A stretch of DNA of 56,140 nucleotides from a virus: the IMG/VR virus record IMGVR_UViG_3300045988_093457, positions 1 through 56,140 of that record; one strand, written 5' to 3'. The notes under the pieces were generated by a model. It was given only the letters and a program-made list of their open reading frames with translations, did no database searches and was not told where the DNA came from. Shown piece by piece: positions 1 through 56,140 of this stretch. The translations under genes and the position numbers were made by a program. Within the stretch, counting starts at the first letter, position 1. Every line of letters starts with the position of its first letter.

Positions 1-25
1 CGCGCAAGCTGCTGTTGAGGAATAA
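1..25. repeat. Left copy of the 25-bp terminal direct repeat CGCGCAAGCTGCTGTTGAGGAATAA
   Basis: Exact 25/25 identity with 56116-56140, read directly. The integrase gene starts 185 nt inside. Confidence 0.95.
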
Positions 26-209
26 CTGCAAATAGCGATAAATAAGCAAATTAGGCGGCAGGCACGATAAATAAAGGCTTGCCGCCTATTATGTAGGTAA
101 ACATATCGGCACAGAAAATGTGCAGAATGAACGTAAAAGTTTAGAGCGATATTAGAGCTGAAGGTATGGCGGTTAAGAGCGAGTTTAGAATAAAAAAATT
201 AGAAGAGTT

Positions 210-1691
210 ATGGCAACATTTAAGATGTGCGTGCAGAAACGCAGAAAGGACGGCTTCTGGCCGGTGTATATAAGAGTAACGAACAACAGGACAGTGCAGT
301 ACATCAAGACAGACAAGATGATAACAGACCGGCAGCTCACGAAGTCAAAAGAGATAAAAGATCCGCTGGTGATGCAATATTGCTCACAGAAAATACTGAA
401 ATACAACGAGGCTGTCAACAAGATTGATTCAAGAAGATGGACTGCAAAGGACATTGTAACATACTTGCAGGATAAGTCAAACGAAATATCTTTCTCAGAC
501 TATGCGCGTAAATACATAGACAGGATGATAGACAGAGGACAGCAGCGCAACGCACGCAACTACAACCTTGCACTTAGTAATCTGGAACTGTTCTTCAGGT
601 CAAATCAGATAAACTTTTCACAGCTTACATCAAATGTTGTGAACAGGTGGATAGCCACGCTTGCCCAAACACACCGCGCAAAGGAGATGTATCCTATATG
701 CATACGGCAGATATTCAGGACGGCCGTCAATGAGATAAACGACTACGACAACGGCATACTGCGCATAACGACCAACCCGTGGGTGCGTGTAAAGATTCCA
801 AAAGCAGACTGCGCTGAAAAGCTGGCGATAACTCCAGAAGAGTGCCGCGCCTTCTTTGCCTGTCCTCTTCCTGAAAGCCGCATGAAACTGCCGCTGAACG
901 AAATGGCAAAAGATGTTGCAATGCTGGTGCTTTGTCTTGGTGGCATAAACACGGTTGACCTGTATAACATGCAAAGAGATGATTACTATGACGGCATAAT
1001 ACACTACCATAGGGCAAAGACGGCTAAATCGCGTGCAGACAACGCATATATGGAGATGCGAGTACCTGAAATACTACTGCCTATCTTTGAGAAATATTCA
1101 AATCCTGATACATCTGACGGACATCTTTTCTCGTTCTATCGTAAAATGACTTCATCTGACAGCTTCTGCGCAAATGTAAACATCGGCATAAAGCAGGTGT
1201 GCAAACTGCTGAACATTCCACGCAACAGGTGGTACAGCGTGTACACTTTCCGGCATACATGGGGCACGGTGGCACAGAACGACTGCGGCGCAAGCATATC
1301 AGAAGTGTCATTCGGGATGAACCACAGCACAGGCAATGCAGTAACGCGCGGCTACATCAAGATAGACTACTCGCCTGCCTGGATCCTGAATGAAAAGGTT
1401 GTTAACTTCATTTTCTTCTCCGATGAACCGTCGGCACGTAATCAGGCAGCCAAACAGACGCGTTTCCGCATTTCGCCCAAATACATGGTCCGTGCCGAAG
1501 GCTATTACAGCGGCAGCAAGGTCGCTGAACTTCAGGATGCCGGATTCAAGAACAAGGACGAGATTATATCTGAAATTGGAAAGCGTCTGCCTTCTTATAT
1601 ACCTCAGCGTGCAATGATTCTTATTAAGATAAAAAATCTCGATACAGAAACAGAAGCTGTTTATCAGCGAATGAAAGGCAAAGGTATTTGA
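210..1691 (+). CDS. int: Tyrosine recombinase / phage integrase (Bacteroidota type) with about 110 aa of C-terminal extension
   Basis: N-terminus MATFKMCVQKRRKDGFWPVYIRV resembles an arm-binding domain. The catalytic region shows YTFRHTWGT (HxxR-type box) and TRGYIKIDY (Tyr). Confidence 0.9.
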   Translation: MATFKMCVQKRRKDGFWPVYIRVTNNRTVQYIKTDKMITDRQLTKSKEIKDPLVMQYCSQKILKYNEAVNKIDSRRWTAKDIVTYLQDKSNEISFSDYARKYIDRMIDRGQQRNARNYNLALSNLELFFRSNQINFSQLTSNVVNRWIATLAQTHRAKEMYPICIRQIFRTAVNEINDYDNGILRITTNPWVRVKIPKADCAEKLAITPEECRAFFACPLPESRMKLPLNEMAKDVAMLVLCLGGINTVDLYNMQRDDYYDGIIHYHRAKTAKSRADNAYMEMRVPEILLPIFEKYSNPDTSDGHLFSFYRKMTSSDSFCANVNIGIKQVCKLLNIPRNRWYSVYTFRHTWGTVAQNDCGASISEVSFGMNHSTGNAVTRGYIKIDYSPAWILNEKVVNFIFFSDEPSARNQAAKQTRFRISPKYMVRAEGYYSGSKVAELQDAGFKNKDEIISEIGKRLPSYIPQRAMILIKIKNLDTETEAVYQRMKGKGI

Positions 1692-1700
1692 TACCTGATT

Positions 1701-1745
1701 GCGCACAAGCATGTATATTCTGTATATGTTTGTGCGCTTTGTTTT
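1701..1745 (+). terminator. Hairpin GCGCACAA...TTGTGCGC followed by TTTGTTTTG, downstream of int
   Basis: 8-bp inverted repeat plus a T-rich tail, read directly. Confidence 0.5.
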
Positions 1746-1774
1746 GTGAGTTAGCCGTTTAGATTAACACACAT

Positions 1775-1812
1775 AAAAAATGCTTGTTATTGACTTTAAT
1801 TAACAACAAGCA
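1775..1812 (-). terminator. Intrinsic terminator for the minus-strand gene 1841-2155
   Basis: TGCTTGTT / AACAAGCA stem, followed on the minus strand by TTTTTT. Confidence 0.55.
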
Positions 1813-1840
1813 CAAAACTAAAGTAGGTGTAAATAGTTTT

Positions 1841-2155
1841 CTATTCCTTTGAACCAGACGATAATGCCAGCAGTCTGTCCTCGATTGTTTTCTTTGCTTC
1901 GATGTTGGCATCAACAGTTGTTGACTGCATCTTAGGCGCAACGTAGTTAGTCAGCTTCTCCATGACGGCTACGCGGTCTTTTGGCTCGAGAGCGGCAATA
2001 TCATTTACAAATAATTCGCTATTGTAATACTTACTTGTAATCTCAGCCAACTTCTCCCTTATGTCTTTGGTAATCTTGTTTGGAGTGCCTTTTACGCGGC
2101 CGCCATATTTCGGCAGACCTTTTGGCCGGCCACATTTTTTCTTTTCCTCTTCCAT
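1841..2155 (-). CDS. Small basic DNA-binding-like protein. It could be a small terminase, an excision factor or a regulator.
   Basis: Start moved to the internal Met (MEEEKKKCGRPKGLPKYGGRVKGTPNK). A TATATTTG -7 box lies upstream on the minus strand at 2190-2197. Confidence 0.5.
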   Translation of the reverse strand: MEEEKKKCGRPKGLPKYGGRVKGTPNKITKDIREKLAEITSKYYNSELFVNDIAALEPKDRVAVMEKLTNYVAPKMQSTTVDANIEAKKTIEDRLLALSSGSKE

Positions 2156-2237
2156 ATAATTATGTGTGTTTAATGTTATCCTTTGAGTGCAAATATAAGG
2201 TATTACTTTCGCATAATAACGATAACTTTTTACAAAC

Positions 2238-2753
2238 ATGGGACTTATAGGAAGTGCATTAGGAGCCGTAGGAAGTATATTCGGCGGCATATCGGCCTCA
2301 AACGCAATGAAGAAGGCCAGAGAAAGAGTTGAACAACAGCAAGAAGAGAATCAGGATTGGTACGATAGACGCTACAACGAGGATGCCACACAGCGTGCCG
2401 ATGCGCAGCGCATACTTACCTTGACTGAGGATAATATAAGAAACCGCAACCGCCAGGCGGCAGGCACACAGGCTGTCATGGGCGGAACTGACGAGAGCAC
2501 GGCAGCGACAAAGGCGGCTAACAGTGCGGCACAGGCAAACGCCACGGCTACGATAGCAACAAATGCGGAGCAGCGCAAGGATGCTATCGAGGGGCAGTAT
2601 AAAGAGCGTGATTCACAGCTCGAGAATCAGCTCGAAAACATGGAGATAAACAAAGCCAATGCTATTGCTCAGGCGACACAAGGCCTTGCGAGTGCTGTCG
2701 GAGACATGGAATTTGGCGATGTAAAGATTGGTAAAACAAAAATACCTCTATAA
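2238..2753 (+). CDS. Gly-rich N-terminus / coiled-coil virion-associated protein (putative ejection or internal protein)
   Basis: MGLIGSALGAVGSIFGGISASNAM hydrophobic Gly-zipper, then an A/Q/N-rich helix. Its stop overlaps the next start (TAATG). Confidence 0.55.
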   Translation: MGLIGSALGAVGSIFGGISASNAMKKARERVEQQQEENQDWYDRRYNEDATQRADAQRILTLTEDNIRNRNRQAAGTQAVMGGTDESTAATKAANSAAQANATATIATNAEQRKDAIEGQYKERDSQLENQLENMEINKANAIAQATQGLASAVGDMEFGDVKIGKTKIPL

Positions 2754-3949
2754 TGACAACACTTGAGAACATATTAGCGAAACCGCAGCCGGCAAAAAAG
2801 GAGCAGCCAACGGCACAGCCTTCGCAGCCACCACAACAACAGGCACAGGCGCCTACGGCTGCATCGGCAACACAACCGACGGCAGCGCCGCAGCCAGTGC
2901 AGCAGACACCGACGGCACAACCTACACAACAGAATACGCCTGCTGCAACAACGGCACAGACACAGACAGCACCAAATATGAACAATGTCTTGCTGTCGAC
3001 GGTAAAGACTGCGACAGATATAGACACCGCGCCTATTACTCCGCAGCCTGAAAAGCCTATGACGTACACAGAGATGTATCAATGGCTCAATCCGTTCACT
3101 CCTATGACTGCAGAAGAACTCGCTGAACAAAGAAAGAAGGAGAAGCGCGAACAGCTATTTGCGTCAATTGGCGACGGCATATCTGCACTGTCCAACTTGT
3201 ACTTTACCACGAAAGGTGCGCCCAATGCGTATGATCCAAGCAAAAGCATGTCTGCCAAAACAAAGGCGCGTTGGGATAAGCTTCGGTCTGATTATGATGC
3301 GCAGCTTAAATCATATATATCCGGTATGATGTCAGCAATGCAAGCTGACGCGAACAAGGATGCATCTTATAGAGACTATTTGGCGAAAATGTACCAAAAC
3401 AAAATTGAAAACAATCTAAAATTGGCTAAGGAAAAGCGCGACCAAGAAATGCACGATTTGAACAAGAAACTTGCGGACAACAAGATAAAGCAAGGCGAGT
3501 ATGACGCGAAAATCAAAGAAATTGAATCTAAGTATGCCGAAGCGGAAAAGAAAGCTGAATTAGCGGCTAAGAAAGCATCAACGGCTGCATCTTATGCTTC
3601 AGCTGAGGCGTCAAGAGCAAGAGCGGAAAAGACAAGGAGCGGCGGATCTTCTTCAGGTAAGAGTAAATCGTCAAAAGATAATGAACTACGTAGCGCATAT
3701 AGATATTGGATGAGCTTAACGCCTGATCAGCAAAAAGACTATCGCGACATGAATAAGAGGTTTACCACTGTAAGAGGAAATAAGGTCAGATATATGGATG
3801 ATGACGAGAAATTTATCAAATATGTTTGGAACCAGCGAAAAGCTTACTTGCGTAATCACGGCAGAGCTGACGAAATCGACGATGATACATCATTTGATGT
3901 GAGCAGATATAAAAGAGGCGGAAATAGGAATGTACCACCATTAAATTAA
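2753..3949 (+). CDS. Low-complexity (Q/P/T/A-rich) plus Lys/Glu coiled-coil virion-associated protein
   Basis: Long ORF translationally coupled to its neighbours, immediately upstream of the giant gene. Confidence 0.55.
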   Translation: MTTLENILAKPQPAKKEQPTAQPSQPPQQQAQAPTAASATQPTAAPQPVQQTPTAQPTQQNTPAATTAQTQTAPNMNNVLLSTVKTATDIDTAPITPQPEKPMTYTEMYQWLNPFTPMTAEELAEQRKKEKREQLFASIGDGISALSNLYFTTKGAPNAYDPSKSMSAKTKARWDKLRSDYDAQLKSYISGMMSAMQADANKDASYRDYLAKMYQNKIENNLKLAKEKRDQEMHDLNKKLADNKIKQGEYDAKIKEIESKYAEAEKKAELAAKKASTAASYASAEASRARAEKTRSGGSSSGKSKSSKDNELRSAYRYWMSLTPDQQKDYRDMNKRFTTVRGNKVRYMDDDEKFIKYVWNQRKAYLRNHGRADEIDDDTSFDVSRYKRGGNRNVPPLN

Positions 3950-3954
3950 ATAAT

Positions 3955-6900
3955 ATGCCTAATAAGATAACATACACTATAACAACATCTGACGGCAAAA
4001 GCCACCAGGTGGACGAGCAGAATATCAACAAGTATGGTATGCAGTCTTACGCTGATGCGTACAAAGGCGCTACTATCCGTATGAGAGACAAAGACGGGGC
4101 AGACTACGACATACCACTGAACCGCTTTACACAAGCAAGAGGCCAGGGTTTGCGCCCATTCAGGTTTGAGCACAGGGGGACTGCGACAAACACTCAGGCC
4201 GGCAGCCATGCACAGCAGGTTGCTGACGAGTACGACGAATCGGTAAGAAGGACACAGCCACGTATGACGGCTGCGCAAAAGGCCAAGATGTCTAACTGGG
4301 CGTCGTCATTCGGCCAAAATGTCGGGCAGGCTACAAGGCAAGCCACACAAGCGCTGAAAAGACAGAATGACGCGCGTAAAGATAATGCGCTGCGTGTGCG
4401 TCGTGAAAACGTAGGTGTAGATGCCGCGCCTTACAAGCTCGGAGAGAACCCGAACGTCGTAGAGACTAGCTCAACATACAACCCACAAAGTGGCAAGGTA
4501 GAGAAAACATATCTCACTGAGGCCGGAAATGAATATGTCGGCCGTGATGTTGCTGATTTGGAGCAGAATATCATTGACGACCAGAAGGCAAGAGAAATGG
4601 ATCCGGTAAACACCACATTACGAGATGCGTATGCTGAACGTGACAGACTGGAGGAATCAATGCGTCAACGTATGAAGGAAATAGACGAAGAGCGTTCTAA
4701 CGTGAATCCTGTTGTGCGAGCTTTTGCAGATTTGACTGAATCAACGCAAGGAGGTCAGGCATACAATCCTTTTGAACGCTATCAGCGTGACGAACAGTAT
4801 AGACAGCTTGAGGCAGCGGCTCGTAAAAATAGGGCAACTATTCAAACGCTTGAAGATAAGCGCGACAATAAGATGAATGACTTTTTCCATAGCATCGCAA
4901 CAACAGCGGCAAATGGTTATACATTCAATGACGGATTGTCTGAAATTAATGATGCCATCGCTCTTCTTGACGCGCGTAAACATATCAATTCAATAAATCG
5001 CAAGCAGACCACAGGTGAGCCGCTGACAGAAGAAGAGCAAGCAGCAGCGTCTGTTCTTGCAGCTGACGCGCTTAATGCTGAGGTGCAAGGTCAATATGCC
5101 GGTGATTATGGAGCATGGGCAAGAGCCGGACAAATGGTGCCTACATCTATTGACTTGATGAAGGATATAATGCTTACACCAGGAGCTGGCGGCGTGGCAA
5201 AAGGTGTTGCCGGAAAGGTTGCAGGCATAGGAACGCGTTTTCTTGCAAAACAAGCCGGAGAAACAGCAGCTAAATCTGCTGCAAAGGCTATAGGCCGTAG
5301 CGTTCTCAAAGGCACAGGCATACTTCTTGGCGCACATACAGCAGGAGCTGTTGTTAGCAACACGGCAGGCATAGGGCGTACAATAGGTGCTATGGGTACT
5401 AATTTAGCTGGTCAGACGGTTAAGGACGCACAAGGCAACTATAAGGTTCAGGACAGCATGGATGTTCTTGACGCATTTGTCGATGCGGAGCGTAACCAGA
5501 TACGCGAAAATGGCTCTGAGATGTTCGGAGAGTTCATCCCTGGCGCCGGAGGTCTTATTAAAAAAGGTCTCGAAAAGATTGGCTTGTCGAAAATATCCAA
5601 TGCCCTTACTAATATTGGCAATAAGCAATGGTATCAGCAGTATAACCGCTTATTGACAGCCGGAGGATATAACGGAATACCGGGTGAAGCCCTTGAAGAA
5701 TATGAGGGCATGGCCTTTGACGCCCTTACAGGCAACGCTGGTGAGACATGGCAGCAGCTTAAAGATCCAAGAACGCATGTTGATATATGGCTCGGTACGG
5801 CTGCAATGAGCGCGCTTCTTGGCGCAGCACCTGTTACTATCCAGGGCGCACATACGGCAATGTATTATCGCTATAAGCACGCTACAGACAAGGCAGACAG
5901 AACGGCCGCATATAGATTTGGCGATAATGAGAAGTGGAATGGTCTTAAAGAAGTCATAGACAACACGCCAAATGAGGACATGGCAAACGCTGTAATGGAC
6001 ATAATGAACGACAGCAGTTTATATCCTGAGCAAAAGACCGCAGCACTTAACTATGTCCGTAATCTGACTAAGATGTGCGGCTACAACATAGGCCAGATGT
6101 CTAATGCCAACGAGGAAAGCGAGGAAAGCAAGGCTGCAAATGAAAGCTATGCTAACGGCTATAACACTGAGAATCCGGAAGAACTCAATCAAATTAAGAA
6201 TAGGTATGAAGTTGCGAGAGAAAAGGCTCTTCAGGCGTTCCCTCAAGAAACACTTGACGAGATTGAGAACGATAATTCACTGCTTGTTCAGTACGTTGAA
6301 GCTCCAACGTTAAGGAAGATTGTAGTTGATTATTTGAATACAAAACAGGCGTATGACGGTATGATACAGCGTGTACGTGACGATATAGACACGCAGGTGC
6401 AGCAGTCTAATGACATGATTGAGAGCCGTATCAACAAGACAACCGGCATGATACAGCCTGCTATGATGAAGGCGCCAGACGAGAACGGCAACGAAAGGCG
6501 TGCTTATGTTATTTCCGGAAATGTCGAAATGTTGGCAGACATGAGTGGAGTTGACCGCGAGAAGTCAGACGGCAGCATACTTGTAAGATATGCAGACACC
6601 GGCGAAATGGAAATGGTCTCTCCTTCTGCAATAATGCGCGTGGATGATGCTATTTCACCTGAGCAAGAGCAACAAGAGGCTGAAACAAACATCACGCAGA
6701 CCTACGCACAGCAGAAGGCAAATGATATAGACGGCAAGGTGGCATTTGCGCAGGGTGATGTATATACGCTTACAGACGAAGCAGGCAAGGTTGCCCAGGT
6801 TACTGTTGTGCCAAACAAAGACGGTATTGTAGACAACGGAGACGGCACTGTTAATGTAGATGCAGGCACCGGTGAAGTTGTAGCCATGCCAAAAGATGCC

Positions 6901-9900
6901 ATACAGATAATGATCGACCGCACTAACAAGAATAAGGTTGTACAGCAAGAAGAGCCGGCGGCTGCCGTAACGTATAATCTTAATGATGATGTGTATGTCC
7001 AGGACGAGAATGGCAACATCGTACATGGCGTGATAACAGGAGATGTGAACGAAGATGGACAGTACGAAGTGCAGACGGACACGCCAGTCAAGAATGTACT
7101 TGTAAATCTCTATACTCCGGACCAGTTTGTCCAGCAGCCACAAGCGACTACTACAGAGCAGCCGGCGGCAGAGCAGGCACCTGCAGAGCAAGCCACGGAA
7201 CAGCAACCTTCAGCAGAACAACAGCCTGCGAATGAACAGCAAGTGGAGCAAACACAAGCAGAAGCAGCACAAGAAGAGCAAAAGCCGGTCATACCTACAG
7301 ACGAGAAAGGCAATACGCTGTATCACCAGGTGCCGGTTGAGACGACGATAAATGACTTGTACGACGGCAAACTTGATGATAACGAGATAAGAGACTTTGT
7401 TGACGCGAATATAAACGAGGCTGACAAGAACCTTGAAAAGGTAAACAAGAAAGCGCCGAAGATAGGCACAAATAAAGCTGAATATCTGAAGAAGAAGCAG
7501 GAATGGCAGAAGCAAGTTGAGGATGCAACACGTATTCGCGACTACTGGAATAGTGTCAAAAATTATATTGCACAGCAGACACACACAACTCCGGAAGAGG
7601 TCAAGGCAGCACAAGACGAGCTTAGCGGCGAGGCTGCAAGGCGTGAATATCAGGATATGGGCGGAAGCGTGCAGCAGGATGCTGTCAGCGTGGCATCTGA
7701 CTTTATCCGCGGTGCGAAGATTACACCGGAGAGCTTCAAGGCAGAAACCGGTTATGGCACTGACGAACAGCGTAAGTTTGTCGGCATGATTGCAAAGGCT
7801 GAAAATGGCGGCAAGACTATTGACAGGCTTGCAGAGGAACTTGTAAGCTATGATAATGCCGAGATGAACGGCGTGCTGTTTGGCGGTGATACATCATCGG
7901 CCAAGGATGCCATATTGTCAGCATTGCAGGGTGCCGGCACGCGTGGAGAGCTGAAACAGACCAACGAGGCCGAAGAGCAGGCTTATATAGATGCGCGTAA
8001 TGCTGCACGTGATGCACAATACATGGAGCAATACGGCATGACATACGAAGAGTATCTGGCCTATGAAGAGCAGATAATGCCTACTATATGGCGAGAGTAC
8101 AACAATTATGATGAAACGGCGTTTAATAATATGTACGCCGAAGAAATTGAACAACTTATAAAATCAAGAGAAAATGACACCACAGGAGAAGAGCAAGCAG
8201 ATGATAGAGGCAATCAAGTATTGTCTGAGCAACAAGTTACTGAGCAACGAGGAAGTGAAGGCGGCACAGAGCCAGGAACAGAAGTACAAGCTGGCGTGCA
8301 AAGCAATAATGAAAATGAAGCTGCACCAGAAGAAGCAAGCGGAGAAAGAATACCAAACATTGAGCGAGGAAGACAAGGATACACTGGCTATATTGCAAGA
8401 CGACAGCAAAACAATCTGGAAACGTCCGAAGAGATAAATGTACCATTATCTCAAAATGAGCAAGATGAATACGGCAACCCAATGGTGCTTGCCGAAAATG
8501 GTTCAACTGTTTTTGGGACTATAGAATCGGAAAGCGGTCTGACTGAAGCACCAATCAAACTAAGTCTTGGTGAAAATAAAGTTGGTACCGATGGCAAAAA
8601 TCATGGATATGGATTATTGCATATAGAAGCAGGCCATGGAGAACAAATCAGGAATGCCGGTTATCAGTCTGTAGAACAATTTGTTGAAAATGTAGCCCAA
8701 AATTATACAGACATTAAAGAAGGAGCATTAATAGGTAAGAAGCAAACCTATCTGCTTGAAGTATCTGACGAGCATAACAATACGCTATTTATACAACTGT
8801 CAAATGACGGTACTTATTGGAACGTAAACAGCGCGGGCATCTTCAAGAAAAAATACTCGCGCCGTAAACCATTAATATATACCGTACCCGCAGTAGGAAA
8901 AAGTACTGTCACCGATACTTCCGAAGTTAATAGCGGCCAATCCATGGGTGCAACCGCGCCAGCGGGAAACTCTTCTGAAAGCAAAGATAGTGATAAATCG
9001 GCAGTTGCGCAAACAATTGACGAGAAAATTGCGAAAGCGGAGGAAGAAACTGATGTAAATCCGACCGAAGGACAGAAGGAAGCAGGCAACTACAAGAAGG
9101 GACACGTGAGAATTGACGGCTACGATATAACTATCGAGCAGCCAAAAGGCAGCGTGCGCCGTGGCACAGATGCTGACGGCAAGCAGTGGGAACAGACGAT
9201 GAATAACACTTATGGCTATATCCGCGGCACAGAAGGCGTGGACGGAGACCATATCGACATATTCTTATCTGATAATCCTACTGAAGGCAACGTATATGTT
9301 GTGGACCAGGTGAACCCTGACGGCAGCTTTGATGAACACAAGGTGATGTATGGCTTTCAAAGCGCAGACGATGCACGTGCGGCCTATCTGTCTAACTACG
9401 AAGAAGGCTGGAAAGGTCTTGGCACTATCACCGAAGTCAGCAAAGACGAGTTCAAAAAGTGGGTAAACAGTAGCCATAGAAAGACAAAGCCGTTCTCTGA
9501 ATATAAGTCTGTTAATGCTATTGGAGCGCAAAATGAAGAAAGAGTAGACAATACAGATATTACTCCGGGCGATTTGCTAAGGGCTTATGAATCAGGGGAC
9601 ACAAAGGCCATAGAGGCTGCAGAAAGCCGCATGCGTACATTTATAGAAAGTTCTGACGATATGAAAGCTGTTGCCGCAACCTATTTCAGAAGCAAGGACA
9701 ACTCAAGGAAATACAAAAAAGATGTTTCTTCAGGTACTTATAGGACACAATCTTTCATCGCAGAAGCATGCAAGAATGCTTTGCTGAAGGCAGGAATCCC
9801 TAAAGAGGCATTTATGGGCGAAAGAAAACGTACTGATTTTGCAAGAAATACATCTGATGCACGGGTTCTTGACGTGATGTCCGCTGATCCGTCTTTTGAT

Positions 9901-12900
9901 GTCCTACGAGCTGTCTTAAACAATCCGAATACATCCAATTCTACCCTACAGCTAATTGCTGACCATACACAATACAGCTACTTGGCTGACGATGCAAGGC
10001 GCATACTTGCAGAAAGAGACGGCGGCGTGCGACAGATGCTCGGAGAAACCGGAGAAAAATCTTTGTCAGCAGAGGAGACGGCCATCCGTGACGCTGTTAT
10101 TGATAGGCTGCGCAAGTCAGGCTTTGATGTGATAACTGACACAGAAGAAGGGCAAAGGGTGCTTGACGAGGCGAACGGAAGAGGGGTACGCGTAAGGATG
10201 CAGGCCATGCTTGACGGCTTGACGAAAGCGGCAAACACGATACACAGTTGGATTAAAGGCAATAAGCGCGACCGTGTTTTCACAATAGAACTTCCTGAAA
10301 GTACTCAGCGGAAAATAAAGGAGGTCATGGGGCGTGACTTTGACAGTCATAACATAACAGCAAACGGCATAGCGCACGCATTGAAAAACCACGGCATAAA
10401 AGGTAACAAACTGAATAAGAACAGCATACCCTTACGTGAGGAGGACGCGGAACTTATACCATATATAATGACTGCACCCGATTATGTGAAGAAAGCATCT
10501 ACGGACATAAGTGGTCGCGAATCGTTACGTTTCTACAAGGAATTAAGCAACGGCTATGTTGTCGTGGTTGAAAAAGAATACAAAAACAGCCCAAATGATA
10601 TGGAAACCATAACCATGTGGGCTGAAACGTCATCTGAGGCTACCAATGCCCGGCATAAAGCCGTCCCTGATACACACGTCCCAAACGCTATCCTCAGCAC
10701 CGACGCTGCAAAGATACGAAAAGACGCCGAGACTGCAATAGAAAACGACGAGAAAATTCGCGAGCACCGTGTCTATCACGGCAGTGCCGCTGACTTTGAG
10801 GCGTTCGACCACAGCCACATGGGTGAAGGTGAAGGTGCACAGGCATACGGTTGGGGCAGCTACGTGACGGAAGTTGAAGGAATAGGAAGGATGTATGCGG
10901 AAAGAATGGCAGCCGGTGCCCATTCTTTCGCCTCGACAAAATTTCCTTTTACCGTTGAACATGAAAGCCGCGATTACTTAAAAAGAGCTTTCACTGACAA
11001 GCGGATTCGCAACTTTGAAAAAGCAAGGGAAAAGGCTATCAAAGATTGTAATTCTGCATTATCCAAAGCGAAAAAACATAAGGATGATGTATTCGCTTCT
11101 TTTTATAAGAAGTGTTTACAACGTATCACGACAATTTCAGAAGATGAATATAACAACCCTCAATACCGTCATCTCTACACCGTAGAAATTCCCGACGACA
11201 CGGGAGAGAACTACTTGGATTGGTCTAATGAAATATCAGAAGAGCAGAAGAATGATATCTTAAATAGTTTATCAAAACTTAAAAATGAAGCATTTGACTA
11301 TGATTATTTTGCAGAAAAGCTTGAAGATTATGAGGATAATTACAATCTGACAGGCGAAGGACTGTATAAGTTGCTGTCACGTTATGGCTTTGACAATAAT
11401 TACAAAGCCGCATCAGAAGCATTGAATGATATCGGTTTTACAGGTATCTCCTACCCCGCGGAGTACAGAAGCGGAGGCCGTGAGGACGGTGCAAGGAACT
11501 ACGTAATCTTCAACGAGGAAGACCTGAAGATAACGGACCACGTGCACTTTTTCCGTACTCCTAACGGCGAGACCTACGGGTTCACCGTCGGCGGTAGGAT
11601 TTACGTAGACCCGAGAGTGGCGACTGCCGACACGCCGATACACGAGTACGCACACCTGTGGGCAAGCGCGTTGAGACAGGGCAACCCGGAAGAGTGGCGT
11701 AATGTTGTAGGACTGATGAAGGGCACGCCCGTATGGGACGAGGTAAGGCGCAGATACCCTAAACTGACTGCGGACGATGATATAGCCGACGAGGTGCTTG
11801 CGACGTATTCGGGACGGCGCGGTGCGGAACGCCTGAAAGCGGAGACGCGCAAGGCCGTTGATGGCAAGGGCGTATTTGAGGCCGCCCAAGCCGTGACGGC
11901 CATGGAACGCGTAAAAGAGGCACTGCGCAAGTTCTGGAAGGGCGTGGCGGACTTCCTGCACATACACTATACGAGCGCGGAGGAAGTGGCCGACAGGGTG
12001 ATGAGCGACTTGCTGGAAGGCAGAACGCTAAAGGATTCAAAAGAACACGACGATACCGCTAATTTCGCAAAGAAGCACAACCTGAACGAAAAAGACGTGG
12101 AGGACTACGCCGACTATATACGGCGTGGAAACCTAAACGGAGCATCGCGCGCATTCAAAGAGATAAGAAGGAAAGTTCGTCTTGACAATCAGGGAGCAAG
12201 TCTTGGGCAATTTGCGAAAATATTCTCACCGATAGAAAAGGAACTTTACGAGCGGTTTGGCAACATTGATGAATTACGTCAACAATACGTCCAAAGGACT
12301 TTGGATGAGCGCAACGCAATGGAAGCGGCCCGCAAAAAAGCCGAGGAGGAAGCTGAGGCAGAACGCCGTCGTCTGCAAGAGTTTCAGAACATGAGCAGCG
12401 AGCAGCTTGACGCTGAATACATGAAGGCCGTGGAGGCAAACGATGAAATCCGAATGCGCAATCTTGTAAATGAGGCGGCACGCCGCAACGGCTACGGTGA
12501 CGTAGGCAGCGAATACCAAGGTGTTGGCGCATGGAGCGCACCGAGCAATCCCGGCTATGAAAGCGACGAGGAACGACGGGCGGCGGTAGAAAACGATGCG
12601 CCGGATGTAAATATTACCGACATCGCGAACGGATATTCACAGCAACCAAGTGATTATTTCACCAACCTGCGTGCTTATGGTACGGACACAGCACACGGCC
12701 GTGAGAGTGCAGAGGCCATAAACAAGGCCATTGACGAGGTAAGGAACGGCAAAGACCCGATGGTGAAAGTTTACCGTGCCGTGCCTAAGTCAGTAAAGGA
12801 AGGCAAGTTGCGTAATGGCGACTGGGTAACTCCAAGCAGGAAATATGCAGAAATGCACGGCGACAACAGGCTGGAAGGAGATTACCGCATAATAGAGCAG

Positions 12901-15900
12901 GAAGTACCGGCCAGTCAGATATGGTGGGACGGTAACGACATAAACGAATGGGGCTTTGACGACGGAAAGGGATATGCTTACCGAAACACAAAGAACAACC
13001 GCAAGCTGAACGACCTTATAACCCGTGACGACAAGGGCAACATCATACCGCTGTCGCAACGTTTCAACGCAAGAAAGGCTGACGTGCGCTACCGTAACAC
13101 TGAAAATCAAGCAGCAACCGACAATATAGAAGATGTCAATAAGCAGTTTAATCAACAATTGGAAGGACTGACGGAGGAGAACGCCGACAAGGTTACGTTG
13201 TCGTTAGGCAGGCCATCGGCTGTCCTACGTGCGGCTGGCGTGGAGGATAAACCTATGAAGCTGTACGGCAACAAGGTGATTAAGAAGATGCGCAAACACG
13301 GTTTCACGCTTGCCGAAATTAAGGACTTGCCAAGAGCCGTGGCAGACCCGATAGCTGTGTTCAACAACTATCAAAAGAACGGCAACCGCTCAATTCTGAC
13401 AGAACTACAAATTGGCGATAAACATATTCTTGTAAGTGTTACAGTAGGTAAAACTGGTGTAGACGCAGATTTTAATATTGTGTCTTCTGTTTTTGGCAAA
13501 GGGAGCAACAATGTAGTTGATTGGATAAATAAAGGTTATGCTACATTTATAAATAAAGAAAAAGCTCTTGACTATTTGCACTTCTCCGAGAGAAGTATCT
13601 CGGAAGCCTCAGACAATCAAGAGCTTGTTTCTACTGCAAATATAATAAGAAACTTTGAAAATCCAAACGTTTTAGAGGAAAATCTTGTCCCTACGGAACA
13701 AACAAACGACATTGACACCGCCGTTGCCGACACTGCCAATAAGCTGAACATTGGTGTAAGGGTGGCGCACTCGATAGACGAGGTGAACAACGACAGCGTC
13801 CGACGCGCCATTGAGCAAGGCAGAAGAATACAAGGCTTTTATGACACGCGAACAGGCGAGATTGTGGTATATGCGCCTAATGCTGTTGATGCGGAAGATG
13901 CGGTAAGGACTGTGCTTCATGAGGGAGTGGCGCACTACGGATTGCGTCAGCTTGTGGGCGAAGAAAATTTCGGAACGTTCCTTGACAATATATATAATAA
14001 TGTAAGTGATGAAATAAAGTCAAAGATTGACGACATAGCACGGAAGAACAAGCTTAGCACGCAGGTTGCAACAGAAGAGTATCTTGCATCACTGGCAGAA
14101 AACACAAACTTTGAAGATATGAATGCGAGCTGGTGGAATAAGATAAAAGACTTGTTCCTCTCAATGGTGCGCAGCATCGGCCTTAAAGGCTTTTCAGGGA
14201 AAACTCTGTCAGACAATGAACTCCGCTATATCTTATGGCGAAGCTATGAGAACCTGAAGAACCCTGGACGATACCGCAACGTGTTCAGCGAAGCCGAGGA
14301 CATCGCAAAGCAAAATGAGCTTAAAGTCGGTAACTATGCAGTGCGTGAAACAAGAGAAAGCGTTGCTGACAATGACCTGTATCGAGAAGTGGAGCCGGAA
14401 GAGCGCAGAAGAGTTTATGTTGCTGACATATATGATGCAAGAATTAAAAACGGAATGTATCAGATGCGCGAGGCCGTACAGGACAGCATGCTATCGTTAA
14501 GAGAAGCCATGACGGAAATATTGAAGGCCGAAGGCAACAAAAATGTCAAAATAGAAGATATTGCAGGATTTGAGAACGCATACCTTGGAGAAAACAGACT
14601 GTCGTCTGTAAACAAGGCTGAGGCAGATGCTTTTGCAAATCTGCTGTTTAAACCTCTTCTCGAAGAAGCTGCAAATCTTTCAGGTAGTGAGAAAGGCGGA
14701 AGAGACGAACTTGTAAACTACATGATGGCAAAGCATGGCCTTGAGCGTAACAAGGTAATGGCAGAACGAGATGCCAAAAATGAATACGATAATTATGTAA
14801 AAGAGCATCCGAAAGGCGAAAAGACGCTTGATGATTTCATCGAGAAATACAGAAAACGTGATTATGCCGGCCTTACCGCATTAACTGGAAAAGAAAAAGT
14901 TGCCGAGGCAGAGGCAGAAGCACAGCAAATAGTTGATGATTATGAGGCAGAACATGACACAGAAGAATTGTGGAACAAGACACGCGCCGTTTCTAATGCC
15001 ATACTTGACAAAGAATATGACACTGGCTTGATGTCAAAAGACACAATGGAGAAGTTGAAGTCTATGTTTGACTACTACATACCTTTAAGAGGCTTTGATG
15101 AAAAGACAAGCGAAGATGAATATGCTTATCTTGAGAACAAGAACAGCGCGTTCTTCGCTCCTATTAAAGCCGCAAAAGGTAGAAAGTCAAAAGCGGATGA
15201 TCCGTTTGCTTATCTCCAGGGCATGGCCGAAAATGCTATAATGCAGGGCAACAGAAACAAACTTGTAAAGCAGAAGTTCCTGAACTTTGTCTTAAATCAT
15301 CAAAGCGACCTTGCAAGCGTCAGCGACTTGTGGCTGAAGTATAATGAGGTAAATGATGAATGGGAGCCGGTATTTCCTGATAACATCAAAGACACTGATA
15401 CAGCCAAAGAGGTTGAAAGAAAGATGCAGGAGTTTGAAGAAAGGATGCAACAGCTTGCTGAAGAAGAGCCGGAACTATACAAACATGGCAAGCAGACCGT
15501 TGAAGTTCCGTACAGAGTTGTTGAAAGCAGAGATTTAAAGCAGCATCAGATACTTGTGCGTAGAAACGGCAGAAACTATGTTATTACGATAAACGGCAAC
15601 CCAAGAGCAGCGCAGGCCGTAAATGGTCTTACAAACCCTGATAACGATATGTCAGGAGCAATAGGCGCAATCCTTAAAGCAGGACAAAATTTAAATAGAC
15701 AGCTTAGTGCGTTCTATACTACTAGAAATCCTGACTTTGTTGTTTCAAACTTCATTCGAGATGCTTTATATGCAAATAGTATGGCATGGGTAAAGGAAAG
15801 ACCTAACTATGCTTTGCGCTTTCATAAGAATTATGTCTTGGCAAATCCTATAAAGATGAAGAAGCTGTTTGCGAGGTATCGTAAAAATAAACTGAAAGCG

Positions 15901-17379
15901 AACAGCAAAACAGATATGATGTTTAAGCAATTCATGCTTAATGGTGGCGAAACCGGATATGCAAGTGTTCGTGATATAGAAAAACGAAAAAATGAAATAT
16001 CTAAGGAAATAAAGAAGTATCAGGGCAAGTTACCTATTAAAAAGGCATGGGGCTATCTGGCTGAAAGGTTTGACGAATTTAATAGGGCTGTTGAAAACAG
16101 CGCACGTTTTGCCGCCTTTGTTACATCAAGAGAAATGGGCCGTTCAATAGAGCGTTCAATATATGACGCTAAGGAGATAAGTGTGAACTTCAACAAGAAA
16201 GGCAGCGGCTCAAAGTTTATGGGAGCGACAGGACAGACAAAACTCGGTAATGCCGGAGCGTTTATTTCCGGTTTAGGCCGAAGCGGCTTTGTCTTTTGGA
16301 ATGCTGCCATACAAGGATCTACAAACTTTGGCAGACAGGTAAAACACAACCCTGCAAAAGCATTAACTGCTATGGCTACAATGTTTATGTTAGGCGCAGT
16401 TGTCGCATCGCTTGGCTATGGAGATGATGACGATGATGATAAAAACAGTTATTGGAACCTGCCTGACTATGTGCGCAGAAGTAACATCATGTTCCGTGCA
16501 GGTGATCAATGGGTAAGTATTCCGTTGCCTGTTGAATATCGTTCATTATATGGTCTTGGCGAACTTATGATAAGTACTATGAGCGACAAGGAGCATCTTA
16601 GCGGTGATGAAATAGCTAATCAGATAGCCGGCCAGATAAGCCAGGTAATGCCTATTGACATTCTTGAAGGCGGTGGCGGAGCTAAAGCATTTGTCCCCAG
16701 TTTCATAAAACCATTTGCAGAAGCATACGGATATAACAGAAGCTGGACCGGAATGCCTATCTACAAAGACACTGATTTTAACAAGGACTTACCGGAATGG
16801 ACGAAAGCGTATAAGAGCGCAAACAAATATCTTGTTGACTTGTCTGAAACACTTAACGAAGCTACAGGCGGAGATAAGTATACAAAAGGCGAGATTGACA
16901 TTAACCCTGCTAAGATAGAGCATGTCCTGACGGGATATTTTGGCGGTATTGCCAATACTATTGACAGGCTTACTAAAATGGGTGAGACTGCTATAGGACA
17001 ACGCGAATATGATCCGAATAGTATTCTTATATGGAATAGAATAGTAAAGAACGGAGATGAAAGGACTGAATATAAGGCAATAAACAATGAATATTTCAGA
17101 ATAAAGAAAGAGCATGACACGTTAAAAAAACGCTTAAACAATTATGAGCGAGACACTGAAAACGGAGTATTTGACTATGCTGAAAAGATAGACTTCTTAT
17201 ATAACTCACCTGAATACAGGCGTCTTGAAATATACGAAGAGTATCAGCCGGACATAGAAGATTTGATTATTATGCTTGATGAAACAAACGATGCGGACGA
17301 GCAGAGAGATATCGAGGCACAAATAAATGAGCTGAAGAAGATGATGATTTCTGATATAAACAAGTACGCGCGTAAATAG
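3955..17379 (+). CDS. Giant 4,474-aa polyvalent protein (multi-enzyme, probably encapsidated or injected)
   Basis: Uninterrupted 13,425-nt ORF. Several recognisable catalytic motifs are listed as separate features. Its C-terminal part has a hydrophobic segment. Confidence 0.9.
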   Translation: MPNKITYTITTSDGKSHQVDEQNINKYGMQSYADAYKGATIRMRDKDGADYDIPLNRFTQARGQGLRPFRFEHRGTATNTQAGSHAQQVADEYDESVRRTQPRMTAAQKAKMSNWASSFGQNVGQATRQATQALKRQNDARKDNALRVRRENVGVDAAPYKLGENPNVVETSSTYNPQSGKVEKTYLTEAGNEYVGRDVADLEQNIIDDQKAREMDPVNTTLRDAYAERDRLEESMRQRMKEIDEERSNVNPVVRAFADLTESTQGGQAYNPFERYQRDEQYRQLEAAARKNRATIQTLEDKRDNKMNDFFHSIATTAANGYTFNDGLSEINDAIALLDARKHINSINRKQTTGEPLTEEEQAAASVLAADALNAEVQGQYAGDYGAWARAGQMVPTSIDLMKDIMLTPGAGGVAKGVAGKVAGIGTRFLAKQAGETAAKSAAKAIGRSVLKGTGILLGAHTAGAVVSNTAGIGRTIGAMGTNLAGQTVKDAQGNYKVQDSMDVLDAFVDAERNQIRENGSEMFGEFIPGAGGLIKKGLEKIGLSKISNALTNIGNKQWYQQYNRLLTAGGYNGIPGEALEEYEGMAFDALTGNAGETWQQLKDPRTHVDIWLGTAAMSALLGAAPVTIQGAHTAMYYRYKHATDKADRTAAYRFGDNEKWNGLKEVIDNTPNEDMANAVMDIMNDSSLYPEQKTAALNYVRNLTKMCGYNIGQMSNANEESEESKAANESYANGYNTENPEELNQIKNRYEVAREKALQAFPQETLDEIENDNSLLVQYVEAPTLRKIVVDYLNTKQAYDGMIQRVRDDIDTQVQQSNDMIESRINKTTGMIQPAMMKAPDENGNERRAYVISGNVEMLADMSGVDREKSDGSILVRYADTGEMEMVSPSAIMRVDDAISPEQEQQEAETNITQTYAQQKANDIDGKVAFAQGDVYTLTDEAGKVAQVTVVPNKDGIVDNGDGTVNVDAGTGEVVAMPKDAIQIMIDRTNKNKVVQQEEPAAAVTYNLNDDVYVQDENGNIVHGVITGDVNEDGQYEVQTDTPVKNVLVNLYTPDQFVQQPQATTTEQPAAEQAPAEQATEQQPSAEQQPANEQQVEQTQAEAAQEEQKPVIPTDEKGNTLYHQVPVETTINDLYDGKLDDNEIRDFVDANINEADKNLEKVNKKAPKIGTNKAEYLKKKQEWQKQVEDATRIRDYWNSVKNYIAQQTHTTPEEVKAAQDELSGEAARREYQDMGGSVQQDAVSVASDFIRGAKITPESFKAETGYGTDEQRKFVGMIAKAENGGKTIDRLAEELVSYDNAEMNGVLFGGDTSSAKDAILSALQGAGTRGELKQTNEAEEQAYIDARNAARDAQYMEQYGMTYEEYLAYEEQIMPTIWREYNNYDETAFNNMYAEEIEQLIKSRENDTTGEEQADDRGNQVLSEQQVTEQRGSEGGTEPGTEVQAGVQSNNENEAAPEEASGERIPNIERGRQGYTGYIARRQQNNLETSEEINVPLSQNEQDEYGNPMVLAENGSTVFGTIESESGLTEAPIKLSLGENKVGTDGKNHGYGLLHIEAGHGEQIRNAGYQSVEQFVENVAQNYTDIKEGALIGKKQTYLLEVSDEHNNTLFIQLSNDGTYWNVNSAGIFKKKYSRRKPLIYTVPAVGKSTVTDTSEVNSGQSMGATAPAGNSSESKDSDKSAVAQTIDEKIAKAEEETDVNPTEGQKEAGNYKKGHVRIDGYDITIEQPKGSVRRGTDADGKQWEQTMNNTYGYIRGTEGVDGDHIDIFLSDNPTEGNVYVVDQVNPDGSFDEHKVMYGFQSADDARAAYLSNYEEGWKGLGTITEVSKDEFKKWVNSSHRKTKPFSEYKSVNAIGAQNEERVDNTDITPGDLLRAYESGDTKAIEAAESRMRTFIESSDDMKAVAATYFRSKDNSRKYKKDVSSGTYRTQSFIAEACKNALLKAGIPKEAFMGERKRTDFARNTSDARVLDVMSADPSFDVLRAVLNNPNTSNSTLQLIADHTQYSYLADDARRILAERDGGVRQMLGETGEKSLSAEETAIRDAVIDRLRKSGFDVITDTEEGQRVLDEANGRGVRVRMQAMLDGLTKAANTIHSWIKGNKRDRVFTIELPESTQRKIKEVMGRDFDSHNITANGIAHALKNHGIKGNKLNKNSIPLREEDAELIPYIMTAPDYVKKASTDISGRESLRFYKELSNGYVVVVEKEYKNSPNDMETITMWAETSSEATNARHKAVPDTHVPNAILSTDAAKIRKDAETAIENDEKIREHRVYHGSAADFEAFDHSHMGEGEGAQAYGWGSYVTEVEGIGRMYAERMAAGAHSFASTKFPFTVEHESRDYLKRAFTDKRIRNFEKAREKAIKDCNSALSKAKKHKDDVFASFYKKCLQRITTISEDEYNNPQYRHLYTVEIPDDTGENYLDWSNEISEEQKNDILNSLSKLKNEAFDYDYFAEKLEDYEDNYNLTGEGLYKLLSRYGFDNNYKAASEALNDIGFTGISYPAEYRSGGREDGARNYVIFNEEDLKITDHVHFFRTPNGETYGFTVGGRIYVDPRVATADTPIHEYAHLWASALRQGNPEEWRNVVGLMKGTPVWDEVRRRYPKLTADDDIADEVLATYSGRRGAERLKAETRKAVDGKGVFEAAQAVTAMERVKEALRKFWKGVADFLHIHYTSAEEVADRVMSDLLEGRTLKDSKEHDDTANFAKKHNLNEKDVEDYADYIRRGNLNGASRAFKEIRRKVRLDNQGASLGQFAKIFSPIEKELYERFGNIDELRQQYVQRTLDERNAMEAARKKAEEEAEAERRRLQEFQNMSSEQLDAEYMKAVEANDEIRMRNLVNEAARRNGYGDVGSEYQGVGAWSAPSNPGYESDEERRAAVENDAPDVNITDIANGYSQQPSDYFTNLRAYGTDTAHGRESAEAINKAIDEVRNGKDPMVKVYRAVPKSVKEGKLRNGDWVTPSRKYAEMHGDNRLEGDYRIIEQEVPASQIWWDGNDINEWGFDDGKGYAYRNTKNNRKLNDLITRDDKGNIIPLSQRFNARKADVRYRNTENQAATDNIEDVNKQFNQQLEGLTEENADKVTLSLGRPSAVLRAAGVEDKPMKLYGNKVIKKMRKHGFTLAEIKDLPRAVADPIAVFNNYQKNGNRSILTELQIGDKHILVSVTVGKTGVDADFNIVSSVFGKGSNNVVDWINKGYATFINKEKALDYLHFSERSISEASDNQELVSTANIIRNFENPNVLEENLVPTEQTNDIDTAVADTANKLNIGVRVAHSIDEVNNDSVRRAIEQGRRIQGFYDTRTGEIVVYAPNAVDAEDAVRTVLHEGVAHYGLRQLVGEENFGTFLDNIYNNVSDEIKSKIDDIARKNKLSTQVATEEYLASLAENTNFEDMNASWWNKIKDLFLSMVRSIGLKGFSGKTLSDNELRYILWRSYENLKNPGRYRNVFSEAEDIAKQNELKVGNYAVRETRESVADNDLYREVEPEERRRVYVADIYDARIKNGMYQMREAVQDSMLSLREAMTEILKAEGNKNVKIEDIAGFENAYLGENRLSSVNKAEADAFANLLFKPLLEEAANLSGSEKGGRDELVNYMMAKHGLERNKVMAERDAKNEYDNYVKEHPKGEKTLDDFIEKYRKRDYAGLTALTGKEKVAEAEAEAQQIVDDYEAEHDTEELWNKTRAVSNAILDKEYDTGLMSKDTMEKLKSMFDYYIPLRGFDEKTSEDEYAYLENKNSAFFAPIKAAKGRKSKADDPFAYLQGMAENAIMQGNRNKLVKQKFLNFVLNHQSDLASVSDLWLKYNEVNDEWEPVFPDNIKDTDTAKEVERKMQEFEERMQQLAEEEPELYKHGKQTVEVPYRVVESRDLKQHQILVRRNGRNYVITINGNPRAAQAVNGLTNPDNDMSGAIGAILKAGQNLNRQLSAFYTTRNPDFVVSNFIRDALYANSMAWVKERPNYALRFHKNYVLANPIKMKKLFARYRKNKLKANSKTDMMFKQFMLNGGETGYASVRDIEKRKNEISKEIKKYQGKLPIKKAWGYLAERFDEFNRAVENSARFAAFVTSREMGRSIERSIYDAKEISVNFNKKGSGSKFMGATGQTKLGNAGAFISGLGRSGFVFWNAAIQGSTNFGRQVKHNPAKALTAMATMFMLGAVVASLGYGDDDDDDKNSYWNLPDYVRRSNIMFRAGDQWVSIPLPVEYRSLYGLGELMISTMSDKEHLSGDEIANQIAGQISQVMPIDILEGGGGAKAFVPSFIKPFAEAYGYNRSWTGMPIYKDTDFNKDLPEWTKAYKSANKYLVDLSETLNEATGGDKYTKGEIDINPAKIEHVLTGYFGGIANTIDRLTKMGETAIGQREYDPNSILIWNRIVKNGDERTEYKAINNEYFRIKKEHDTLKKRLNNYERDTENGVFDYAEKIDFLYNSPEYRRLEIYEEYQPDIEDLIIMLDETNDADEQRDIEAQINELKKMMISDINKYARK
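9085..9510 (+). other. Domain within the giant ORF: inorganic-pyrophosphatase-like (InPase of polyvalent proteins)
   Basis: GNYKKGHVRIDGYDITIEQPKGSVRRGTDADGKQWEQTMNNTYGYIRGTEGVDGDHIDIFL matches, from memory, the InPase motif of polyvalent proteins. Confidence 0.6.
10759..11540 (+). other. Domain within the giant ORF: H-Y-E-type ADP-ribosyltransferase-like (ART-PolyVal-like), with an insert of roughly 200 aa
   Basis: VYHGSAADFEAFDHSHMGEGEGAQAYGWGSY ... GISYPAEY ... NYVIFNEEDLKI. Confidence 0.5.
11545..11970 (+). other. Domain within the giant ORF: zincin metallopeptidase (MPTase-PolyVal-like)
   Basis: GFTVGGRIYVDPRVATADTPIHEYAHLW. The HExxH codons lie at 11641-11655. Confidence 0.65.
13700..14000 (+). 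other. Domain within the giant ORF: second HExxH zincin-like motif
   Basis: AVRTVLHEGVAHYGLRQLVG. The HExxH codons lie at 13918-13935. Confidence 0.45.
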
Positions 17380-17391
17380 TTAACCTCTAAG

Positions 17392-17437
17392 AGATGCTTG
17401 TATGACCTATATTTGCAAGGTATACAAGCATCTTTTT
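17392..17437 (+). terminator. Strong intrinsic terminator between the giant gene and the portal gene
   Basis: 12-bp perfect stem AGATGCTTGTAT / ATACAAGCATCT followed by TTTTT. Confidence 0.7.
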
Positions 17438-17464
17438 ATGGTAAAAAAGAAGAAATTATTTTAT

Positions 17465-19402
17465 ATGAGCCGCATCACTCCGAGCAAGGATGATGAGGAG
17501 ATGAACACGGTGAAGTTTTCAAAGAAGAACTTTGGAGACCGCCGCGCTTTTGATGTCCTTATGGAAGCCCAGCATTATTGGAATATGATGGACGATTTCA
17601 GGAAGGACAGAGAAAGGAATAAGCGATATACATACGGCAAGCAGTGGGATGATATGATATGCGTGAACGGAGAAGCAATGTCGGAAGAAGAATATATCGA
17701 GCGGCAGGGCAGCGTTCCGCTTAAAAACAACCTTATTCGCAGGCTTGTAAGAAACGTTCTCGGCGTGTATCGAAGTCAGATGAAAGAGCCTACCTGTACT
17801 GCGAGAGACAGAGACGAGCAGAAACTCGGTGAAACAATGAGCACCATTCTTCAGTGTAATATGCAGCTGAACCGCATGAATGAAGTCAATGCACGAAGTA
17901 TGGAAGAGTTCTTAATATCCGGCTTTATCGTTCACCGCAAGAGTTACGGCTGGCGTAACGGCAAGGAAGATTGCTGGACTGACTATGTGCAGCCAAACAA
18001 TTTCTTCATAGACAACAATATGCGCGATTTCCGCGGTTGGGACGTCACGTGTCTTGGAGAAGTGCATGATGTCAGTTTCGGGCAGCTGTGCGAAAACTTT
18101 GCGTCTACTCCTGAAGATTACAGAAAGCTGAGGGACATATACAAATGGGCGTCGAAAAAAGAGTTTATAGCCAGCTACGCAGAACGATTTGGTTACAGCA
18201 GACTTGAAAATTATGATTTCCTTCTGACAAGCGAGCCGGGCCGGTGTCGTGTTATCGAGGTGTGGCGCAAAGAGCAGAAACCAAGATACAGATGCCATGA
18301 CTATCAGAACGGAGACATTTTTAAAATTGATGCAGAAGATTATCAGGAACAAGTCGTAAACGTAAACCTTCAACGTATAGAAATGGGCAAAGCGGCCGGA
18401 ATGCCTACGGAAGAGATTCCAATCATAACGGCTGAGTGGTTTATGGATGATTATTGGTATTTCTACTATCTGTCGCCGTTTGGAGATATTCTCAAAGAAG
18501 GCGAGACGCCTTTTGAGCATGGCTCTCACCCATACGTGTTTAAAGCATATCCTTTCATTGACGGCGAGATACATTCGTTTGTAAGCGATGTTATAGACCA
18601 GCAAAGATACACGAACCGCCTTATCACTCTTTATGACTGGATAATGCGAGCATCGGCAAAGGGTGTTCTTCTTATGCCCGACGATTGCTTACCGGACGGC
18701 GTGTCAATGGAAGATATTGCCGAAGAATGGGCGCAGTTTAACGGTGTTATTGTCTATAAGCCTTCAAGCAGCGGAAAGATACCGCAGCAGGTGGCAAACA
18801 ACTCGACTAACATTGGCATAACGGAACTTCTTAACCTTCAGTTGAAGTTCTTTGAGGATATAAGCGGTGTTAATGGCGCGTTGCAGGGCAAGCCCGGATT
18901 CTCCGGACAAAGTGCTACGATGTACAATCAGCAGGTGCAGAACAGCACGATGTCACTTCTTGACATGCTTGAGAGTTTCAGTGGGTTCATCATCGACGGA
19001 GCATATAAAGATGTTAAGAACATGCAGCAGTTCTATGACACCAAACGCGTATTTAATATTGCCGGCAAGAGCGGCGCACAGATTGAATACGATCCAAAGA
19101 AGATACGTGATGTCGAATTTGACTTGTCGATAACAGAAAGCACCTCTACCCCAGCCTATCGCCAAATGGCGAACGACATTCTTATGCAGTTGTGGCAAGC
19201 GCAGGCAATCAGCGTAGAGCAGCTGCTTGAACACGGCGACTTCCCATTTGCTGATGAACTCTTGCAGAGCATAAAGGCACAGAAAGAACAGATACAGCAA
19301 GGCGGAGTACCGCAAGGTGTATCTCCTGAGGTTATGCAGCAGGCACAGCAAGGCGCAAATATGGATGCGGTAAACAGATTACACAATGCAATTGCAGCAT
19401 AA
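17465..19402 (+). CDS. Portal protein
   Basis: About 645 aa, adjacent to the terminase-containing block. The start was moved to MSRITPSK because the longer ORF would run through the terminator hairpin. Confidence 0.7.
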   Translation: MSRITPSKDDEEMNTVKFSKKNFGDRRAFDVLMEAQHYWNMMDDFRKDRERNKRYTYGKQWDDMICVNGEAMSEEEYIERQGSVPLKNNLIRRLVRNVLGVYRSQMKEPTCTARDRDEQKLGETMSTILQCNMQLNRMNEVNARSMEEFLISGFIVHRKSYGWRNGKEDCWTDYVQPNNFFIDNNMRDFRGWDVTCLGEVHDVSFGQLCENFASTPEDYRKLRDIYKWASKKEFIASYAERFGYSRLENYDFLLTSEPGRCRVIEVWRKEQKPRYRCHDYQNGDIFKIDAEDYQEQVVNVNLQRIEMGKAAGMPTEEIPIITAEWFMDDYWYFYYLSPFGDILKEGETPFEHGSHPYVFKAYPFIDGEIHSFVSDVIDQQRYTNRLITLYDWIMRASAKGVLLMPDDCLPDGVSMEDIAEEWAQFNGVIVYKPSSSGKIPQQVANNSTNIGITELLNLQLKFFEDISGVNGALQGKPGFSGQSATMYNQQVQNSTMSLLDMLESFSGFIIDGAYKDVKNMQQFYDTKRVFNIAGKSGAQIEYDPKKIRDVEFDLSITESTSTPAYRQMANDILMQLWQAQAISVEQLLEHGDFPFADELLQSIKAQKEQIQQGGVPQGVSPEVMQQAQQGANMDAVNRLHNAIAA

Positions 19403-19407
19403 AACAA

Positions 19408-19433
19408 AGGGCGGAAATATTAACTTCCGCCCT
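19408..19433. terminator. Bidirectional hairpin terminator between convergent genes
   Basis: AGGGCGGAA / TTCCGCCCT 9-bp stem followed by CTTTTC. Confidence 0.65.
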
Positions 19434-19525
19434 CTTTTCATTTACGCTTGTCTGCGTTTTTAGAGTTCACATTGTACTTTACCAAAGGATCGTGTGTCAG
19501 CGTCCTTATGCCTTCAAGGTTTTGT

Positions 19526-19891
19526 TTAATTTTTGCTGTGTACTTCATTGCTTTTCTTTGATTTACGCCGTTTTAGACAATTATCATACCACTTCATGTA
19601 CTGACTGCGTTTGAAGGCTTCTACTTCCGGAGTGATAGAGCCTTTGCCGTCCTTGTACTTTGTGAAGTAAAAAGAGTTCATCTCCAGGTCCCGGACAAAT
19701 ACATCACGCGATATATATCCTTTTTGTTTCAGCTTGCGGAAGTTGTATCTGTCCATGACAAGCAGACTGCCGTCACGTGCCGGCCCTGGCATTACATAAT
19801 AACGTTCACCATCCTTTGAGTAAGCCTCTTCGGCTTTTCTTACGGCCTCACGAAGTCTTAACGTGGCCTTCAGTTTCTGAAATAGATTCAT
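19526..19891 (-). CDS. Hypothetical protein downstream of the terminase
   Basis: ORF with a clean start, last gene of the minus-strand packaging operon. Confidence 0.6.
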   Translation of the reverse strand: MNLFQKLKATLRLREAVRKAEEAYSKDGERYYVMPGPARDGSLLVMDRYNFRKLKQKGYISRDVFVRDLEMNSFYFTKYKDGKGSITPEVEAFKRSQYMKWYDNCLKRRKSKKSNEVHSKN

Positions 19892-19908
19892 AGCAAATAA
19901 TTTTAAGT

Positions 19909-21999
19909 TTATATTGTAGCGGCCGAAACCACTTTCTTTTTAACAGGCTTTCTTCTTATCCTCTTGACTATCTTAGGGCGGTCCATTTCATAGAAACAGA
20001 TGTGCAGTCCTATTGCACGTGTCATGAGCAGGTCGTCGTGTTCGCCGATAACAGCACCATAAGAGTTGTTCTGTTTTTTCTCGTATACAAGATACTCGTT
20101 AAGGCAGCGCCTATCTCTTTCGATATACATGTTTTCACGAACGATCTTAACAAGTGTAGATATGACCATAGGCTTTGTTGATACGTTTGTGTGGAAACCG
20201 TATTTCTTCGGCACACCTTCGATAATCTCTTCTTCTGACTGCTTGCGTGCATAAAGATTGTCATACACTGACTTTATCTGATTGAGTATATATCCGGACT
20301 GATCGCCGTCAACATCTCGTTCTTTGTCGTGCGTCTCAAGTGTGTTGCTCTCAACGACAAGAAGGGCATTGCCGTAAAAGGCTGCAATCTGTGCCGCTTT
20401 CCATGCCAGCACGTCCATGTCGCAATGTCCGTACCATTGGGCTACGACAAGCGGCTTGCCGCCGTCCATCATCATCAGCCTGTCGAAAACGACAATAACA
20501 GACCAGTCAGCCTTTCGGGAGCGTCCTCCGACATCGACGACTACAAGATAGCGGTTGACGACCTTTTCCTCGGAATCAATCTCTGGTAAGTTCCAAACCC
20601 AAAATACGCCCTGCTTATCTTGCGTGAAGCGAAGATTTTTAAGCGCGGCCTTTCCTTCGTCTCCGTCAGCATATACATCTCCGACATATCTGGGAGCCTT
20701 GCAGTATTTGTCAAATGCTTCAACCTTGTATTTGTCAAACACCATAGTGCCGGAATGAACGAAGGCTTCTACATCGTCAGACGGATATTCAGACGCCATA
20801 AGTCCGTGGTCGTCGTACATGGCGCGCTGATGTATGTACCAGTTGATAGCCTCTAAGGTAGCGCCTTTAGTCCATAGCCACCACAGATATTTGCCCGGCT
20901 CCTGACGCGGCGATTCCACATTGTCGTTATCCCGGTTGTCGTACAGCATTTCGGCAAATGCCCGTATATTGTCAACTTCGAGAGAATATTTCTCTATGTC
21001 ATACCATGAAACGAACATTGCCTCAAACTGAGACTTGCCGGACTTGGCAGCACGATATTCACGATGAAAGAAGTTGCCGACACCCTTGGCCGTGCTTTCA
21101 TAAACGATCATCGTGTAAGGCTTGTAAAGCACTGCAGAGCATGCAGACTGAACAATATCTTCAGGCTTCTTGCCTTCCGTCGCCTTCCACAGGCCGACCT
21201 CTGAAAGGTGTACAAGGCTATAATCACCACCGCGGCATCCGTCCGGGCGCTCGGCCGTACCAATCTTTATCTTGCAGTTGCGCTGCGGAACGCGGTAAAT
21301 ACTGCCGGACTTTCCGACGCCGACCATTTTCGGCTCGTTGTCCTTGTAAATATCACCCAGACGATGAAGCATCTCAATAGGATATGCCTTAATCATACGG
21401 TCGAACATATCCTTGATTTCGTCAGATGCCGTGCCCTGGTGTGCAATGATAAGGCTGTTAAGTCCTACGCGGTGAACAAGCTGAAGCCATGCCATGTAAA
21501 GCTGTGATGTGGTAGAGCCACCCCACTGACGGGCTTTTAGAAGGACTATTCGTATAGGCTTGCCTGCTTTTCTCAGTTCTTCAAGACGCTTGACAAAACG
21601 GCGCTGAGGGCGTGTAAGGCGAAACAGCACATCTTCTCCGCCGTCCTTGTTCTTGATATAGACAAATGTGGCGGCCCAAAAAGGAAAGTCATAACGGCAG
21701 CGTATCTTCACAAACTGCCATATAACCTTCATCTTGTCGTCGTCGTTGTAGTCGACTTCCATTTCCTCGGTGAGGAATTTCTCTACTGAGCCGCATTTGA
21801 CAATCTGCCTGACAAGAGGAACTTTCATCATTTCCTTTGGCAGCCATTGTGTGCTTATAGGGAAATCGTCAATCTCAACCTTCACGCGCTCACCTATAGA
21901 GCCGACACCGCTAATCGGATCAAACGGCGCATAAATCTCTTCGTTGCGCCGCCTGTTTTCTTCAATAATCTCCAATATGGCCTGCTCTCTGTCTTTCAT
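19909..21999 (-). CDS. terL: Terminase large subunit
   Basis: LLKARQWGGSTTSQ Walker-A-like box typical of large terminases, plus a C-terminal nuclease-sized region. 696 aa. Confidence 0.85.
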   Translation of the reverse strand: MKDREQAILEIIEENRRRNEEIYAPFDPISGVGSIGERVKVEIDDFPISTQWLPKEMMKVPLVRQIVKCGSVEKFLTEEMEVDYNDDDKMKVIWQFVKIRCRYDFPFWAATFVYIKNKDGGEDVLFRLTRPQRRFVKRLEELRKAGKPIRIVLLKARQWGGSTTSQLYMAWLQLVHRVGLNSLIIAHQGTASDEIKDMFDRMIKAYPIEMLHRLGDIYKDNEPKMVGVGKSGSIYRVPQRNCKIKIGTAERPDGCRGGDYSLVHLSEVGLWKATEGKKPEDIVQSACSAVLYKPYTMIVYESTAKGVGNFFHREYRAAKSGKSQFEAMFVSWYDIEKYSLEVDNIRAFAEMLYDNRDNDNVESPRQEPGKYLWWLWTKGATLEAINWYIHQRAMYDDHGLMASEYPSDDVEAFVHSGTMVFDKYKVEAFDKYCKAPRYVGDVYADGDEGKAALKNLRFTQDKQGVFWVWNLPEIDSEEKVVNRYLVVVDVGGRSRKADWSVIVVFDRLMMMDGGKPLVVAQWYGHCDMDVLAWKAAQIAAFYGNALLVVESNTLETHDKERDVDGDQSGYILNQIKSVYDNLYARKQSEEEIIEGVPKKYGFHTNVSTKPMVISTLVKIVRENMYIERDRRCLNEYLVYEKKQNNSYGAVIGEHDDLLMTRAIGLHICFYEMDRPKIVKRIRRKPVKKKVVSAATI

Positions 22000-22493
22000 C
22001 GCTTAATTTTTATAGGTTTGTTGAGCAATGCCACGATAAAGCCGCACAGATAACAATACAGGTGTATCAAGGCGTTTGTTTGAGGCATGGCAAATCCGAG
22101 CAGTACATAAAAAAGCATCCATAGCTGATATTTCAGTTTGTGCTCGACACTGAATGATATAGAGCCGAAGAGCGCATATATAACGGATGACAGACCGATA
22201 GTAGGCTGCACGGCGTGTGTTATGTCTACCGGATAAGAGACGGCAATGACAAACGCTATTATAAGTCTTGGTATGGTGATGTCATAGATAAACATCACGG
22301 CGACAAGACACCAGCAGTTGAGAACAGCATGAAGGATATTGGCGTGAAAGAATGAATATGTCAGCCGGCAATAGAAAGGACAATGAGGATATATGCCGAC
22401 CGTATGCCAGTCGGCAACGTGCAGTAACGACATCGCCAATACTATGACAGCTACTGCAAGACATGTAATCTTTTCAGTTTTTCGTTTATCCAT
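21996..22493 (-). CDS. Rhomboid-family intramembrane serine protease-like 6-TM protein
   Basis: HANILHAVLN (HxxxxHxxxN), GLSSVIYALFG (GxSx) and NALIHLYCYLCG (His), each on a successive hydrophobic helix. The start is uncertain: 22493 is preferred, but 22583 is possible. Confidence 0.65.
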   Translation of the reverse strand: MDKRKTEKITCLAVAVIVLAMSLLHVADWHTVGIYPHCPFYCRLTYSFFHANILHAVLNCWCLVAVMFIYDITIPRLIIAFVIAVSYPVDITHAVQPTIGLSSVIYALFGSISFSVEHKLKYQLWMLFYVLLGFAMPQTNALIHLYCYLCGFIVALLNKPIKIKR

Positions 22494-22885
22494 TTCTTCC
22501 TTGACTTGCACACCATGATTTTTGCGCTTCCTGGTGTCAGATAGAATTTTGGCGCCGGCTGCGCTACGACAGTACAGCAGCATGACTTTATGGACATTTC
22601 CGGATGCTGCTCCTTCATGGTCACTACCCTTCTGAATATCTCCTCGAACATCTCACGTTTAAGCGGGCGCATGTTTTTAAGCGGCACTCCTCTAAACATC
22701 GAATACACCACTTTTGTTGCGCGGACGTCGCTAACCCAAAAGCGCCGTGCCTTCATGTTGACTATGCTGGCATATACTTCAGGCATACGGATGTAATCGC
22801 ACGATGATATGTATTCATCGTACGCACGCATTAAATCTTCAATGCGTTCTGAGGTGTATTCCATTACTGCGCCGTTATGTTTCAT
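22451..22885 (-). CDS. Hypothetical protein, first gene of the packaging operon (small terminase candidate by position only)
   Basis: ORF with a TAAATTTG -7 box just upstream on the minus strand. Confidence 0.55.
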   Translation of the reverse strand: MKHNGAVMEYTSERIEDLMRAYDEYISSCDYIRMPEVYASIVNMKARRFWVSDVRATKVVYSMFRGVPLKNMRPLKREMFEEIFRRVVTMKEQHPEMSIKSCCCTVVAQPAPKFYLTPGSAKIMVCKSRKKWINEKLKRLHVLQ

Positions 22886-22903
22886 GATGCCTTATATATG
22901 TAA

Positions 22904-22911
22904 CAAATTTA
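22904..22911 (-). promoter_or_regulatory. Bacteroidota-type -7 box TAAATTTG (minus strand)
   Basis: Matches the TAnnTTTG consensus about 20 nt upstream of the gene starting at 22885. Confidence 0.4.
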
Positions 22912-22958
22912 CATATTGGTTCGTAAAAAGATATACCATATTGGCGGTAATGTTAATA

Positions 22959-22966
22959 TAAATTTG
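22959..22966 (+). promoter_or_regulatory. Bacteroidota-type -7 box TAAATTTG (plus strand)
   Basis: Matches TAnnTTTG about 40 nt upstream of the scaffold gene start at 23006. Confidence 0.4.
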
Positions 22967-23005
22967 CATCATAATATAATAAGATGTAATTTAAACTTTT
23001 TGAAT

Positions 23006-23794
23006 ATGCCTGAAAATACAACAGTTAAAAGTAACAGAGATAAATACATGGAAAGGATGAAAGGCAAATATCCTGACCGTGAATTTAGCGACGACGAGGC
23101 TCTGTTCGGACAGATTAATGATGATTACGACGGTTACGACAAGGAAATTGCCGGATATAAGGAGCGCGAGAAGGCTTTTTCAGACCTTTTCACGAAAGAT
23201 CCGCGCAGTGCAGCATTCCTGACACAATGGCGCAAGGGCGGTGATCCTGCCGTTGAGCTTGTAAGAATGTTTGGCGACGACTTTGTGGAAGAGCTGAAAG
23301 ATCCTGCAAAGCAGGAAGAGCTGGCAGCGGCAAGTAAAGACTATGCGGACCGCATCGCGAAGGAGAAGGAGTTTGACGAGCAGTATCAGAAGAATATTGA
23401 ACAGACGCTCAAAACCCTTGAAGATATGCAAGCCAAAGAAGGTTTCAGTGATGAAGATATTGATAATGCCATGTCGTTCCTTGTCGGCATCATGAAAGAC
23501 GGCATCGTGGGCAAGTTTACGCCTGAAAGCATAAAAATGGCAATGCAGGCTATCAACCACGACAAAGATGTTGCCGAAGCATCGCAGGAAGGAGAGGTCA
23601 AAGGCCGTAACGCCAAGATTGAGGAAAAGCTGCGCAAGAAGAGCAAGAACGACGGCACGGCAGACCTTGCCGGAAAGAATGGCGGCGGAATGCAGAAGCC
23701 TATGCCTGAAATGGGTGCGCTGAACAGATACGACGGCGGCCAGACTATATGGGAACGTGGCGGAGAGAAGCGCCGTTCTATAAGAAGAGATTAA
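23006..23794 (+). CDS. Putative scaffolding protein
   Basis: Highly charged, helical, E/K/D-rich, and immediately upstream of the capsid gene. Start set at MPENTT. Confidence 0.6.
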   Translation: MPENTTVKSNRDKYMERMKGKYPDREFSDDEALFGQINDDYDGYDKEIAGYKEREKAFSDLFTKDPRSAAFLTQWRKGGDPAVELVRMFGDDFVEELKDPAKQEELAAASKDYADRIAKEKEFDEQYQKNIEQTLKTLEDMQAKEGFSDEDIDNAMSFLVGIMKDGIVGKFTPESIKMAMQAINHDKDVAEASQEGEVKGRNAKIEEKLRKKSKNDGTADLAGKNGGGMQKPMPEMGALNRYDGGQTIWERGGEKRRSIRRD

Positions 23795-23826
23795 ATTCAT
23801 TTTATAACTAACTAAAATTAAGAACA

Positions 23827-25266
23827 ATGGAAAAAATCAAAAAAACAGGTAAATGGTTGTTCCGAATTATGCTTATTATGTTAGCATTTATAGTAGGGGC
23901 ATCAAGTGGAGTAATGATTGCAGAGGCTACGGAACTGCCGGACGCAGGCAAGACAACTGCGGGAGCTGACGGGGACGGCGGAACTGATCCAACTGCAGGT
24001 ATAGCTACAGAAACGCAGGGGCGCACAGACGGCGATCCGAACTTCTATATGTCGGACGTGGACCAGCGCATCACAAAAATACGCCCTATGGCATCGCCTA
24101 TAGACCAGATAAGCCGTTATGCAAAGTCGTCAAGTTGCAGCAGCTTCGAGGTGAAATATTACAGCGTCGGTACAAGAGAGATAAAATGTACTACCACAGA
24201 GCAGGTGGAAAAAATGCAGAGCGGTGCAAGTACAAAGTTACCGGTAAGCGACGTAAATATGTTTACTTTGGACGACACTATCCGCGTTGTTGGCGTTAAG
24301 GGCGTAACAGATCCTGACACTGGCAAACCTTATGAAGAGGACGACAACACGCCTGACCTTGTGCTCTGCGTGTGCGGTAAGGACAGCACGACAAACATGC
24401 CTATTGTATATGCTGTGAACGGCGAAATGGATTCTACAACCAAACAGCCTATTTGGGTTCCTCAGATTGAGAGCGGCGCAACACTTGTAAGAATGGGCAA
24501 AGCCTGCGGTGAGCTTGACGTTCAGACAGGACGTTTCAACAACATTCCAATGCCTGAAACTCAGTATTGTCAGAACTTCATGATTCAGGTAGAGCAGTCT
24601 ACATTTGACAAGATTGCAAAGAAGGAAGTAAACTGGAACTTCACAGACCTGGAAGAGGACGGCGTCTATGACATGCGCCTTGCAATGGAGAACACATATC
24701 TTTTTGGCGTCAAGAACAAGATTAAACACGTATCAAAAGACGGAATGTATACATGGTTTACAGGCGGTCTTTGGTATATGGCCGGCAAGGACATTGAGGT
24801 CGGTGAATGGGATGCAGAAAAGAACTGCGCCGTTATCAGCGATGAAAACCTTGTAGACATTACAAAAGACTTGTTTGTCGGCACCGGTATTGGAAACAAG
24901 CGCAAGATTCTGTTCTGCGGCTCTGACATGCTTGCTGCATTCTCTAAGATAAAGAGCGATAAGTTTAGACTTAAAGACACCGTTGAAGTATGGAACCTGA
25001 AGTTCAAGTCATGGGACACTGACTTTGGTGAGGTCCTTACTATTCATCACGAGCTTTTCGATGTAAACGGAATGTCTGACTGCGGTTTTGCTATGGATCC
25101 TGAATACTTGTCAAAGAAAGTACATGTAAGCTGGGCACGCAACGTACTTGACCTTCAGAAGGCCGGCATCAGACGCACAGACGCTGTTGTAATGCAGGAA
25201 GTAAGCTGTCTGTACTTGCGTTATGCTAAGGCGCACGCAAGAATGAGACTTGCAAAAGCAGCCTAA
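23827..25266 (+). CDS. Major capsid protein
   Basis: 479 aa, follows the scaffold gene, and is followed by a strong terminator, as expected for a highly expressed late gene. Confidence 0.7.
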   Translation: MEKIKKTGKWLFRIMLIMLAFIVGASSGVMIAEATELPDAGKTTAGADGDGGTDPTAGIATETQGRTDGDPNFYMSDVDQRITKIRPMASPIDQISRYAKSSSCSSFEVKYYSVGTREIKCTTTEQVEKMQSGASTKLPVSDVNMFTLDDTIRVVGVKGVTDPDTGKPYEEDDNTPDLVLCVCGKDSTTNMPIVYAVNGEMDSTTKQPIWVPQIESGATLVRMGKACGELDVQTGRFNNIPMPETQYCQNFMIQVEQSTFDKIAKKEVNWNFTDLEEDGVYDMRLAMENTYLFGVKNKIKHVSKDGMYTWFTGGLWYMAGKDIEVGEWDAEKNCAVISDENLVDITKDLFVGTGIGNKRKILFCGSDMLAAFSKIKSDKFRLKDTVEVWNLKFKSWDTDFGEVLTIHHELFDVNGMSDCGFAMDPEYLSKKVHVSWARNVLDLQKAGIRRTDAVVMQEVSCLYLRYAKAHARMRLAKAA

Positions 25267-25283
25267 CATCATCCAAAAAATAA

Positions 25284-25314
25284 TTTAGGGAGGTTTATTT
25301 TAGGCCTCCCTAAA
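25284..25314 (+). terminator. Hairpin TTTAGGGAGG / CCTCCCTAAA after the capsid gene
   Basis: 10-bp perfect inverted repeat followed by a T/A-rich tail. Confidence 0.65.
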
Positions 25315-25331
25315 TAAATTTAATAAACACT

Positions 25332-25733
25332 ATGAAGAAGATATATAAATCAAAAAGCGACATTGCCATAAGTTGCCTTCTGCCAAACAAGAAGAGCATA
25401 CACATCTCATTTACTTCTCAGTCAGACGGAAGCAGTATCTATATCACAGACAACGAAGATGTGCAGCATGCGCTGGAGCATCATTACAGGTATGGAAAGC
25501 TATTCAAGCTCGCCGGAGAAATAAAGGAAAAGACGGCAGAAGAGAAAGCCGCCGAAAAGCAGAAACAAGAGGAAGAGCGGGCCGCAAAGACTATCAATAT
25601 CAAAGTAAGCGACATTTGGGAAGCGCGCGACTATCTGGCGTCTAATTACGGTATAAGCCGCACAAAGCTTAGGTCGGAGGATGCAATATTGAACGCAGCT
25701 AAGGAACATAACATAAACTTTAACATGGAGTAA
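25332..25733 (+). CDS. Hypothetical head-associated protein
   Basis: ORF within the head module. Confidence 0.55.
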   Translation: MKKIYKSKSDIAISCLLPNKKSIHISFTSQSDGSSIYITDNEDVQHALEHHYRYGKLFKLAGEIKEKTAEEKAAEKQKQEEERAAKTINIKVSDIWEARDYLASNYGISRTKLRSEDAILNAAKEHNINFNME

Positions 25734-25739
25734 GCGTAT

Positions 25740-26372
25740 ATGATTGTACAGGCAAGTGAAATGGCAAAGGATGTGCGTGTGGCAATAGACATGAACCAAA
25801 GCGATCCGCAGCTCCTGATAGAGAAAGACACGGACACCACAAGTCTTGACGACATCATAATGGAGAAGTTGGCTGATGCTGTCCGTATGGTAGAAATGGA
25901 AGCACCGATAAACATGCTTGAACAGGGACACCAGTTTGTAACTCAAATCACGTGGGAGGAAAACGGCAGGGGCTGGCTTATACTGCCTGACGATTTTATG
26001 CGCTTGATAGTGTTTAAAATGAGCGACTGGCGGCTATCTGTTTCAACGGCAATAACGCAGGATGATCCGATGTACAGCCGCCAGTTCTCAAAATGGAAAG
26101 GAATATCCGGCAACACGGAAAAGCCGGTTGTTGCAATAGTAAACCGTGCTGAAGGCAACGTACTTGAATTTTTCTCCTGCAATGACGAAACGGCGACAAT
26201 AGAACAGGCCGTATATGTGCCTAGACCTGAGATAGACGTAGACGGCGGTATTGACGTGAGTGAGAAATGCTACCGTGCTGCCGTATATCGTGCAGCGGCT
26301 CTTGCGCTGTCGAGTGTAGGCGACCAGTTGGCAACGACAATGATTGAACTAAGTAAATCACTCTTAAATTAA
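25740..26372 (+). CDS. Putative head-tail connector / head completion protein
   Basis: Called from position and size only. Confidence 0.45.
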   Translation: MIVQASEMAKDVRVAIDMNQSDPQLLIEKDTDTTSLDDIIMEKLADAVRMVEMEAPINMLEQGHQFVTQITWEENGRGWLILPDDFMRLIVFKMSDWRLSVSTAITQDDPMYSRQFSKWKGISGNTEKPVVAIVNRAEGNVLEFFSCNDETATIEQAVYVPRPEIDVDGGIDVSEKCYRAAVYRAAALALSSVGDQLATTMIELSKSLLN

Positions 26373-26379
26373 ATGGAGA

Positions 26380-27138
26380 ATGAATAATAACGACATACAA
26401 GGCAGTCTTTCTGTCAGCCAGGGCGTAGTTGTCGGCGGAGATGCGCAGATAAGAGGAAATGGAATATTTGATCATAACCTGAAAGTAAAAGGCTGGCTTG
26501 ATGCAAAGAACATCAAAGGCCCTTTGAAAGGTTTGTTTAAAGATGAGGCGTCTTTAAAGGAGAATTATCCGGAGCCGCAGAACGGCTGGTTTGCTTTGGT
26601 AGGTAATACGCTTCCTGCTGAAGTGTACAGAGTAGAAAACGGAGAATGGACAGACAGCGGGGCACAAGGCGGAGAGATATCTCTGTCGCTTGACAGCTTA
26701 GAAGAAGATATAAACAAAGCGCAAAGCGACATTTTGGAGTTGCAGGAAACGATTTCTGAAGATGTACTTGCAAAAGTAAACCTCACCGACCTTGACTTCG
26801 ACTTGTCAATGATTGGCAAGATAATATCGGGCAGTAACTCGTGTAAGTTCGTGGTGATGCAGAGCGGAAAAAATGTTGGTGTACTTGACTGCTTTAGTGA
26901 TGATAGTCAACATATGTTGACACAAGTATTCACTACACACTACTTATTGCCGTTCAGCAATAACACCCACTCTGACGAAAAGATATTCACATATTTCCGC
27001 AGCTACCATTTGAGCGGTGGCACATCACAAATACCAACAGGCACATGGGGCGAGTGGACTGTTATAGATACAGGGGGTGGAAGTGGAGATTTTCAGACAA
27101 TAACAAACGGTGAGATAGATGCGATAACAAAAAAATAA
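26380..27138 (+). CDS. Tail fibre-like protein
   Basis: Gly-rich beta N-terminus. The C-terminus GGGSGDFQTITNGEIDAITKK is shared with the next gene. Confidence 0.55.
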   Translation: MNNNDIQGSLSVSQGVVVGGDAQIRGNGIFDHNLKVKGWLDAKNIKGPLKGLFKDEASLKENYPEPQNGWFALVGNTLPAEVYRVENGEWTDSGAQGGEISLSLDSLEEDINKAQSDILELQETISEDVLAKVNLTDLDFDLSMIGKIISGSNSCKFVVMQSGKNVGVLDCFSDDSQHMLTQVFTTHYLLPFSNNTHSDEKIFTYFRSYHLSGGTSQIPTGTWGEWTVIDTGGGSGDFQTITNGEIDAITKK

Positions 27139-27151
27139 AACGTATATAATT

Positions 27152-27682
27152 ATGGCAAAAGTTTTAGACTTAGATGGACTAGAGTATTTTTGGGGAAAAG
27201 TAAAAACTCATGTATCTGAAAAATCAATAAGCAAAGAAGAAAAAGGAGCTGCTGATGGTGTAGCTACTTTAACAAGTAGTGGCAAATTAACAGATACTCA
27301 ATTCCCTAATTATATTGATACTATATTAGAGTATCAAACTCCTATATTAGTTCCTCCTAAGCTTGATATTAAATTAAACTCTACAAAAGATGCTGAATAT
27401 ATTGTTTATATTGAAAGTAAAAATGTATTCTGTGCATATTATAATGGAGAATATTATGGAAACTGGGGAGCTAATGACAATGTAGCAGATGCAGATAAGT
27501 ATGGAGATTTAGCCTCAGATAATAAAGGAAGAGTGCCTAAAACAGGGATACTATATCTGAATAAAACTGATTTAAAGAATTATAAGTATGATGGTTCAAC
27601 TAAATTGGTAGAGATATATCAAGGAGGAGGAGACATTGAAACTATTACAACAGGAGAGATAGACGATTTATTTTCAGAATAA
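27152..27682 (+). CDS. Tail fibre-like protein (AT-rich cassette)
   Basis: The N-terminus LDLDGLEYFWGKVK is shared with the next gene. The C-terminus GGGDIETITTGEIDDLFSE is shared with the previous gene. Confidence 0.55.
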   Translation: MAKVLDLDGLEYFWGKVKTHVSEKSISKEEKGAADGVATLTSSGKLTDTQFPNYIDTILEYQTPILVPPKLDIKLNSTKDAEYIVYIESKNVFCAYYNGEYYGNWGANDNVADADKYGDLASDNKGRVPKTGILYLNKTDLKNYKYDGSTKLVEIYQGGGDIETITTGEIDDLFSE

Positions 27683-27734
27683 CGATATTGCAAGCAGTCG
27701 GCTAATGTCTTCTTGTAATTAAAAATATAAGCCT

Positions 27735-29282
27735 ATGAAATTTTTAGATGAAACAGGATTACAATATTTTTGGAAAAAGATTGCTAGTTTTATAGATGGA
27801 GTAACTAGCACTTCATTAGTTAATTCTAAGAAAAATAGAATAGAGGAATTTTATACTAATCTACATAAAATAAATAGAGGTAAGTATGTTAATAATTCTT
27901 CTTTTTCTTGGCCGGTTGGAAATAGGGCCGGAGCTAATAAGTCGTTACCCTCTTTGACTACAGGAGGAAGTACTTATGATCTTCTAACCTTTTTATGTTT
28001 GTCTGATACTCATGCTAGTAAATATTACAAGTATAGTTTTGACAAGCCGGAAGAATTCCAAAATTCAACTTTTGGTTTAGATGCAATACAAGAAGCTATA
28101 GATGTAGCAAAATATGGTCTAAACAAAAAGGGTACATCTTCAAAAGTAGTAAATACTGGAAAGATTGCAGGTATTATTCATTGTGGAGATATGTGCAGTG
28201 GAAGTGATAGTAGAAGTAGTAAAGATAATGTCCTTGATACCAGAGCTGCTATTGTAGAAATGGCTCAGGAAATCTATAAACAAGTTCCTTTTATTTGTGT
28301 TTTAGGTAATCATGATTCTAACTCAGCTATAAGTGGTATAACTAGAGATGAAGATGATGAAACAATCTACAATCCATTATTTGATTCTCTAATATCAGGA
28401 GGTTACGATAACCAAAACTTGTCTAGTATCACTAAAATATACACAGGTTGTTATGATTTCAAATATAAAGTAACTGTTAAAAGAGGAACTTTCTATGTTC
28501 ATGTAATAACACTTAATACAAATGATATTCCTACGCCAGGTGGAAATAATAGTGAAAAAGATTCATTACATAAACAATTTATTAGTAGAGAACAAATTAA
28601 TGCTCTGGCTACAGCATTAACGAACTTAGGAAGTACAGATAGAGTAATATTAGTATCTCATGCTCCTATTACTAGCTATACTAATAGTAATACTCATGGA
28701 ACAGAAAAATTCGATATATCTTATGTAGGAGATATAAGTACATTCAAAGACGCTTATATTGCGAGTACACCAGATTACGTATTAAATCCTGTTGACTCTA
28801 CTGGTGTTGTTTATAATGTTATATATCAATTATTATATGATTTTAATAACTCATCAGCTTCTACAATATCTGTAAAAACTTATAACTCAGAAGGAACATT
28901 GCAAACCTCTTATCTAACTTGGGATTTCACTAGGAAAACAAGCAATCGATTCCTATTTGGTTTATCGGGACATCTCCATGCAAAAAATCTATTATTAATG
29001 GGAATAGAAGATGATAAGAGTAAAGAAATGTATAATATAAATCTTAGCTCATCAGGAGGTTCTTTGGGAAGTATGGATAGTAATGTCCCCAATGTTTATG
29101 GGAATAATCCATATAATTTTGTATCAGTATCTATTGACTTGCAGAATAAGAGATTATATTTAGTAGATTATAATAATAATCTAAAAATATCCAATGACGC
29201 TTCGGGATTAATAGCAAAAGGAGAATCAAATAATATCAATAACAAGATAACTATGTATGATTTTGGCGATCTGTGGTCATAG
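27735..29282 (+). CDS. Tail fibre N-terminal motif fused to a calcineurin-like metallophosphoesterase
   Basis: MKFLDETGLQYFWKKI, then LSDTH, HCGDM, LGNHDSN, VSHAP and SGHLHA, which are the DxH / GD / GNHD / H / GHxH motifs in order. Confidence 0.65.
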   Translation: MKFLDETGLQYFWKKIASFIDGVTSTSLVNSKKNRIEEFYTNLHKINRGKYVNNSSFSWPVGNRAGANKSLPSLTTGGSTYDLLTFLCLSDTHASKYYKYSFDKPEEFQNSTFGLDAIQEAIDVAKYGLNKKGTSSKVVNTGKIAGIIHCGDMCSGSDSRSSKDNVLDTRAAIVEMAQEIYKQVPFICVLGNHDSNSAISGITRDEDDETIYNPLFDSLISGGYDNQNLSSITKIYTGCYDFKYKVTVKRGTFYVHVITLNTNDIPTPGGNNSEKDSLHKQFISREQINALATALTNLGSTDRVILVSHAPITSYTNSNTHGTEKFDISYVGDISTFKDAYIASTPDYVLNPVDSTGVVYNVIYQLLYDFNNSSASTISVKTYNSEGTLQTSYLTWDFTRKTSNRFLFGLSGHLHAKNLLLMGIEDDKSKEMYNINLSSSGGSLGSMDSNVPNVYGNNPYNFVSVSIDLQNKRLYLVDYNNNLKISNDASGLIAKGESNNINNKITMYDFGDLWS

Positions 29283-29314
29283 GTAGGTGATAAATATTAA
29301 TTATTAAATATCTT

Positions 29315-29875
29315 ATGGAAGAGACTGGGTTAATGAATACAGGAACGAGGACGAGCATTATAACACTGCTTAGTGGAGAACTTGCATGTATGGTATATGA
29401 TGCAAGGTGGATGATACTTGCGATATTTCTGTGTGTTGTCGCAGATTTTCGATATGGGTGGGGCGAGAGCAGCAAGCGCTACGCTCTTGCCAAAGAGAAG
29501 GGTAACGAAATACTTATGGCGCAATATAAATGGCGCACATCGAGGGCGCTTAGACGGTCTGTTAATAAGATGATAGACTATATAATATGGCTCGCAGTGG
29601 GCATGATCGTAGGTATAGCAATCATTAAACCGCTTGGCGTTGATTACATCTCCGGTGTACTTGTCGCAACGACATTAGCCGTTGGGTGCGAGCTTAAATC
29701 TATAGTCGGACACTTAATGTTTCTTCATGGAGTAGTTCTTGAACAAAAGACGATAAAAGGCTTTTTGAAGGCATTTGTAATTGCGCTGGCAAAGCGCAAG
29801 AACAGAGATGTCGGAGAGGCTATTGAAGAAGGTTTTAACGAAATAGAAGGGAAAAACAAAAATGAGGGAAATTAA
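29315..29875 (+). CDS. Holin-like multi-TM protein
   Basis: Hydrophobic helices plus a charged C-terminal tail. Overlaps the amidase start by 14 nt. Confidence 0.55.
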   Translation: MEETGLMNTGTRTSIITLLSGELACMVYDARWMILAIFLCVVADFRYGWGESSKRYALAKEKGNEILMAQYKWRTSRALRRSVNKMIDYIIWLAVGMIVGIAIIKPLGVDYISGVLVATTLAVGCELKSIVGHLMFLHGVVLEQKTIKGFLKAFVIALAKRKNRDVGEAIEEGFNEIEGKNKNEGN

Positions 29876-30305
29876 AAGGATTTTCGTGCATTGCACGGCA
29901 TCGTCTCAGACATGGGGCGTAAACGAGTTGAAAAATGAGTTTAAGCGTAAGGGATGGAAGAACCCAGGATATCACTACGTTATTACAAAAGACGGAAAGA
30001 TACACCAGATGCTCGATGATAGCAAGGTGAGCAACGGAGTAAAGAATTATAACAGCACGGCTATAAATGTGGCTTACGTGGGCGGCATTGACAGTAATGG
30101 AAAGAGCGTTGACAACCGCACCGCAGAACAGAGGAAGTCGCTTATTGACGTGCTAAAGATACTACGCAAACGTTATCCGGATGCACAGATATTGGGACAT
30201 AGAGACATCAGCCCCGACACCAACAAAAACGGGAAGGTGGACATTTGGGAACGTATTAAAGACTGCCCATGTTTTGATGCAATCACAGAATATAAAGATA
30301 TCTGA
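29862..30305 (+). CDS. N-acetylmuramoyl-L-alanine amidase (Amidase_2/PGRP, T7-lysozyme-like endolysin)
   Basis: IFVHCTAS...GYHYVI...ILGHRDISP motifs. Confidence 0.85.
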   Translation: MREIKRIFVHCTASSQTWGVNELKNEFKRKGWKNPGYHYVITKDGKIHQMLDDSKVSNGVKNYNSTAINVAYVGGIDSNGKSVDNRTAEQRKSLIDVLKILRKRYPDAQILGHRDISPDTNKNGKVDIWERIKDCPCFDAITEYKDI

Positions 30306-30306
30306 T

Positions 30307-30807
30307 ATGGGCACAATAGCAAAATATGCAGTGGCGGCAGTGGTGGGCATCGCAATCGGCGCACTGCTTGCCGTGCTGTTTATGCGAGATGGCGAGGCGA
30401 ATAGTCAAGTAGAAGTAACCACCGAAATTAAGTACGACACAATACCTTACTACATGCCGGTGCCGGTGGACAGTTATATTACACACTATGAGTGTGTGAA
30501 GTTGCCTGCCGTGCGTGACACGATAACAGACAGCCTTATATACAAGGACACGCTAATACATGACAGCGTGAACGTTATCGTGCCTATTACACAGAAAAAA
30601 TACGAGGACAGCACTTATACTGCCTTCGTCAGCGGATATAACCCACGGCTTGACAGTATAAGCATTTACCGAAAGACAATTTATCAAACTATAACTGAAA
30701 GGCCACGCCGTTTTGGTGTTGGTATTACGGGAGGCTACGGCTACGGGAAAGGCGGTCTTACCCCATTTGTAGGCGTAGGAATATATTATAACTTATTTAA
30801 TCTGTAA
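30307..30807 (+). CDS. N-terminally anchored membrane protein (spanin-like lysis accessory candidate)
   Basis: Start set at MGTIAKYAVAAVVGIAIGALLAVLF, directly after the amidase stop. Confidence 0.5.
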   Translation: MGTIAKYAVAAVVGIAIGALLAVLFMRDGEANSQVEVTTEIKYDTIPYYMPVPVDSYITHYECVKLPAVRDTITDSLIYKDTLIHDSVNVIVPITQKKYEDSTYTAFVSGYNPRLDSISIYRKTIYQTITERPRRFGVGITGGYGYGKGGLTPFVGVGIYYNLFNL

Positions 30808-31006
30808 TGAACAATGAGCAGGTATTCCGGGTTTCACGTCAGAAAGTACTTCAAATCAAAGATGTACGACGACAGCGAGATTTGACCGCATTGAGGCAAA
30901 GTTAGACATTATACTACAGAAGTTGGGCGAAACGGATACGCTTAAAAACTTTGGCGTAAATCTTTTAGCCAATGCCATATCAAACGTGTTTACGGCAAAA
31001 TAACAT

Positions 31007-31045
31007 AAGGCGCATTACTTTTAATAATGCGCCTTTATTCTTTTA
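31007..31045 (+). terminator. Intrinsic terminator closing the lysis cassette
   Basis: 11-bp perfect stem AAGGCGCATTA / TAATGCGCCTT followed by TATTCTTTT. Confidence 0.7.
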
Positions 31046-31105
31046 ATGGAAATATTTGTGTTTTAAGTAATTAATTACTATCTTTACACAAAATATTCAA
31101 CGAAG

Positions 31106-31552
31106 ATGTCAGAACATATTTTAAGTTTAAACAAGAAAGAAGTATATGATGAGGTGGCAAAGACCACGTCGTATACGGGAGCGAAGAAAGACGACAGCAA
31201 AGAGTATGAGCGCATCTTTGCAAGTGAGGACGACAAACAGATGCTTGAACGTTTTTGGCAGGAAAGCAAGAACACTATATGTAATTCACTGAAAAGATTT
31301 GTTGTCAGTGAAGAAGAGACCGGCGAAAGCTATACGCTTACTCTTGAGTTATCATCGTCTTTTGATGATGCATTGCTTTCAAGTATGCAGCGTAGTCTGT
31401 TCAGCTTTTTTGTGATGAACATAACTTCAAAATGGTTTGTCATTGCAAACAAACCGGAAGCTACGGAGTACGCATCGGCGGCAGCGACAAACGCAGAGGA
31501 TATAATGAGAAAGGCGTTTTTCAAAAAGAAACCGCAACGGCCCACGTATTGA
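31106..31552 (+). CDS. Structural paralog A (148 aa)
   Basis: Shares ...SSF...W(F/M)xI(A/T)N(K/P)... and the C-terminal RPTY with the next gene. Confidence 0.6.
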   Translation: MSEHILSLNKKEVYDEVAKTTSYTGAKKDDSKEYERIFASEDDKQMLERFWQESKNTICNSLKRFVVSEEETGESYTLTLELSSSFDDALLSSMQRSLFSFFVMNITSKWFVIANKPEATEYASAAATNAEDIMRKAFFKKKPQRPTY

Positions 31553-31578
31553 AATATCTAACAAATAATAAATAAACT

Positions 31579-32094
31579 ATGGCAGAAAACAAAAAGAATC
31601 TAACTGTTACACAGCAGGTCAAAGAGCTTATGTTTGACATAATGAACAAAGCATATTTGACAGGTCAGGCGAGAGAGGCCGAAGGCACAAAAGGATATGA
31701 AGCCAGCTCAAACATGCAGGCTTCAGAGGATAACGACAACAGCTATCAGCTAAGGCGCAGTCTCGCAAATGCCTTTTCGAGCCTTAAAAGTCTGCTGGGA
31801 GAATATCTTGATGAAGATAAGACCACTACAAGTGATGTGATTCCTACGGAAATAGAGAACGACGGCGAGCTGGTGCTGTCATTCAAATTGCCTTCAAACT
31901 ATAACAGCGCGTCGGCAGACAGTCTTGGCAACGGAATACATGCCTATCTTGTAGACATGGCCCTGTATGAATGGTTTACAATAACAAACAAAGCGGATGC
32001 AGCAGACTACCTTACACATTCTACGGCAAGTCTTGAGACGGTGAAGAGGGCGTTATACAAGCGCAGCCGTCCGTCGCGTCCGACATACGATTAA
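31579..32094 (+). CDS. Structural paralog B (171 aa)
   Basis: EWFTITNKADAADY ... RPSRPTYD aligns with paralog A. Confidence 0.6.
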   Translation: MAENKKNLTVTQQVKELMFDIMNKAYLTGQAREAEGTKGYEASSNMQASEDNDNSYQLRRSLANAFSSLKSLLGEYLDEDKTTTSDVIPTEIENDGELVLSFKLPSNYNSASADSLGNGIHAYLVDMALYEWFTITNKADAADYLTHSTASLETVKRALYKRSRPSRPTYD

Positions 32095-32122
32095 GACTAT
32101 AAGACACCCGATAATAAGATCT

Positions 32123-32665
32123 ATGAGATACCCGATAATAAGATGCTGCCCATGCGCTGAAGAGCAAAAGACAAATGTAACGCTGACATTTGAGCGCAAG
32201 GAACTGATATATGATGTGTCCAACTACTCTTATGTAGAGGCTGACATCATGCAGGAGGACGACGAATGCCGCCGGCACCAGGTGTTTGATATAAGCCAGG
32301 ACGGAAATGTCGACAGGGTTACACGCGTCCTTAACACTGCGCATGCTGAGATAGTGGAAACGCTTTATCCGTACACAAAGCAGGAGATAACGGAAAATGA
32401 GGTTTTGGATGATAGGCTGACAGAACCTGAAAAATATAGCATCGTGCTGACAATACCTTCATCTTTTTCTCAGACAACGGTGGAACTCTTGTCAAAGCTG
32501 ATACATGAATATTTTGTATGCCGTGTGCTGGCAGACTGGATGAGCATAACAAATCCTGACAGCGAAGGAAAGTGGGAAAAGAAATTTACCCTGATAAAAG
32601 AGAAGATAAGATCGTCTCTTGTCTCGCGTCAAAAACATGTAAGACGCAGACTTAAACCTTTCTAA
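32123..32665 (+). CDS. Structural paralog C (180 aa)
   Basis: IPSSFSQTTVELL...DWMSITNPDSEG aligns with A and B. Confidence 0.55.
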   Translation: MRYPIIRCCPCAEEQKTNVTLTFERKELIYDVSNYSYVEADIMQEDDECRRHQVFDISQDGNVDRVTRVLNTAHAEIVETLYPYTKQEITENEVLDDRLTEPEKYSIVLTIPSSFSQTTVELLSKLIHEYFVCRVLADWMSITNPDSEGKWEKKFTLIKEKIRSSLVSRQKHVRRRLKPF

Positions 32666-32670
32666 ACGTA

Positions 32671-32703
32671 AAGAGCCGAGGTGCATCACGCATCCCGGCT
32701 CTT
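32671..32703. terminator. Bidirectional hairpin between convergent genes
   Basis: AAGAGCCG / CGGCTCTT stem followed by TTTCTG. Confidence 0.55.
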
Positions 32704-32750
32704 TTTCTGAAACAATCTTTTACTTATAAAACTATTAACCTATAAACATT

Positions 32751-35700
32751 CTATCTAAGACGATTTGTAAACCGCGGTGTGAAATTGAATGTGCAGCCAT
32801 AAAGACCTTTGCTCTTTTCAAGCGTGCATATGATTGCTACACGGAAATACTTATAAGGCGTACCGCGAAAGCCTCTCATATAAGATGTGTCGCTGCTCCA
32901 CAGAGTATGCCAATTAAACAAGTCGCGCGAGCCGTAAAGAACCTGACGCACATCGGTCTTGCGTACAAAGCCGCGCTGTATGACTGTATCAGCCGTTTTA
33001 AGCACGTCTGCCTGTCCCGGCTTTAGCGGACGGCTAATTATAAGCGCAACTGATTTTGACGCGTCAGAAACAGAAAAATTCGCCACATCTCCGCCTTCAA
33101 GCATGGCGAGCGCATCCGGGTAAGAATTTACGCCGTCCGTTATATTGCTGACGATCATGCCCCACTCTTTTGACTTCAGCGAATACACATAAGCATAAGG
33201 CACACCGGGTGAGTATACTATGATATGCTGATTAGTGTAGTCGTATATCATCTTGCATGATGCGAGAAACTCACTGAAGGGAAGAATCTTGATTTTGTCA
33301 ACCGACACTTCGTTTCCTTCTCCGGCCATGCTGTTATAATATTTTATAAACTCCTCTATGCCCGGAAGATTATCAGCTGTGAAAGCGTCGTCGCTGTTAA
33401 TGGCATCCGAAAGGCAGGCCGTTTCCGAACCACTGATAACCATGATGCCGCGTGCCGTGGCGAAAAGAACAGATGAATCAATCTGCGTAATGCTCTCGGC
33501 ATTTATGCACACATCACGTGTTATAGGCTGTTTGGCCATATACGTGCCGGTAGACGACACTTCAAGGGCCCACACGCCTTCTGTGGTGAATGCATATAAT
33601 GGGAATTGTCCGAACTGCCCTTGCGATAAAGCCTTTGCAGCAGAACTTATGCCGAGAATGTCCCCTGTGCCAACAGAGTTGATATTTGTTGCAGGGAAGC
33701 AGAAGGGATTGTTCACCTCTGACGTATATATCTTGTCGGCAGGTATGCTGCCGGCACCTGACGGAACGCTGTCGGCACTCTTTGCCATATATGCAAGAGG
33801 CTGAAAATTATTAAAGGCGTAGGCTCCGTTCAGGAAGTCGTGCTGTTTAAGGTCTATGCTGAATATCTTACTTTGAGAATCTTTGAAATACACTCTCTTT
33901 GCGTTTACGTTCGGATAGAACAGCCACGTGAGGAAGCCAAACTGGTAGCTATAGAAAGTGTCAGCATTTGCTATGTGTGCTACATAGGTCGTGTCGTTCT
34001 CGTATATCTCAAAATATATGTCTGTGATGTAATTGGCTATGTCTGCCGGAATGTCGTTAAAGCCGGTGTTGTCCCATCCCGGATAGTCAAACAGGCTTGG
34101 GAAATAGTCGCCCTGATAAGGTATGATGTCTTTTGTTACGATGTTTATACGGCTGTTGTATGAATGAAGGCAGCTTGCTATAAGGCTGTCTCCTGAACGA
34201 TAGTCGTCTGAAATATTTTCCTTGACTGTTATGTTCTTTATCAGGCCGTTACCTAAGTCGGGCGTTATTGTTATCTCTGCATCACTATCACTGAGCAGCT
34301 TTTCGTATTCGATTGAGTAAAGCAAGTAATAAGGGTTATCCCCTATTATCATGTCATTAAAAGTCTTTTGTATAACATCTTCGTCGGTCTCTCGTGTAAG
34401 TTTCACCGAAAGACATGTATCAAGATCTATTTCGGCGTTGCTGGTAGAGAAATACACGCTGTTGCCGGCGATGCTGCCCTCGCGTCTGATGTAAATACGG
34501 CATGTGCTGTCCCACGCCGACACCTGTGCAGTAGACTGGGCGGTTTCTTTGTCAACCTTGTAAATCTTAAAACCTTCTTTTACAGGCAAGCCTAACGCCT
34601 TTGCATCCGAAACTTCTATTGTCGGCAGTTCACTATACTTTGCAGGAGAACCGACAACCTGAACGAGCGTAGACATGTAGAATTTGGAAGAATCCTCGCC
34701 TTTAAGGTCCATCCACGCATAAGTCGCGCCTGAATCGTTGTAGCCGTTCCATGTTCTGACGGCATTGATATTAATCTGATTTACGTTGTAATATCCCTGG
34801 CCGATAACATCTACGATATTCGGGCGGTAGTTATGTATCATTCCGTCTATTGTAACGTTACCGGTGGTATACGCTTCTGATTCATCACTGCCGACATGTG
34901 ATATTTCGCTTATGCCTTTATCGTCAGCAATATATCCGTAGAGCTGCTGAGTTACGAATACATCGACGTGTGTTATAATGTCCTTCCATTTCTTATCTGC
35001 CGGCAGGCATCTGAAAGACAAAAACGTTTCAGGCAGGAAGAACAGCGGGCGTATCTTTTCATCAAGTACGTTAAGAAGCAGTAGCGGCTTGCCTGTTGAA
35101 GTGGGAATTATCAGGTGCGGCGCTGTATACATTATCCTGGTTCCGTCATAAAGGCGATATGCAAACCTTATGAAGAACGGATAGTTAAATGAACCTTTCT
35201 TGCCCGATTCTACGATCATGCTGTTAAGAAGTGCGAAGATACGGTTTGCAAGTTTTGTTTTCTTCTCTTCATCGACATAGAGTGTTGCGCTGTTATCAGC
35301 AAGGGCATTTTTAAATTTCTCTATATCAATAAAGTCATTGAAGGTGTAATATTCATCGTCGTTTGCCTCGAACTGCGAGCTTGACTGAAGAGCAGTGGAA
35401 ACTGCGGTCTGTATCTTTATTGGCTCCGGCCGGCTGCCAAGATCTATATAAGATCCGTCTTTCCAATATAGATATATTATAGGAGCGTCTGACGCCATGA
35501 TAAGGACATTTCCTAAAGCATTTATAGACTTGACGCCGGTATATGTCCCTATTATGTTCACATCTTCAAACGTGGTGTCAGTCCATGCAAATGTATTGCT
35601 TACGCTGTTGTAAACAATATAATGCGTGAAAGCCTGCGTCTTGTGGATGAATATTATTTTTGTTGTCTTTCCGATATTTTTCAGCACTTTTGGAGGAAGA

Positions 35701-35819
35701 ACCGGCTTTAGCGATCCGTCCTCTAAAACTGCGTTTAACGAAAGAGCCAGTTGTCCGTCAGGACATTCATAGTCAGACGGGCTGGCTGCATATCCACTAT
35801 ACTTAATTTCCTGTATCAT
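32751..35819 (-). CDS. 1,022-aa beta-rich protein (tail or nozzle-like structural candidate)
   Basis: Y/S/T/N/G-rich composition. It is the last gene of the long minus-strand operon. Confidence 0.6.
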   Translation of the reverse strand: MIQEIKYSGYAASPSDYECPDGQLALSLNAVLEDGSLKPVLPPKVLKNIGKTTKIIFIHKTQAFTHYIVYNSVSNTFAWTDTTFEDVNIIGTYTGVKSINALGNVLIMASDAPIIYLYWKDGSYIDLGSRPEPIKIQTAVSTALQSSSQFEANDDEYYTFNDFIDIEKFKNALADNSATLYVDEEKKTKLANRIFALLNSMIVESGKKGSFNYPFFIRFAYRLYDGTRIMYTAPHLIIPTSTGKPLLLLNVLDEKIRPLFFLPETFLSFRCLPADKKWKDIITHVDVFVTQQLYGYIADDKGISEISHVGSDESEAYTTGNVTIDGMIHNYRPNIVDVIGQGYYNVNQININAVRTWNGYNDSGATYAWMDLKGEDSSKFYMSTLVQVVGSPAKYSELPTIEVSDAKALGLPVKEGFKIYKVDKETAQSTAQVSAWDSTCRIYIRREGSIAGNSVYFSTSNAEIDLDTCLSVKLTRETDEDVIQKTFNDMIIGDNPYYLLYSIEYEKLLSDSDAEITITPDLGNGLIKNITVKENISDDYRSGDSLIASCLHSYNSRINIVTKDIIPYQGDYFPSLFDYPGWDNTGFNDIPADIANYITDIYFEIYENDTTYVAHIANADTFYSYQFGFLTWLFYPNVNAKRVYFKDSQSKIFSIDLKQHDFLNGAYAFNNFQPLAYMAKSADSVPSGAGSIPADKIYTSEVNNPFCFPATNINSVGTGDILGISSAAKALSQGQFGQFPLYAFTTEGVWALEVSSTGTYMAKQPITRDVCINAESITQIDSSVLFATARGIMVISGSETACLSDAINSDDAFTADNLPGIEEFIKYYNSMAGEGNEVSVDKIKILPFSEFLASCKMIYDYTNQHIIVYSPGVPYAYVYSLKSKEWGMIVSNITDGVNSYPDALAMLEGGDVANFSVSDASKSVALIISRPLKPGQADVLKTADTVIQRGFVRKTDVRQVLYGSRDLFNWHTLWSSDTSYMRGFRGTPYKYFRVAIICTLEKSKGLYGCTFNFTPRFTNRLR

Positions 35820-36198
35820 CGTTAAGAATATTTTTATATATTAGCGGAAGCGCTGTTCCGTAGCCTTCAATCTCCACCGGTTCGCCTACGCTAAGTTTGA
35901 TTCTCGGCAAATCATCTGCGCCGCATATTTTCATTATGCCGTCGCACAGCTGTATGGAGTATGTCCGGAAGTTACGGCTGTTCTTTTTCGTTTCGTAGCA
36001 CGTAGCTTTGTAGTTGCCTACGGTAGGAGCATGAAGGCGTATGAAGATATACAGCTCCATGCCATGATCAAGTATGTCGATGACATCTCCCCTCTTCATT
36101 GAAAGGGCTTTCGCCACGTGTGCTGATATGTCGATGCGGCCGTTACTGTAAAAGGTGATGTCAGGCTTCCTTATCTTGTTTCCTAATATGCTCTTCAT
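35803..36198 (-). CDS. AbrB/SpoVT-like N-terminal domain protein
   Basis: ISAHVAKALSMKRGDVIDI resembles the looped-hinge-helix motif. Overlaps the next gene by 17 nt. Confidence 0.45.
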   Translation of the reverse strand: MKSILGNKIRKPDITFYSNGRIDISAHVAKALSMKRGDVIDILDHGMELYIFIRLHAPTVGNYKATCYETKKNSRNFRTYSIQLCDGIMKICGADDLPRIKLSVGEPVEIEGYGTALPLIYKNILNDDTGN

Positions 36199-36604
36199 GT
36201 CTTATCTTTTTTGGCGCGTCAAACTGATAGTATAAGCGACCCTGGGGCGTCTTGTGCAATGACACTGACATCTTCACCTTATGAAGAGCCGGCAGACCGT
36301 AGTTAAACAATATATATCCTACAGAGGGGCAAAGCGTTTCAAATCCTACGCATTTGTATTTTCCGTTGTATTGTATCTGACAGAGCTGTGTCTGCTCTTC
36401 TATATCCGGATTCAGCATAAAGCCGAAAGTGTTGTGCTGAGGTATTCGGAAAACAAAGACTGATGTATCGCTGTCTGATGCAGAATGCTTCTTGATATGA
36501 TAAAACAATTTCTTCGACAATGTTATGGAATTGTCGGAAGGATCAGCTACGACATAATATCGTAGTGAGTTGATGATGTTTATAAGTTTTCCTAATATTT
36601 TCAT
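36161..36604 (-). CDS. Hypothetical protein, possibly a distant paralog of 35803-36198
   Basis: ORF whose C-terminal half loosely resembles that of its neighbour. Confidence 0.5.
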   Translation of the reverse strand: MKILGKLINIINSLRYYVVADPSDNSITLSKKLFYHIKKHSASDSDTSVFVFRIPQHNTFGFMLNPDIEEQTQLCQIQYNGKYKCVGFETLCPSVGYILFNYGLPALHKVKMSVSLHKTPQGRLYYQFDAPKKIRHEEHIRKQDKEA

Positions 36605-36666
36605 AATGCAAAGATATTAAAAAGCACAGCCGCGAAGGTTTAACTTTTAACGGCTGCGCTTTGTTG

Positions 36667-36882
36667 TTAGTACTCTTTTCTGGAACGGAAAGAAATTGTC
36701 TCAATAAAGGAGAATGTCCGCGTTGTAAGGATCTCTTCATGATGCTTGCGCGCCTCGTCCTTTGTTCTGAAGATGAACGAACAAATCTCTTTTTTGTTTG
36801 TTCCACGTGTTCCTACGATGTTAGCATAATACTTGCGGCCGAAAAGAAAGGCCATGATTTCATTAATAACTGTTGTGTACAT
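36667..36882 (-). CDS. Hypothetical small protein
   Basis: ORF with its start adjacent to the stop of the upstream small gene. Confidence 0.4.
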   Translation of the reverse strand: MYTTVINEIMAFLFGRKYYANIVGTRGTNKKEICSFIFRTKDEARKHHEEILTTRTFSFIETISFRSRKEY

Positions 36883-36884
36883 GA

Positions 36885-37037
36885 TTATTTGTTTAAGTTT
36901 AATAATGGTTTTCCGCTCTCGTCTTTGATGTATTGCTGTAGTAAATTCATTTTCCAGCCGTCAGGAGTAATTATATACACTTCCTGCCCTTTGTTCTCTA
37001 CTTTGCGCAAAGCGCGTATTAATTCTATTACTGTCAT
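36885..37037 (-). CDS. Hypothetical 50-aa protein (below the ORF-track cut-off)
   Basis: Hand-translated as MTVIELIRALRKVENKGQEVYIITPDGWKMNLLQQYIKDESGKPLLNLNK. Tightly packed between its neighbours. Confidence 0.4.
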   Translation of the reverse strand: MTVIELIRALRKVENKGQEVYIITPDGWKMNLLQQYIKDESGKPLLNLNK

Positions 37038-37040
37038 GGT

Positions 37041-37403
37041 TTATTTGTAATTTTCAGTTGTTCCTAAAAGATGATCTGTTTGTTCGTTGTAGGGGATGCA
37101 CTCATCCCAACTAGAACCGATGCACATATAACTACCGTCGTCCTTGTTAATATGAGAAAATATATCCGCATACCAAACTCTAAATTCTAAATCCCTTACC
37201 AACACCTTATCAAACGGCTTGAACTCGCATTTAAGTTTTTCTTCAATGCCTAATTTCTTCAAGCACTCTTTTGCCTTTGTTTTCTCATTCCGAGCCATAT
37301 CTATTGCTCTAAGTGCGTCTGCCTTTGCCACCATTTCGCATGAATGATGTTCATAGCCGTTATCGTTGATAACCTTTGATTGTATAAATTCTTCTGGTGT
37401 CAT
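37041..37403 (-). CDS. Hypothetical protein
   Basis: ORF in the operon. Confidence 0.55.
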   Translation of the reverse strand: MTPEEFIQSKVINDNGYEHHSCEMVAKADALRAIDMARNEKTKAKECLKKLGIEEKLKCEFKPFDKVLVRDLEFRVWYADIFSHINKDDGSYMCIGSSWDECIPYNEQTDHLLGTTENYK

Positions 37404-37491
37404 TTATTTGTTCTCCTTTGATTGTTCAACTTCTTTCATTTTGAAATGCAGCATCGCTATTGCATTCCAGGCCACTTGCGCGCAAATAGTT

Positions 37492-37716
37492 TTATACATA
37501 TTCCCATTTATAACCATAAGCCATCTTTTTTTTACCTTTACATACCTTACATACAAAGCTCGGATCAAAGCCATCTGACTTCAATTCTGATAAAGAATTA
37601 TAGATTTTTTCAATTTCTCCGGAAGTTGAAATTTTTGCTACCGATTTATTCTGATTATCATAAAGACCATTTTCTCTATTTTTTTTTAATTGCTTTAGAG
37701 ATTTTTTCTCTGACAT
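37492..37716 (-). pseudogene. Detached C-terminal DNA-binding (NUMOD1-like) module of the HNH endonuclease, out of frame at an A9 run
   Basis: Ends ...IYNSLSELKSDGFDPSFVCKVCKGKKKMAYGYKWEYV. Overlaps the 3' end of 37676-38428 across a run of 9 A (37679-37687, minus strand). Confidence 0.55.
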
Positions 37717-38428
37717 CTTTTCTTAAAAAGACTTTGATCATTGACTCAGATAGCCTTTGTTTTGTCTTAGGCCTATTCATAGCTATCTTGAGAGCTTTTG
37801 AGGCATTTGCTCTTGCTATTGGGTAATTTGAATTCTCTTTTTGAGTACACCATCTTAGATTAATTTGTCTGTTGTCGTCTCTAATACCATTTATGTGATC
37901 AACATAATCTTTCCCTATACTTTTTTCACAAAATGCAGAAGCAACAATTCTATGTACGTATAAATTTTTAATTTTACCATTAATCCTAATTGAAACAAAT
38001 TTATATCCTGCTCCATTGTCGTGCAGAGATAGCAGTTTGCCAGTAATTTTATTTCTTATATTACCTAGTGAACTAACCTCGTATTTATCAACATTATAAG
38101 GAAACGGCTTCCATATTTCCTTTGAATACTCTTTTAATTTATAACTTAACATAAATATTGCGTTTACTGCTACTTGCGCTGCGTGCATGCAACCTGTATC
38201 AGTATCAATGGCATTGCCTTTCTCGACCTCAGTAAGGTGCCTAAGCATTGCGCCTTTGTAACGTTCATACCCATTCGGCAGATTTTGCCAGCGGTTTGGG
38301 CCATACTTCTTTGCCCCGGCCGTAAACACTTTTGCTATTTCTTCAAGTTCAGCCCACGGCAACAGGTCCATCATTACCTTGTTGTCTTGCCTGTCGTTCT
38401 TTACTGATTCTGTTGGCATACTATTCAT
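37676..38428 (-). CDS. Fusion of a DUF5664/MazG-like dATP/dGTP pyrophosphohydrolase N-domain with a NUMOD4-HNH homing endonuclease
   Basis: DLLPWAELEEIAKVFTAGAKKYGPNRW...AMLRHL, then WKPFPYNVDKYEVSSLGNIRN and VHRIVASAF...VDHINGIRDDNRQINLRWCTQKEN. Confidence 0.7.
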   Translation of the reverse strand: MNSMPTESVKNDRQDNKVMMDLLPWAELEEIAKVFTAGAKKYGPNRWQNLPNGYERYKGAMLRHLTEVEKGNAIDTDTGCMHAAQVAVNAIFMLSYKLKEYSKEIWKPFPYNVDKYEVSSLGNIRNKITGKLLSLHDNGAGYKFVSIRINGKIKNLYVHRIVASAFCEKSIGKDYVDHINGIRDDNRQINLRWCTQKENSNYPIARANASKALKIAMNRPKTKQRLSESMIKVFLRKDVREKISKAIKKK

Positions 38429-38567
38429 TTATTAAATCAACAAATCTTTTAACATACTCACATTCTTCTGTGCAGGTAATTTTACCCACACGATGTTTGC
38501 AGCAGTTCCACTGCAGACACGACCGGCGATGTGCGTTGATAGCTGTGAGTTTATCGTTTTCTTCCAT
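38421..38567 (-). CDS. Hypothetical Cys-rich protein of about 48 aa (below the ORF-track cut-off)
   Basis: Hand-translated as MEENDKLTAINAHRRSCLQWNCCKHRVGKITCTEECEYVKRFVDLINE. Its stop overlaps the next start. Confidence 0.35.
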   Translation of the reverse strand: MEENDKLTAINAHRRSCLQWNCCKHRVGKITCTEECEYVKRFVDLINE

Positions 38568-38569
38568 AA

Positions 38570-38944
38570 TCACTTATCCTTTAATCGTTTCAAAATGTCT
38601 TTATTCATTTCAAGTATTTCTTTAAATGATGTCGGTCTAATCCATGCTATAATATCAGAGCCGGTATAATTGCACCAACCGCATTTGTCGGTCTTAACAA
38701 TATCTTCTTTGCTTCTGTGGCAATAGAATTGGTCTCCGTCTGCATTAATCACCCAAACAGCTTCATCGTATTCAGGCAGCTCTTTTGAGGCATCGACTAA
38801 TAAAGATTTTAAAGCCTCGTCCCAGCCTGCGCAGAAGTCCTCAATGCAGTATTGCTTACGCTCGTCAAACTGCGGTATGCTTTCCGCATATTCTTTTGCT
38901 TTCTGCTCTTTTATATCCATAGTTTTAAATTTAAAATACAACAA
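38570..38944 (-). CDS. Hypothetical protein
   Basis: ORF. The start could instead be the internal Met at 38920. Confidence 0.5.
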   Translation of the reverse strand: MLYFKFKTMDIKEQKAKEYAESIPQFDERKQYCIEDFCAGWDEALKSLLVDASKELPEYDEAVWVINADGDQFYCHRSKEDIVKTDKCGWCNYTGSDIIAWIRPTSFKEILEMNKDILKRLKDK

Positions 38945-39353
38945 TCATTGACGGAAATGGCGCTGAATTATTAGAATATCCAAATTTAAGCCTGCCTCTA
39001 ATAAATCTTATTTCTTTTGCCTTGTGGATAATAAAGTCGTGGAAATAAGATGTGTCAGTTCTTGCAGGAATAAGCATTACAACTTTGGTATTCCTCTTTT
39101 GTGATTCATCATAACATTTCTTCACCCAATTTTTTATAGCTCTACCATACGGCGGATTGCAAAAAAACTGTTTCGCCTTGCCAGTCCTGCTTAGTCCGTC
39201 TTGCTCTTTTGTATAGAACTTATCGCATTTATGATTACATTCATCTGCGCAAGGATCTAACGTGAAATTAAATTCTTTGTTTAATTTATCGTAAAGATCT
39301 TGCGGTGTAGACCATTGATCCGTCTTGCTTGAAAACATCACATCTATATTCAT
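38931..39353 (-). CDS. Orphan DNA N6-adenine methyltransferase (phage Dam-like)
   Basis: Start set at MNIDVMFSSKTDQWSTPQDLY. Has the catalytic NPPY motif, and no restriction partner was seen. Confidence 0.8.
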   Translation of the reverse strand: MNIDVMFSSKTDQWSTPQDLYDKLNKEFNFTLDPCADECNHKCDKFYTKEQDGLSRTGKAKQFFCNPPYGRAIKNWVKKCYDESQKRNTKVVMLIPARTDTSYFHDFIIHKAKEIRFIRGRLKFGYSNNSAPFPSMIVVF

Positions 39354-39354
39354 T

Positions 39355-39663
39355 TTATATCTCCTCCAATTTGTAATACTTAATTTTGTCGTATAATTCT
39401 GCCGCCTTGTGTTCGAGCTGGCAGCCTTTTGACATTTGCCAGCCTTCAAGGAACAGAACCGCATCACATTCAAGCAGTGCGGCTATGTCATTACCCATGT
39501 GTGTAGAGTATGGCGCATCAGTATCAGGCGATACTTCAAGCGGTGATACTGCTGTGTGTCCTTTCTTCTCTATCACTCCGGTTGCAAAAATGCAACTTGC
39601 TTCTACTTCTTCAATATCTCTGCCGGATATCGGTAGACTTATGTATATTTTCATTGGTTTCAT
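39355..39663 (-). CDS. DUF4406 / nucleoside 2-deoxyribosyltransferase-like protein
   Basis: MKIYISLPISGRD...DAVLFLEGWQMSKGCQLEH pattern. Confidence 0.55.
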   Translation of the reverse strand: MKPMKIYISLPISGRDIEEVEASCIFATGVIEKKGHTAVSPLEVSPDTDAPYSTHMGNDIAALLECDAVLFLEGWQMSKGCQLEHKAAELYDKIKYYKLEEI

Positions 39664-40073
39664 ATCTTAAATTCCATTTCTATTCCTGCTAAGGTTAGCA
39701 AGTTCTGTAACTCGTGGAGGTATTTTGTTTTATTAAAAGCGGAAACTTTTGAGCAAGTAGGTTTATTTGGTTCCCTATCTAAGCATTCAACACGTATGCT
39801 TGTAGTTATATCATCACCTAATCTTACAAAGATATTTCCCTCTTTATCTTTATAGTAATCAGATATGTTTATAAACCCATTTTTCAGCAATATCTCTTCT
39901 GTTAGTGGCACAGGAAACATATCCTCTTCTTCTTCCTCCCACATATCAGACTCATTACCCTCAAAATCAAGGTAAGCGACATCGTCAAACACTCCTACTA
40001 CTTGCATTGGGAACTGCGTCTTATCTCCTGCATATACCCAATTACCTAACATTAATTCGTTTGTTTTTATCAT
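39660..40073 (-). CDS. Hypothetical protein
   Basis: ORF translationally coupled to its neighbour. Confidence 0.5.
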   Translation of the reverse strand: MIKTNELMLGNWVYAGDKTQFPMQVVGVFDDVAYLDFEGNESDMWEEEEEDMFPVPLTEEILLKNGFINISDYYKDKEGNIFVRLGDDITTSIRVECLDREPNKPTCSKVSAFNKTKYLHELQNLLTLAGIEMEFKI

Positions 40074-40095
40074 AATGATTTAAACTTTATGTTCG

Positions 40096-40284
40096 TCATT
40101 TCTTATCATTCAACTTCTTCAATTCGATAACAATCTCATACAGGGCAGCAAGCACAAATAAAGAAAATGAATAAAGAGCGTACTTGAAATCACCTAAAAT
40201 TATCCAACTTAAAGCATTACCCAAAGACAAACCGTATAAAGTACAAATCAGTGTCGTACTCAACCATTTACAAAATTCATCCAT
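40096..40284 (-). CDS. Small 2-TM membrane protein
   Basis: Start set at MDEFCKWLSTTLICTLYGLSLG. Confidence 0.4.
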   Translation of the reverse strand: MDEFCKWLSTTLICTLYGLSLGNALSWIILGDFKYALYSFSLFVLAALYEIVIELKKLNDKK

Positions 40285-40285
40285 A

Positions 40286-40684
40286 TTATTCCCTCTTTTT
40301 AAGTTCCGCAATAAGAGCATCGGCAAAGTCCACAGCTTCTTTGGCGCAATGCCGGTCGCTTTTGTACTCAAAGCCCAAGTCCGAATCGTCAGCGCGCTCC
40401 GCCTGACCGTCGTCAAGGTATATTACCGGGAGCATGGCCTTTGCTATTTCATAGCGTCTCTGTTCCCAGTCGATATGTTTCTCATACTCTCTCTCAAATA
40501 TTTCAAGCTCTTCATAGTGATATTTATTTCCGTCCGTATCTCTGTATATTCCACGCGCATAATCAAGGAAACTTACTTTTTCATTTAATTCGATTATTTC
40601 ACCTGTAGCCTTGATACGTGCTTTCACTGTTTCTGTGCGATTATTTGTATTTTGTAAACTGTTTCTTGCTTCTTTTGGGCTCAT
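40286..40684 (-). CDS. Hypothetical protein
   Basis: ORF. Confidence 0.5.
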   Translation of the reverse strand: MSPKEARNSLQNTNNRTETVKARIKATGEIIELNEKVSFLDYARGIYRDTDGNKYHYEELEIFEREYEKHIDWEQRRYEIAKAMLPVIYLDDGQAERADDSDLGFEYKSDRHCAKEAVDFADALIAELKKRE

Positions 40685-42006
40685 ACTACTTGTCTTATCA
40701 GGTTAATATTTTTATTTACCAACTCAATGATTTCGTTGTGCATCGGTGTATTGCTGTTACATACGCCACGGCTCTGCACAACCTTAAAGTTTTTAAGGTT
40801 CAGTTCAATTGTTTCAATACGGTTCCCTGCTTTGTCCTTTGCTGATAGTATAAGGCTTTCTTTCTTCTTGTAATAGCCGCATGCATATACACAATGGTGC
40901 ATTTTCTCTCCTTCCTCGGCCATTTCCGCTACGGACTGTATGACAGTTATAACAATGTGTTCATTGCCGAAGCATATACCGAAGAAACGGCCTTTTTCCT
41001 GTGCGTAGGTCTTTTCCCATCCCTGAGCTTCTCTCATTCTGTCAATCTCTCTTTGTCTGGCCTCCTCACGATTCTTTCTCTTCAAAAGGCGATCGTGTTC
41101 AGCTTTCAAATTTACAGGACATACATAATGTGCGTTATGCGTGTCAAGGTGGAAATACTGCAAAAGATCAATATAATCAATCCATAAAGATGCGTCCTTC
41201 ACGATATAATGATTCCGGTTACAAATATTTACAGCATGTTTAATATTTTCCGGTATCCCTCGTGTTCCTTTAGTATAAAGAAGACCATACTGCTTTGTTT
41301 TTATAAGCATCTCAGCTTCATTGTCAGTCAGCAGCATGACAGCAAGACTGCTTACAGATATTCCTTTGCAACGGAATGTAAAACCGTTTCTCTTTAATTT
41401 TGGGATAAGTCTTCGTTTTGGATAGACAAATTCAGAATTTATATCGTATTTGTCAGGGATGTATGAATATCTTCCATTTCCTTTGTCCTTTATGCTCATG
41501 GGCTTGCAGAAGTCCCATGCGTCATACACCCAGGCCATAGGCTTGCATGGTCTAGCCATGACATATTCCTTCCCGTCTTCTGATATCCAGTTCTGTACCG
41601 CTTCGTTTATACTGAAGTATGGCCCATGCCCTTCAGATATGTTTCCAGACATCTTATACATCTGTCTTTCGATGATGAAGTGACGAAAGACCTGAAATCC
41701 CCTGCAGGTGGTTGCGATCGTAAAGTACCAACGATCATCAGATTTGCGTTTCCGGCTATTCACCAACTTTAAGTGTGCCCCACAGTAAGGACATACAGTT
41801 TCGTCTCCTACTATGTCTATTCCTAGCGGAGACGAGTTCTTTTCGTGTACTTTACCGCAATTCATACACCATACTTCGCCTTTGCTGTAGTAACCGATTT
41901 TCTCAAAACAGGTATCTTTAGCCCATTGTTTCTGTTTTTCAGTAATGGCCGGCAGCTTTGCACTTAGTTCGGCCACCAACCGTTCTGTTTTGTTACGTGG
42001 TTTCAT
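40681..42006 (-). CDS. PcfJ-like protein
   Basis: Zn-ribbon-like CxxC pairs and a C-terminal MHHCVYACGYY motif. Start set at MKPRNK, next to the PcfK stop. Confidence 0.6.
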   Translation of the reverse strand: MKPRNKTERLVAELSAKLPAITEKQKQWAKDTCFEKIGYYSKGEVWCMNCGKVHEKNSSPLGIDIVGDETVCPYCGAHLKLVNSRKRKSDDRWYFTIATTCRGFQVFRHFIIERQMYKMSGNISEGHGPYFSINEAVQNWISEDGKEYVMARPCKPMAWVYDAWDFCKPMSIKDKGNGRYSYIPDKYDINSEFVYPKRRLIPKLKRNGFTFRCKGISVSSLAVMLLTDNEAEMLIKTKQYGLLYTKGTRGIPENIKHAVNICNRNHYIVKDASLWIDYIDLLQYFHLDTHNAHYVCPVNLKAEHDRLLKRKNREEARQREIDRMREAQGWEKTYAQEKGRFFGICFGNEHIVITVIQSVAEMAEEGEKMHHCVYACGYYKKKESLILSAKDKAGNRIETIELNLKNFKVVQSRGVCNSNTPMHNEIIELVNKNINLIRQVV

Positions 42007-42010
42007 AATC

Positions 42011-42466
42011 TTAAAAGTCGAATAGTGATTGCTCGGCGTGTTTACTTCTTTCTCTCTCAGCCTTTCTGCGTTCAGCAAGCTTCTTTGCCTTTTCTTCATC
42101 GGCTTCGCGCATACGATAGATGCACTGTTGCTGGTATGCCTTGACAGCCTGCTCGTGGGCTTTTGCTTTGTCTTCTTCCGAAAGTTCCACTGCTGATGCT
42201 GAAGTGTTCACATGTGTTCCTTTGGGCAGCTTGTTTATCATTATGTCATCTTCGTCGTAGTAGTGGACTGCCAGCCCGAATACTTCAGCGTCAGTCATGT
42301 AAACAGCATTACCACGCTTATGTGCTTCTCCAATGACATAATCGAAGCATTCGTCTATATTTTTGTTAGCTTTCGCATAACTCTGTGCAAATTGTTCGTC
42401 ATTTTTTGCCCGTTCGTCCAGATAAGCCTTAATGGCATCTTTGACATGATTTTGTTCTTTGCTCAT
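42011..42466 (-). CDS. PcfK-like protein
   Basis: N-terminal pattern KDAIKAYLDERAKNDEQFA...DECFDYVIGEA...VFGLAVHYYDED. Confidence 0.55.
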   Translation of the reverse strand: MSKEQNHVKDAIKAYLDERAKNDEQFAQSYAKANKNIDECFDYVIGEAHKRGNAVYMTDAEVFGLAVHYYDEDDIMINKLPKGTHVNTSASAVELSEEDKAKAHEQAVKAYQQQCIYRMREADEEKAKKLAERRKAERERSKHAEQSLFDF

Positions 42467-42535
42467 ATTACGATATCAATAAATCCAACTATATTTGAGG
42501 AAATTTTCTCAAAATTTCCCCTAATTCCCGTTTTA

Positions 42536-42772
42536 TCAATATAACTGTTTAAATTCGTCTGGTAAAAATCCTTTATGCTTTCTAAACTTCAATGGCACTT
42601 TATTAATCGGTATCTGTTCCATACACAAATGGCGAGTTTCTGTCTTATATCCTTTACATGCTGTTTTTACAGCTTTCTTTTGTTGTTCTTTTGAATAGGG
42701 TAAATAGTTACTATCCCAATTTTTGAAATAGAATATTCTATCCATTATCTTTTTTGCTAATCTCTTTTTCAT
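42536..42772 (-). CDS. Hypothetical basic 78-aa protein
   Basis: ORF that ends the radical-SAM operon. Confidence 0.45.
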   Translation of the reverse strand: MKKRLAKKIMDRIFYFKNWDSNYLPYSKEQQKKAVKTACKGYKTETRHLCMEQIPINKVPLKFRKHKGFLPDEFKQLY

Positions 42773-42774
42773 AA

Positions 42775-43614
42775 TTAATCAATAAATTCTGTATTGGCAT
42801 TTACTTGTCTTTCATCGGTAACTTGTACGATAACGTCGTCCTTCGGTTTAATCCTGCATTCCTCTATCTCTCTTGTTTCTACAAGGGTAAATGATGCTTT
42901 GGAATTTTCACTTGTAATATACATGCCGTCCCATGTCCATAACCCACCATGAATGTCTTTAAACTCTCCTATGTTTGGTGTTAGAGTTTTAAGCTTTGCC
43001 TTTCTGCCTACATTAGTCATTGCAGCAAAACCTTTATGTTGTGGATTTAACTCTCGGACTTTATTATACAAGTCAATGTCAAGTTCTTTCAGCCAATTAA
43101 GGAACTTAGGCACTTCTTTCGCTTGATAGTCCTTTATTTCTGCATTTCCAAAATATGAGCGAGGAATAAAATTCAGTATTTTATCATTTATGAAATCAGC
43201 GGTAAACATTGAACGTTTAATAATAGGTTTACGCGTACTCATTAATCCGCCACCATCGTAGAAATCTATTTTGTCATTCATATTAAGATAAGCAATAGGT
43301 ATATACACGTAATCCATAAAATATTCAAGCTTCCTCGGTGCAGATAATTGTGTTCTATATACATCTTTATGCGCTGCCTCAAACTCTTTCATCCAAGAAC
43401 TGAATTTTCTTGCCATAACCGAATAGCCTATCACAGAACCACGGCTACCATAAGGGCATTTGTTATTATAAACCACACACTTATGCTTTGCATACAACTC
43501 GCATTTTTCTGGACATTCACAATAAATTATATATCCCACCGCTTTTTCAGTCTTTTTCTTTTTGAATAACGACCTTGTCGGATTGTATATCCATGCATCA
43601 ATTTCTTTTTTCAT
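42775..43614 (-). CDS. Hypothetical protein with an N-terminal Cys cluster
   Basis: CECPEKCELYAKHKCVVYNNKCPYG. Its start overlaps the upstream stop (ATGA). Confidence 0.55.
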   Translation of the reverse strand: MKKEIDAWIYNPTRSLFKKKKTEKAVGYIIYCECPEKCELYAKHKCVVYNNKCPYGSRGSVIGYSVMARKFSSWMKEFEAAHKDVYRTQLSAPRKLEYFMDYVYIPIAYLNMNDKIDFYDGGGLMSTRKPIIKRSMFTADFINDKILNFIPRSYFGNAEIKDYQAKEVPKFLNWLKELDIDLYNKVRELNPQHKGFAAMTNVGRKAKLKTLTPNIGEFKDIHGGLWTWDGMYITSENSKASFTLVETREIEECRIKPKDDVIVQVTDERQVNANTEFID

Positions 43615-44384
43615 TATTTGTTATCGTTGTTATGTTCTACATGATTTAATTCGTCCGCCTTATCTCGTGCGTATATCCACGTGTTGGTGTCCGCCATAAC
43701 GTTTAACACAGCTTTCAGCCCGGTTTCCACGGACTTATCCTTCGTAAGGTCTACATCGTCCGTCAGCTTATCCTCAACAAGTATGCGTGCTATATTACGC
43801 AAACAATACTCAAGTGCAGAACAGGACATAGACGAGAGGCATGAAGATACAGTCTGTCTTCCCTTTCCTTTCATAAGTATAGTGAAGTTCGTAAATTTTG
43901 ATGAACGTCTCTTAACGTATTCAACAGCTTCACTGGCAAGCGACTGCGCAACAAGGATGGCCGCGCAGACATTTATATCTGGAACGTCGTATCGTCCTAA
44001 AGCATTTGCCAAGGCGATGCGTAACTTCTCTGTATAAGGCTGCACTTTTTCGTAGGCTGCATTGCCAAAGTCTGCCACCCACGCCTTGTCGCAATCGTGA
44101 GCCAATAACTCACCGATTGCAAGGGTTAGCTTCCGTATCTCGCCCATACTCGCCTTCGTTCCTGCCATACGGTTAATGTACTTTCTTATCTGCCTATTCT
44201 CGTAGAACTTTGGCAAACGTTCCTGCATCATATCCATTGCGTCAGTGGCGTGTATTATTGTTATATAGGCCAACGCGGCAGAGCCGAATACAGAGCCTGT
44301 ATATTCGTCTCGTGAACGCTCCACCGAAGGCAGTGCGCCACGCATAAGATATGCGTTTGCTTCAATTGTGTCAATGGTTTTCAT
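43614..44384 (-). CDS. Hypothetical helical protein
   Basis: ORF coupled to its neighbours. Confidence 0.55.
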   Translation of the reverse strand: MKTIDTIEANAYLMRGALPSVERSRDEYTGSVFGSAALAYITIIHATDAMDMMQERLPKFYENRQIRKYINRMAGTKASMGEIRKLTLAIGELLAHDCDKAWVADFGNAAYEKVQPYTEKLRIALANALGRYDVPDINVCAAILVAQSLASEAVEYVKRRSSKFTNFTILMKGKGRQTVSSCLSSMSCSALEYCLRNIARILVEDKLTDDVDLTKDKSVETGLKAVLNVMADTNTWIYARDKADELNHVEHNNDNK

Positions 44385-44387
44385 ATT

Positions 44388-45308
44388 TTATTCAAAATAT
44401 TCTTTACATTTAAATCCTTTTCGCGGTTCATAGTCCGCAAATTCGCATTTGAAAAATAGTTCCTTACGATTTGCCCAATGTGCCAAATCTTTTTGCCATT
44501 GAGGTATAATAACATTTCTTTTGTACGGATCCCTGTAAGGCTGTGCAAAAGGAACGCACTTATGATCTTCTTTCCAACAATTTATTCGGTAGAAGCTCTC
44601 CTCAAAATCTATGATAATGCAATACAACAAAAATTCTCCGGTGTATCCGTAACTGCGGACAAGCTGTATAGCACGTAAGCAGTCATTAACCTGCTTTGCC
44701 GTATCGCATCCAAACCTTATGCGCTTTATCCACTTAACTTTTGCCAATAACTTGGCTATTTCTGGAGTAACTAATCGTGCATCCAAAGCCTGATTAAAGT
44801 CAACGTGATATTTACGTGATACAATCTTTTCTATCTGATTGATACCATAATCACATGCCAACGCGTTGTTATCCAGGAGTATTGCATAAGGTCTCTTGCC
44901 GTTTAATGTAACTTCGTCTATATCCATGTATGGCTTGATGTTACCTTCCTTATGAGGAACCACGCACCATTTACAATGATTAGGGCATCCGCGCGTCAGG
45001 AAACCGTATGATGTTCTTGCATCTATGCCTGGATATATTGAATAATCAGGCTGAAGCCTGTCTATTTCTTCAGGTAGCTTAGAATGTATATCATATCCAG
45101 TGCCGCCTTTCACAATGTCAGAAACGTTGCTGATGATATAATTATAATCAGGTGTAAAATTGAATACTTTTGCCATGTACAGCCGATCGTAACTATCAAA
45201 TGAATTATACCATTCAACAGCGTCTCCAGATTGCTTGTGATATGCGCTAATTTTCATAAGGGCCAGATTTGGATAATCGCTGTCAACGGCCAATAATGTT
45301 ATCCTCAT
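44388..45308 (-). CDS. Radical SAM enzyme
   Basis: FLTRGCPNHCKWCVVP contains CxxxCxxC. Confidence 0.75.
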   Translation of the reverse strand: MRITLLAVDSDYPNLALMKISAYHKQSGDAVEWYNSFDSYDRLYMAKVFNFTPDYNYIISNVSDIVKGGTGYDIHSKLPEEIDRLQPDYSIYPGIDARTSYGFLTRGCPNHCKWCVVPHKEGNIKPYMDIDEVTLNGKRPYAILLDNNALACDYGINQIEKIVSRKYHVDFNQALDARLVTPEIAKLLAKVKWIKRIRFGCDTAKQVNDCLRAIQLVRSYGYTGEFLLYCIIIDFEESFYRINCWKEDHKCVPFAQPYRDPYKRNVIIPQWQKDLAHWANRKELFFKCEFADYEPRKGFKCKEYFE

Positions 45309-45496
45309 GGTTTAAATCTCAATTTTATATAACCTCTCCGTTCTACTTCCCGAAGTTCCTCGAGCTGCAGTTCGTTCACCTCGATATCAGTCTCGCCATT
45401 TATACTCATTCCTTGACTGATATTGTACCGTTGCCTAATTCGGTGTATAATGCCGCTATCCTTTGTGTTCCAATATATCGTTACTTTCATCTTCAA
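45305..45496 (-). CDS. Hypothetical 63-aa protein
   Basis: ORF whose stop overlaps the radical-SAM start. Confidence 0.45.
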   Translation of the reverse strand: MKMKVTIYWNTKDSGIIHRIRQRYNISQGMSINGETDIEVNELQLEELREVERRGYIKLRFKP

Positions 45497-46106
45497 TAAA
45501 TCTTAATTTGTATTTCCCGGCATAGTATTGTTCGTTCATCCTGTGTGTATTCCTGTCGTACATAAGAGTGTATGCATCTGTGGTCTCAATGTAGCCGTGC
45601 CGTTTAATCAAGTTCCATTTAGCCTTATAAACTTTGTAACTCGTCTCGGCTAAACGCAGCTTTGTCTTTTGCGGCTTGCCTTCCCGCTTCCTGTAATACT
45701 CCATCTTGTAACGTACCGACCGCTTATGACCCAATTCCTTGAAATCTATCTTGTGGCGGTTGTTGGTTATATTGTCTTGAATTTTCTGCCTGATACGTTC
45801 CTGTGTTTCGGGCGTATGTTTTATGCCTAACTCGTTTGCTATCTTATCTGCACGATTTTTTTGTATGCCAAACTTCGCCTCAATCTCACTGCCTGTCATT
45901 GTCGGATAGTACTTTCTGACTAACTCAACGTGATAAGGATTGCGCCGGGTGCGCTCGTACTGCATAATGCCGCCCTGCTCGTGGACTATTCTGTACACTG
46001 CCGAGAGCGACACCCCTGCTGCTCTTGCAACGGCTGTCCTCGGCCTGTCGTTGATATGGGCGATGATGTAATTCCTCTGTTCTGTTGTAAGTTGTGCCAT
46101 AGTCAT
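45456..46106 (-). CDS. HTH DNA-binding protein
   Basis: RPRTAVARAAGVSLSAVYRIV helix-turn-helix. Confidence 0.55.
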   Translation of the reverse strand: MTMAQLTTEQRNYIIAHINDRPRTAVARAAGVSLSAVYRIVHEQGGIMQYERTRRNPYHVELVRKYYPTMTGSEIEAKFGIQKNRADKIANELGIKHTPETQERIRQKIQDNITNNRHKIDFKELGHKRSVRYKMEYYRKREGKPQKTKLRLAETSYKVYKAKWNLIKRHGYIETTDAYTLMYDRNTHRMNEQYYAGKYKLRFIEDESNDILEHKG

Positions 46107-46402
46107 TTCTTTTTCGCTAAATTATGCCACATCTCTTCACTTACAGATAGGCTGTCAGCCTTAGCCTGCGCTTCGACGTAGCGTTTACTTGCTGTGTCTC
46201 TCTCCGCTCTCGCCTGTCCGATGCACGCAAGGCATATTAATAACATTACAGCAAACTCAATCAACATAAACAGGTATGGTTTAGCGTGTACGATGCCGTC
46301 CACAGCGCTTAGGATGCGTTTTAAGACCATTACAGCCCCTTGCCTTATAAGTTTTAAGCCGTCTCTAATTTCGTGGCTCTCGTTAAAAATTATCTTACTC
46401 AT
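46103..46402 (-). CDS. Single-TM membrane protein
   Basis: Start set at MSKIIFNE. TM segment YLFMLIEFAVMLLICLACI. Confidence 0.45.
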   Translation of the reverse strand: MSKIIFNESHEIRDGLKLIRQGAVMVLKRILSAVDGIVHAKPYLFMLIEFAVMLLICLACIGQARAERDTASKRYVEAQAKADSLSVSEEMWHNLAKKK

Positions 46403-47024
46403 TGTTTTGTGATTTATTATCGTTTTTATGCAGCTCTCGCCATTGTTCGTAGGTGAGTGCTGTTTTTTTCCACTCTTTTTCCTTTTGCTCTTTCTCCATG
46501 ATGTCACGTTTTGCGATTATGGCATTCCTGTCTTTCACAAATTGTTTCAGCGCTGAAACAATAATCATTGGATCCACGCTGCCGTAGAACTTGCCATATT
46601 TCCCGGATTTAAACCACCAGAAGAATAACATTATCTCTGTTATCTTTAACCAGTGATATTCACCTGAAATGATATACGATAACTCTTCTAACTGATCTTC
46701 GCTAAGCTTTTCTTTACATCCGCAAAATTCGCTGACGTCTGTCAGCAGCGGAACTACACATGCCGCAGATGTATTTTTCCCGTAAGCAAGATTTATCTGG
46801 CTTAACGTAGGTGCGCTGCCAAAGATACAGCGCCATATATGTTTGCAGTACATTTTCTCATGGCTGCAAGTAAAAGTCAGCATAAACTGATCTTTGTTGC
46901 CGTAGGCGTTATAGATTGTCTCTTGCAAGTATCTTTGCGACAAGTCCAGCGGCTTCATTTCTTCTCGCTGCCTTTGTCGTAGGAGCGCCATTGCTTTGTC
47001 TGTTTCCATTGTCTTTCCTTTCAT
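46395..47024 (-). CDS. Hypothetical replication-associated protein
   Basis: ORF directly downstream of the organiser gene. The start is ambiguous. Confidence 0.5.
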   Translation of the reverse strand: MKGKTMETDKAMALLRQRQREEMKPLDLSQRYLQETIYNAYGNKDQFMLTFTCSHEKMYCKHIWRCIFGSAPTLSQINLAYGKNTSAACVVPLLTDVSEFCGCKEKLSEDQLEELSYIISGEYHWLKITEIMLFFWWFKSGKYGKFYGSVDPMIIVSALKQFVKDRNAIIAKRDIMEKEQKEKEWKKTALTYEQWRELHKNDNKSQNNE

Positions 47025-47832
47025 TTTCTAATCTCATGCGTATCATAAGCCAGTTGTTGAAATGTGCCATGCAGTCGCGCAATGTTTTGTTCTTGTCGTT
47101 AAAACCGCGACAGATGCAATCACTTTCAAAATCATCAAGATATTTTTTCAAACTCTCAATTGTCAAATGATAATTCATTGCCAACGTTTCAAGCCAGCCC
47201 TTCGACTTCTTCAGGCTCTTAATGTATTTTGGATAAACCGTCAGCTCAAAATCTTCTGTTCCGGTTCCAGTTTCCTCGCACGCGCACGCGTTGGTAGTCG
47301 TAGTAGTAATAATAATATTATTATCTTTATTATTATTTGGGTTAGAGGTGAGTTGCAAAATTTCGGGGTGAGTTATCAAGTGGGTTATGAGGTGAGTTAC
47401 CAAGGCCTGCAACTCACTATCAGTCAAGTTGTTAAGTGGGTTATTTGGTGTATTGTCAGGTGGGTTGCTTGCCATATTTTGGCTTTGCACTTTCTGATAA
47501 TTATATTTGTCATAATTTTTCAGAGTAATCACCGTTACGCCTTGGCTGTTGTCTGTAGTGATCATATCATCACGTTTCAACCTCCGAAGAAAAGATTTAA
47601 CCCATTGTTCAGATCTTCCCCATTTCTTTGCAAGGTATCTATTTGATGCAGGATATTGTCCTCTGTTCCATGTTACTTCGTAGCACCCGATGCGCGACGT
47701 TGTCGATGATGCCTCAAATCGTGCAGACTGTATCAAGTCTAACCATGCTTCGGCCTCACTAAAAGCCCGGGCGGCCTGCCATTTCTCGCTTGCGAAGAAA
47801 CGACGGCTCAGTGTTATATATCCGTCATCCAT
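46909..47832 (-). CDS. Replisome organiser / replication initiator-like protein
   Basis: N-terminal winged-helix-like ITLSRRFFASEKWQAARAFSEAEAWLDLI. The low-complexity linker is encoded by the iteron array. Confidence 0.6.
   Translation of the reverse strand: MDDGYITLSRRFFASEKWQAARAFSEAEAWLDLIQSARFEASSTTSRIGCYEVTWNRGQYPASNRYLAKKWGRSEQWVKSFLRRLKRDDMITTDNSQGVTVITLKNYDKYNYQKVQSQNMASNPPDNTPNNPLNNLTDSELQALVTHLITHLITHPEILQLTSNPNNNKDNNIIITTTTTNACACEETGTGTEDFELTVYPKYIKSLKKSKGWLETLAMNYHLTIESLKKYLDDFESDCICRGFNDKNKTLRDCMAHFNNWLMIRMRLENERKDNGNRQSNGAPTTKAARRNEAAGLVAKILARDNL
47281..47470. repeat. Putative replication origin: an iteron array plus an AT-rich tract inside the organiser gene
   Basis: GGTGAGTT at 47347, 47367 and 47391, with an inverted copy at 47411-47417. 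GTGGGTT at 47380, 47436 and 47460. AT-only tract at about 47306-47337. Confidence 0.55.
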
Positions 47833-47835
47833 ACC

Positions 47836-48240
47836 CTACTCTATTAAATACGCCTCTATCTCTTTCAGCATTTCTTCAGCAGAATGTATTACAACATACT
47901 TATATCCGTCCTGAATAATTTTCCGCTCCCATTCCTTCTGGTTCTGCTGTTGCCTGCCTTTAGGCGTCTTCACTTCTATAAGCAAAGCACCGTAATGCTT
48001 ATTTGATTTAAGAAATATCAAATCAGATACTCCTGCCAAAGCGCCTTCAGCTTTGAGCTTCCCTGCAACAATCTTATTTCGCTTTCCGCCATTAGGAACT
48101 GCAAAAAGATTATGTACCATTCCAGGATATTTATACCTGAACGCCCTTATGCATTCGCATTGTATCCTGTGTTCCTCGTCGTCAGGCTTCTTCCTGACTT
48201 TCTTGCTATTCGCAAGTTTCAGCATCTTTTCAAAGTTCAT
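47836..48240 (-). CDS. VRR-NUC domain nuclease
   Basis: GVSDLIFL...ALLIEVKTPKGR pattern. Confidence 0.7.
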   Translation of the reverse strand: MNFEKMLKLANSKKVRKKPDDEEHRIQCECIRAFRYKYPGMVHNLFAVPNGGKRNKIVAGKLKAEGALAGVSDLIFLKSNKHYGALLIEVKTPKGRQQQNQKEWERKIIQDGYKYVVIHSAEEMLKEIEAYLIE

Positions 48241-48427
48241 TCTTTCTTCTTATTTTTATAGCCATGTTATTAAGCAGCCTTGCTCTGTTGTGCTCCTTGG
48301 CCGATGTGCCATGATGTCTGTAATAGGCTGCGGCATCAGATAAGTATTTTATCAGGAGCTTGGCATCAGTCTTACTTATCTGCACCATAGCTTGTGTTAT
48401 TTTATCCTGTTCTTTAACTCGTTGCAC
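48230..48427 (-). CDS. Hypothetical 65-aa protein
   Basis: ORF. Confidence 0.4.
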   Translation of the reverse strand: MQRVKEQDKITQAMVQISKTDAKLLIKYLSDAAAYYRHHGTSAKEHNRARLLNNMAIKIRRKNEL

Positions 48428-48669
48428 GGCTTAAACTTCAGGTGCTTTCGTGCCGGCACCACGCATTGCTCTCCAGTGGAGATTATGCGTGCCTTGCGTG
48501 GCTTTGATTGCACGACGTTGAATGTACCAAAGCCTCGCAAATAAACGTTCTGTCCATTTGCAAAGGCTTGTGTAAGAACTTCTAACAAGCCTTCTATACT
48601 TTTTCTCACTTCCGAACGTGGTATGCCTGTAAGTTCGGTGATCTGTTCAATAATTTGCTGTTTTGTCAT
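48397..48669 (-). CDS. HU/IHF-family DNA-binding protein
   Basis: Start set at MTKQQIIEQITELTGI. Has the RGFGTF and ...KFKP motifs. Confidence 0.8.
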   Translation of the reverse strand: MTKQQIIEQITELTGIPRSEVRKSIEGLLEVLTQAFANGQNVYLRGFGTFNVVQSKPRKARIISTGEQCVVPARKHLKFKPCNELKNRIK

Positions 48670-48751
48670 ATTTGATTTTTTTAAGTTGATTGTGGTGCAG
48701 CCGTCCGCAAGACGTGATGCCGGTTTCGAGCCGCCCCTGCACCTGTAATGA

Positions 48752-49159
48752 CTAAAGTTTATCAATTATCTTTGTCTTAACCATGCTGTCCAGAACCATG
48801 TCATCCAGTCCTTGACGCATATACTCGTGAGCCTTGGAAGTAGCCTCACTGAGATTATCGGCACGTATCAGAACGTAATACTTCTGCTCCTTTTCGTTCT
48901 CCTTGCCGTCAATAGTCTTGGTGACGATTGTTGCCTTGTAGTAATAGTCTTTGTCGTCGTCCTCGTTAACTATCTCACGCACATTGCTGCGCTTGAGGGC
49001 AACGACATCGCCCTCCTGCTGATAATCAGCATAGCTGTGCATTCCTGCGTGTTCAGCCTCGGCAAACAATTCACAATCTGTTATATATCGTTCTGTAACT
49101 TCTTTCTCGCTGCCGTCCTTCTGCAACTTTCTGACCTTTGTTGTTATTTCGTATAGCAT
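48752..49159 (-). CDS. DUF4494-like protein
   Basis: EKEVTERYITDCELFAEAE pattern. Confidence 0.5.
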   Translation of the reverse strand: MLYEITTKVRKLQKDGSEKEVTERYITDCELFAEAEHAGMHSYADYQQEGDVVALKRSNVREIVNEDDDKDYYYKATIVTKTIDGKENEKEQKYYVLIRADNLSEATSKAHEYMRQGLDDMVLDSMVKTKIIDKL

Positions 49160-49163
49160 ATTA

Positions 49164-49730
49164 TTAAGATTTTACGATGTTATGTTTTAGGCTTTCCTCG
49201 ATGTCGTTCGGATTGAACTTATTCCACGGAATGATTATATCATATCTTGTATCTCCAGTGCTTTCGCATGAACGCTCCCCGTTGTAAAAAACACGTTTAT
49301 TGCCAGCGTAATAACGAAGGGCAAGGCTATGAGGATAATTATTGTCAGCTACCATACAAGGCGTGTCAATCGGTAAATCTTCCTCTTTCTGTTCCTCCAA
49401 CGGCTCAATGATAAGTTTGCCGTCCTCTTCGCTGACCTGCACGCCCATGTTGTGCGCCTTGATAACGTTGGCAATGTCTTTCAGCAAATCTTCGCTTGCG
49501 TGCAGTTCGTCGTCCTCGAACATCTCGTCAGTCCAATCAAATTCATTATTATCTATGTTAATATTGTATGTTTTATCTATACTTGTTATTGTGGCCGTTT
49601 CTCCACAATAACGCTCCATGTCTTCAATAAAGAATGTTCCTCCGCATAATATATAGCCAGATGCATTTTTGTTCTTCTCATACCACTCTTTTGACTTGAT
49701 ACGAACTTTGTCTCCTACTTTGTGTTTCAT
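49164..49730 (-). CDS. Hypothetical protein
   Basis: ORF. Confidence 0.5.
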   Translation of the reverse strand: MKHKVGDKVRIKSKEWYEKNKNASGYILCGGTFFIEDMERYCGETATITSIDKTYNINIDNNEFDWTDEMFEDDELHASEDLLKDIANVIKAHNMGVQVSEEDGKLIIEPLEEQKEEDLPIDTPCMVADNNYPHSLALRYYAGNKRVFYNGERSCESTGDTRYDIIIPWNKFNPNDIEESLKHNIVKS

Positions 49731-49745
49731 TTTCTTGTCCTCCTT

Positions 49746-50132
49746 TTAAAATGGTATATCATCGTTACTACTCTCACTCTCCTGCGGTTGCGGTGCCGGC
49801 TGTTGCATATCTTTGGCTCCGTATGGCTCAACCTTGTAGCCTCTTATCGAATTGAAGTATCGAACGTTGCCGTTCTCGTCCTTCACTTCCCTGCCGTTAA
49901 TATCGTAGCTTACCGTTACAGCATCGCCGACCTTGTAATCGTCAAGTTGTTTCATCGCTTCACCCGAAAACTCAAAACTTGGATAGTTGTCATATTTCGG
50001 CTCCCCCGTTATCGGATCGTAACGTTTTGCGTCAATAACAAGCTGTCTTTTATAGAACGAATTGCCCGATTTGCCCTTTATCTCCTGCACATCTGTTATA
50101 AGATGTATCTTTCCGCTAATTGTGTTTGCCAT
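49746..50132 (-). CDS. Single-stranded DNA-binding protein (DUF3127-type)
   Basis: OB-fold-like sequence ending in the acidic tail SSNDDIPF. Confidence 0.7.
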   Translation of the reverse strand: MANTISGKIHLITDVQEIKGKSGNSFYKRQLVIDAKRYDPITGEPKYDNYPSFEFSGEAMKQLDDYKVGDAVTVSYDINGREVKDENGNVRYFNSIRGYKVEPYGAKDMQQPAPQPQESESSNDDIPF

Positions 50133-50854
50133 TATTTTATAGTCAATATTATTTGTTCTGCTTTATTTATTTTTTCTTCCAAAAGTTTCATATCCGCCTC
50201 GTCCGGATATATTCTCACTATATGTATAGGATGTTGCTGCCACGGGCAATATGCTACGAAATCGCACCATTCTGCGCCTGTACACATCATGTGGCTTTGG
50301 CACTGCCAGTAGTATTCAGGTTTGACTTTCTTCAGCGTCGCATTGTCCTTAACTTCACAACGATAACGCATATAGCTTTCCTGGTTCGGACATTTTATCT
50401 CAACGCAACCGCTCTTTCCGTCGCCGTCGTCTGCAATAAAGCCGTCAGGACTTGACGCGAAGTGCGGTATTGTCTTGTGTGCTACGCTGCCTCGTTCAAC
50501 TACTGCATATCCTTTCAACTTAGCGTACAGCTGTCTTGCGTACTCTTCTTGTTCTGTGCCCCAACGCATGGCCTTTGTCTCAACGTTCGTGATGTTCAGA
50601 TATTCGTCAAACAGATTATCGTCATTCACGACCAGCGGGTTCATGTATCTTGTTGCCGCTACGTTATATATATAGCTGTTAGCTGTTTCGGAGAAGCCGT
50701 CTGAGCGGCTCTCCTTTGTAAGTTTCCACACATTGCTGCCGGTGAAGTTCCCGAGCCGCGCCCGGTACCAGCCCAGAGTGTGCTGTTCGCTTTCTTTTAT
50801 TTTATCATCTACACCAGCAGCAGATGATACATCTATTGTTATCGCATCATTCAT
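50132..50854 (-). CDS. YqaJ-type viral recombinase exonuclease
   Basis: GWYRARLGNFTGSNVWKL N-terminal motif. Coupled to recT. Confidence 0.75.
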   Translation of the reverse strand: MNDAITIDVSSAAGVDDKIKESEQHTLGWYRARLGNFTGSNVWKLTKESRSDGFSETANSYIYNVAATRYMNPLVVNDDNLFDEYLNITNVETKAMRWGTEQEEYARQLYAKLKGYAVVERGSVAHKTIPHFASSPDGFIADDGDGKSGCVEIKCPNQESYMRYRCEVKDNATLKKVKPEYYWQCQSHMMCTGAEWCDFVAYCPWQQHPIHIVRIYPDEADMKLLEEKINKAEQIILTIK

Positions 50855-51645
50855 AACAGATTACCTTCCTTAACTTTGTTGTCGGTTTTCTTTGTCTTTG
50901 CAGGCTTAGCCTCTTCAACAGCCTGTTCAGCCATCATCGACAGCTTGTCTTTGTTGGTAAGGTCCACATATTCCGCGTCTACCGTATCTTCAGCTTCTTC
51001 TTTTGTCAAGAATCCCATACTGATCTCTGGCGAATACACTCTTGACCACCATGCTGCAGCTCTATACCTCAGCATAAGTTTCGCCATTGTGCGCCATTTA
51101 CTTCCAGATTTCGTGTACCAGCCTTCTTTAATGGCTGTTTCAATCGACACCGGGTTACTCTCAAGTATCTCACCTGTAGATAACTCTGTTGCATAGGCGA
51201 TGCACTCATAGTTGTCAATGTTCGTTCCGTCAAACTCAAGTTCTACGATTGTGTTCTTCTTCAAGACAGGATCGTATCTCGTCTCGTTGTATTTTATTTT
51301 ACCGACCTTGCCGAGATTTCGTTCTCTGTATTTAAGCGATGTAAACTTACCGCACATGTTGATTGTTGATATCAAGAAGGCCGATCCCCAACGTGGTGTA
51401 CCTTTGATGATATTCAGGTTCTGCATCACCATAAGCGGATTTACATTCATTCTCATCGCCATATCAACGGTGATGATACAGTTTCCAATATTCTCTCTGT
51501 AAATGTCAGGTACAATAGTACTTTCAGCGTACATCTTGCCCATGCGCTGCATAACTTCAAATTGTTTTACCGTCTGCCCCACAGGTGTCAGGGCAAACTC
51601 TGCAGCTTGCTTCGCCTGTATAATCTGCATTTCTTGATTATCCAT
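50851..51645 (-). CDS. recT: RecT-family single-strand annealing protein
   Basis: KWRTMAKLMLRYRAAAWWSRVYSPEISMG motif. Confidence 0.8.
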   Translation of the reverse strand: MDNQEMQIIQAKQAAEFALTPVGQTVKQFEVMQRMGKMYAESTIVPDIYRENIGNCIITVDMAMRMNVNPLMVMQNLNIIKGTPRWGSAFLISTINMCGKFTSLKYRERNLGKVGKIKYNETRYDPVLKKNTIVELEFDGTNIDNYECIAYATELSTGEILESNPVSIETAIKEGWYTKSGSKWRTMAKLMLRYRAAAWWSRVYSPEISMGFLTKEEAEDTVDAEYVDLTNKDKLSMMAEQAVEEAKPAKTKKTDNKVKEGNLL

Positions 51646-51656
51646 AGAATATTTAT

Positions 51657-51959
51657 TTAAATGGTTAATAATATTTTCTCAGTCTCGCTTTCGATACGTG
51701 CCGTATCAACGTTGGGTGTCTTTGCCTTCTCGTTAAGTGATGAAAGTTCCACATCTATCACACGGCACTCAGCAGTTACCGGGATAAATGCGCCTGTGCC
51801 GTTATAGTAATCGTCCTCTGTGTACCCTTCGACTGTTACATCTACTGTCAACGTCAGCGTCTCGTCCTTCTTTTCTACAGACACTGCTGATACACCGGCG
51901 TTTGCGCAGTCGGCACACTTGCGTACCAAATCTGCGTAGTCGCGTTCGTATAGTTTCAT
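51657..51959 (-). CDS. Hypothetical protein
   Basis: Start set at MKLYERDY. The longer ORF would overlap the small peptide gene. Confidence 0.5.
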   Translation of the reverse strand: MKLYERDYADLVRKCADCANAGVSAVSVEKKDETLTLTVDVTVEGYTEDDYYNGTGAFIPVTAECRVIDVELSSLNEKAKTPNVDTARIESETEKILLTI

Positions 51960-51967
51960 AGGCTTAT

Positions 51968-52120
51968 TTATTTGTACAGCAACTTGTACCATGACTTGTA
52001 CAAAGTCTTGCCGTAGATTGTTGCAAACCACGCAAAAGCTATAACTAACGCCGTTGCATCACCTGTCATGCAGGTGTGCATGAATGCTGCTACGTTGGCA
52101 GCGATAACTAACTTTTTCAT
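51968..52120 (-). CDS. 50-aa hydrophobic peptide P1 (paralog of 53616-53768)
   Basis: Hand-translated as MKKLVIAANVAAFMHTCMTGDATALVIAFAWFATIYGKTLYKSWYKLLYK. Confidence 0.55.
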   Translation of the reverse strand: MKKLVIAANVAAFMHTCMTGDATALVIAFAWFATIYGKTLYKSWYKLLYK

Positions 52121-52150
52121 ATATATTGTTTTTTGTTTTCCAATTTAAAG

Positions 52151-52174
52151 CCGGTGAACCTCACGGCGGACCGG
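52151..52174 (-). other. Conserved-loop hairpin, copy A
   Basis: CCGGT-GAACCTCACGGCGG-ACCGG. A T-rich run follows on the minus strand. Confidence 0.6.
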
Positions 52175-52225
52175 GGATTGAGCGTCCTAAATGCTCCATT
52201 TTAAAATGATTAAAGTAAATTATAG

Positions 52226-52290
52226 CAGGATATGCAAGATTCGAACTTGCATAGGTGCGTCCACCTGTTTTACCGTTGAACTAATATCCT
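52226..52290 (-). tRNA. tRNA-like gene 1: only 65 nt, with a truncated anticodon arm
   Basis: Acceptor AGGATAT/ATATCCT, D-arm GTT-CAACGGTAA-AAC and T-arm GCAAG-TTCGAAT-CTTGC. The middle is AGGTG-GACG-CACCT, a 4-nt loop. Confidence 0.5.
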
Positions 52291-52328
52291 CCAGTTGTCT
52301 TTCCAACTTGTCTTATCTGCACAGATAG

Positions 52329-52442
52329 TGGCGAAAGCAGGATTCGAACCTGCAAGGACTTACAAAGGTTTTACCGCGGTCTCAACCTAATGCCATTCCT
52401 TCCTTTTGGTTGGAATACGTTTACCAATTTCGTCATTTCGCC
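52329..52442 (-). tRNA. tRNA-like gene 2: 114 nt, with no canonical anticodon arm
   Basis: Acceptor GGCGAAA/TTTCGCC, D-arm ACG-AAATTGGTAAA-CGT and T-arm GCAGG-TTCGAAT-CCTGC. 62 nt lie between the D and T arms. Confidence 0.55.
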
Positions 52443-52445
52443 AGA

Positions 52446-52463
52446 TACCCACCGAAGTGGGTA
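52446..52463 (-). other. cUUCGg tetraloop hairpin 3 nt upstream of tRNA-like gene 2
   Basis: Minus strand reads TACCCAC-TTCG-GTGGGTA. Confidence 0.6.
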
Positions 52464-52660
52464 CTACTAATCACACTATTACAACGAAATAATCTTGTTT
52501 AAAAAATATGTTATTTAACTCTGTTTTTATGATTTTAAATTAATTCAAACGCTGATTATAAAATATTGATATTCAGCGGTCCGTCACGTGTGAAATATGT
52601 TTGCATCGTTAAAATTTTAGTTATTAATAATTAGGCTTTCGCCTGTTTGGTCTCGTAAAA

Positions 52661-52688
52661 ACTTCGGGAACTTCACAGCGGCCGAAGT
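52661..52688 (-). other. Conserved-loop hairpin, copy B
   Basis: ACTTCGG-GAACTTCACAGCGG-CCGAAGT. TTTTAC follows on the minus strand. Confidence 0.6.
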
Positions 52689-52752
52689 GTGCAATGAAAA
52701 ATTTACAAAAAGAAAATTCTTCAACTGTTGTTATGTCATCATCTTGTTAGCG

Positions 52753-52860
52753 TGGTGCCGGCAGGATTCGAACCTGCATGAGCTTTCTGCTTTGAGTAAC
52801 CCTTCCGGCTGGGTAAAGCTCCAGTACTCGTCGCGCGTCTACCAATTCCGCCACGACACC
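52753..52860 (-). tRNA. tRNA-like gene 3: 108 nt, type-II (Leu/Ser-like) D-arm, no canonical anticodon arm
   Basis: Acceptor GGTGTCG/CGGCACC, D region GGCGGAATTGGTAGACGCG (as in bacterial tRNA-Leu) and T-arm GCAGG-TTCGAAT-CCTGC. 57 nt lie between them. Confidence 0.55.
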
Positions 52861-52933
52861 GAAACCGGAGAGCTTCGCAGTGGCCCGGGTGGTCATATAA
52901 AGATTTTCAGTTCATAATTTGAGAATTTAAAAA

Positions 52934-52957
52934 TGCACGAGCCTCACGGCGGGTGCA
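52934..52957 (-). other. Conserved-loop hairpin, copy C
   Basis: TGCAC-GAGCCTCACGGCGG-GTGCA. TTTTTAAATT follows on the minus strand. Confidence 0.6.
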
Positions 52958-53352
52958 GGTGTATAGAAAAAAACATCTAGGTGAATAGCACCGCTGTGCT
53001 TTAAGTCAAACTAAACATGAAAAACACTTAACTGATCTTAGTGCCGGCGCCCGATTCCATCGCAGCCAATTTAATGACAGCGCCGGCTATATGTAGTTAT
53101 GGTAAATTATAACTAATGTTCTTCCAAAATATATAGCCCCTACTCGCGTCCTCGCTGCCGTGTCATAGATTGTCAGTCTCTACAGCAGCTTCGCTTTCGT
53201 CTTTTGTCCCATAATGTCAAAGATCTATTTTCCAAAGTCTACCCTTGCGGCTTACGCGTCAAATGACATTGCGCTTCGGAACTTCGTAGTGGTGCCGCCG
53301 CTCTCGCTGCGTGATGCGAGCCTTCAACTCTCCCGGCACCTGATTAAAATGG

Positions 53353-53664
53353 CTAAAAGTAATCTTGCATTATATGTTGGGCTTCTCTAAGCTCCTTCAT
53401 GAAGTATTCAACCTTTCCGGGGCGCTTGCACGGATGCAGCTTGCCTTCTCTGCGCCAGCGGTCCACATTGCCGCGGCCAAACATCTTGTAGGCCTTTCGC
53501 TGACTTATCATCTCAGGATCAGCGGCCTGTTCTTTTAGCTGTCTGACGACTTCAGCGGCGATGTCTTTAACGAGGACTTCGTAAGAAACCGTGCAGTCAG
53601 GAAAGTTTATTGCGTTCATCTGTTGAAATGTCTTATCCAGGTTCTGTACAAATCTTTCCAGCAT
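53353..53664 (-). CDS. Excisionase/MerR-like HTH protein
   Basis: ISQRKAYKMFGRGNVDRWRREGKLHP. Confidence 0.5.
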   Translation of the reverse strand: MLERFVQNLDKTFQQMNAINFPDCTVSYEVLVKDIAAEVVRQLKEQAADPEMISQRKAYKMFGRGNVDRWRREGKLHPCKRPGKVEYFMKELREAQHIMQDYF

Positions 53665-53768
53665 GTGTAGCCCATAAACGTGAAGGCTACAAATAAGGCT
53701 GTAGCGTCAGCCGTGCGTGCTGTGTGTATGAATGTGAGTATTACTGCTATAATTGATATTGTTTTCAT
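53616..53768 (-). CDS. 50-aa hydrophobic peptide P2 (paralog of 51968-52120)
   Basis: Hand-translated as MKTISIIAVILTFIHTARTADATALFVAFTFMGYTCWKDLYRTWIRHFNR. Overlaps the next gene's start by 49 nt. Confidence 0.5.
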   Translation of the reverse strand: MKTISIIAVILTFIHTARTADATALFVAFTFMGYTCWKDLYRTWIRHFNR

Positions 53769-53858
53769 GTTACTTTGTCTTTTAAAGAGCGGGCGCCGGC
53801 GAGTAGGAAAATGTTATGAATAGTTATATGGCAAATACATATCCGGCGCCCGGCGTGG

Positions 53859-54080
53859 TTACATAAATCTATTTTCTTCAATCTCTATCCCCCCGAAGTT
53901 GTCGAGGGCATCTTTTCTTATCTCCTGTGCTCTATGGCTGTTGCTGCTATATTTCAGTGCAGCGTAGACAGTTACCTTCGAGCATTTATGCAGTGTGGCC
54001 AGCTTACTTATATCTTCGTAAGCCACCAATATCTTCGGTGTTTTTATAGCTCTTTTTGTTGCTCGTGTCTGTTTTTTCAT
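53859..54080 (-). CDS. Cro-like small HTH regulator
   Basis: ISKLATLHKCSKVTVYAALK. Divergent from the repressor gene. Confidence 0.55.
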   Translation of the reverse strand: MKKQTRATKRAIKTPKILVAYEDISKLATLHKCSKVTVYAALKYSSNSHRAQEIRKDALDNFGGIEIEENRFM

Positions 54081-54132
54081 TATCTTTGCGTTATTAATTA
54101 GTTAAGAAATGATTTATTTTCGTTTTCAAATG

Positions 54133-54140
54133 CAAATGTA
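54133..54140 (-). promoter_or_regulatory. -7 box TACATTTG for the leftward early operon
   Basis: Matches TAnnTTTG on the minus strand about 50 nt upstream of the start at 54080. Confidence 0.4.
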
Positions 54141-54224
54141 GAGCATTTTACTGTAATCACAAAATTAAATACAGAAAATATTGCTGTAAATTGTTTATTT
54201 ATACAAATTCTAAATAAGTAAATT

Positions 54225-54875
54225 ATGGAAACATCTGTAAAACAGCGACTTATACAATTTATTAAATACAAAGGTATAGGTCAAGGTAAATTTGAAAAAG
54301 CCGTAGGTTTGTCGAACGGATTTGTAAATAATATCAGAGTATCTATAACGCCTGAAAAATTACAGAAAATAGCTCTGTATTATCCTGAATTAAACAAATC
54401 ATGGTTATTAACAGGTGAAGGCGAAATGTTAAACAACGAAATACAGAAAACGGCAGAAAAAGATTTGCTGTCTGACTACGAAACTTATCTTCTGCCTATG
54501 ACAACTCATGCCGGAGGCCTTAACGAAGTCTCTGCAGACGGAACTCTTCTGCAAAATTGCGAAAAGGTCATATCGCCAATCAAGGGTGTTGACTTTGCAA
54601 TAACGGTGTATGGTGAGAGTATGGCCCCTGAATATCCTTCAGGCTCCAGGCTATTAATAAAGCGCATAGATCCTTCAATATTCATCGACTGGGGCAAGGT
54701 GTTTGTGCTTGATACAAGTAACGGCGTGATTGTAAAAGAAGTGCATACGTGCGAAAAGGAAGGCTATGTCACTTGCCATTCTATAAATCCCGATCCGAAA
54801 TACGCCGATTTTATAGTACCTCTTTCAGAGGTCTACGGTATGTATAGGGTATTAATGTGTTTGTCAGCAAAATAA
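54225..54875 (+). CDS. CI/LexA-type repressor (HTH plus S24 peptidase)
   Basis: N-terminal HTH (QGKFEKAVGLSNGFVNNI) and a C-terminal GESMAPEYPSGSRLLIKR ... VIVKEV Ser/Lys dyad. Confidence 0.8.
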   Translation: METSVKQRLIQFIKYKGIGQGKFEKAVGLSNGFVNNIRVSITPEKLQKIALYYPELNKSWLLTGEGEMLNNEIQKTAEKDLLSDYETYLLPMTTHAGGLNEVSADGTLLQNCEKVISPIKGVDFAITVYGESMAPEYPSGSRLLIKRIDPSIFIDWGKVFVLDTSNGVIVKEVHTCEKEGYVTCHSINPDPKYADFIVPLSEVYGMYRVLMCLSAK

Positions 54876-54938
54876 AAAATAAATTGATATTTTTAATAAT
54901 AAATTTTTAAAAGGGTTATACTTTAATAAAATAAAAAC

Positions 54939-55484
54939 ATGAAAAAGAAATTTGTTTTGCTCTTTGTGGCAATATTATCACAGTTTACTGTTTTTGCACA
55001 GGATAGTGTATTAGGCATCAAATTCGGCACGCATAAAAATGATGTTAAAAGCATGTTGGAAAATAGATTTGGTGAATATAGTGTGCATGATTTAAATGGT
55101 GAACTTACAGTCTATAATTGTACGTTTGCTGGTATTGAATTTAATTTTGTGGATTTTGAGTTTGCATGGAACAATAATAATGGAATATCATATTTTAATT
55201 CAGCCCGTTTCCAAAAATGGTTCTCGCCTTCTGATACAGAATATGCAAAAAAATGTAGAGATATTATATTTGAAAAAATAAAATTAAAATATAGCTATTA
55301 CGAAGAAGATAAAAATCATAATGGTTTTAAATATTATAAATTTGGATTAAATCCTAATGATCCAACAAAAGTAACAGGTATGATTGATCTAACTAGAGAT
55401 AAGGGCAAAGACGGTGTTGAACGATTATATCTTATTGTAACCTATTTCCCATATCTCCCAAATTCAGATTTAAATGATTTATAA
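54939..55484 (+). CDS. Secreted protein (moron candidate), AT-rich
   Basis: Signal peptide MKKKFVLLFVAILSQFTVFAQD. The composition is visibly lower in GC than its neighbours. Confidence 0.6.
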   Translation: MKKKFVLLFVAILSQFTVFAQDSVLGIKFGTHKNDVKSMLENRFGEYSVHDLNGELTVYNCTFAGIEFNFVDFEFAWNNNNGISYFNSARFQKWFSPSDTEYAKKCRDIIFEKIKLKYSYYEEDKNHNGFKYYKFGLNPNDPTKVTGMIDLTRDKGKDGVERLYLIVTYFPYLPNSDLNDL

Positions 55485-55730
55485 AATTTTGTATTTCTGA
55501 TAAAGACGCAGAGACATTAAAATCTTTTATTACAGATACGACGTCAATTTATTATTAGGTAGATAAATTTAAAAGAAAAGTTATGTAACTAAACGAATTG
55601 AAAGAAATATGGCTGTCTACGTTTCCTGATAGCAGCCATACAAATGATGTAAAACGTTTTATACGTTATGCTTTAGAACTTGCAAAAGTCAACGGCTCAC
55701 TTAATCATACAGAAATGAGCGCAGGAGGCA

Positions 55731-56003
55731 TCAGCCCTCATCGTATCGAGGAATATCAACGTCAATACGAATTTCTGCGAGATGTCCTCGAAGTTCTTGA
55801 TGAGAGATAAGTGCGGCACGTACAACACGTGAAGCTTCATCAGCATCATCTCTTGATGTAAAGATATTACCTTCGCGTGAAAGGAACTCAACAATAGTGC
55901 GACGGCTTTTATGCCAACTTTTGCAGAGATTGTCAATCAATTCAGGGCGAAAATCGCCTTCTCTAAGATACCAATATTCTTTCATGTAGGCAAATATAGC
56001 CAA
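55731..56003 (-). CDS. Hypothetical protein
   Basis: ATG-initiated ORF that coincides with a higher-GC patch. It competes with the TTG-initiated plus-strand ORF at 55598-55810. Confidence 0.35.
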   Translation of the reverse strand: MAIFAYMKEYWYLREGDFRPELIDNLCKSWHKSRRTIVEFLSREGNIFTSRDDADEASRVVRAALISHQELRGHLAEIRIDVDIPRYDEG

Positions 56004-56115
56004 AATACCTGAATAAAAGAATATGTTTAAATAAAAAAATTACAATAAAATATTGATATTAGCTACTATTTAGAGCATTAACGTAACTTCCTGCCTTTCA
56101 GTGATATTTTTCAGA

Positions 56116-56140
56116 CGCGCAAGCTGCTGTTGAGGAATAA
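56116..56140. repeat. Right copy of the 25-bp terminal direct repeat
   Basis: Exact copy of 1-25, ending at the last base of the window. Confidence 0.95.

Follow-up and report, generated by a model that had tools for sequence, protein, structure and literature searches.

A putative RNA hairpin family with a conserved apical module on unrelated stems in Bacteroidota phages and genomes

The window analyzed here is a 56,140-nt stretch of viral DNA (positions 1 to 56,140 of IMG/VR record IMGVR_UViG_3300045988_093457). It has a lambdoid layout, with a cI-like repressor gene, a divergent early operon, and RecT, exonuclease and SSB genes downstream of the hairpins described below; the repressor and neighboring genes were identified from PHROGs. 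A pattern scan detected candidate early leftward promoters facing the repressor gene (Table 1), and no other exact match to the Bacteroides-type promoter was found on the minus strand between positions 51900 and 54400. The first early protein, encoded by an ORF at 54080-53859, has an Arg/Lys-rich N-terminus and is otherwise, as judged by eye, helix-turn-helix-like.

Three tRNA-like genes were found on the minus strand. ARAGORN reported no tRNA in the window, and these aberrant genes were seen only by the Rfam tRNA model, giving the only three matches in the window that reached the gathering score of Rfam 15. The predicted fold of tRNA-like gene 1 has an acceptor and a T arm (z -2.2), and a UUCG-capped leader hairpin lies upstream (52446-52463). 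In tRNA-like gene 2, a 4-nt loop closes the anticodon arm, and the upstream leader hairpin (52293-52308) has a GAAAGA loop. tRNA-like gene 3 has a tRNA-Leu-type acceptor, a D arm and a T arm, with an aberrant middle part that is swapped for others in other phages, and shows 96% identity to a stretch of Bacteroides phage BS-TP2. GenBank phages contained no relative of the region beyond tRNA-like gene 3, a RecT-based locus search yielded a single relative, and the start of the small ORF, used as a query, returned unrelated phages only.

Table 1. Positions of the candidate promoters, tRNA-like genes and hairpins in the window, with predicted folding energies and scores for covariance model R1.
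Feature	Position	Strand	Size or sequence	Basis	Fold (kcal/mol)	R1 (bits)
Candidate early leftward promoter(s)	54133..54174	(-)	Bacteroides-type TAnnTTTG, TTTG upstream	Pattern scan		
Hairpin C	52934..52957	(-)	UGCAC-CCGCCGUGAGGCUC-GUGCA, then UUUUU	Exact core match	-12.0 (MFE; z -3.6)	43.8
Hairpin D, degenerate	52865..52888	(-)	CCGGG-CCACUGCGAAGCUC-UCCGG, then UUUC	2-mismatch core match	-6.8 (weak)	13 (E 0.3)
tRNA-like gene 3	52753..52860	(-)	108 nt	Rfam tRNA, 38.3 bits		
Hairpin B	52661..52688	(-)	ACUUCGG-CCGCUGUGAAGUUC-CCGAAGU, then UUUU	Exact core match	-12.3	46.2
tRNA-like gene 1	52329..52442	(-)	114 nt	Rfam tRNA, 42.6 bits		
tRNA-like gene 2	52226..52290	(-)	65 nt	Rfam tRNA, 41.6 bits; fold		
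Hairpin A	52151..52174	(-)	CCGGU-CCGCCGUGAGGUUC-ACCGG, then CUUUAAAUU	Exact core match	-11.6	43.1

We found three hairpins, A, B and C, exactly where the initial annotation had put them. Their cores are the three exact matches in the whole window to the degenerate minus-strand 14-mer CCGCYGTGARGYTC (52156-69, 52668-81 and 52939-52), as compared with about 0.003 matches expected by chance in uniform sequence. When up to two mismatches were allowed, the window contained five matches, a number reached in none of 100 shuffles. The stems of A, B and C are perfect and mutually unrelated (5, 7 and 5 bp, respectively). Together with a degenerate copy, D, these hairpins lie on one strand within 800 bp, and neither the pattern nor covariance model R1 detected a further copy elsewhere in the 56-kb window. 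The hairpins had also been described as flanking the tRNA-like genes on the transcribed strand, and all four copies indeed lie around genes 1-3 on the same, minus strand. Hairpin A is located 51 nt downstream of tRNA-like gene 2, and the ATG of a 50-aa ORF (52120-51968) follows 30 nt after the hairpin. Hairpin B is located 64 nt downstream of tRNA-like gene 3, hairpin C 44 nt upstream of copy D, and D 4 nt before tRNA-like gene 3. The T-rich run said to follow each hairpin is clear after B (TTTT) and C (TTTTT), but weak after A (CTTTAAATT) and after the additional copy D (TTTC). Considered one by one, A, B and C have unremarkable predicted folding energies (-11.6 to -12.3 kcal/mol, z -0.6 to -3.6); the support for a hairpin family is comparative, not thermodynamic.

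On the minus strand, the module consists of a free outer stem of 5-7 bp, a CC/UC internal loop forming a tandem pyrimidine mismatch (C.C and C.U), a 3-bp inner helix with the pairs G:Y, C:G and Y:R, and a GNGA tetraloop, and the stem is followed by the T-run. The total duplex amounts to 8-12 pairs, interrupted by the 2x2 loop. An inner helix had been proposed before; it exists and covaries throughout the family, but comprises 3 bp rather than 2, and the TCAC cap assigned to it is the complement of GUGA, the true RNA-sense strand being minus. In the RNA sense, the cap is a GNRA-type tetraloop, GUGA in A, B and C and GCGA in D. The pair between core positions 3 and 12 was G:U in 40 of the 56 family members among the matches listed; since on the plus strand these two bases would face each other as an A.C mismatch, the minus strand is the functional one.

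Beyond the window, the module was found on about 40 different stems among the matches listed, both in phage contigs of IMG/VR and in Bacteroidota genomes. Of the 132 core matches listed in IMG/VR, 65 had a perfect flanking stem of 5 bp or more, and 40 distinct 5-nt arms occurred among the 56 distinct hairpins listed. The reported pattern, in which the apex is conserved and the stem free, is a genuine property of the whole family. The stem bases were rich in C and G. Among the matches listed, the inner pair was C-G or U-A in 65/65 stem-flanked as compared with 28/67 stemless matches (Fisher p 1e-15). The C-G and U-A forms, the two main haplotypes of the apex, could have spread as copies rather than arisen by independent compensatory changes. 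The search with R1, the kind of check that the initial annotation had proposed, returned many further instances; these copies, which were not selected by pattern, had GUGA, GCGA or GGGA loops, a G-U, G-C, A-U or U-A pair at 3:12, and a swap from C.U to U.C at 2:13. Copies with stems of at least 7 bp occurred in Prevotellaceae, Odoribacter, Muribaculaceae, Porphyromonadaceae and Sphingobacterium among the matches listed, and two more were located on short contigs that are unassigned or probably misbinned. Genes beside the motif copies resemble genes of Riemerella and Bacteroides phages, and BLAST with other motif-bearing loci gave only matches to neighboring genes. We rejected the motif as a generic Bacteroides-phage terminator, as R1 had no match in the cultured phages scanned, namely BS-TP4, BS-TP2 (first 50 kb), B40-8, Hankyphage and BKO1-TP3 (first 12 kb), and as a general companion of phage tRNA genes, as R1 had hardly any match in 80 phage loci containing tRNA-Leu-like genes. 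No Rfam 15 match covered the hairpins in the region 52000-53500, even at E values up to 5, and our literature searches on the hairpin sequence, on Bacteroides terminators and on tRNA-like descriptions found nothing relevant, in agreement with the earlier impression that no described motif fits. Taken together, these results indicate that the hairpins are a previously undescribed RNA hairpin family of Bacteroidota phages and genomes.

Three relatives of the phage (L003, L393 and L394) allowed orthologous sites to be compared. At the site of copy D, all three have a canonical copy on a different stem, CUUCAG-CCGCCGUGAGGCUC-CUGAAG. Hairpin A is identical in L394, and a hairpin with a different stem occupies that position in L003 and L393. 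Under neutral descent, unpaired or loop bases would drift faster than stems; since the stems are wholly different even at orthologous sites (D and A of the window as compared with their counterparts in L003) while the apex stays, neutral descent was rejected as the cause of the conserved apex. The apex is probably kept by selection acting on the RNA. Selection on its sequence across Bacteroidota families and many phage lineages suggests a lineage-specific partner or mechanism. A plain terminator needs no conserved apex, and the other terminator-like hairpins in the window are without the module. As the cultured phages and the 80 phage loci above are likewise almost or wholly devoid of it, the hairpins must involve something more specific than termination. 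We also considered whether the 5' side of the core might pair, in the manner of an antiterminator, with the AGCGG loop of a hairpin that recurs upstream; inspected by eye, the two showed no covariation across lineages, and the idea was rejected.

The surroundings of the hairpins suggest an element of the intrinsic-terminator type. In a scan that imposed no T requirement, at least 3 T were present in the next 6 nt in 22/24 stem-flanked copies as compared with 3/13 controls, and the upstream gene was co-directional in 50 versus 14 cases and the downstream gene convergent in 20 (all among the matches listed). Some chromosomal copies lie between convergent genes; another has a T8 tail and lies 47 nt behind a 964-aa ORF, and one more follows apparent SusC/D-like genes (judged by eye from the N-termini only). 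The initial annotation regarded the features of the hairpins as contradicting a terminator. However, because of the real T tail, the co-directional upstream genes and the convergent chromosomal sites, we regard both anatomy and placement as being of terminator type. A simple promoter/terminator scanner missed the hairpins because of its loop limit. The U-runs are short (3-5) and, after A and D, weak, which counts against reading them as terminators.

In at least 16 cases, A and D among them, a co-directional gene or tRNA-like gene begins 4-51 nt beyond the hairpin and no promoter intervenes, and D (in the window and in L003-type genomes) and B (in L394) adjoin a tRNA-like 5' end at about 4 nt. 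An efficient terminator at D, at B of L394 or at A would silence the genes behind it. Because there is no Bacteroides-type promoter between the hairpins and the next genes, some of which are 4-30 nt away, termination would have to be leaky or conditional. We read the hairpins, with somewhat more confidence than doubt, as an intrinsic-terminator-type family specific to Bacteroidota and their phages, leaky or conditional, that in this phage marks the 3' ends of tRNA-like cassettes.

The same positions may be explained by processing, and we consider this possible but rather unlikely. RNase P and RNase Z, acting at the tRNA-like structures, would cut the long early transcript into units. The apex hairpins would serve as sites for an endoribonuclease or RNA-binding protein, or as blocks to exonucleases that thereby set and protect the fragment ends, and termination would be incidental. 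In keeping with this, hairpins stand 4-50 nt ahead of a start codon or of the 5' end of a tRNA(-like) gene without an intervening promoter, and in many lineages each tRNA-like gene is preceded, 2-5 nt before its 5' end, by a stable hairpin that has GAAAGA or UUCG as its loop or bears the core motif. A conserved apex on a free stem is, moreover, typical of protein-recognized hairpins. However, the consistent U-run right after the stem and the convergent chromosomal sites are terminator features that processing does not need, the duplex, at 10-14 bp, is too short for RNase III (about 20 bp, or about two helical turns), and no candidate nuclease was found adjoining the hairpins.

The association with tRNA-like genes extends beyond the window. 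A tRNA(-like) gene lay within 300 nt of 29/65 copies as compared with 3/67 controls, and all 29 were co-oriented (among the matches listed); in three loci, triple tandem hairpins follow a tRNA. In L003, L393 and L394, cassettes composed of a tRNA-like gene, spacer, hairpin and T-run are inserted directly after the T-run of the preceding hairpin, so that each starts exactly there and ends with its own hairpin and T-run. The hairpin C unit, missing at this spot in the three relatives, corresponds to an insertion of about 37 nt after a T-run. In L394, hairpin B has an extra tRNA-like gene directly behind it, and the same right-hand flank is found behind hairpin B in the window and behind a hairpin with a different stem in L394. 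These boundaries, together with the RecT and exonuclease encoded by the phage, would fit a DNA element, in which the hairpin or the hairpin/T-run junction is a recombination or insertion site for the gain and loss of tRNA-like cassettes. Such an element would be comparable to integron attC sites, or to class C group II introns, which insert just after terminators. Integron attC sites have R and L boxes (GTTRRRY and its inverse), extrahelical bases and the integrase IntI, whereas here there is no inverse core site and the 3' junctions read G-TTTTC/A, not GTTRRRY. The recurring neighbor is an ordinary phage integrase, and no integrase or reverse transcriptase beyond it is consistently adjacent. 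REP, BIME or MITE repeats, which have a conserved stem sequence and many copies dispersed over a genome, do not fit either, as the stems are unrelated and the window has only four copies in one 800-bp cluster. The G:U pairs (A.C on the other strand), the strict co-orientation and the single copies at chromosomal gene ends point to selection at the RNA level, and the T-run boundaries may simply be the sole sites that tolerate insertions. The G:U pairs and the co-orientation likewise favor RNA over the ssDNA signal suggested in the initial annotation. We consider the DNA element the least probable of the explanations discussed here.

The setting also brings antitermination to mind, in which a phage or host protein would bind the GNGA mini-helix on the nascent RNA, as at nut/boxB or with LoaP, and cause read-through into the recombination genes. 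The lambdoid layout and the Arg/Lys-rich N-terminus of the first early protein are compatible with this, and among the matches listed the hairpins occur in the temperate-phage repressor region and integrase region in 12 of 40 lineages each. Lambda N recognizes GNRA-type folds, and the loops of the family (GUGA, GCGA or GGGA on a 3-bp helix) are GNRA-like, although they are tetraloops, unlike the pentaloop of boxB. LoaP, a NusG paralogue, likewise uses a tetraloop hairpin, of the UNCG type (PMC12691694). However, the hairpins bear their own U-run and so resemble terminators rather than sites ahead of terminators, and several Bacteroidota families have copies at the ends of ordinary chromosomal genes. 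In 56-60 aligned instances, nothing was conserved outside the stem, core and T-run that could be a boxA-like linear element, and none of the neighboring ORFs had a PHROGs or Pfam match to an N-, Q- or NusG-like or other antiterminator. Recruitment of an antitermination factor is therefore, in our view, very unlikely.

We prefer the terminator-type reading, in which termination, its leakiness and any factor binding are what we infer from sequence. The sequences themselves show the structure with its conservation and covariation, the strand, the U-tail, the gene context, the limits of the cassettes and the occurrence in Bacteroidota. The conserved apical module would sit on a basal stem that is rich in G/C but free in sequence, with a short U-run directly behind it. 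In this temperate phage, the hairpins would mark the 3' ends of cassettes, each made up of a tRNA-like gene, spacer, hairpin and U-run, that appear to be stacked in the early leftward operon between the Cro/Xis-like and the RecT-exonuclease-SSB genes, and would act as leaky or conditional terminators or attenuators and not as full stops. The apex may be a fast-folding nucleus that enables a basal stem of 5 bp to work, or it may be the contact site for a conserved host transcription or RNA-decay factor, such as NusA.

A wider hypothesis, which we put forward as speculative and at low probability, is that a Bacteroidota or phage factor docks on the apex and switches the hairpins between termination on the one hand and read-through or processing on the other, and that apex and T-run end RNA-delimited mobile cassettes. 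A tRNA-like scaffold with an RNase P-type 5' end would open each cassette, its swappable middle part would be the cargo, and the terminator U-run would close the cassette, which would insert right after another terminator. If true, gut phages would have a new, modular means of expressing small structured RNAs and of exchanging them. How Bacteroidota and their phages end and regulate transcription is poorly understood, and Bacteroidota promoters are unusual; to our knowledge, these bacteria are without Hfq and ProQ and do not rely on Shine-Dalgarno sequences. The motif is a practical marker of unannotated loci, namely arrays in the early regions of temperate gut phages that encode tRNA-like scaffold RNAs whose inserts are interchangeable; standard tRNA finders and phage annotation miss these arrays.

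Several known systems share features with the hairpins. With lambda boxB/N and the UNCG hairpin of LoaP, they share a small hairpin with a GNRA-type or otherwise stable tetraloop, a place in a temperate-phage early operon, and a loop sequence kept beyond the needs of folding. In contrast to lambda nut and LoaP, there is here no boxA, no N- or LoaP-like protein was found, the loop is a tetraloop and not a pentaloop, the stems vary within one phage, a U-run is attached, and copies stand at chromosomal gene ends. The early RNase III hairpins of T7 are likewise intergenic, have a conserved internal loop, punctuate a polycistronic early transcript and stay as 3' stabilizers; the hairpins described here are too short for RNase III, conserve the loop as well, and are linked to tRNA-like genes. 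Intrinsic terminators have in common with them a G/C-rich stem with a direct U-run, a stable tetraloop, positions after co-directional or between convergent genes, and occasional tandems. They differ in that here a 14-nt apical module, which the genome's other terminators lack, is conserved on unrelated stems and across Bacteroidota, in that the U-runs are short, and in that many copies lie just ahead of promoterless genes. The PeSL modules of T4-type phages and the boundary or linker sequences of lambdoid phages are also short conserved regulatory repeats that edge small variable cassettes, which are gained and lost between close relatives. Unlike these, the family described here has only about 14 nt and a T-run in common, contains no promoter in the repeat, and carries tRNA-like RNAs rather than small ORFs as cargo.

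The degenerate 14-mer CCGCYGTGARGYTC gave three exact matches in the window, all on the minus strand, as compared with a chance expectation of about 0.003. Five matches were found when up to two mismatches were allowed, a number reached by none of 100 shuffles. The stems around the three exact cores (hairpins A, B and C) are mutually unrelated and each pairs perfectly, so that the description of 52151-52957 in the initial annotation was borne out in copies, coordinates and stems. Of the two matches with 2 mismatches, one is a degenerate fourth copy, D, whose 3' end lies 4 nt ahead of tRNA-like 3, one of three aberrant tRNA-type genes of the window. Scores under a family covariance model were 43-46 bits for A, B and C and 13 bits for D; with filters off, the model found no copy beyond A-D in the whole 56 kb. 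In every copy the fold consists of an outer stem, a 2x2 internal loop in which CC faces UC, a 3-bp inner helix (G:Y, C:G, Y:R) and a 4-nt loop. Read on the minus strand, this loop is a GNRA-type tetraloop, GUGA in A-C and GCGA in D. The inner helix proposed earlier was found, and the TCAC said to cap it is the complement of the minus-strand GUGA loop. Single-sequence fold energies of the copies were unremarkable (z -0.6 to -3.6), and the case for the hairpin therefore rests on comparison.

Positions of the hairpins, tRNA-like genes and neighbouring elements in the window
Feature	Position	Strand	Description
Hairpin A	52151-52174	minus	core 52156-69; stem CCGGU/ACCGG, perfect pairing
Hairpin B	52661-52688	minus	core 52668-81; stem ACUUCGG/CCGAAGU, perfect pairing
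Hairpin C	52934-52957	minus	core 52939-52; stem UGCAC/GUGCA, perfect pairing
Hairpin D	52865-52888	minus	degenerate; CCGGG-CCACUGCGAAGCUC-UCCGG
tRNA-like 1	52442-52329	minus	114 nt; Rfam tRNA model
tRNA-like 2	52290-52226	minus	65 nt; Rfam tRNA model
tRNA-like 3	52860-52753	minus	108 nt; Rfam tRNA model
Leader hairpin of tRNA-like 1	52446-52463	minus	UUCG-capped
Leader hairpin of tRNA-like 2	52293-52308	minus	AGUUG-GAAAGA-CAACU
Second hairpin type	52988-52999	minus	free stem, conserved AGCG (or AGAG, GGCG) tetraloop
~55-nt element	53287-53342	minus	tRNA-type acceptor stem (GGUGCCG...CGGCACCA) around a hairpin
First early-operon ORF	53859-54080	minus	73 aa
-7 boxes (TAnnTTTG)	54276, 54167, 54140	minus	Bacteroides-type, exact matches, near repressor gene
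cI/S24-type repressor gene	54225-54875	plus	faces small helix-turn-helix-like minus-strand ORFs

The window was compared with three relatives, the IMG/VR contig L003 (RecT protein 99% identical, DNA ~93%) and the metagenome contigs L393 and L394. At the position of D, 4 nt before tRNA-like 3, all three carry a canonical core on a CUUCAG/CUGAAG stem in place of the degenerate copy with its CCGGG stem. On the 3' side of tRNA-like 3, the window has hairpin B and then ACGAGACCAAACAGG; L003 and L393 have one hairpin with a third stem, CCCAGU/ACUGGG, and then a 50-aa ORF; and L394 has hairpin B, directly followed by an extra tRNA-like gene, a spacer, the CCCAGU hairpin and ACGAGACCAAACAGG. The block of tRNA-like 1, tRNA-like 2 and hairpin A is present in the window and L394 and absent from L003 and L393. 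By these layouts, the unit gained or lost consists of a tRNA-like gene, spacer, hairpin and T-run, and its insertion point directly follows the T-run of the hairpin before it. Copy C is likewise a ~37-nt insertion located 3' of a T-run; the inserted stretch comprises 8 nt, the hairpin and its T5. Such insertion points bear on the reading of the hairpin as a DNA-level cassette junction, which we consider very improbable. At orthologous positions the stems are wholly replaced and the core persists, a pattern contrary to that of neutral drift and one that points to selection acting on the apex.

IMG/VR was scanned with the core followed by N5-7 and TTT, a pattern that admitted all four combinations at core positions 5 and 10 and gave at least 132 core matches. 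Of the 132 matches listed, 65 lie between perfectly paired stem arms, which measure 5-9 bp and vary widely in sequence. Positions 5 and 10 were C-G or U-A in 65/65 stem-flanked copies listed, as compared with 28 Watson-Crick and 39 non-pairing combinations in the 67 stemless matches listed (p 1e-15); the two main haplotypes of the apex may have been propagated by copying, and these pair counts do not equal independent compensatory events. The 56 distinct hairpins listed have 40 different 5-nt stem arms; at 3:12, 40 of these hairpins have G-U and 16 have G-C. Since the frequent G-U would be A.C on the opposite strand, the functional strand is fixed. The 98% pairing of the outer stems is not independent evidence, because stem pairing was the selection criterion. 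Covariance-model searching, envisaged in the initial annotation, picked further copies in the same loci independently of the pattern, and these vary naturally: the loops are GUGA, GCGA and GGGA, 3:12 is A-U or U-A, C.U changes reciprocally to U.C at 2:13, and in one variant (CGUCY-GUGA-RGAUA) the internal loop is nearly closed. Bacterial copies on stems of 7 bp or longer, among the matches listed, come from Prevotellaceae (5), Odoribacter, Muribaculaceae, Porphyromonadaceae and Sphingobacterium; two further such copies listed sit on short contigs of uncertain binning.

A 16-mer scan without any T requirement yielded 37 stretches, 24 of which had stems of at least 5 bp. At least three T were present in the six bases 3' of the stem in 22/24 stem-flanked stretches, as compared with 3/13 stemless controls. 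By crude gene calls for the copies listed, the gene nearest upstream runs in the same direction in 50 cases and the opposite one in 14; downstream, the gene is co-directional in 35 and convergent in 20. Some bacterial copies are plainly at chromosomal gene ends; one lies between convergent chromosomal genes (L179), one 47 nt 3' of a 964-aa ORF with a T8 tail (L145), and one after 944-aa and 500-aa ORFs that are SusC/SusD-like by eye from their N-termini (L146). In the loci L079, L120 and L259, a tRNA is followed by three tandem copies and then an ORF. The best-supported interpretation is that the element is an RNA hairpin of intrinsic-terminator type, closing small stable-RNA cassettes.

Several features go beyond a plain terminator. 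The conserved apex is missing from the other terminator-like hairpins of the window; the motif was not found in BS-TP4, BS-TP2 (first 50 kb), B40-8, Hankyphage or BKO1-TP3 (first 12 kb), and was nearly absent among 80 phage loci with tRNA-Leu-like genes. A tRNA or tRNA-like gene lies within 300 nt of 29/65 copies versus 3/67 controls among the matches listed. The linked copies are on the gene's strand in 29/29 cases, 21 upstream and 8 downstream, with gaps down to 5 nt, and the next start codon follows many copies by 9-51 nt. A processing or stabilising punctuation element would be another way to read the hairpin, but nucleases had no matches among the neighbouring ORFs, and we regard it as unlikely. 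cI-type repressors and integrases recur near the motif, each in 12/40 lineages, indicating that temperate Bacteroidota phages typically carry it in their early or lysogeny region. In the window, the hairpins and tRNA-like genes occupy a 1.2-kb non-coding stretch of the early leftward operon of a temperate phage, in the minus-strand order C, 44 nt, D, 4 nt, tRNA-like 3, 64 nt, B, 218 nt, tRNA-like 1, tRNA-like 2, 51 nt, A, 30 nt and the ATG of a 50-aa ORF; RecT, a YqaJ-type exonuclease and SSB are encoded downstream. Exact TAnnTTTG boxes on the minus strand are confined to the three near the repressor gene, and none was found at 52100-53400. Since there is no promoter between the window hairpins and the genes behind them, termination, if any, would have to be partial or conditional. 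For the terminator-type hairpin we predict a leaky or regulated stop within the early operon, in which the apex may either nucleate folding fast enough for a 5-bp basal stem to work or be contacted by a conserved host factor.

No tRNA was found in the window by ARAGORN. The acceptor stem, D arm and T arm of the three tRNA-like genes are normal and the middle part is aberrant; the anticodon arm of tRNA-like 2 (GGUG-GACG-CACC) is closed by a 4-nt loop, and tRNA-like 2 is thus unable to decode. tRNA-like 3 has a tRNA-Leu-type scaffold (GGTRTCGTGGCGGAATTGGTAGACGC ... ATGCAGGTTCGAATCCTGCCGRYACCA), whose middle part is swapped for at least seven unrelated inserts of ~50-100 nt across phage contigs (L003 3411-3564; L393, L394; L265-L383), the insert being essentially the sole difference between L003 and L393. 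Its appearance is that of a natural tRNA scaffold carrying swappable cargo. A stable leader hairpin lies 2-4 nt 5' of each tRNA-like gene, and hairpins with the GAAAGA loop but different stems are found ahead of the tRNA-like 3 homologues of BS-TP2 and of many IMG/VR contigs (also locus L001, ~3112-3128). The ~55-nt acceptor-stem element, single in the window and directly 3' of a 103-aa ORF, occurs twice in L003 (2811-2866, 6479-6534), the second site corresponding to 380 unrelated bases in the window. The cultured Bacteroides phage BKO1-TP3 (L395) has at the syntenic spot, between the 103-aa ORF homologue and RecT, an unannotated mini tRNA-like element of ~60 nt (~1139-1199; acceptor stem and T arm) without the core hairpin. 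In several lineages (L026, L045, L049, L052, L059, L079, L222, L040, L003), the AGCG-type hairpin precedes core hairpins by ~45-60 nt; the sequence of its loop and 3' arm is similar to the antisense of the 5' half of the core, yet the two showed, by eye, no covariation across lineages, and pairing with the core was rejected. L079 also has, at 3300-3600 between two tRNA-like genes, ~300 nt of G+C-rich, structured-looking non-coding sequence with an ordinary terminator at its end. Several tRNAs near core hairpins in L052, L106 and L117 have, by ARAGORN, 4-base anticodons (ctgg, ccga, gagg), that is, 8-nt anticodon loops.

Among known systems, a nut- or LoaP-type antitermination site was considered, LoaP with its UNCG hairpin serving as comparison (PMC12691694); antiterminators had no matches among the ORFs neighbouring the hairpins, and this reading appears quite improbable. 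The N-terminus of the 73-aa first early-operon ORF (MKKQTRATKRAIKTPK) is Arg/Lys-rich and bears a faint likeness to the RNA-binding arm of lambda N; the remainder is helix-turn-helix-like; the ORF has no Pfam support, and its sole PHROG match is a family of unknown function. No Rfam 15 model covers the hairpin, even at E up to 5, and full-text literature searches with the sequence itself and related descriptions returned nothing relevant, in agreement with the earlier remark that no described motif was known to resemble it. What appears new is the apical module of this terminator-type hairpin, conserved and covarying and, among the matches listed, confined to Bacteroidota and their phages; a second lead, possibly more unusual, comes from the tRNA-like cassette arrays.

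Follow-up and report, generated by a model that had tools for sequence, protein, structure and literature searches.

The window analysed here is a 56,140-nucleotide stretch of viral DNA (IMG/VR record IMGVR_UViG_3300045988_093457) from a Bacteroidales phage, and its early region holds three tRNA-shaped genes (Table 1). These genes lie within ~1.2 kb, have no reading frame between them, and share the orientation of the genes on either side. They head the early operon, with the gene for a CI-like repressor on one side and the RecT/exonuclease/SSB genes on the other. Annotation of 40 window proteins with PHROGs and Pfam identified RecT, YqaJ, SSB, HU, a DnaD-like loader, a radical SAM protein, a PcfJ-like protein, a methyltransferase, HNH, portal and terminase proteins, and the CI-like repressor; none of the 40 is a dedicated protein partner of the RNAs. 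The cluster also contains all three copies that the window has of a hairpin repeat with a GUGA loop (0.03 copies expected), and each of them lies on the minus strand.

Table 1. Features of the tRNA-shaped cluster (window coordinates; base-paired strands are written as RNA).
Feature	Coordinates	Strand	Description
GUGA-loop hairpin repeat, copy C	52151..52174	-	CCGCCGUGAGGUUC; 51 nt downstream of gene 1
Gene 1	52226..52290	-	65-nt minimal tRNA-shaped RNA; acceptor AGGAUAU/AUAUCCU, discriminator G
Gene 1 stub	52253..52266	-	5-bp stem with GACG tetraloop (AGGUG-GACG-CACCU); replaces anticodon arm
Gene 1 upstream hairpin	52293..52308	-	AGUUG-GAAAGA-CAACU; 2 nt upstream of gene 1
Gene 2	52329..52442	-	114-nt tRNA-shaped RNA; acceptor GGCGAAA/UUUCGCC, discriminator A, 63-nt insert
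Gene 2 long arm	52354..52401	-	RNA 42-89; 48-nt interrupted hairpin abutting T stem; minimum-free-energy fold
Gene 2 apical palindrome	52373..52380	-	ACCGCGGU; 8 nt
UUCG hairpin	52446..52463	-	UACCCAC-UUCG-GUGGGUA; 3 nt upstream of gene 2; conserved in L162
GUGA-loop hairpin repeat, copy B	52661..52688	-	CCGCUGUGAAGUUC, then U run
Gene 3	52753..52860	-	108-nt tRNA-shaped RNA, Leu-type frame; acceptor GGUGUCG/CGGCACC, D arm GCGGAAUUGGUAGACGC, T arm GCAGG-UUCGAAU-CCUGC; discriminator A; CCA not encoded; 57-nt insert
Gene 3 insert	52778..52834	-	RNA positions 27-83; replaces anticodon arm and variable arm
P1, 3' strand	52780..52786	-	AAAGCUC; 2 nt before T stem, variable-arm position
Proposed pseudoknot, 3' strand	52794..52798	-	UACUC; in 12-nt bulge UACUCAAAGCAG between P2 and P1
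P2 hairpin	52799..52814	-	ACCC-AGCCGGAA-GGGU; stacks on P1; constrained fold
P1, 5' strand	52815..52821	-	GAGCUUU; partner 52780-52786
Proposed pseudoknot, 5' strand	52825..52829	-	Linker GAGUA; partner UACUC
Gene 3 leader hairpin	52865..52888	-	4 nt upstream of gene 3 5' end
GUGA-loop hairpin repeat, copy A	52934..52957	-	Conserved core CCGCCGUGAGGCUC, then U run

tRNA bodies and the missing anticodon loop

The Rfam tRNA model (RF00005) matches all three genes on the minus strand with scores of 41.6, 42.6 and 38.3 bits for genes 1, 2 and 3, respectively, all above the gathering score of 29 bits (E values of 1e-5 to 1.5e-4 for a search space of the whole 56-kb window). The matches have exactly the coordinates and lengths given in an earlier note, which had been made from the sequence alone and had described the genes as tRNA-derived, with acceptor, D and T arms and without a canonical anticodon arm. 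This description is borne out. In each gene, a 7-bp acceptor stem, a D arm with G18G19, a 5-bp T stem and a UUCRANY loop are present, and the alignments cover the acceptor stem, D arm and T arm with high posterior probability. The alignments are broken only in the anticodon/variable region, where gene 1 has 4 nt in place of the 9 expected, and genes 2 and 3 carry alignment inserts of 31+27 nt and 43+11 nt. Neither Rfam nor ARAGORN places a 5-bp anticodon stem and 7-nt loop with U33, a triplet anticodon and purine 37 in any of the three genes. Each of them is a genuine tRNA body without an anticodon loop.

The frames differ in their D arms. Gene 3 has the type-II tRNA-Leu features GCGGAAUUGGUAGACGC, U48 and A73, in agreement with the bacterial type-II D region that had been noticed in it earlier, and gene 2 has the corresponding ACGAAAUUGGUAAACGU, U48 and A73. 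The D arm of gene 2 is identical to the one found in phage tRNA-Leu(CAA/UAG) genes whose variable arms are short. A type-II leucine anticodon is absent from genes 2 and 3, which have no anticodon loop. In gene 1 the D arm is not Leu-type: UAGUUCAACGGUAAAAC is that of phage tRNA-Thr-like genes, and the same Thr-type D arm is also found with long inserts.

Real decoding tRNAs, with anticodon loops interrupted by introns or expanded for quadruplet or unusual codons, are a very improbable reading of these genes. With default settings, ARAGORN reports no tRNA and no tmRNA in the whole window. With introns allowed, it returns two weak, forced models, Leu-UAG for gene 2 (intron of 19 nt) and Ser-ACU for gene 3 (intron of 22 nt), and a CAA triplet lies in a loop-like context in both inserts, where it may be a vestige of tRNA-Leu(CAA). 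However, the proposed anticodon stems have 1-2 mismatches of 5, and it is not possible to restore a 5-bp stem whose 7-nt loop has U33 and R37. Introns of 19-22 nt are far smaller than self-splicing bacterial introns, and we know of no archaeal/eukaryal splicing endonuclease in bacteria. Group I introns in tRNAs (~200 nt or more) were rejected for inserts of 57 and 63 nt, which match no intron family at E values up to 10 and are not flanked by anticodon-stem halves. In addition, the gene 3 model splits the covarying helix P1 described below, with one strand in the "intron" and the other in the "variable arm", such that insert bases pair, with covariation, outside the proposed intron. The 4-bp stems with 8-nt loops that had been reported for genes 2 and 3 do exist, and would suit the expanded-loop version, a frameshift or suppressor tRNA. 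Yet these loops lack U33, the loop of gene 1 has only 4 nt, those of related genes have 3, 4, 5, 9, 10 or 16 nt, and the phage reading frames are intact under the standard code with no recoding evident. The decoding reading is thus largely refuted, by the mismatched ARAGORN stems and by the covariation; the genes are neither intron-bearing nor decaying tRNAs.

Structure and exchange of the inserts

Its recurrence shows that the architecture is not a chance product: gene 3 is found at 85 loci, and genes 1 and 2 occur again in a metagenome contig (L162). The 85 copies of gene 3, from gut phage contigs and Bacteroides phage BS-TP2, comprise 24 distinct sequences. Across these 24 sequences, 99.7% of the cells in the predicted helices are paired, compared to ~40% when the 3' partners are slid. 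Pairs altered on both sides are observed at 6 of 7 positions of the acceptor stem, 2 of 5 of the T stem and 1 of 7 of P1, in which G-C is replaced by A-U in five sequences. The acceptor stem and T stem thus covary together with P1, which is the GAGCTTT/AAAGCTC helix that had been picked out by hand, and the structure is under purifying selection. When a divergent homolog (L170) is added, 5 of the 7 P1 pairs are altered on both sides, a count that leans towards the model because the alignment was fitted to the model's structure. The stem of P2 is invariant in the close family, and the homolog has ACG-GUUCGAAA-CGU at this position. This comparison indicates that the gene 3 insert is a covarying helix with a hairpin and, probably, a pseudoknot. 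The pseudoknot would pair the linker GAGUA with UACUC, a pairing that had been proposed earlier as a stem enclosing 26 nt and that is a real element consistent with a pseudoknot. The GAGUA segment is invariant in 24/24 sequences and so gives no covariation signal within the family; we infer the pseudoknot from a distant analogue (L213), which has UAUGA/UCAUA at the equivalent places, and from a crude test for enrichment of linker pairing. Among the matches listed for the wider class, 54% of 81 inserts combine a terminal helix next to the T stem with pairing of the linker to the interior, compared to a mean of 22% and a maximum of 31% in shuffled sequences.

The insert and its frame are exchanged as modules. 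The gene 3 insert is near-invariant on frames with wholly different acceptors (GGUGUCG, GGUAUCG, GGAGAAG and UGCGAUA), and it occurs in unrelated phage backgrounds with the similarity confined to the RNA itself. Between the window and BS-TP2, the 108-nt RNA alone can be aligned, with 93-96% identity, and the flanks cannot. Conversely, a sister phage (L093) has at the same locus an identical gene 3 frame with an unrelated 102-nt insert. Together, these comparisons show that the frames carry interchangeable structured inserts; the insert is the conserved unit, and the frame is reusable. A 20-mer of the insert, TACCCAGCCGGAAGGGTTAC, occurs once in 185,579 species-representative genomes, and its carrier is a 1.5-kb Paraprevotella clara contig that holds the same tRNA-shaped gene; the insert is therefore no copy of a common host RNA. 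A likeness of the insert to SRP RNA or the sarcin-ricin loop, seen by eye, found no support in Rfam and was dropped. In a cmscan search of positions 52150-52950 at E values up to 10, the tRNA model and a sub-threshold SpF41 match over gene 1 were returned, no known Rfam family was found in the inserts, and sub-threshold matches to snR50, Plastid-psbI-rps4 and SAM/SAH models all lie outside them. By the same search, a riboswitch or ribozyme identity of the inserts was rejected. Antisense targets in the phage genome were limited to chance 11-mers and T-arm self-matches.

Exact patterns of genes 1 and 2 gave no match in IMG/VR, and the first metagenome pattern gave none either; it took synteny with the RecT gene to recover the copies in L162. 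The gene 2 copy is 92% identical, and its nine substitutions (9/9) all fall in the long arm without breaking a single predicted pair; one of the changes is compensatory (pair 63:70, A-U to G-C). At the tip of this arm, the palindrome differs by four substitutions and, as GCCAUGGC, is still a perfect palindrome. Loop-loop dimerisation through this tip is a speculative possibility. Gene 1 is 100% identical in the two phages. Its stub is the AGGTG-GACG-CACCT stem of the earlier note, a real element whose design recurs, with unrelated sequences, in 69-70-nt genes of other phages.

Whole units are present or absent among relatives, since one contig (L161) has gene 3 only and L162 has one additional unit and one additional reading frame, and in the latter contig repeat copy B lies 3 nt upstream of an extra tRNA-shaped gene that is absent from the window. 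Such turnover, together with the different insert in the sister phage and with conserved D-arm and T-arm sequences and repeated hairpins that could be recombination substrates, would fit non-functional remnants: tRNA pseudogenes, integration scars, or homology patches used by a recombinase for cassette swapping. In contrast to what is expected for attachment-site fragments, both acceptor halves are present and covary. Near-complete standard pairing across the 24 distinct sequences, nucleotide-level conservation of the insert across unrelated phages, and maintenance of U48, of U at -1 and of C at +74 also speak against remnants. This reading is largely refuted by the covariation, and we give it hardly any credence.

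Flanking signals and distribution of the class

A scan of IMG/VR for a Leu-type D arm followed by a long gap returned at least 120 loci. Among the matches listed, the Leu-type frame carries at least 81 distinct inserts in at least 64 unrelated families, and the frame AGUCAGG/CCUGACU alone carries at least 28 insert families. The tRNA core contacts of G18G19 and U48 are kept in the frames, with U at position 48 in 79 of 81 inserts among the matches listed. The same shape scanner finds canonical tRNAs at 90% in marine phage control loci and at 18% here, where all are forced calls; the tRNA-shaped class is specific to this phage group and is no scanner artefact. These inserts, conserved, structured and exchangeable, and the spread of the phenomenon through phages go beyond what the earlier note had seen. 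A full-text literature search returned no description of the tRNA-shaped class, and the elements apparently form a large, undescribed class of phage RNA. The nearest report is a catalogue of candidate structured viral RNAs, in which unspecified "tRNA-like" candidates are listed (PMC10690425).

The sequences that flank the elements are tRNA-like. Among the matches listed, U is found at -1 in 64 of 84 elements and C at +74 in at least 68 of 84, in genomes with ~19% C; canonical phage tRNAs used for comparison have U at -1 in 72/101 and C at +74 in 81/101. A leader hairpin that ends at most 6 nt from the 5' end accompanies 66% of the tRNA-shaped genes, compared to 18% of random positions. Terminator-like hairpins with U runs stand directly 5' of many tRNA-shaped genes, which raises the question of how much transcription reaches these genes. 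In the window and in two other phages (L014 and L086), the RNA genes lie beside the repressor and ahead of recombination genes; the recombination proteins of the three are mutually unrelated, yet the position of the RNA genes is the same. In BS-TP2-type phages, the RNA occupies the 150 nt that separate two genes of the same orientation, and a start codon follows within ~10-20 nt.

This arrangement allows a cis-acting reading, in which the tRNA shape would only recruit RNase P and the 3' tRNA-processing nuclease to punctuate an early polycistronic transcript. Cleavage at the 5' side would leave the upstream RNA ending 0-12 nt past a stable hairpin that shields it from 3' exonucleases, cleavage at the 3' side would create a new 5' end for the downstream message, and the excised tRNA-shaped piece would be a by-product. 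The arrangement of mascRNA and MALAT1, which the leader hairpins at the 5' ends here recall, and the mitochondrial tRNA punctuation model are precedents. The leader hairpins, the retained U at -1 and C at +74, and the gap-filling position in BS-TP2-type phages are all consistent with punctuation. Moreover, RNase P and RNase Z do not require an anticodon arm, a tolerance that would explain shrinkage to a stub as in gene 1. What punctuation leaves unexplained is a near-invariant 57-nt insert that is common to unrelated phages while its acceptor is rewritten, and the compensatory change inside inserts. The control canonical phage tRNAs are also enriched in upstream hairpins (38%, compared to 11% by chance), and the three RNAs of the window have no reading frame between them and therefore little to punctuate. 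For these elements, punctuation is an unlikely explanation.

Proposed carrier RNAs and related systems

The explanation that we favour, with a confidence evenly balanced between belief and doubt, is that genes 1-3 encode functional, non-decoding carrier RNAs that are processed like tRNAs, are made early in infection and display inserts that work in trans. The parts kept in each gene (the 7-bp acceptor stem, G18G19 D arm, UUCGAAU T arm and A15-U48 pair) would be those needed by the maturation machinery and for the tertiary fold, and the region from the D stem to the T stem is replaced by a capped 5-bp stub in gene 1 and by a structured insert in genes 2 and 3. Expression, processing and action in trans are predictions, those on maturation being drawn from sequence signals. 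The RNAs would be transcribed with the early leftward operon, RNase P would free the 5' end, 3' tRNA processing would free the 3' end, and the CCA-adding enzyme would complete them, so that stable, L-shaped RNAs accumulate. In this scheme the tRNA body would be a carrier that provides processing, folding and stability, and activity would reside in the exchangeable insert, which is a helix-hairpin domain locked by the pseudoknot in gene 3 and the long arm with its palindromic tip in gene 2. The most likely action of the insert is to bind, in trans, a macromolecule of the host or the phage. Clustering of 1,716 neighbouring proteins from the 120 loci listed gave no dedicated protein partner, the commonest family being present in 12/120 loci, an indication that the partners are host factors. 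The immediate-early position and the pattern of module swapping would make host takeover or counter-defence the most likely purpose, and a counter-defence role of the inserts is speculative. Of the functions suggested earlier, a tRNA mimic is the direction to which the evidence points; its version as a decoy for anticodon nucleases is unlikely because there is no anticodon loop to recognise. Gene 1 and the other 65-70-nt genes are not explained by the carrier idea, since they have no insert and the frame itself must be the functional part there.

A broader proposal, which we advance tentatively and think possible rather than probable, is that Bacteroidota phages, and probably others, use the tRNA chassis as an RNA "expression cassette" for domains that are aptamer-like inhibitors or modulators of host proteins, diversified by an arms race. 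The chassis, mostly Leu-type, would display interchangeable pseudoknotted domains, and host tRNA enzymes would mature it within the first few minutes after infection. Each domain would act on a particular host protein, with defence nucleases, toxins and translation factors as candidate targets. The 64 or more unrelated insert families would then be an RNA counterpart of protein anti-defence islands, and recombination inside the D and T arms, which are conserved, would shuffle them. The diversity of inserts on one frame could in part reflect weak constraint and not an arms race.

Another reading is that of chargeable tRNA mimics, with frames chosen from those tRNAs, chiefly tRNA-Leu, that a synthetase charges without regard to the anticodon. 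These would act through the aminoacyl end, by tying up LeuRS or EF-Tu, by entering the ribosome without a codon as tmRNA does, or by donating to a transferase. Genes 2 and 3 retain every element of the E. coli-type tRNA-Leu identity set: A73, A14, A15-U48, and G18G19 positioned as in a Leu-type D loop. The discriminator is A in 84 of the 85 gene 3 copies and in 66 of 84 Leu-frame elements among the matches listed. C74 is kept though CCA is rarely encoded, and the CCA end is therefore probably made. One 70-nt family has G3:U70, the alanine identity pair, and the order of acceptor, D, pseudoknotted insert, T and acceptor is the layout of one-piece tmRNA. On the other hand, A73 is essential for leucylation in the systems studied, and the discriminator is not A in 21% of the Leu-frame elements among the matches listed. 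Putative identity elements also vary within a frame family, as some 70-nt genes have G3:U70 and close relatives do not. No aminoacyl-transferase, SmpB-like or synthetase-like gene is found in the window or near the elements, and the inserts have no reading frame or resume signal. We consider charging a doubtful basis for the function of these RNAs.

Relative to a canonical tRNA, the elements share the 7-bp acceptor, U8, the G18G19 D arm, the GGUUCGAAUCC T arm, A15-U48 and the U at -1 and C at +74. They differ in lacking the 5-bp/7-nt anticodon arm, U33 and R37, and so cannot decode, and in having positions 27 to 47 swapped for a stub or a structured domain of 57-110 nt. The tRNA-like domain of tmRNA has the same order of strands and no anticodon. 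In contrast to tmRNA, genes 1-3 have no G3:U70 (pair 3:70 is G-C, C-G and U-A in genes 1, 2 and 3, respectively) and no tag frame, their inserts are 5-10 times shorter, and the D stem is intact; tmRNA membership was rejected on the ARAGORN result and because the inserts lack an open frame with a stop codon. The closest design is artificial. Ponchon and Dardel reportedly introduced, in 2007, an engineered "tRNA scaffold" in which the anticodon arm is swapped for an arbitrary structured RNA. Such chimeras are processed by the cell's tRNA enzymes, fold into an L shape and resist nucleases. The principle is the same, but the scaffold is a laboratory construct and the elements here are natural and widespread and in many cases replace the variable region too. 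Non-decoding tRNA-like folds recruit RNase P or RNase Z, to release an attached functional RNA or to set an RNA end, in the tRNA-miRNA transcripts (TMERs) of MHV68 and in MALAT1/mascRNA; these systems are eukaryotic, and their cargo lies beside the tRNA-like fold and not inside it. Two kinds of phage RNA, the pseudo-ToxI antitoxin mimics and the RNA anti-CRISPRs, neutralise host defence proteins. Both are small and structured, with a pseudoknot in some cases, phages exchange them as modules, and neither is built on a tRNA frame. They are functional analogues only, linked to the elements by the functional hypothesis and by no claimed resemblance. With CRISPR-repeat mimicry in mind, the 8-mer AUUGAAAC was looked for and is present once in 5.7 kb of inserts.

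YrlA, a Y-RNA-like non-coding RNA of bacteria and phages, joins a tRNA-like module, with counterparts of the acceptor, T and D arms, to a second functional module (PMC4201824). This likeness extends to its presence in phages; the order is permuted, as the YrlA RNA ends in the Ro-binding stem and its "acceptor" is closed by a loop, whereas the RNAs here end in the acceptor stem. YrlA membership was rejected, with no Rfam match at E values up to 10 and no Ro/Rsr-like protein among the annotated window proteins. The SpF41 sRNA (RF02435) is a tRNA-like RNA of unknown function from accessory, strain-specific regions of Streptococcus (PMC6064168). SpF41 and gene 1 share an acceptor-like helix, an unpaired D-like region, a hairpin of 5 bp with a 4-nt loop at the site of the anticodon arm, and a canonical GGUUCGAAUCC T arm. 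Gene 1 lacks the SpF41 terminator hairpin and comes from another host phylum, and its score of 27.8 bits (E of 0.043), compared to a gathering score of 52, means that it is not a member.

Standard tRNA finders miss the tRNA-shaped genes or miscall them, for example as "Arg-GCG" or "Asn-AUU". For a large group of phages from the gut and the environment, this makes tRNA inventories, arguments from codon usage and regions labelled "hypothetical intergenic" systematically wrong. Should the inserts act in trans, the elements would amount to a natural, modular way of producing stable structured RNAs in bacterial cells and to a large untapped library of RNA domains selected against host targets, directly useful in the search for new defence systems and as parts for RNA expression in Bacteroides. 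As BS-TP2 is cultured and its host, B. salyersiae, is known, the prediction can be tested at once. The tRNA parts retained where decoding is lost (the acceptor/T minihelix, the D/T elbow, the 15-48 pair, the -1 U and the +74 C) also constitute a natural experiment on what the maturation machinery needs. Finally, a blastn search with one element on the AGUCAGG frame gave no match, and the helicase that neighbours an element on this frame has ~31% identity to crAss-like phages.

tRNA-shaped genes without an anticodon arm

In the window, which represents most of a tailed-phage genome (portal, large terminase and head protein are encoded) from a phage whose host is a member of the Bacteroidales, the Rfam tRNA model matches three genes, each scoring above the gathering score of 29 (Table). 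These matches agree exactly with the coordinates at which an earlier note, made from the sequence alone, had placed three tRNA-derived genes. As that note had also described, the acceptor stem, D arm and T arm are convincing but the centre is aberrant: in all three genes these elements align with near-maximal posterior probability, and the alignments break down solely from the D stem to the T stem. The tRNA body is referred to here as the frame and the RNA that replaces its central part as the insert. A fold as ordinary tRNAs by standard tools had been allowed for; with default settings, ARAGORN calls no tRNA and no tmRNA in the whole 56-kb window, and the phage thus carries three tRNA-shaped genes and zero ordinary tRNA. 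When introns are allowed, ARAGORN returns two forced models, a Leu(UAG) tRNA whose intron is 19 nt long and a Ser(ACU) tRNA whose intron is 22 nt long, both with mismatches within the anticodon stem. Folding gene 1 alone reproduces the capped stub proposed earlier by hand (AGGUG-GACG-CACCU), and gene 2 folded alone forms a 48-nt arm against the T stem. With the tRNA helices constrained, gene 3 forms the long-range helix GAGCUUU/AAAGCUC (P1) that had likewise been proposed, stacked onto the hairpin ACCC-AGCCGGAA-GGGU (P2).

The three RNAs are co-oriented with the genes of a leftward early operon on the minus strand, which also includes a YqaJ-type exonuclease, SSB, HU, a DnaD-like loader and, by eye from its translation, a VRR-NUC-like protein. 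The ~1.2 kb that holds genes 1-3 contains no convincing reading frame, and no tRNA-related enzyme is present among the annotated window proteins. Two paralogous hydrophobic reading frames of 50 aa (MKKLVIAANVAAFMHTCMTGDATALV... and MKTISIIAVILTFIHTARTADATALF...) lie on either side of the RNA cluster. The early region further encodes a phage radical SAM protein (phrog_9298, E 9e-107), followed by 256-aa and 279-aa proteins with no family match; no link between this region and the tRNA-shaped RNAs was found.

Table. Positions of features in the window and in other viral contigs
Record	Feature	Position	Strand	Remark
Window	Gene 1	52226-52290	minus	65 nt; 41.6 bits, Rfam tRNA model
Window	Gene 2	52329-52442	minus	114 nt; 42.6 bits, Rfam tRNA model
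Window	Gene 3	52753-52860	minus	108 nt; 38.3 bits, Rfam tRNA model
Window	GUGA hairpin A	52934-52957	minus	then run of U
Window	GUGA hairpin B	52661-52688	minus	then run of U
Window	GUGA hairpin C	52151-52174	minus	then CUUUAAAUU
Window	Hydrophobic reading frame	51968-52120	minus	50 aa
Window	Hydrophobic reading frame	53616-53768	minus	50 aa
Window	RecT	50851-51645	minus	leftward early operon
Window	Xis-like gene	53353-53664	minus	leftward early operon
Window	CI-like repressor	54225-54875	plus	
Window	Radical SAM protein	44388-45308	minus	early region
Window	4474-aa protein	3955-17379	plus	single reading frame amid structural genes
L162	Additional tRNA-shaped gene	2403-2503		101 nt; different frame and insert
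L162	Additional reading frame	2648-3130		160 aa
L004	70-nt tRNA-shaped gene	625-694		upstream of gene 3
L023	70-nt tRNA-shaped gene	1461-1530		upstream of gene 3
L099	Marine type-II tRNA gene	10797-10890		
L219	Dense array	1250-13269		14-kb stretch

Distribution and covariation of the gene 3 family

When positions 52100-53000 are compared with 50,697 phage records by distant-mode blastn, the 108-nt gene is the sole match (93-96% identity). It is found in BS-TP2, the sole cultured phage with a match, and in a human faecal contig, and the flanks are not alignable. BS-TP2 infects B. salyersiae and carries its homolog in an unannotated gap between the DUF2303 and NinG genes. Scanning IMG/VR and further sources by pattern yields 85 copies with 24 distinct sequences, one of the copies being on a 1.5-kb Paraprevotella clara contig. 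Across lineages the acceptor stems are wholly unlike (GGUGUCG/CGGCACC, GGUAUCG/CGAUACC, GGAGAAG/CUUUUCC and UGCGAUA/UGUCGCA) and the T stems also vary (GCAGG/CCUGC versus CCCGG/CCGGG); the 57-nt insert is variable at only ~6 positions of the family alignment. Standard pairs occupy 99.7% of the cells in this alignment, a share that falls to 25-45% once the 3′ partners are shifted along, and two-sided changes are seen in 6/7 acceptor pairs and 2/5 T-stem pairs.

The pairs of P1 covary as well. In five sequences one of them is A-U instead of G-C, and in L170, a viral contig with a divergent homolog (85.4 bits with a covariance model of the family), P1 reads GUUGUAAU/AUUACAGC and P2 reads ACG-GUUCGAAA-CGU, with the linker CGAUGAGUACUGG and the bulge UUACUCAAAACAG unchanged. 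With L170 added, two-sided changes extend to 5/7 P1 pairs in an alignment that is model-fitted and thus biased towards the modelled structure. The intron-bearing tRNA offered in the earlier note as one explanation, to which the mismatched ARAGORN stems are also unfavourable, is fatally undermined for gene 3, because this covarying helix joins the supposed intron to the supposed variable arm. Within the insert, GAGUA of the linker and UACUC of the bulge show no variation throughout the family and can pair, which makes them a candidate H-type pseudoknot. Another contig, L213 (58.7 bits), has the same layout as gene 3 with UAUGA/UCAUA at the equivalent places.

Approximately 70 nt upstream of gene 3, seven contigs (L004, L023, L030, L052, L058, L061 and L075) contain a 70-nt tRNA-shaped gene with the alanine identity pair G3:U70. 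A 6-bp stem closed by a 3-nt loop occupies the place of the anticodon arm, and ARAGORN labels the gene 'tRNA-Asn(AUU)'.

Separable frames and inserts

The gene 3 insert is found on at least four different frames, and the gene 3 frame with another insert. The latter is seen in L093, one of three close relatives of the window phage recovered through RecT synteny: at the same locus, the 26-nt 5′ part of gene 3 is identical and the 25-nt 3′ part essentially so, and between them lies an unrelated insert of 102 nt. A second relative, L161, has gene 3 alone. The third, L162, retains gene 3 (99% identity), gene 2 (92%) and gene 1 (100%), and has, between genes 3 and 2, an additional tRNA-shaped gene, a reading frame and another GUGA hairpin. 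Relative to L162, positions 52443-52752 of the window are short of exactly one unit of tRNA-shaped gene, trailer and hairpin, which suggests that one unit was deleted between hairpin repeats and that units are gained and lost in a cassette-like manner.

The gene 2 copy in L162 has nine differences, all in the distal half of the long arm. They leave every predicted pair intact, and one pair, 63:70, is G-C in L162 where the window has A-U. Four of these substitutions convert the apical octamer (52373-52380) from ACCGCGGU to GCCAUGGC (3266-3273 in L162), leaving the palindrome perfect. Palindromic loops are also observed in other inserts (UUGCGCAA and CAAUUG in an 82-nt family, for example on the minus strand of L010, and CCGG in gene 3) and hint at a possible loop-loop dimerisation; as a counter-case, the gene 3 variant in L095 and L096 has CAGG, not CCGG. 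Exact 21-mers of genes 1 and 2 have no match in IMG/VR, and the gene 2 insert pattern has none in the metagenome collection. The D arms are shared more widely: that of gene 2 (UGACGAAAUUGGUAAACGU) is identical to the D arm found in phage leucine tRNA genes (anticodons CAA and UAG) whose variable arms are short, and that of gene 1 is the D arm of phage tRNA-Thr-like genes and is also found with 43-45-nt inserts. Gene 1 resembles Rfam SpF41, a tRNA-like sRNA in which a 4-nt loop closes a 5-bp stem, but scores 27.8 bits with that model, below its threshold of 52.

A scan of IMG/VR for the Leu-type frame (GGCGGAATTGGTAGACGC, then a 61-91-nt gap, then GGTTCGA) matches at least 120 loci. Among the matches listed, 105 pass an acceptor-stem check, at least 81 distinct inserts fall into at least 64 families without common 9-mers, and a canonical tRNA is absent from 78 of 120 loci. 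The frame AGUCAGG/CCUGACU alone bears at least 28 insert families. As a control, a shape scanner (T arm, complementary acceptor, U8 and a D stem with GG) was run on two sets of loci. Its 149 hits in 100 Bacteroidales-phage loci are 65-154 nt in length, and the 27 of them that ARAGORN calls with a 3-nt anticodon have mismatched stems and lack U33. In contrast, 138 of the 153 hits in 64 marine-phage loci are called in this way, and the marine hits, 71-75 or 84-90 nt long, are ordinary tRNAs. The aberrant class therefore belongs to these phages and not to the scanner.

The signals of a tRNA core are retained. Position 48, the final insert base and the Levitt-pair partner of A15, is U in 79/81 of the inserts listed. 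Among the Leu-frame matches listed, U precedes the 5′ end (−1) in 64/84 elements, C follows the discriminator (+74) in at least 68/84, in genomes with ~19% C, and CCA is encoded in only 2/84; C is also found at +74 in genes 1, 2 and 3. Canonical phage tRNAs of the control set have U at −1 in 72/101 and C at +74 in 81/101 cases, and U at −1 is a preference of RNase P. These conserved bases are taken as signs of an L-shaped fold and of passage through the tRNA maturation pathway. By a crude test that requires a terminal helix of 6 bp or more by the T stem and, in addition, 5 bp or more of pairing from the 5′ linker to the interior of the helix, 54% of the 81 inserts listed have this arrangement, relative to a mean of 22% and a maximum of 31% in 30 shuffles, consistent with a common architecture.

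Several unusual tRNA genes were also recovered. Approximately 55 marine or environmental phage contigs (L097-L160) have in common an unusual type-II tRNA gene of 86-90 nt. Its D arm is of Leu type and its variable arm is long, and the anticodon loop reads CUGUUUA or UUGUUUC, with GUU as the anticodon and a pyrimidine at position 37. Four contigs (L098, L111, L123 and L133) encode class-I-shaped leucine tRNAs (CAA/UAG) with a Leu-type D arm and a short 5-nt variable loop. A stretch of the viral contig L219, with more than 20 frame-model matches, is very densely packed with tRNAs and tRNA-shaped genes (73-142 nt).

Operon position, proposed insert function and leader hairpins

In 3/3 cases checked, the arrays head the early operon with a repressor adjacent and recombination genes after them, despite differing recombination genes: three RNAs with RecT and YqaJ in the window, four with Erf and RecE in the contig L014, and, in L086, two at the operon head and one more 4 kb downstream (recombination genes not annotated). 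By-eye assignment of the neighbours at the 120 Leu-frame loci listed gives early and recombination proteins (NinB, SSB, NinG, YqaJ and DUF2303-like). The commonest family occurs at no more than 12 of these loci, which argues against a dedicated protein partner nearby.

A decoding role for the tRNA-shaped RNAs and their being decaying remnants are both largely refuted. The observations are best fit by carrier RNAs that are processed as tRNAs and whose inserts are functional, exchangeable parts. Host tRNA processing would mature the carrier and the exchangeable insert would be its working part, so that these RNAs would be a naturally occurring form of the tRNA scaffold known from RNA engineering. 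Because insert nucleotides are conserved across unrelated phages, no protein is linked, antisense targets of the inserts are lacking in the phage genome and the position is immediate-early, we infer a trans action of the inserts on host factors. By analogy with pseudo-ToxI and RNA anti-CRISPRs, which are counter-defence RNAs, a counter-defence role is hypothesized. Genes 2 and 3 could possibly instead be chargeable mimics, as both keep the Leu identity set, but the discriminator is not A in 21% of the Leu-frame elements listed and identity elements are inconsistent inside frame families.

Known tRNA-like non-coding RNAs include SpF41, YrlA, the tRNA-like domain of tmRNA, mascRNA, the herpesvirus vtRNAs and the stable RNAs of the T4 tRNA cluster. 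Full-text literature searches gave no description of the present class; unspecified tRNA-like motifs appear in one catalogue of structured-RNA candidates from viruses (PMC10690425). The novel element is a system, widespread in phages, whose tRNA chassis bears dozens of unrelated, structured and swappable inserts. Its interest is high because the class is abundant, misannotated and testable at once in a cultured phage-host pair.

The main rival to the carrier reading, with which it may coexist, is punctuation of the early transcript by RNase P and RNase Z, as would suit insert-less genes such as gene 1 and the presence of leader hairpins. Of the tRNA-shaped genes, 66% have a stable hairpin whose end lies no more than 6 nt from their 5′ end, versus 18% of random positions (38% versus 11% for canonical marine tRNAs). 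Most leader hairpins have a GUGA tetraloop on an inner 3-4-bp stem, and in many a run of U follows. In the window, the core CCGCYGUGARGYUC occurs three times versus 0.03 expected, always on the minus strand and within the tRNA-like cluster; these hairpins have an inner 3-bp stem, a CC/UC internal loop and outer stems that vary in sequence with pairing kept. Possible roles for these hairpins are termination, protection of RNA ends, protein binding or the marking of cassette boundaries. Similar GUGA hairpins are also observed upstream of tRNA-shaped genes in unrelated phages.
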